A program made the translations under genes and the position numbers. A stretch of DNA of 20,678 bases. Source: a virus (lineage: Duplodnaviria > Heunggongvirae > Uroviricota > Caudoviricetes). A model generated the notes under the pieces. That model was not told the DNA's origin. It worked only from the letters and a program-made list of their open reading frames with translations, and did no database searches. Below are positions 1 through 20,678 of this stretch, piece after piece. Where the stretch lies: IMG/VR virus record IMGVR_UViG_2925939204_000008; one strand, 5' to 3'. Every line of letters starts with the position of its first letter. The first letter of the stretch is position 1.

Positions 1-552
1 TTACCTGGTTGCCGGAAATTTTTTATATAGCGTCGATATCCCAACATCGTAAATTAATGCCACACGCTGTCGTGATTCACCTGCTGCAATCAACCTGCCT
101 GCCTGCGCCCACTGTTCATCAGTTAGCTTTGATCGACGCCCACCTATTCGCCCTTCTTCACGAGCCGCAGCCAATCCCGCCCTGGTACGTTCGACTATCA
201 GCTCCCTTTCCATTTCTGCAAGTGCGCCCATGACATGGAAGAAAAAGCGTCCCATTGGTGAAGACGTATCTATGCTGTCGGTCAGGCTGCGAAAGTTAAT
301 ACCCTTTTCCCGAAGCTCCTCCACCAAAACGACAAGATGCCGCATGCTGCGACCGAGTCGATCCAATTTCCAGACCACCAGCGTATCGCCTTCAGACAGA
401 GTCCTGAGTACTTTCTTCAAGCCCGGCCTGTCAGACGTTCTGCCGCTGATCTTATCCTCGAATATCAGTTCACATCCTGCGCACTCCAGCGCGTTTCGTT
501 GCAATGCAGTGTTCTGGTCATTTGTTGACACGCGTACATAGCCGATGAGCAT
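1..552 (-). CDS. pin: Serine recombinase, DNA invertase of the Pin/Gin/Hin/Cin family
   Basis: 183-aa ORF with stop at 1-3; resolvase-type N-terminus (MLIGYVRVSTNDQ with the nucleophilic Ser, LDRLGRS, GRFFFHVMGALAEMERELI) and C-terminal HTH; close to Pin/Gin by recall. Confidence 0.9.
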   Translation of the reverse strand: MLIGYVRVSTNDQNTALQRNALECAGCELIFEDKISGRTSDRPGLKKVLRTLSEGDTLVVWKLDRLGRSMRHLVVLVEELREKGINFRSLTDSIDTSSPMGRFFFHVMGALAEMERELIVERTRAGLAAAREEGRIGGRRSKLTDEQWAQAGRLIAAGESRQRVALIYDVGISTLYKKFPATR

Positions 553-606
553 GAGAAATAACCCTGTAAAAATCCGGGATCATGCCATCTGAGCCGAATA
601 ACTGCA

Positions 607-632
607 TTTTCTAAAAGGTTGGTTTGGGAGAA
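607..632. other. pix/gix-like 26-bp invertase crossover site (one half well conserved, other half degenerate)
   Basis: Minus-strand reading TTCTCCCAAACC AA CCTTTTAGAAAA resembles the gix/hix pattern TTCnnnnAAACC..GGTTT..GA.AA; sits 55 bp upstream of the pin start, where the pin-proximal site is expected. Confidence 0.4.
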
Positions 633-971
633 GCGGCTAAAAGGAATGTAGGGACAGGGGCGAATCAGATACCTGATATGGGTAGCTTCACGCTTTCTGT
701 TTCAGGTACTGGATATCAAAAATTACCATCAGGTTTTATTCTTCAGTGGGGCTCAATCGGCGCACCAGGCATTGCACAGGATGTAGTAACCCATTTCCCG
801 ATTGCATTTCCAAACAGATGTCTGCGTGTTTTGGTCTCACAAGACTACACACCAGATAGCGGGGCTGTTGGTTATATTGCCTGTGCAGGTTTTAGTCCCG
901 ACCCGGTTAAATTTATATCCAGAGCCAGTACTCCTGGCCTCGGCGCTTCATTTTTAGCGTTAGGCTGTTAA
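624..971 (+). CDS. Tail fibre C-terminal (variable-region) fragment; reading frame opens inside the crossover site and has no canonical ATG
   Basis: 115-aa ORF starting with TTG inside the pix-like site and reading away from pin, as expected for the alternative variable tail-fibre segment of an invertible G/P-type region; Gly/Ser/Thr-rich composition. Confidence 0.4.
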
Positions 972-1155
972 TTTAGCTATATGGAGTGAAAAATGAATTA
1001 CATATATTCCGCGACTACAAACTCTTTCTATCCGCTGGAGATGAAAGAGGATTACCCCAGCTCGCGGACATCCTTCCCGGTGGGTTCATCAAACTCCAGT
1101 ACGGAGAGTGTCTCACCATGAGCGATAATCGGTTTCTTTAACTCAAGCTCTTTCA

Positions 1156-1512
1156 TTACTGGTAATCCCCTTCTTCACCGTGGAACTCAAGATCAACCGT
1201 GCCTTCTTCGGCATTATGGTTCGCTTCTCCGTGCAGCCAGGCGGACGACAATACATAGACCTGACCGTTCGCCAGCTCGGCAGTGATGGTCATCTCATCA
1301 GACGAGGTGATTTTGCTCACCGGAAAATTCTTCGGCACCTTGAAGGTCCCTTTGACATAAGGCGCACGGTGAGTTTCCTTGCGGTCCACTGAACCGTCCA
1401 GGCCGATGATGTCATCATTGACCGTCCTGTTCATGGGCACCTCAATGCCGCCGGTCAGCGATAGCTGCTGACCGTCAATTTTGAAATAACAGGTTCCCCC
1501 GATACGGGCCAT
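1156..1512 (-). CDS. Putative contractile-tail tube protein (Mu gpM-like)
   Basis: 118-aa ORF immediately downstream of the sheath-like gene with start/stop overlap at 1512; size and position fit a tube protein; not searched. Confidence 0.5.
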   Translation of the reverse strand: MARIGGTCYFKIDGQQLSLTGGIEVPMNRTVNDDIIGLDGSVDRKETHRAPYVKGTFKVPKNFPVSKITSSDEMTITAELANGQVYVLSSAWLHGEANHNAEEGTVDLEFHGEEGDYQ

Positions 1513-2651
1513 TATGCAGACTCCTCTGAATACTGAAGACGGAACTGGTTAACCACGGCAAAAACACGCAACTGGTTAACATAGTCAGGCGGGAACAGCG
1601 TGTTCAGGCGGTTCGGATCGCTGGCATCACGCTCAACAACCAGGTACTGCTTAAACAGTTCGTAGTTTTCCACGATCCCCGCACACTCAAGCTGACGGTA
1701 GGTTGCCAGCAGTTCCCCTTTGATTACCGCCGGGGTGACAATCGCCTGACCGGGACCAAAGCGGGTACCGTCGCTGGCAAGCTTGTGACGCCCGTACTTA
1801 CTGGTAATGACGGATTTCAGTTTGCGCAGTACATACGCACTGGTATGCAGCGTCTCGCTGTCGAGGTAGCTGTTATCCGCAACCCCGTAAGCATTTTTCC
1901 TGTACGTGGTGACATCACGCTGAATGCGCACCAGCGTGTTAACGGAGGCCGTGTCGTTGAACGGCAGACCGATATAATCAAACGGCTCATCCGCCATTGC
2001 AGCCACCGCGCCGGTGAGAACCGGAGCGCCCGTTCCGGCGGTCCCCGTCGCCACGGCAATCTGTACGCCCGCTGGCAGCACTTCACCCCCACCGAAGCCG
2101 TAGTAATTGAGGCTGACAGGAATTTCATTCCCGCAAAGCCCCTTATGACGCGCGGTCAGCGTGACAACACCAGCCGAAGATGAAGCTGTAAACGGCAGAG
2201 TCGGAACGGCATTGATGGCATCCTGGATACTGCTGGCAATCGTCGTGACGTTATCGCCGTTGGTCACCGGAGCCTGCACACGGGTACGTCCCACATAGAC
2301 ATTCACCGTGCCGCTTTCGGTTGCTTCCCCGGTCACCGTCAGCGTAACCGTTGCCGCCGCGCCTGTGGCTTCCGGAACGGCAATCACATACAGCTCGCCA
2401 AACGGGTCAGTCTGGCGATAAGCCTCGACCATACGCGCCAGCTGACTTCCCGCACCACAAATCTGGCGTGCATAGTCTGCCGACGGCATCAGCACCAGGC
2501 TGTTGGCAACAATCTCTGCACCGTTATTGGCATGACCAATCAGCAGCGATGCTCCGCTGTCCTGTGCAGTATTCGCCGCCGAGTTATCCATTTCCGCATA
2601 AAACAGCGGAACCAGCGTATTCGACGGAATGGTGTTAAAGCTTATCGTCAT
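1512..2651 (-). CDS. Putative contractile-tail sheath protein (Mu gpL-like)
   Basis: 379-aa ORF, Gly/Thr/Val-rich beta-type composition, tightly coupled to the 118-aa downstream gene; sheath-tube pairing inferred from order and size. Confidence 0.55.
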   Translation of the reverse strand: MTISFNTIPSNTLVPLFYAEMDNSAANTAQDSGASLLIGHANNGAEIVANSLVLMPSADYARQICGAGSQLARMVEAYRQTDPFGELYVIAVPEATGAAATVTLTVTGEATESGTVNVYVGRTRVQAPVTNGDNVTTIASSIQDAINAVPTLPFTASSSAGVVTLTARHKGLCGNEIPVSLNYYGFGGGEVLPAGVQIAVATGTAGTGAPVLTGAVAAMADEPFDYIGLPFNDTASVNTLVRIQRDVTTYRKNAYGVADNSYLDSETLHTSAYVLRKLKSVITSKYGRHKLASDGTRFGPGQAIVTPAVIKGELLATYRQLECAGIVENYELFKQYLVVERDASDPNRLNTLFPPDYVNQLRVFAVVNQFRLQYSEESA

Positions 2652-2805
2652 CGGTGTTCACCTTTTTATTCACGCGCCGGATATCACCCGCGGCTTCACG
2701 GCGCAGCCAGTAGTTGTTCTCGTCAACATTTCGCCCTTCGGCGGGCAAAAGGTCGCCGCGGGCAGGGTCAGGCACTGACCGCCCTTTAACAGGTTTCACA
2801 AACAT
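2635..2805 (-). CDS. Small conserved phage protein (56 aa) between terminase and sheath genes
   Basis: Not in the ORF track; ATG at 2805 lies 8 nt after the terminase stop and the ORF overlaps the sheath start by 17 nt; translation MFVKPVKGRSVPDPARGDLLPAEGRNVDENNYWLRREAAGDIRRVNKKVNTDDDKL. Confidence 0.4.
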   Translation of the reverse strand: MFVKPVKGRSVPDPARGDLLPAEGRNVDENNYWLRREAAGDIRRVNKKVNTDDDKL

Positions 2806-2813
2806 GATGATTC

Positions 2814-3944
2814 TCAGGAAGGAAGGGTTATTTCGGTGTGATGTTCGATATCGCCGTCAGGCCCGTTACCGGGATCGAGATAATCAACATCAATCGCCAG
2901 CGTTCGCAGTTCATCTAGACTGTTCAGGTCATCCTGCTGGCGGGTATCGTCTTCAGTCAGCTCGCTGATGACCGAAAAATCGAACTGATAAATCAGCTCA
3001 TGACGATTCAGATCCAGCAGCGTACCGCCGTCATAGGTAATCGGGTTACCGCACGCTTCCGGGTTAGCTTTTTCCAGCACCTGTGGGTCGGTCCAGTCGT
3101 CACCTTCGTCAACGGTATAGATGATCCCGAACAGTTCATCGTTGGGTACCGACCCGTTGAGCATCTCGATAACTTCCCGCCGCTTGTCGTAGCACGGCCC
3201 CTCAATGTTGTACCCGGCAGTAGTAATGGCCCACATCAGTGGCTGACGTCGCGCCCCCATCCCGGTAAGCATCGTGGTGTAAAGCGCGTCGGTGGCGTGC
3301 TCGTGATATTCATCCACCACCGCACAGTGGGGTGATGATCCATCACCGGGGTTACCGATCAGCGGTTCAAACCGCGCGCCATCCTCCGGACGGTTCATGT
3401 TTGAGGCGTTAACCTCAATCCCGAACGCTTCCGTCAGCATGGGTGTGCGTTTACACATCAGTCGCGCCGGGCGAAAGACTTCCCACGCCTGTTTCTCTGT
3501 CGTGGCACCGGAATACACTTCCGCGCCAAACTCGTTATCACAGGCAAAACAATACAGGGCGACACCGGCAGAGATTGCCGATTTGCCGTTCTTACGGGGA
3601 ATTTCGGTATACACCTCCCGGAAGCGGCGCAGCCGGATACCTTTATTGACCCAGCCAAACGCACAGCAGATCACAAAGAGCTGCCACGGCTCCAGCGTGA
3701 TGGGCATCCTCTTGAATGCCCACTCCCCCTTGGTGTGCGGCAACAGTTGAATAAATTTGGCGGCCCGTTCAGCCAGGTCCTTGTCGAAGCGGTAACGAAA
3801 CGACTTACTTTTTTCCGCCATCAGGTCATCAAGATGGCGCTGGCAGGCCTGAATCACAAACTGGCAGGCCACAATCTTTCCGCGCACGACATCACGGGCA
3901 TACTGATTGGCAGCATTTACGTTGGGGTAAGATTTCCGGCTCAT
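2814..3944 (-). CDS. Phage terminase large subunit, ATPase domain only (truncated; nuclease domain missing)
   Basis: Walker A-like PRKNGKS, Walker B-like [14 protein letters not shown] motif; 376 aa is too short for a full TerL and the C-terminal ~70 aa is an acidic low-complexity tail. Confidence 0.7.
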
Positions 3945-4406
3945 GACTCGATGATTTTCAGAAACGGGTTAGTGGCTTTCTTCTGCCCCGCCAGGCCAAT
4001 CAGACGCTGGCGGCTGCTGGGGTCGAGTCCGAGCATTGCCCCCGTGCTGCTCATCTCGGACTCCTGTTCTTTTTTGGCGGTCAGCTCCGGATTTTTGACC
4101 CTGCCGCCCATTGCACCGGTGATGGTGTTGCCCTGTATCAGGAAGAGACACAAAGACGCCATTTGCAGACTGCGCCACAGCGTCAGCAATGAAGTGAGTT
4201 CCACCTGCACGTTGCAAAATCATTGCCCATCCCAGCGGGAAAATCTGATCGCCATCGGCACGAAGGCGGTTAAATAATGCGTTCTCTGTTACATCCAGCC
4301 AGTCAGCAGCTTCAGCGTACCCCCCCGGCAACGCTGCGATAGTTTTTCTGACAGCTTTCACGTACCACTCAGGCTGTTTTTCTACTTTCCAGTGATGCTT
4401 ACCCAC
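3941..4406 (-). pseudogene. Frameshifted small DNA-binding gene upstream of terminase large subunit (terminase small subunit-like or CII-like)
   Basis: N-terminal part in ORF 3969..4406 (HTH-like GGYAEAADWLDVTENALFNRL) turns to low-complexity read-through; C-terminal part in the +1 frame (3941..4210) ends in an ATGA overlap with the terminase start; frames swap around 4110-4170. Confidence 0.45.
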
Positions 4407-4659
4407 GGTTCACCTCCTGTTCCTGTGGTTTAAACCCATTCTGGTTTTGGCTAGATTGAAAACGTGCCGGATAAAGAATCTGCATTTCGCTGACTTCACC
4501 CTTAAAAAAATTGGCTAAACGTTCTGCAAGCTCGATAGATGGAATCTGCTCCAGCCTCTCAATACGACTCAACGTCGCTGGATTGACTTGAACACCCGCA
4601 GCAACATGCTGCAAAGTGAAACCATGCGCCTTACGCACATTTCGTAATGGTGATTGCAT
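4399..4659 (-). CDS. Cro-like HTH (XRE family) DNA-binding protein
   Basis: 86-aa ORF with HTH (FTLQHVAAGVQVNPATLSRIE), divergent from the CI-like repressor across a 97-bp operator-containing intergenic region. Confidence 0.7.
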   Translation of the reverse strand: MQSPLRNVRKAHGFTLQHVAAGVQVNPATLSRIERLEQIPSIELAERLANFFKGEVSEMQILYPARFQSSQNQNGFKPQEQEVNRG

Positions 4660-4673
4660 ACGCCCTCCAAATA

Positions 4674-4736
4674 TTGCGCGTTATGCATGTTATTTCACGC
4701 AATTATTTTGCGCAAGTTGATTTGCTTATCACGCAA
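4674..4736. promoter_or_regulatory. Operator region of the cI-like/cro-like divergent pair (TTGCG..CGCAA palindromes)
   Basis: TTGCGCG-N15-CACGCAA (4674-4702), perfect palindrome TTGCGCAA (4708-4715), TTTGC-N7-CGCAA (4722-4736), all between the two divergent start codons. Confidence 0.45.
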
Positions 4737-4756
4737 TAAAGAAATGTAATAAACGC

Positions 4757-5449
4757 ATGAACATAGGAAACCGAGTCAGACAACTTCGCCAAGCGAAGAA
4801 CATGAAAATCGCCGATCTCGCTGAAGCGATAGGAGTAGATGCGGCGAACATCTCGCGCTTAGAAACGGGTAAGCAAAAACAATTTACCGAACAAACACTG
4901 AGTAATATTGCCAAGAGCTTAGGTGTTGATATTGCTGATCTCTTTACCTCTGCCCACAAAAGTAATACTGTATATAAAAACAGTAATAATGAGGATGTTG
5001 CGCAGGTGAAGGATGTGTTCCGTATTGAAATGCTGGATATCAGTGCCAGTGCGGGAAATGGCCTTATCCAGGGCGGTGATGTCATTGATGTGATTCATGC
5101 CATCGAATACAGAACTGATAATGCTGTATCAATGTTCGGCGGACGACCAGCCAATCACATCAAAGTTATCAACGTTCGTGGGGACAGTATGTGTCCAACC
5201 ATTGAGCCAGGAGATCTCATCTTCGTTGATGTCAGCATCAATCAGTTTGATGGTGATGGTATATATGTCTTTGGTTTTGATGACAAAATATACGTTAAAA
5301 GACTTCAAATGATTCCTGACAAACTGCTGGTGATTTCTGATAACCAGATTTACCGTGAATGGGGAATTACTAGCGAAAACGAACACCGATTCATGGTCTT
5401 TGGAAAGGTCTTAATCAGTCAGTCGCAAACCCTTAAGAGACATAATTAA
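4757..5449 (+). CDS. CI-like phage repressor, N-terminal HTH plus C-terminal LexA-like S24 peptidase domain
   Basis: 230 aa; N-terminal HTH (MKIADLAEAIGVDAANISRLETG); C-terminal S24 signature GDSM (Ser) and downstream KRL (Lys). Confidence 0.85.
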   Translation: MNIGNRVRQLRQAKNMKIADLAEAIGVDAANISRLETGKQKQFTEQTLSNIAKSLGVDIADLFTSAHKSNTVYKNSNNEDVAQVKDVFRIEMLDISASAGNGLIQGGDVIDVIHAIEYRTDNAVSMFGGRPANHIKVINVRGDSMCPTIEPGDLIFVDVSINQFDGDGIYVFGFDDKIYVKRLQMIPDKLLVISDNQIYREWGITSENEHRFMVFGKVLISQSQTLKRHN

Positions 5450-5468
5450 CCTCAATATCCCATCCATC

Positions 5469-5491
5469 GGCCACCGAAAGGTGGCTTTTTA
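5469..5491 (+). terminator. Rho-independent terminator after the repressor gene
   Basis: GC stem GCCACC / GGTGGC with GAAA loop followed by TTTTTA. Confidence 0.7.
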
Positions 5492-5502
5492 TTACCTATA
5501 AA

Positions 5503-5540
5503 TTTGCATATATAGCAAATATAACTTGCATATCTCGCAA
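5503..5540. promoter_or_regulatory. Two operator-like palindromes (TTTGC-N7-GCAAA and TTGC-N7-GCAA) upstream of the xis-int operon
   Basis: TTTGCATATATAGCAAA (5503-5519) and TTGCATATCTCGCAA (5526-5540) share the TTGC/GCAA half-sites seen in the cI-cro intergenic region. Confidence 0.4.
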
Positions 5541-5845
5541 TTTAATTTTATCTTTTGTTCCAGACCAACTACAGGATTACAACAAAATCTGGTTGCAACA
5601 CGGTGCATGTGTCGTAAGCAGTCAGTAAATGTCAAAAACGAACAGGCAGGACGCCCACGAAGTAGCCGCCTGGGGCATATGAAGTCCAGGATGATTCGTT
5701 AGCAACAAAAAAGCGCCCTACAGGACGCTTAGCTCTTTAACAATCTGGTCCCCATCAACAAGTAACTGATAACTTGAGGAGACCTTGAAAACGTCAATAT
5801 CACTCACTGGGCAGTAATGCCAAAAGCACCGGAGGCTGGAGCATA

Positions 5846-6151
5846 ATGACCACTTTTACCGACAAAGAACTGATTAAAGAAATTAAAGAGCGTATCAGCA
5901 GCCTTGACGTGCGAGACGATATTGAGCGCCGTGCTTATGAAATCGCACTCCTATCTCTGGAAGTAGAACCAGATGAACGCGAAGCTTATGAATTATTCAT
6001 GGAAAAGCGTTTCGGTGACTTAGTAGATCGTCGGAGAGCAAAAAACGGCGATAACGAATACATGGCATGGGATATGACTCTCGGTTGGATCGTCTGGCAG
6101 CAACGAGCAGGTATCCATTTTTCAACAATGTCACAACAAGAGGTGAAATAA
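5846..6151 (+). CDS. Hypothetical protein (101 aa), translationally coupled to xis
   Basis: ORF with acidic helical composition; stop TAA overlaps the xis ATG (TAATG at 6149-6153). Confidence 0.5.
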   Translation: MTTFTDKELIKEIKERISSLDVRDDIERRAYEIALLSLEVEPDEREAYELFMEKRFGDLVDRRRAKNGDNEYMAWDMTLGWIVWQQRAGIHFSTMSQQEVK

Positions 6152-6501
6152 TGGAGCCATACAGCCTCACACTCGATGAGGCCTGTCATTTTCTCAAGAT
6201 ATCCAGACCGACTGCCATTAACTGGATACGCACAGGGCGTCTTCAGGCAACACGCAAAGATCCCACTAAGAATAAATCTCCTTACCTCACAACACGACAA
6301 GCCTGCATTGCGGCTCTTCAGTCTCCGCTGCATACTGTCCAGGTGAGCGCGGGTGATGGCATAACAGAGGAAAGAAAATGTCACTCTTCCGCAGAGGTGA
6401 AATATGGTACGCCAGTTTCACATTGCCGAACGGTAAAAGATTTAAACAGTCTCTTGGAACAAAGGACAAAAGGCAGGCGACAGAACTCCATGACAAGCTA
6501 A
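6151..6501 (+). CDS. xis: Excisionase / AlpA-like DNA-binding protein
   Basis: [33 protein letters not shown] is a typical excisionase HTH; start chosen at the ATG at 6151; reading frame stays open to 6501, overlapping the int start by 124 nt, so the true end is uncertain. Confidence 0.65.
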
Positions 6502-7541
6502 AGGCTGAAGCATGGCGGGTCAGCAAACTTGGTGAAATACCTGATATAACGTTCGAGGAAGCGTGTGTCAGGTGGCTTGAAGAGAAAGCACATAAAAAAT
6601 CGCTGGACGATGACAAAAGCCGGATCGGATTCTGGCTTCAACATTTCGCAGGAATGCAACTAAGAGACATTACTGAATCAAAAATTTATTCAGCAATGCA
6701 GAAAATGACGAACCGGCGTCATGAGGAAAACTGGAAACTCAGGGCAGAAGCATGCAGAAAAAAAGGGAAACCTGTTCCAGAATACACGCCAAAACCAGCG
6801 TCCGTTGCAACGAAGGCTACGCATCTTTCATTTATAAAGGCCCTACTAAGAGCCGCAGAGCGTGAATGGAAAATGCTGGATAAGGCACCAATTATTAAAG
6901 TGCCTCAACCAAAGAATAAACGGATCCGCTGGCTGGAGCCCCATGAAGCACAAAGGCTGATTGATGAATGTCCGGAGCCATTAAAGTCTGTTGTTGAATT
7001 TGCACTGGCAACAGGCTTAAGACGCTCGAACATCATCAACCTTGAATGGCAACAAATAGATATGCAGCGCCGGGTGGCATGGATAAACCCGGAAGAGAGT
7101 AAATCAAACCGCGCAATTGGCGTTGCGCTGAATGATACTGCATGTCGCGTATTGAAAAAACAAATCGGGAATCATCACCGTTGGGTATTTGTGTACAAGG
7201 AAAGCTGTACCAAACCAGACGGAACGAAAGCGCCAACAGTAAGGAAGATGCGGTATGACGCAAACACAGCCTGGAAAGCGGCGCTGAGACGGGCTGGTAT
7301 TGATGATTTCAGATTTCACGACTTGAGACACACCTGGGCAAGTTGGCTGGTTCAAGCCGGAGTCCCGTTGTCAGTGTTACAGGAAATGGGAGGCTGGGAG
7401 TCTATCGAAATGGTTCGTCGATATGCTCACCTTGCACCTAATCACCTTACCGAACACGCACGGCAAATAGACTCGATCCTGAACCCATCGGTCCCAAATT
7501 TGTCCCAGTCAAAAAATAAGGAAGGTACTAATGATGTGTAA
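6378..7541 (+). CDS. int: Tyrosine recombinase, phage integrase (e14 IntE-like)
   Basis: 387 aa; N-terminus [14 protein letters not shown]; catalytic-type motifs HDLRHTWAS and VRRYAHL; good RBS GAGGAAAG. Confidence 0.9.
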
Positions 7542-7713
7542 CTTATTGATTTTAATGGTGCCGATAATAGGAGTGTAACACGCGATAAATCTTGTGTTCG
7601 GGTCTTCTTCTACGACCTTCGCAACTACCTGATTTAACGATTTTTACGCACACTGATAATCTGGCATTCATCATGCACATGATAAACGCCCCTAAACTTT
7701 AACGGGGTGGAAA

Positions 7714-8937
7714 ATGAAATACAAGCCGGATCAATACATCATATCTGATAGTTACGGAGTTTATTACGTCAGGATTTCAATTCCTGTATGGCTTCGTAAT
7801 GCATTTGGTGGAAGAAAAACTCTCGTCCGTAGTCTGAACACTTCCGATCTTCGTGTGGCTCGTAGGAAGCGTGATGTTATAGCCGACGAATTTCACCACA
7901 TCAGGCAAATTGCAGAGCCGCCAAAACCGGACAGCTTGCAGGACACGATCAGCTTTTTAAAGAGCGTGGCTAAGTACGCGAAAGCTGCCCCGAAAGCATC
8001 AGCTCCGATTATCTACCAATGCCCCTCTCTGAATAAGATGTTAGAGATTTACCTCACGCATAACGCTGATCGCCTGAAAATGGGAACATTAAGCAAGACC
8101 AGAAAAGCCGTTGAACTGTTCCTGAATTACCTGCGAAAGAAGGATGTTGAACTAAACGATATCAACCGTACCACCGTTACAGGCTGGCTTGATCATCTCC
8201 GAGAGACAAAGGCAGTCCAGACAGTGGCTAACTACCTATCAGCAATGGCAAACATTCTCGATCTTGCCTCTTCCCGATACCAGGACGCCCCACCGCTGGA
8301 AACTAACGTGTTCAGGGGGCATAAACTCAACACAGCGCAGAGCCGCCAGAGTTACGAGGCATTCACGGACGAAGAAATTACGAAGCTCATTAGCACGTTT
8401 AACAAGTTAGGAGAGGACGAATTAAGGGATGTGAGCGCCATCGCCGCTTATAGCGGAATGCGCATCAATGAAATAGCCAGTTTGAAATCTGACAATATCC
8501 GTGAAGTTGAGGGGGTGTTATGTTTCGAGGTGACGGAGGGTAAGACACGCAATGCGGCGCGGTTGGTTCCACTTCATAGTGCGATTAGAAAAATGGTTCT
8601 GGAACGCTGCCAGAAGCCGCACAACGGCTTTTTATTCTACCGTGCAAGTGTGACCAAGAGACAGGACGGCAAGCGCTCCTCATGGCACGTAAACCGCTTT
8701 GGACGGCTTAAACGCGATATTCTCCCAGGGCAGGAAAACAAGGTGTTTCACTCGTACCGCCATGCAGTGATCAGTAAGCTAAACGCCGCCGGAGTGGATG
8801 AATCTCGTATTGCCTTGCTCGCGGGTCACTCATTTGGAGAAACTGAGTCTTTCAAGACGTATTCGAAGAGTGTTCCTGAGCGTATTATGAAGGAGTTAGC
8901 GGGGTATATTGAATTAATAAATTACAACGTCCAGTAA
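7714..8937 (+). CDS. int: Tyrosine recombinase, integrase of genomic-island type
   Basis: 407 aa; C-terminal catalytic region with HSYRHAVIS and a downstream Tyr; long N-terminal arm/core-binding region. Confidence 0.85.
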   Translation: MKYKPDQYIISDSYGVYYVRISIPVWLRNAFGGRKTLVRSLNTSDLRVARRKRDVIADEFHHIRQIAEPPKPDSLQDTISFLKSVAKYAKAAPKASAPIIYQCPSLNKMLEIYLTHNADRLKMGTLSKTRKAVELFLNYLRKKDVELNDINRTTVTGWLDHLRETKAVQTVANYLSAMANILDLASSRYQDAPPLETNVFRGHKLNTAQSRQSYEAFTDEEITKLISTFNKLGEDELRDVSAIAAYSGMRINEIASLKSDNIREVEGVLCFEVTEGKTRNAARLVPLHSAIRKMVLERCQKPHNGFLFYRASVTKRQDGKRSSWHVNRFGRLKRDILPGQENKVFHSYRHAVISKLNAAGVDESRIALLAGHSFGETESFKTYSKSVPERIMKELAGYIELINYNVQ

Positions 8938-8941
8938 TTAA

Positions 8942-8961
8942 GGGGGGATTATACATCCCCC
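8942..8961. terminator. Hairpin between convergent int2 and the 92-aa gene (possible bidirectional terminator)
   Basis: GGGGGGAT-TATAC-ATCCCCC stem-loop; no strong U-tract on either side. Confidence 0.35.
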
Positions 8962-8967
8962 GATAAC

Positions 8968-9246
8968 TCATTTATTCCATTCGTTTTGAATTTGATTCTC
9001 AACTGCTGGCAAAAGGTTATACCAGGAAGCAGAGTTATTCTTAGCATCAACAACAATCAACTTATCATCGCTATCCATCGCTGCCCGAACTTTTCTGGCA
9101 GCCTCTTCAACCGAATAATTCGAATTTACGTACCAGTTCGACTCGGTAACTTTTGCCCAGTTGCCCAAGGCCTTGATAGCATCATGCACAGCAGCATAAT
9201 CTTTGGTTTTGATCAAGTCATAGGTTACAAACAAGTTGTTAGCCAT
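8968..9246 (-). CDS. Hypothetical small protein (92 aa)
   Basis: ORF at the distal end of the minus-strand operon; N-terminal beta-strand-like LFVTYDL. Confidence 0.5.
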   Translation of the reverse strand: MANNLFVTYDLIKTKDYAAVHDAIKALGNWAKVTESNWYVNSNYSVEEAARKVRAAMDSDDKLIVVDAKNNSASWYNLLPAVENQIQNEWNK

Positions 9247-9304
9247 TTAATTCTCTCCAGACATTCAAATGAATAAGCACCGCTATGGGCACTTTGAGAT
9301 ATTT

Positions 9305-9433
9305 TTATTTCTTAGCTTTCTTGGTAGGGATTTTGATAGTTTCAGTTATCGTAGTATCAGGATGTCGTTTAGCTTCAATGGGCTTAACAAACTGACCAGT
9401 TATCGCAGAACGAACTACTGTTTTCTTAGCCAT
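9305..9433 (-). CDS. Small basic protein (42 aa), not in the ORF track
   Basis: ATG at 9433 preceded by GAGGTG with 5-nt spacing; translation MAKKTVVRSAITGQFVKPIEAKRHPDTTITETIKIPTKKAKK. Confidence 0.3.
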   Translation of the reverse strand: MAKKTVVRSAITGQFVKPIEAKRHPDTTITETIKIPTKKAKK

Positions 9434-9468
9434 AAAAACACCTCATCTTGGAGATAAAGAGTGAACTG

Positions 9469-9488
9469 CTTACCCTTTTAAGGGTAAG
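9469..9488. terminator. Perfect hairpin downstream of the 616-aa gene
   Basis: CTTACCC-TTTTAA-GGGTAAG inverted repeat; no U-tract, so terminator function is uncertain. Confidence 0.3.
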
Positions 9489-9584
9489 GGACAAACGAAG
9501 CGGCGTCAAAGAAAAACACCACATATACACATCCTTTACAAACCGAGCGCAATATGTGGTATTCCCATGTGATTTACATCACAA

Positions 9585-11435
9585 TCATCCCCCTGTGGAT
9601 GACTGACCGCTCAAGGCTGATAGCGTAAGGCTACGAGTGAATGAATCCGCACTCGCTTTTGCAGACCAGTCGATATAGTCAGACAATCGAGAAACATCAC
9701 TTTGCAGAGTCAATCCCACTTGTGGATTCACTTGTAGGTTGAATATCGGGTTCAACGTGTACGCTGGCGCGTTGCTGCTGTTGAGCGACATTGCCGAAGC
9801 ACGGAGATTTTCCCCTGAAAGGCTGTATTGATTAGTCGCTGTCCCTGCTTGCTGATTACCAACGCCCAACCAATCCATGATAGCCGGAGCCACTGAACGG
9901 GTATCAAACCCCGTTTTATCCTGAATCCAATCGGCCGTAGCATTCGCAGAGCCACCCACAGCACCATCATAAAGATTTTGAACAGCAGGTTTCTTAGTAT
10001 CGCTAAACCATTCAGGGTGTTGTTGGCGGAGAGTACTGTTAAGATCAGACACTACGCTGGAGATTTCTCCAACAAAGCCCGTCACCTGTTTAGCCAGGTC
10101 GCCTAATCCCTCTCCGAGCATACCAGCAGATTCTGTTATCACTTTGGTGTTCTTCACCAGGTCGTCACCACCATCAGCAAAGCCTTTCATAAAGCCTGTA
10201 AACATGCTGTTATCAACGCCATTCATGAGATTACCCATCGCTACACTCAGATCACCATATGCAAGAGTTTGCTTGATCTGCTCCTCGTTAAGAGTTTGAC
10301 CACTATCGACAAGCTGTTTCAGCGTCTTGTTATATTCTGCACCGTTGTTCATGAACATATCGGTGTAGTGCATCAGGTCATCACCTAAACTCTCTATAAG
10401 CGTACCAATCTGAGCCTGTGACATACCACGGCGTTGCCCTTCATTGGTAACTGCTTGAAGTAGATCAGCAGGACGATCCTGGAAGGATTTAATCTGTTCT
10501 TTGCCCCATCCAAACTTATTCATAATAGAAGTGATACCACCATCGCCGCCTTTCCATTCGCCATTTTTAAACTGGCTATCGTTCAGGGTCATAGCGATAC
10601 GTTCACGTACATCTTTGAAATTGTCCGTCACTTTATCGACATTGGCGCTATCAACTCCGTGTTGCTGCCCCCATGCCACCATCGTTTTAACTACGTTAGG
10701 ATTAGTCTTAACAAGTTCCGATTTTCTAACCAAGTCAAGATTTTCATTCCCTTTGTCAACAATTCGCTGCCCCACTCCGAGGGAGCCAGCCGTTAACGCA
10801 AGGCTTCCTAATACCCCACCACCGACGATAGGAGCATTCCCGCCCTTCTGAGCCTTTAGCTTAGTGGCTGCTGCGGCATACTGGGTACGCTGTGCCTGTG
10901 TCACTTTCGCTTGTTGTGCGGCTTCTCTGCGTAACAGGGTTACACGCTCGCGTATAAGCGCATTCATACGTTGAGAGCTAATATTCCCCTTCGCAAACTC
11001 TTCGCTTTGCTGATGAATATAACGTAACGCTTCATACTGAGATTTAGGATCAAGCCCGTATTTACCTTTAATTCCTGACACTTGTAGCCCTGCATGGCGA
11101 AGTTTAAGCTCGGCTGTCTCTTGGCGCTTCTGTAGCTGCTGCTTCGCTTTCAGATTGGCCTTTTCATCCCTGGCTTTCTGCTTCTCCGCCGCACGTTGGG
11201 CTTTCATTTCCTTCGTATCACGAGGCTTATCATTAAAACGTGCATCATCGGCTTGTTGACGGGCTTTCTGTCTGCGCTGCTTCAGATCCTGGAAGCGAAT
11301 CTTGGGATCGGCTATTTTCTGGAAGTGCTTTTGAAGGTTATCCGCTGCGGCCTTAGCCTCTGCAATACTCCCTTTGTCAACGGTGAAAGTTACGGTGTTG
11401 ACGATCTTACTTGTATTAATCTCAAGCATCGCCAC
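9585..11435 (-). CDS. Large structural-type protein, tape-measure-like (coiled-coil N-terminus, Gly-rich hydrophobic segments)
   Basis: 616 aa; K/R/Q/E-rich coiled-coil N-terminus then APIVGGGVLGSLALTAGSLGVG-type segments; GTG at 11435 or ATG at 11429 as start; function inferred from composition only. Confidence 0.4.
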   Translation of the reverse strand: MAMLEINTSKIVNTVTFTVDKGSIAEAKAAADNLQKHFQKIADPKIRFQDLKQRRQKARQQADDARFNDKPRDTKEMKAQRAAEKQKARDEKANLKAKQQLQKRQETAELKLRHAGLQVSGIKGKYGLDPKSQYEALRYIHQQSEEFAKGNISSQRMNALIRERVTLLRREAAQQAKVTQAQRTQYAAAATKLKAQKGGNAPIVGGGVLGSLALTAGSLGVGQRIVDKGNENLDLVRKSELVKTNPNVVKTMVAWGQQHGVDSANVDKVTDNFKDVRERIAMTLNDSQFKNGEWKGGDGGITSIMNKFGWGKEQIKSFQDRPADLLQAVTNEGQRRGMSQAQIGTLIESLGDDLMHYTDMFMNNGAEYNKTLKQLVDSGQTLNEEQIKQTLAYGDLSVAMGNLMNGVDNSMFTGFMKGFADGGDDLVKNTKVITESAGMLGEGLGDLAKQVTGFVGEISSVVSDLNSTLRQQHPEWFSDTKKPAVQNLYDGAVGGSANATADWIQDKTGFDTRSVAPAIMDWLGVGNQQAGTATNQYSLSGENLRASAMSLNSSNAPAYTLNPIFNLQVNPQVGLTLQSDVSRLSDYIDWSAKASADSFTRSLTLSALSGQSSTGG

Positions 11436-11619
11436 CGCCTTTTTTACTCACCAGATAATTAAGTGCATCTGATACACTACGCCCACGATGTAATAACTGA
11501 CGTAGATGACCGTGATCTATTTCAAGCACACGACACACTCCCGCCAGATTTAATAACTCTTCTGCTGTTTCAGCATTTACGGCGAGGTGAAGCCCCGCGC
11601 TTTTTACAATCACTTGCAT
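11422..11619 (-). CDS. Hypothetical small protein (65 aa)
   Basis: ATG with upstream GAGGAAAG; overlaps the start of the 616-aa gene by 14 nt. Confidence 0.45.
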   Translation of the reverse strand: MQVIVKSAGLHLAVNAETAEELLNLAGVCRVLEIDHGHLRQLLHRGRSVSDALNYLVSKKGGGDA

Positions 11620-11738
11620 TTATCTTTCCTCATTCTGGAAATAAAAAAGGGCGGGAACACTGGGGAGATGTTCCCAACGTTCACACGCCCTATTCAATAG
11701 CCTGATTATTTCCAGCGGGTCAGGCTCCCGCTTGCTCA

Positions 11739-12770
11739 TTAAGCAGTGATGGTGATCTTCACCTGCATACCTAACGCATGGTTCACTGGTAATGCGCTGT
11801 TTTCGTGCATAACGTGGTAAGCATCGCCGCGCTCGCTCAGGTAGCCCCAAGAGTAGTATTCAGCAGGTGCAGCATCGATCAGCGCAAAGTTACCAGAGGC
11901 AGCGCCGTAGATGTTCTGATAAGCATTTGTGCCTTTACTGAACACCGGAACCGCCACCATGTCAGCATCATCTGGCATCTGTGCAAGGATCAGCGGATCT
12001 GTCACTTTAACAATGTCGATAGGCGCACCAGGTAGGCTAAACGTACTAACACCAGGGAGAAGCTCGTGACGCTGGTAGAATAGGTTACGGTCGTCATATG
12101 GCGCTACATACTGGAACGCCTTAGACATACTGTCAGAGAAGCGAATCTGGCTAAATGCAGCAGGTTTAGCGAATACGATCACTCGTTCAATCTGTCCAGC
12201 CAATCCACCTGCGGCAGCCTGAACTTTGTCTAAGATCGCATCAAAATCCTGTGCCGCTGTCGCTGTGCTCACGCTGGCTGTCATTGGCACCACACCGAAC
12301 AGTTCAGCATAAGAGATCAGTAGGTCATCAGTTGCAGGCGTATAAACTTCACCTTTGAACAGAGCACGGGCCAGGTAAGACTCACGGGTACGCAGATAAG
12401 CAATCTTATGTTTGCCAGTGTATTCGGTGTACAGGTCGGTAACGGTTTGCTCGTAGTCCGTTCCCTGCACTCTGCGGCCTTGTACGTCTACAGGTTTAAA
12501 CTCATCTTCCCTTGCAAACCAAGGAATCTCGATAAGGTATTCTTTGCCATTCTGACGCGCGGTAGTGTCGTGGTTTGATGAATAACGGCTCTGCGGGGTG
12601 TTAAACAGGCTGTAGTTATCATCCAGAAGCTGTGTCACCACCACTTTCGGATTCTGAACACCTACCCCGTCGAATAGGTCGAGGGCATTCATAAGATAGT
12701 TACGTTCCGGCAGAGCCTGGAAGATTGGCGCTAAATCGACCATCTCACGCCCAATTGCGATTTTACTCAT
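11739..12770 (-). CDS. Putative major capsid protein (lambda gpE-like size and position)
   Basis: 343 aa (lambda gpE is 341 aa), directly downstream of a ~119-aa gene as in the lambda D-E pair; assignment from size, order and composition, not from confirmed similarity. Confidence 0.45.
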   Translation of the reverse strand: MSKIAIGREMVDLAPIFQALPERNYLMNALDLFDGVGVQNPKVVVTQLLDDNYSLFNTPQSRYSSNHDTTARQNGKEYLIEIPWFAREDEFKPVDVQGRRVQGTDYEQTVTDLYTEYTGKHKIAYLRTRESYLARALFKGEVYTPATDDLLISYAELFGVVPMTASVSTATAAQDFDAILDKVQAAAGGLAGQIERVIVFAKPAAFSQIRFSDSMSKAFQYVAPYDDRNLFYQRHELLPGVSTFSLPGAPIDIVKVTDPLILAQMPDDADMVAVPVFSKGTNAYQNIYGAASGNFALIDAAPAEYYSWGYLSERGDAYHVMHENSALPVNHALGMQVKITITA

Positions 12771-12786
12771 TATTTATCTTCCTTGA

Positions 12787-13146
12787 TTAAGAGGTGAAGA
12801 ATGGACGGCATACGAACCCTTTGGATTCGAGCGTGGTGATAGCTGCGGCGTGATTAGCTGCGTGCAGGTTGTCGGCTTTCAGTGCTACGAAGCTACCAAC
12901 ATTAGGCGCACGTAGGACATTCACGGTTTTACCGTCGCCAGCACTCACGAAATCACTTACCACCACAAAGGCATCATCGCCGGAGGTGTATAGAGCGCCA
13001 TCAGCGCCGATAACATCGCCGCATTCAATATCTGCTGGCAGGTCGAAAACACGGCCTTCTACGACTGCAAAAGAATCAGTGGCGTAGCTCAATACGTCAG
13101 TGAAACTCTTACGAATTGGGAAAAGTTCGGTTAGGTCTACAATCAT
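12787..13146 (-). CDS. Putative head decoration or small capsid-associated protein (gpD-like position)
   Basis: 119 aa, Gly/Ala/Val-rich, immediately upstream of the capsid-like gene. Confidence 0.3.
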   Translation of the reverse strand: MIVDLTELFPIRKSFTDVLSYATDSFAVVEGRVFDLPADIECGDVIGADGALYTSGDDAFVVVSDFVSAGDGKTVNVLRAPNVGSFVALKADNLHAANHAAAITTLESKGFVCRPFFTS

Positions 13147-13358
13147 TGTTGTTTGATTTCCTTGGATTTGATTGCGATCCGTTCCTGCATACTAAGTTGA
13201 GGTGTGTCCTCAGAAGGGAAATACTGGTCTACAGCTTTTTCTATTTCTTCAACGGTACATCCTGCCATTTCAGCCACTTTAGCTATTAACTCAGGATTAA
13301 CTTGAATCACTTCGGATTTGTATTTTAGGATTCGGTCGCGATTGTTTATTAAGAACAT
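13143..13358 (-). CDS. Hypothetical small protein (71 aa), first gene of the structural operon
   Basis: ATG at 13358 preceded by GAAGGAA; stop overlaps the next start (ATGA at 13143-13146). Confidence 0.45.
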   Translation of the reverse strand: MFLINNRDRILKYKSEVIQVNPELIAKVAEMAGCTVEEIEKAVDQYFPSEDTPQLSMQERIAIKSKEIKQQ

Positions 13359-13433
13359 TGTGTTGTTCCTTCGCGTTATAACTGCGTTTATCCTTCCATT
13401 GATAACGGAAGTGTTACATGCAGATTGTTAAAA

Positions 13434-13451
13434 AGGGGCGATTAAGCCCCT
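13434..13451 (-). terminator. Intrinsic terminator on the minus strand between the regulatory and structural operons
   Basis: Minus-strand RNA AGGGGC-UUAAUC-GCCCCU followed by UUUU. Confidence 0.45.
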
Positions 13452-14024
13452 GGAGAATATGCCCTTGTTAGAAAGCATTCTGTTAAAATCATTTTCGTTT
13501 CGGAGGATTATGATGTTAAAGAATGGCTTCTTGAAAAAATGAAGGGCGCAACTGTTACGAATAACAGAAGTAGGATCGCCCGTCATTGCTCCCACTTCAA
13601 AACAGAAGCCCTTCTGTCATGGCGAGAAGTGGGAATGGAATCTCAATATCACCACTGGAATAGTAATAAGAGATTGCCAGCCTGAACGTAACTACCGCTG
13701 ACGGCGTTTATTCAGTCTGACTACATTCATCCTAACGGAATGAATGAGCAAAGAGCGAATGCCCTTTCTGAAAAAGTCGGAGATGCGCGGTGATTGCGAT
13801 GCAATACCAACACAACGAGATATTACATCCCGCGCATTCCTTCGGAACAAACAAGACAAAGAACCAACACTTTCAGAAATAGCATTCAGAGGGAGAGAAT
13901 GCCGCTATGGGAACGGCATTCTCAAGGAGTGCGTATTGACATACGAGGGTGAAGTGATTCGAATACTTACCCTATAACTCATTATGACACATATAGCACA
14001 TAATGTCAAGACATTTAGTAACTT

Positions 14025-14363
14025 TTATGTTATGGCGCATTCTTCCGCGATCTGGATGGAAAGCTCTCCGAGTTCAACGGTGATGTATTGCAGAGAGCAA
14101 GCAAGCTCCTCAAGGTCATTAGCTACACGCCACGCTTCTTCTGGTGTGATCGAACTGCCGTCACGCTGCACCAAACGAGCTACAGACGTTTGCAGATGTT
14201 CAAGGGCAGTGATTGCCTGTTCAGTGTATTGCACCGCTTCCAGAAGCGCGGAGGGCGTTCTCTCACGCCACGCTGCATTAACAAGCTGTAAGGTTGGTAA
14301 ATGCCAGTTGTCGTGGAAAGAGTTAATTAGGGTGTTCACTGTGTCCATAGTTTTATTATTCAT
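14025..14363 (-). CDS. Hypothetical protein (112 aa from the ATG at 14363)
   Basis: ORF track gives 14025..14459; the ATG at 14363 overlaps the upstream stop (14356-14358) and is the likelier start. Confidence 0.45.
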   Translation of the reverse strand: MNNKTMDTVNTLINSFHDNWHLPTLQLVNAAWRERTPSALLEAVQYTEQAITALEHLQTSVARLVQRDGSSITPEEAWRVANDLEELACSLQYITVELGELSIQIAEECAIT

Positions 14364-14739
14364 TGTTTTCCTTGTCGTCAAAGAGAATATCAAACTCTTG
14401 TGTGTGCTGGGATAGCCCCCAGGTTTGACAATACCCAATATAATCGGCGTAATGTTCAAATCCTGCTATTTGCCATTTCTTGAGATGGCTACTATCTATA
14501 ATATATTCGCGTCTGCGTCGTGGTTTGTAATAAACGTTATCCGTTGACGATAGAACATCCTGCAATAGTTCAAACTCTAATCCATTTGGTACTACTGCGG
14601 GATATTCTTTAATAGTTGTCACCATCTCACCAGGAATAGACTCTCGTGCGAGGTCTTGTAGAGAAGAGGTGTATTTACGTTTGCTGATGCGTGTGGCTTT
14701 TTCGATTCTAACAAGGTTACTTCGTTCTTTTCGTCCCAT
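14356..14739 (-). CDS. Hypothetical protein (127 aa)
   Basis: ORF in operon context; basic N-terminus; no recognisable motif. Confidence 0.45.
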   Translation of the reverse strand: MGRKERSNLVRIEKATRISKRKYTSSLQDLARESIPGEMVTTIKEYPAVVPNGLEFELLQDVLSSTDNVYYKPRRRREYIIDSSHLKKWQIAGFEHYADYIGYCQTWGLSQHTQEFDILFDDKENNE

Positions 14740-14843
14740 TCATTCCTCGTAGAGGGGAAACTCCTTGTCTGGTTATAACGTAAACGCCATAGAATATGGT
14801 GAACCACCATAAAGCAGTAATCATAAAAGTTTCCCGATTGTTG

Positions 14844-15305
14844 TTATTTAGTCGTAAGTGTAATGTCGCATCCTTTACCGCGACCAGGTTTGATTAACGT
14901 AGTAGTTAGATAATCATTGCGGCGAAGCTTGCGAATCGCACTGGATACAGTTGCCACACTTATCCCCAACACTATCGCTATTGACTCCTGTTTCACATTT
15001 GTTAATGATGGCAGTGATTCGAGGTGCATTAATACCAGACGTTCCGAAGGAGACAGATTCTTATCGTGAAGATGTGGGGATGTCATTTTACATTCTATCT
15101 CTTTCGGTGGCTTCATCGCTGCATTGAATAGCGTAACAAGAGCATTAGCGTAACTTGATTCACCTCGCTCAGCGTAAACATCTACAAGTTCTTGCGCTTG
15201 TTCGAATGCAACACCTCTTTCAACTTCTGGATTTAATAAACTGGCAAGATGGATGATGTTAAGATCACGTTCGTTGTATTGTTTGGGTATAACCGTTTTC
15301 AGCAT
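14844..15305 (-). CDS. Winged-helix (MarR-like) DNA-binding protein
   Basis: C-terminal wHTH-like LSPSERLVLMHLESLPSLTNVKQESIAIVLGISVATVSSAIRKL. Confidence 0.5.
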   Translation of the reverse strand: MLKTVIPKQYNERDLNIIHLASLLNPEVERGVAFEQAQELVDVYAERGESSYANALVTLFNAAMKPPKEIECKMTSPHLHDKNLSPSERLVLMHLESLPSLTNVKQESIAIVLGISVATVSSAIRKLRRNDYLTTTLIKPGRGKGCDITLTTK

Positions 15306-16039
15306 AAATGTTCTATTTCCTCGTAGATTGGTTTAAGTTTTGGATTCTTCTCTGTGTCCAGGTATCCGTTAATAAGTAGCCATCTGATTTTCGGATGTTG
15401 TGAAACTGGTAGATTCTTTTCAGGATTCTCCCATTCATCCCGATAACCCTCAAGAAAGTTTAAATTAACTGGCTCTATCTTAATATCTTTAGCTGGAATG
15501 GAGGCGGGTTTCTTCGTAGGCATTTTCTTTGGCTTCTCCGGCTTCGGATCTGCTTTGGCCTCTTCTGGCACTGACTGCTGTTTTTCTTCCTCTGGCGCTA
15601 CGTCTTCTTTAGCTTTGCCAAACACGGGATGTTTCAGACAATCTACCCATTCCGGCGCGGAATCACGTTCCATCGCATTACGATCACGTTCAAAGGTGAA
15701 GTTTTGCGGCGTGAGTGGCGTTATAGTCCATTGGTTAGAGCGCTTTGGCTTATTACTGGCGATCAGTCCGATTTTCTTCAACTTTGCAACAATACGTGTT
15801 GCCGTAGCCGAGCTGACACCAATACTTGCACCAAGTTGATCAATGTCATCGTAATAAGTACCGCCCAACTCTATCGCAAAGCGATAATAACGATGGCGCA
15901 TTCTGACGTAAAACTGCTTATCAGCAGGAGACAGGGACTCTGTTACGCCTGTTTTAAGATTGGTGATCCTGGTGCATTCGTTAAATGCGTCTTCGGTGTT
16001 GGTGAAACTAAAAGCCTTACTGTTTATAATGTCAGTCAT
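15299..16039 (-). CDS. DNA-binding protein with lambda O-like architecture (N-terminal wHTH, K/P/E-rich linker, C-terminal domain); possible replication initiator
   Basis: SPADKQFYVRMRHRYYRFAIELGG...GVSSATATRIVAKLKKIGLI resembles the replication protein O N-domain by recall; long low-complexity linker. Confidence 0.4.
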   Translation of the reverse strand: MTDIINSKAFSFTNTEDAFNECTRITNLKTGVTESLSPADKQFYVRMRHRYYRFAIELGGTYYDDIDQLGASIGVSSATATRIVAKLKKIGLIASNKPKRSNQWTITPLTPQNFTFERDRNAMERDSAPEWVDCLKHPVFGKAKEDVAPEEEKQQSVPEEAKADPKPEKPKKMPTKKPASIPAKDIKIEPVNLNFLEGYRDEWENPEKNLPVSQHPKIRWLLINGYLDTEKNPKLKPIYEEIEHLC

Positions 16040-16053
16040 GTTAGGGTGTATCC

Positions 16054-16230
16054 TTATTTGGTAGAACGTTCTCCGTTCTTAATTGATGTGGAAAGTGTGG
16101 TTGCAGCGTCAATTAACATCTCCTGCACTGTTACGCCTCTCGCTCGCGCCTCTTTGAACAAAGTACTAAACACTTCATCCGGCAGTTTTACGAATGTTCC
16201 GGCTGGTTTCTTCTTCTGGATTTCGCTCAT
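16054..16230 (-). CDS. Ribbon-helix-helix (Arc/CopG-like) DNA-binding protein, 58 aa, not in the ORF track
   Basis: ATG at 16230 preceded by AAGGAG; MSEIQKKKPAGTFVKLPDEVFSTLFKEARARGVTVQEMLIDAATTL has a beta-strand then two helices as in RHH repressors. Confidence 0.5.
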   Translation of the reverse strand: MSEIQKKKPAGTFVKLPDEVFSTLFKEARARGVTVQEMLIDAATTLSTSIKNGERSTK

Positions 16231-16248
16231 TTGGTTTCTCCTTCTGGT

Positions 16249-16497
16249 TTATTCGTTGGTGGTGGTTTCAGCCTGTTCAGCTTTCCATTGATCGTAAAGT
16301 TCGATTCCTTTACGCAATCTTTCAGCGTGTTCGAAATATCCTTGCCGTTGTGCGGCTGCTCGCTGGCTGTTTATTGCATTTCGCGTCTGGCTTCCGGCCT
16401 TTAAAGCCTCGAAGACAAGTTCTGGATTAAAATACTTAATTTTGGTTCTCCTTGCGTTAGAAACACAGAAACACCATCCAGGGAGAACGTTAATCAC
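16249..16497 (-). CDS. Hypothetical protein, first ORF of the regulatory operon (start uncertain)
   Basis: ORF track uses a GTG start at 16497; an ATT codon with AAGGAG 7 nt upstream is an alternative. Confidence 0.35.
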   Translation of the reverse strand: MINVLPGWCFCVSNARRTKIKYFNPELVFEALKAGSQTRNAINSQRAAAQRQGYFEHAERLRKGIELYDQWKAEQAETTTNE

Positions 16498-16592
16498 GTT
16501 GCCTGATAGTGCGGTGTAAGTTGGATTGTTTGCGTTAGGCTGGATGCCTGAGATGAGGACGGGATGAATGCTTTCATTACCCTACATCATTT

Positions 16593-16672
16593 ACTTTAAC
16601 ATGAAATGATTTAAGTGTCAACACTTATTTAAATCCCTTTCAAATTATAGCGCATTTCCACGTTGTGATCAA
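16593..16672 (-). promoter_or_regulatory. Two tandem sigma70-like promoters directed into the minus-strand regulatory operon
   Basis: TTGATC (16667-16672) 17 nt TATAAT (16644-16649), and TTGACA (16616-16621) 17 nt TAAAGT (16593-16598), read on the minus strand. Confidence 0.4.
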
Positions 16673-17223
16673 CTCATTCATGTCATCATAAAACGCGGTC
16701 TATCGCTTTCTAACAGGTTTGAAAGCCTGAGAGTTGCAATCCCCTCCCTATCCTCTCAAATTCGCTCTCAGCGCGTCTGGGGCGTTCCGTTTGCGTTACC
16801 GCCGCCCTCTGGCACTTACTCCCGAAACCAATAGCACAACTACTGAGGGATAACGTTAGTTATCAGGATAGTAGGTGATGGTATTGGATTGAGGCTGGAT
16901 GAACTGGAGCCATCAGCGACCAGTGAATCCTTAGCCGTGGGCTAACTTTGCATGGATGAATGCGGAGCATGGAAGACAGGCAGAAGTTATGCTGAAAGAC
17001 ATTGCGCACACGGCGCATAGCTTCTGTGCCTCGTTTCACGAGGGCGAAGCCCTGGCACAATCACAGACAGATGCGCTACGCTGCGTCGTGAGCGGCTGAC
17101 CGAGTAGCCCCCAAAGGCGAATCAGGTCACTTGCCAGGCGATACGCGCCAGCAAAGCGAATCTTTAACAAGATCTTCTAAAAGCTCTCTTTTAGAGATCG
17201 CTTTTAGAATCTCTTTGTATAGA

Positions 17224-17305
17224 ACATCAATTTGATGTGTAGTTTGCCGATCCATACATCAATTTGATGCGTATCCCATGCATCTATACATCATTTTGAT
17301 GTATA
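17224..17305. repeat. Three 18-bp direct repeats at exactly 32-bp spacing, each with an internal palindrome ACATCAA(t)TTGATGT
   Basis: ACATCAATTTGATGTGTA (17224-17241), ACATCAATTTGATGCGTA (17256-17273), ACATCATTTTGATGTATA (17288-17305). Confidence 0.8.
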
Positions 17306-18061
17306 ACGCCCCCAACTAACTCTGATTCATCCATGCAACAACACTAAGAGTAACGAGAGGTTATTCCTATCAAAACAACACGATAATCATAGCTAAGCCT
17401 ATCTTAAATGACAGGTAAAGATTGCCGTTGTTACATGGGTAAAGTTGCCATAGTCAGCAAGATAGTAACCATCACTCACTTTGCGTAAAGCCTTGCGCCA
17501 TGCGGCTCACAGCGATCATTGTCCACAATGAGGAGTTTCATGACAGGTGCAATGTGCTGAACGAGTTTTCTAAAATGAAACGATGTTTCTTTTTCATGCC
17601 AAAATCCACCAATTGATTAGCATTCTAATCATTTCATTACACACTCAGTTTCAAGTGCATAAACTCCGCATAATTTGTGCATACAGGCAGGTTAGCCCCG
17701 CCCTCGCCTAACAACCTTACATTTATCAGATTTAAATCAATGAGATAGACAATAACCACACACAAGCATTGGTAGTGTGATGTTCCGCTGTTGCCGCTGT
17801 TCTTCGTGCAGAGTTGAGGATTTGGCAATGTTCAAACACATGTTTATAAATGCCAACATCATGATTTTGTTCAAGATATTTAGAGGAGAAGAAATTTTCG
17901 ATCTGGAGGCGGCCCTGGAGGTCGTTAAGCACTGGACGCAATCGCGCCATTTACCACACACAAGACAGTTCGATTTTTGATCATTTATATTGCAACTTAC
18001 TGAAATTGATCATATTGTTTGTTTCGTTGAGTTTAGATGTGTGTCTTTATGGGAGGGTAAA

Positions 18062-18622
18062 TTGAACAGAGCAGTAGTGTTAGACGAACAGCAAGCCAAA
18101 GCGATCAGGGAGTGGCTAAACGCTCATAACAAGAGCCTGATAGCTGACGTTACGTTAATGATGCAAGCCGCTGTACTGCGTGTGGGGGATGCCGTAGCGT
18201 TACGCTTCGACGAAGTGATCAACGGTGAGATTGACATAGAAGAACAGAAGACAGGGAAGCGTAAAGCCCTCACTCTCCCTGCTCCAGTGGTGCAGATGAT
18301 TGCTCGTCGCCGTGCTGAGTATCCGCATGATGTGCATGTGTTCAGAAGCCAGCGTAACCGATCAATGAACAAGCAAGCGCCTGTACGACGCGAAGAAGTG
18401 AGCAAGCAGATCGCAGAGGCCGCTAAAGCTATCGGTATTCATGGCACTGTATCAGCTCACAGCTTCCGCAAAGCTGGCGGGAATGCCATCTACAAGCGTT
18501 CAGCAAACAACATCGCTTTAGCTATGACCGTGCTTAATCACAGCAACATCACTGACACCAGGCGCTATCTGGATTTAGACAAGCAAGCCGTTAGCCGTGT
18601 GATCAATGAGATGGACTTATAA
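18062..18622 (+). CDS. Small tyrosine recombinase, catalytic domain only (FimB/FimE-sized or truncated integrase)
   Basis: ORF open from 17990; likely start TTG at 18062 after GGGAGGG, or GTG at 18041; motifs ALRFDEV, HSFRKAGG and TRRYLDL fit the R...H-x-x-R...Y catalytic pattern. Confidence 0.65.
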   Translation: MNRAVVLDEQQAKAIREWLNAHNKSLIADVTLMMQAAVLRVGDAVALRFDEVINGEIDIEEQKTGKRKALTLPAPVVQMIARRRAEYPHDVHVFRSQRNRSMNKQAPVRREEVSKQIAEAAKAIGIHGTVSAHSFRKAGGNAIYKRSANNIALAMTVLNHSNITDTRRYLDLDKQAVSRVINEMDL

Positions 18623-18632
18623 GGAGATACGC

Positions 18633-18830
18633 ATGAAACGCTTGCTTGTGCTGACGCTGACAGTAATGCCAGTCCTGGCGAATGCCGGACAGATAACCCT
18701 GATTCTCAGTGACGAACAGGAGACAGACAACGCGAAGATTTGCGTTTATTCCAACGCCAACTTTACGGAGACAGTGACGCTCAGGCCGTCGCAGCAATGC
18801 CGCTACACAATGACCTTTGAAGAGGAGTAA
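18633..18830 (+). CDS. Small secreted or periplasmic protein with signal peptide (65-aa precursor)
   Basis: ATG at 18633 with AAGGAGA 5 nt upstream and 10 nt after the recombinase stop; MKRLLVLTLTVMPVLANA signal-like N-terminus; two Cys in the mature part. Confidence 0.5.
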   Translation: MKRLLVLTLTVMPVLANAGQITLILSDEQETDNAKICVYSNANFTETVTLRPSQQCRYTMTFEEE

Positions 18831-18888
18831 CAATTGAAGAAGGAAGACAAGCAGATAACCAGCGTGGTCTGGTGCGGTGTATAAGTAA

Positions 18889-19368
18889 TCACTGCTTGGA
18901 ATCACGTAGGATCAGAGACAATATCCACCACCAGCGACGACGCAGCCAACTAACATCACTGAACAGCTTCCCATCAGATGTAGTAACATACACCCCTCCG
19001 CGATGATGCACCTTATTATGGTGAGCCTTATTGATGAATGGTACTTCTAAGATCATTTCATCACGGGCTTTTAATCGGCGTGGCAACATGGGGCTGATCA
19101 TGTATTCATCACAATGTTCGTTAGAACAATCGCTAAGGCGTCCGCTGGCGGTTACTATGCCCGCCGAACTTATCGTCACATCATGGGCGCTTTTGTTGGA
19201 AACATAAATTCTGTCTTCATACTGATCGCAACCTAAGAAAAGGCGTAGATCTGTTCTGGATTTTAATAGCTGGAAAATGGATAGTGCAAACCCAGCCCAT
19301 GCGGCAAGCATGGTCAGATTATCAACATTAAGCAACCAATCTATCAAAGTTCCATCCCTTGAGAGCAA
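18889..19368 (-). CDS. Hypothetical membrane-associated protein (start uncertain)
   Basis: Hydrophobic helix LTMLAAWAGFALSIFQLL near the N-terminus; Trp/Arg-rich C-terminus WLRRRWWWILSLIL; TTG start at 19368 or ATG at 19311. Confidence 0.45.
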   Translation of the reverse strand: MLSRDGTLIDWLLNVDNLTMLAAWAGFALSIFQLLKSRTDLRLFLGCDQYEDRIYVSNKSAHDVTISSAGIVTASGRLSDCSNEHCDEYMISPMLPRRLKARDEMILEVPFINKAHHNKVHHRGGVYVTTSDGKLFSDVSWLRRRWWWILSLILRDSKQ

Positions 19369-19571
19369 AGATAATTAGCAATTCCTTGATGCTGTAAGTC
19401 AGTCAATTGGAAGTAGGAATCGAGTACGATTATGACTTGCGTGGCATTATCAGCATGAACAGAACCAGGGGTATCAGGAGGAAGCGAACCATCAAGGATG
19501 GCAGTAAAGTAACCCGATGAGATAGAGACTTTCAGGAAGCAATTGGGTAAAAATTCGTAACGTTCACTCAT
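19344..19571 (-). CDS. Hypothetical small protein (75 aa from the ATG at 19571)
   Basis: ATG at 19571 preceded by GAGGTGG; ORF track gives a longer version to 19658. Confidence 0.4.
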   Translation of the reverse strand: MSERYEFLPNCFLKVSISSGYFTAILDGSLPPDTPGSVHADNATQVIIVLDSYFQLTDLQHQGIANYLCSQGMEL

Positions 19572-19734
19572 AACCACCTCATTTTCAGATTGTTTCTGCA
19601 AAGCGTACATTACGAATTTTATTCTTTTACCGCATTTCAAACCAAATGACAATTCCATTGAATCAGTTGAGGATTTTAACCCTCACCGAAGATAACATAA
19701 CCTCAAAATGTCTATCGCTTCATTGAGGAAATGT

Positions 19735-20508
19735 ATGTCTACTGAAAATTTTGTCACCTTCTGGTTAGCCAGAGCCGATCTTCCATACTTTCTTGAACCC
19801 CATGAATTTTACGTTTCTGAGGCAAGGCGGCGGCTTCTCTCTCAGTTTGGTGATTTAGAACAAGAAGCAGAGAAGAGAGAACAACAGTTTTTGGAGACTA
19901 CTGCTGAGTATTTTGATCAAGATAACGATGACCCAATGGCGGCCTACGAGCAAGCCTATCATGAGGGAATTTATTATGTACGGTCGCTTCTGGAGATGCA
20001 AAATACCGTATTGTTGGCGTTGACAGCAGGTATGTATCATCAGTTTGATAAAAAACTAAGAGAACATACTATCAAAGAGCTAAGTAATTGGTGTGAAAGA
20101 GAATTGATTACCCCCATGATCTGGAATTTAACTTTCCATCAGCTAATTGATTTGCTCGAATGGATTGGCCTCACAATCAATGGAACCGAATACGGAGAAA
20201 GGATAAAAGCCTGTAACTTGGTGGTAAACGTATACAAGCATGGAGACGGCCCTGCACATCAAACACTATCAGTTGATCATCCTGAGTATTACCCAAACCC
20301 CACCGATGTTAGAGGCACGCAGATTGTCCCTAACCATGACGATTTACATGTCTCAGAAGATCAATTTGTAGATTTTGCTAACGCAATAACTGCTTTCTGG
20401 AACGCGGTTCCAGAAAATTGTTACTACTCAGATCTTAGAGAAGAACCCAAATGGTTGGATAGAGTTGTGACAAGATTCGAAAAAAAGCATAGGGGCAATA
20501 GGGGCTGA
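19735..20508 (+). CDS. Hypothetical protein (257 aa), function unknown
   Basis: ATG at 19735 with GAGGA 6 nt upstream (ORF open from 19708); no recognisable motif. Confidence 0.5.
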   Translation: MSTENFVTFWLARADLPYFLEPHEFYVSEARRRLLSQFGDLEQEAEKREQQFLETTAEYFDQDNDDPMAAYEQAYHEGIYYVRSLLEMQNTVLLALTAGMYHQFDKKLREHTIKELSNWCERELITPMIWNLTFHQLIDLLEWIGLTINGTEYGERIKACNLVVNVYKHGDGPAHQTLSVDHPEYYPNPTDVRGTQIVPNHDDLHVSEDQFVDFANAITAFWNAVPENCYYSDLREEPKWLDRVVTRFEKKHRGNRG

Positions 20509-20519
20509 TTAGCCCCATC

Positions 20520-20678
20520 TCAAAACATCAAGTTTGCAGCTCGCGCCAACTTGATTTCCTCTCGCTCTTCCTGCTTCTTAGCAAGCCAGGCTTTCCCCTC
20601 TGGTGTTGCCAGGAATTTACGGGCGTGAATCTTACGGTTGTTGCGCTTCGTGGCTGCTTTTTGGTTAGCTTTTGACAT
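20520..20678 (-). CDS. Small basic protein, possibly partial because the ATG is the last three bases of the window
   Basis: Minus-strand MSKANQKAATKRNNRKIHARKFLATPEGKAWLAKKQEEREEIKLARAANLMF with stop at 20520-20522; upstream context not visible. Confidence 0.3.
   Translation of the reverse strand: MSKANQKAATKRNNRKIHARKFLATPEGKAWLAKKQEEREEIKLARAANLMF

Follow-up and report, generated by a model that had tools for sequence, protein, structure and literature searches.

The 20,678-nt stretch of DNA analyzed here (the window) carries near its right-hand end a cassette of three genes, which raises the question of whether these genes form a single accessory system and what they do for the element that carries them. 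The first-pass annotation had described two minus-strand genes, divergent from a gene for a 257-aa protein. This gene structure was confirmed, as all three ORFs coincide with genes called by RefSeq/PGAP in eight identical E. coli genomes (Table 1). These eight are the carriers of the cassette among 5426 complete E. coli genomes. For the membrane protein gene, an alternative TTG start at 19368 would yield a 159-aa protein, and this upstream extension is absent in 16 of 19 homologues. The last 4 nt of the 75-aa gene (TTGA, with its stop codon) are also the first of the membrane gene, by which the two genes are translationally coupled. A Shine-Dalgarno sequence (GAGGTGG) upstream of the 75-aa gene is kept in five orthologous loci.

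Table 1. Positions of the cassette genes and of the surrounding features in the window
Feature	Position	Strand	Size	Basis and remarks
Direct repeat of the tRNA-Thr 3' end	7555-7574	+	20 nt	Far, integrase-side end of the element
Tyrosine recombinase gene	18062-18622	+	186 aa	Catalytic domain only; Pfam Phage_integrase E 4e-16; phrog_216; PGAP; left slot edge
65-aa protein gene	18633-18830	+	65 aa	Signal peptide; phrog_4641, function unknown; just outside the cassette
Cassette (DNA common to different island backbones)	18835-20466		~1.6 kb	blastn
Membrane protein gene	18889-19347	-	152 aa	TTG start; ORF and PGAP call WP_058685487
75-aa protein gene	19344-19571	-	75 aa	ORF, translation and PGAP call WP_131727973
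Intergenic region, 75-aa gene / 257-aa gene	19572-19734		163 bp	Divergent
257-aa protein gene	19735-20508	+	257 aa	ORF; divergent from the 75-aa gene
52-aa protein gene	20520-20678	-	52 aa	Very basic, pI 10.8; backbone gene, right slot edge

The recombinase and the island end that had been suspected beside the cassette were both found. The gene for tRNA-Thr (thrW) lies about 580 bp past the end of the window, and the exact 20-mer is common to positions 9656-9675 of locus L001 and to the tRNA at 23359-23378 of the same locus. This copy of the tRNA 3' end defines the boundaries of the element, which is thus 13.7 kb long. In Raoultella, an equivalent 37-nt repeat lies beyond the integrase. Besides the integrase and the 20-nt att repeat, the element has a Rep gene (DUF6945) and a lambda-E-type capsid gene; portal, terminase, AlpA, Psu and Sid genes were not recognized in it. 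This thrW-integrated, capsid-encoding element looks like a phage satellite. A 14-nt perfect repeat near the small recombinase was considered as an invertible switch and rejected, as no inverted orientation was present in eight genomes. A search against Rfam returned no family in the window and only tRNAs in the related loci.

The slot between the recombinase gene and the 52-aa gene holds variable cargo. E. coli XYEH3934 (L107) matches the island only at 17476-18623 and 20592-21399 and has other cargo in the slot; the backbone is therefore present there without the cassette. The 52-aa gene, which adjoins the tRNA-Thr att site, is present in all island variants. By blastn, the cassette is 92.8% identical to that of Citrobacter (L008) over 18835-20466, 85.6% identical to those of Klebsiella (L109/L110) over 18888-20454 and 78% identical to that of Raoultella (L002) over 18880-20435. 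Across these genera the neighboring recombinase is only 34-43% identical, or a serine resolvase stands in its place, and the 65-aa protein is 45% identical in Citrobacter, compared to 96-97% for the cassette proteins. The three genes thus move together as a 1.6-kb block between diverged backbones, of which at least three types were found in four genera (E. coli, Citrobacter, Klebsiella and Raoultella). Therefore, the earlier view of the genes as accessory cargo at an island end is borne out.

The 257-aa gene is a stand-alone member of a widespread, unnamed family that is usually built into restriction-like operons. A full-length match links the protein to PHROG 19541 (E 3e-72). The family comprises 57 protein clusters, occurs in at least 157 species and is present on 26 IMG/VR viral contigs. 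At 42 of the 80 loci compared, the family gene sits between a gene of the MmeI family (Pfam MmeI_Mtase E 8e-108; PADLOC REase_MTase_IIG E 3e-271) and genes for a DEAD/ResIII helicase and a T5orf172/MUG113 protein. The stop codon of the methyltransferase gene overlaps the start of the 257-aa homologue by 4 nt in 36 loci and by 1 nt in 3, and the operon slot after the family gene is occupied by Abi_2/AbiD-like, RhuM or Fic genes. Other copies adjoin an OLD-type ATPase-TOPRIM gene, a UvrD-like fragment, a reverse transcriptase (RT) with PRTase-CE, ABC-3C components, a methyl-directed REase or a NYN protein. The window itself contains no MmeI-type methyltransferase, DEAD helicase or T5orf172/GIY-YIG gene, its largest ORF being 616 aa. 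Solo homologues occur in Pantoea (L009, 80% identity) and at three further loci (L114, 86%; L115; L116), and many independent solo lineages of the family are intact on prophages, plasmids and islands.

The 257-aa protein had been described as lacking a recognizable motif. This holds for Pfam, NCBIfam and PADLOC, but not in view of the PHROG match, the strongly conserved motifs and the predicted HEPN-like fold. The AlphaFold2 (AF2) model (pLDDT 92, pTM 0.86) is all-helical, and the predicted bundle resembles HEPN domains most. Residues H102, K106, R109, E115, N165, K168, H169, G170 and G172 are conserved. In the family alignment, position 105 is Asp in 70 and Glu in 6 sequences, and R109 is present in 76 of 76. 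This [DE]105-x3-R109 motif is followed by N165-x3-H169, an order typical of HEPN, and the C-R-x-x-phi-N-x3-H spacing is identical in a Pfam DUF4145 protein (HEPN clan). Within V164-N165-V-Y-K-H169, the His and Asn are invariant, and the position of the canonical Arg of Rx4-6H is Val in all members. One helical turn upstream, Arg161 is present in 64 of 76 relatives and is replaced by Asn in the window protein. Because the motifs served as search patterns, their invariance over the 80 genome loci is in part built in. His, Lys, Arg, Asn and Glu residues are invariant in relatives that are only 30-40% identical. The protein is very acidic (net charge -18), which is unusual for an RNA-binding enzyme.

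Profile and structure searches with the 257-aa protein returned little. The family alignment gave a single irrelevant match among the PDB sequence profiles (E 0.03), Foldseek with the model found nothing significant in PDB or BFVD, and Pfam at E up to 1 returned only a sub-threshold DUF1977 match (E 0.15). Alignment of the family with the DUF4145 protein by hhalign reached a probability of 0.5%; the motif columns nevertheless align. A relation to the Abi_2/AbiD-like proteins was rejected, as hhalign against an alignment built from the neighboring genes gave a probability of 0.1%. Of note, HEPN families are often embedded in restriction-modification (R-M) operons, and the canonical Arg is missing in some of them (PMC3710099).

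The 152-aa protein has an N-terminal transmembrane helix, a beta-rich domain and a C-terminal amphipathic helix with RRRWWW. The earlier description as membrane-anchored with a Trp/Arg-rich tail was correct: the anchor is a single N-terminal segment of moderate hydrophobicity (Kyte-Doolittle mean of 1.49 over 19 residues), which is clearly hydrophobic in distant homologues, and the RRRWWW is kept family-wide. Hydropathy and flanking charges suggest an N-out/C-in topology. The conserved motifs of the family are NxS(P/A)H, LPxRxxAR and RRxWWW. The 28 close homologues are all from Enterobacterales, and 25 cluster representatives were found among 1.84 billion proteins. The protein had no match in Pfam, PHROG, PADLOC or NCBIfam, and a Pfam scan of 24 members of the family yielded none beyond one contact with SieB (E 0.12). 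Its AF2 model, obtained from a shallow alignment, had a pLDDT of 47 and was unusable for fold search. The 75-aa protein is acidic (pI 4.2) and cytosolic. Among 5.8 billion proteins, just 9 clusters of it were found, which are all from Enterobacterales and at least 69% identical. It matched no family in Pfam, PADLOC, PHROG or NCBIfam and no DNA-binding domain.

The two proteins come from a small orphan family with varying upstream partners. At loci L111 and L112, the membrane gene is found with neither of the other two genes (70-79% identity), and Gibbsiella has the pair but not the 257-aa gene. Members of the family occupy cargo positions adjoining integrases, AlpA, tRNAs or a GNAT-type module; further neighbors are a DUF4145 HEPN gene, a KAP NTPase and a PLD nuclease. 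In Ewingella, the DUF4145 (HEPN-clan) gene lies directly upstream of the membrane-protein homologue, and distant homologues come after a GNAT-type toxin-like gene with a small upstream gene.

Both divergent promoters are presumably located in the intergenic region, the sequence of which is kept in E. coli, Citrobacter and Raoultella. A scan for promoters and terminators gave a signal no higher than expected from shuffled sequence. A 19-nt inverted repeat (I2) has its arms at 19550-19568 and 19602-19620 and thereby extends across the 75-aa start codon. In a covariation test over five loci, the changes in I2 break pairs and none is compensatory, so we claim no structure here. Two other inverted repeats, I4 and I8, flank the cassette; they were estimated to occur at chance frequency and were dropped.

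The first-pass annotation had considered abortive-infection, superinfection-exclusion or toxin-antitoxin (TA) activity as typical of such cargo. No tool result shows any of these. A scan of the six proteins of 18062-20678 against PADLOC-DB v2 at E up to 1 gave zero matches, as did PADLOC for one operon-embedded homologue of the 257-aa protein. All three cassette proteins are without a match in Pfam and NCBIfam, and PHROGs matched the 257-aa protein alone. Searches by accession in the literature and in the DefensePredictor supplements turned up no mention. The genes also show no clear homology to housekeeping or prophage structural proteins and no core-genome synteny, given the small fraction of E. 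coli genomes that carry them, the empty BFVD search and the failure of tblastn to match either the 257-aa or the membrane protein to any of 50,697 phage genomes.

With about even confidence, we read the cassette as two separable modules in the cargo slot of a satellite-like element, with a probable anti-phage role. Such a role is likely because the 257-aa family is usual in restriction-like operons. We infer that the 257-aa protein works against phages, as an effector or as a second-line component, and that it is most likely a metal-independent nuclease, with H169, N165 and K168, together with D105 and R109, as candidate active-site residues. The 75-aa/152-aa pair may, more tentatively, be a membrane-acting exclusion or abortive module, in which the small partner would regulate the membrane protein.

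One could picture a three-component defense system in which the 75-aa and membrane proteins sense or anchor, the HEPN-like 257-aa protein is the effector and a common divergent promoter region co-regulates all three genes. Inheritance of the three genes as a block in four genera and on at least three backbone types would fit this, as would their common 163-bp control region and the Ewingella DUF4145 gene, a second HEPN-type gene adjoining this membrane protein. However, we consider such a system doubtful, as the 257-aa homologue stands alone in Pantoea and at L114 (80-86% identity) and also at L115 and L116, the membrane gene persists alone, Gibbsiella has the pair only, and the pair is absent from the other 77 species loci and 25 other viral loci of the 257-aa family. 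The co-occurrences are all among close relatives and therefore count as roughly one evolutionary event. Equally doubtful is an extended form of this idea, according to which the 257-aa family would be an overlooked fourth, catalytic component of restriction-like systems of the DnmA/YeeA-YeeB-YeeC type, a HEPN-derived nuclease with a non-canonical active site that can also be autonomous on satellites and prophages and that is wired in the E. coli cassette to a new membrane-anchored sensor pair as a new three-gene abortive-infection system. Somewhat unlikely, in our estimate, is that the pair is a TA-like addiction or superinfection-exclusion module that stabilizes or guards the island and is unrelated to the 257-aa gene. 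The arrangement would suit it: a small acidic protein is encoded ahead of a membrane protein in an operon of two genes that share 4 nt, at a cargo position in an integrative element, with distant membrane homologues following a GNAT-type toxin-like gene and its small upstream gene. On the other hand, homology to TA, Abi or Sie proteins is lacking (no PADLOC match; the SieB contact in 1 of 24 members), the 75-aa protein matches no DNA-binding domain, and close relatives retain the membrane gene in the absence of the 75-aa gene, which is unexpected for a toxin that needs its antitoxin.

The 257-aa protein could also lack catalytic activity and serve MmeI-type restriction-like complexes as an accessory or regulatory subunit, such as an adaptor that links methyltransferase and helicase. 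This would make the E. coli copy a stranded orphan, a decoy or possibly an anti-restriction factor that works for the island. The translational overlap that ties the gene tightly to its methyltransferase and helicase neighbors in 42 of 80 loci and the missing canonical HEPN Arg point in this direction, and so does the strong acidity of the protein. DNA mimics and anti-restriction proteins are often strongly acidic. Moreover, the operon of B. subtilis functions as a methyltransferase although it has no 257-aa-type gene (PMC9973331). Nevertheless, this role is unlikely: the invariance of the five residue types at 30-40% identity fits an enzyme better than an adaptor, the many intact solo lineages on prophages, plasmids and islands argue for an autonomous function, and the MmeI-type partner is absent from the window. 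It is very unlikely that the satellite-like element uses the genes for its own life cycle, for example to interfere with a helper phage, to redirect capsids, to time lysis or for regulation, rather than carrying them as host defense cargo. The compact element does encode its own capsid protein, and one source labels a 257-aa homologue (P0019) a 'tail assembly chaperone'. However, island variants of the same backbone lack the cassette, which is therefore dispensable for the element; most 257-aa relatives are found in chromosomal restriction-like operons without phage genes; and neither BFVD nor the phage genomes revealed a likeness to viral proteins.

If the 257-aa family does defend, an unannotated and widespread family (at least 157 species, with no Pfam or PADLOC model) would join the defense catalogue. 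It could also help to explain the poorly understood MmeI-homologue/helicase/GIY-YIG operons, the function of which is disputed; the B. subtilis operon, which gave no phenotype, lacks a 257-aa-type gene. The cassette further marks a cargo hotspot in capsid-encoding, satellite-like islands of Enterobacterales that could be mined for further systems, and the satellite literature that we searched holds no description of this island family. If the genes have no phenotype, they are one more orphan island gene set.

Among known systems, the pair resembles RexAB, SieB and Imm-type exclusion in combining a short membrane-anchored protein with a small partner in the accessory region of a mobile element. 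In contrast to these, the 152-aa protein shows no sequence similarity to them, its partner gene varies, and rather than a multi-pass channel it is predicted to have a single transmembrane segment, a beta-rich domain in the cytoplasm and a C-terminal helix rich in Trp and Arg. The element as a whole is comparable to the defense hotspots of phage satellites and prophages (P4-like elements, PICIs; Rousset et al. 2022, cited in PMC13092281; de Sousa et al. 2023, PMC10085698) in being small and tRNA-integrated, with an integrase and a slot that holds varying content in elements that are otherwise alike. It differs in that, by inspection, the 13.7-kb element fits none of the four described satellite families and that its cassette cargo has no match to a known defense system.

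The operons around the 257-aa family resemble DnmA(YeeA)-YeeB-YeeC, in which an MmeI homologue that lacks an endonuclease of its own is combined with a DEAD helicase and a GIY-YIG/T5orf172 protein (Morgan et al. 2009, PMC2731913; PMC9973331). In 42 of 80 species, the 257-aa relative lies inside this gene set, with the genes in the same order. The described operon has three genes, whereas the 257-aa relative is a fourth, between methyltransferase and helicase, and no operon of this kind adjoins the E. coli copy. Deletions of dnmA and yeeB in Vibrio crassostreae affect phage sensitivity, as cited in PMC9973331, but dnmA-yeeB-yeeC of B. subtilis gives no phage protection (PMC9973331). A defense role of the host operon is therefore not general.

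The closest parallels to the 257-aa family are HEPN proteins that occur in R-M operons or solo (PrrC/RloC, Abi2/AbiD/AbiF, AbiU2 and DUF4145; Anantharaman et al. 2013, PMC3710099). The family differs from them in having no sequence-profile link to any HEPN family and Val164 in place of the Rx4-6H Arg; furthermore, a minimal HEPN domain is only about half as large as the 257-aa protein, which is strongly acidic and has no ABC-ATPase or other regulatory domain. It shares with them the acidic-x3-basic motif followed by N-x3-H, and the Abi_2, RhuM and Fic genes of its operons occupy the same slot as reported for PrrC-type loci. As with PrrC and RloC, the family is embedded in restriction-like operons in most species and solo on prophages and islands in others, and the E. 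coli protein would act alone, in the way that stand-alone RloC relates to the R-M-embedded PrrC.

The three-gene cluster lies where the first-pass annotation had placed it, as the ORF list, the translations of the window, and the RefSeq annotation of eight complete E. coli chromosomes that match the window at 100% identity (e.g., AR_0128) all agree. The underlying ORFs are a minus-strand ORF at 18889–19368, a minus-strand ORF with its end at 19344, in which an internal ATG at 19571 yields 75 aa, and a plus-strand ORF at 19708/19735–20508. A 4-nt overlap joins the stop of the 75-aa gene to the TTG start of the membrane-protein gene. This TTG at 19347 is the start position in 16 of 19 aligned membrane-protein homologues, and a GAGGTGG Shine-Dalgarno sequence, invariant across five orthologous loci, precedes the 75-aa start. 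Homologue alignments support the RefSeq starts of both minus-strand genes as the probable ones. A 19-nt inverted repeat (84% complementary) at 19550–19620 pairs the 5′ leader with codons 2–7 of the 75-aa gene; no covariation was found in it, as orthologue substitutions disrupt pairs and none is compensatory.

Genes of the cassette and of the element backbone, and extent of cassette conservation (window positions)
Feature	Position	Strand	Basis or property
Membrane protein, 152 aa	18889–19347	−	RefSeq annotation in identical E. coli chromosomes
75-aa protein	19344–19571	−	RefSeq annotation in identical E. coli chromosomes
257-aa protein	19735–20508	+	RefSeq annotation in identical E. coli chromosomes
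Backbone: 407-aa integrase			
Backbone: 614-aa protein, tape-measure/TolA-like	9585–11429		"Tape measure" PHROG match
Backbone: major capsid protein	11739–12770		Lambda-E-type
Backbone: replication initiator (Rep)			DUF6945
Backbone: HTH protein			
Backbone: 186-aa tyrosine recombinase			Catalytic domain only, FimB/FimE-like in size
Backbone: 52-aa protein	20520–20678		Very basic, pI 10.8
Cassette in Citrobacter sp. NCU1 (L008)	18835–20466		92.8% DNA identity
Cassette in Klebsiella quasivariicola (L109/L110)	18888–20454		85.6% DNA identity
Cassette in Raoultella terrigena (L002)	18880–20435		78% DNA identity

The neighbouring recombinase and the island end, both suspected earlier, were borne out. 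In the annotated genome context, tRNA-Thr (thrW, beside proA) is located ~580 bp past the window end, and its 3′ end is repeated exactly over 20 nt at 7555–7574, between two integrase genes (chance expectation ~1e-5 by our own estimate). This puts the cassette inside a 13.7-kb integrative element, at the end nearer the tRNA; the element spans 7555–20678 and runs on ~0.6 kb outside the window, and the recombinase is part of its backbone. Raoultella shows the same layout, there with a 37-nt att repeat. No portal or terminase was recognised in the element, and its capsid protein had no close relative among 50,697 phage genomes. The element resembles a phage satellite and may represent an undescribed capsid-encoding satellite family.

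Variants of the element are present in Raoultella, Klebsiella, and other E. coli strains. The 52-aa basic protein, perhaps a small factor for DNA binding or excision, was kept beside the att site in all island variants observed (E. coli, Raoultella, Gibbsiella). Adjoining the 186-aa recombinase is ~1.5 kb of non-coding DNA (16500–18062), in which a perfect 14-nt inverted repeat (16948–16961/17325–17338) surrounds 363 bp; none of the eight E. coli genomes carried this segment in inverted orientation. The stretch 16805–17226 is 86%–89% conserved and unannotated in other island variants. On the other side, 1–7541 holds a second integrase (6378–7541) and a decayed prophage, arranged in tandem with the element at this tRNA site. 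Still recognisable in the prophage are genes for the tail sheath and tube, truncated terminase genes, and an invertase-type recombinase adjoining a tail-fibre fragment.

Within the element, the cassette occupies a variable slot. The backbone of E. coli XYEH3934 is 88% identical to the window over 17476–18623 and 93% over 20592–21399, with different slot content (a 136-aa protein, a YecR lipoprotein, and a 126-aa protein). Among 5426 complete E. coli genomes, the cassette is present in only 8. In the Citrobacter, Klebsiella, and Raoultella loci, identity of the recombinase beside it drops to 43% or 34%, or a serine resolvase takes its place. Because the cassette DNA is conserved while the adjacent recombinase has diverged or been replaced, the three genes behave as one mobile cassette. 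Just outside it, a 65-aa signal-peptide protein (18633–18830) matches PHROG 4641 (function unknown); in Citrobacter it is 45% identical, compared to 96%–97% for the cassette.

The cassette is nevertheless not an indivisible system. In Pantoea, a 257-aa homologue (80% identity) lies beside a ParM-like gene without the pair of minus-strand genes, and in locus L114 another (86% identity) stands alone in a prophage accessory region, among SRAP, UmuD-like, DinI-like, and tail-fibre genes identified from ORF translations. The pair was absent from all other 77 species loci and 25 other viral loci of the 257-aa family. Conversely, the membrane-protein gene occurs without the 75-aa and 257-aa genes in Ewingella (79% identity) and in a metagenome (L112, 70% identity), and Gibbsiella has the pair, with the membrane gene truncated, but no 257-aa homologue. 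The initial interpretation is partly borne out: the genes are cargo with likely defence relevance, made up of two modules rather than of one demonstrated three-gene system.

An acidic protein (pI 4.2) with no family match, the 75-aa product is represented among 5.8 billion proteins by just nine clusters, every one from Enterobacterales. Its partner is indeed membrane-anchored with a Trp/Arg-rich tail: a single N-terminal hydrophobic helix is followed by a beta-rich middle part and a C-terminal helix with a conserved RRRWWW. Flank charges suggest an N-out/C-in topology by the positive-inside rule; the structure model (pLDDT 47) was too poor for use. In an exhaustive profile search, only 25 cluster representatives combined this architecture with the motifs NxS(P/A)H, LPxRxxAR, and RRxWWW. 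Homologues were found downstream of a GNAT-type gene with a small upstream gene, of AlpA, or of a DUF4145 gene, close to tRNAs, and close to KAP NTPase and PLD nuclease genes; they occupy cargo positions of mobile elements. The upstream partner varies or is missing. In Ewingella (L111, 6415–7558), a zinc-ribbon and DUF4145 (HEPN clan) gene lies directly upstream, and ~40 bp of the 75-aa gene 3′ end is left, which indicates that the partner was swapped by recombination within the 75-aa gene. A membrane-acting exclusion or abortive role is proposed for the pair with low confidence. Distant membrane homologues are preceded by ~1 kb of DNA that is conserved and apparently non-coding (L088 3400–4950; similarly L089, L091, L092, L094, L101, and L105), in which the same spurious ORF translations recur; it has no Rfam match, and some stretches lie near a tRNA-Gly or tRNA-Ser gene.

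The 257-aa protein had been described as lacking a recognisable motif. This holds for Pfam, NCBIfam, and PADLOC, which gave no match, but not for PHROG 19541 (function unknown), matched at full length (E 3e-72), nor for the conserved motifs described below. The very acidic protein belongs to a family of 57 proteobacterial clusters, at least 157 species loci, and 26 IMG/VR contigs. ORFs were clustered around the best 80 of these at least 157 species loci. In 42 of the 80, the homologue is located on one strand between a ~924-aa protein and ~687-aa and ~411-aa proteins; at its start it shares 4 nt with the stop of the preceding gene in 36 loci and 1 nt in 3 loci, and in 22 loci its own stop overlaps the start of the next gene. 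Pfam and PADLOC identified the upstream neighbour as an MmeI-family methyltransferase (MmeI_Mtase, E 8e-108; REase_MTase_IIG, E 3e-271) and the downstream ones as a DEAD/ResIII helicase and a T5orf172/MUG113 protein. This four-gene operon (methyltransferase, 257-aa homologue, helicase, T5orf172 protein), with 4-nt overlaps, is present in alpha-, beta-, and gamma-proteobacteria (L024 5233–12047 and 41 further loci). When a gene separates the homologue from the helicase, it is Abi_2/AbiD-like (L021), RhuM (L063), or Fic (L060). Solo copies neighbour an OLD-type ATPase-TOPRIM protein and a UvrD-like fragment, a reverse transcriptase accompanied by PRTase-CE, ABC-3C components, a methyl-directed restriction enzyme, or an NYN protein. 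The neighbourhood of the family is that of a conflict or defence gene.

Ten polar residues are conserved in the family (H23, R33, H102, K106, R109, E115, N165, Y167, K168, and H169); their invariance in the genome loci is partly by construction because two motifs served as search patterns, and their conservation in the protein-database set is independent of these patterns. D/E105-x3-R109 precedes V164-N165-x3-H169, the same order as in HEPN proteins, where acidic-x3-basic precedes (R)N-x3-H (PMC3710099). However, the canonical Arg position is Val164; one helical turn before it, residue 161 is Arg in 64 of 76 sequences and Asn in the E. coli protein. The spacing C-R-x-x-phi-N-x3-H is shared with the Ewingella DUF4145 protein. 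The predicted HEPN-like fold found no confirmation by other methods: Foldseek searches against PDB and BFVD gave nothing significant, nor did profile comparison with Abi_2 and DUF4145. We read the family as HEPN-like in fold, with a non-canonical site; strict HEPN membership does not follow, as neither the canonical motif nor profile similarity was found. Nuclease activity is plausible.

The main value of the cassette is as a lead to this unannotated family tied to MmeI-homologue/helicase/T5orf172 operons. The operon neighbours are the same gene set as YeeA, an MmeI homologue without its own endonuclease, and the flanking YeeB and YeeC (Morgan et al., PMC2731913). This set was studied in B. 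subtilis as dnmA-yeeB-yeeC, where no phage phenotype was found (PMC9973331); for Vibrio crassostreae, effects of deleting dnmA and yeeB on phage sensitivity have been reported (cited in PMC9973331), and an uncharacterised family might be a further member of the dnmA locus in some bacteria (PMC9973331). The closest known counterparts of the setting are satellite or prophage defence hotspots, and the 257-aa protein comes closest to HEPN proteins built into R-M operons, following the logic of PrrC versus RloC.
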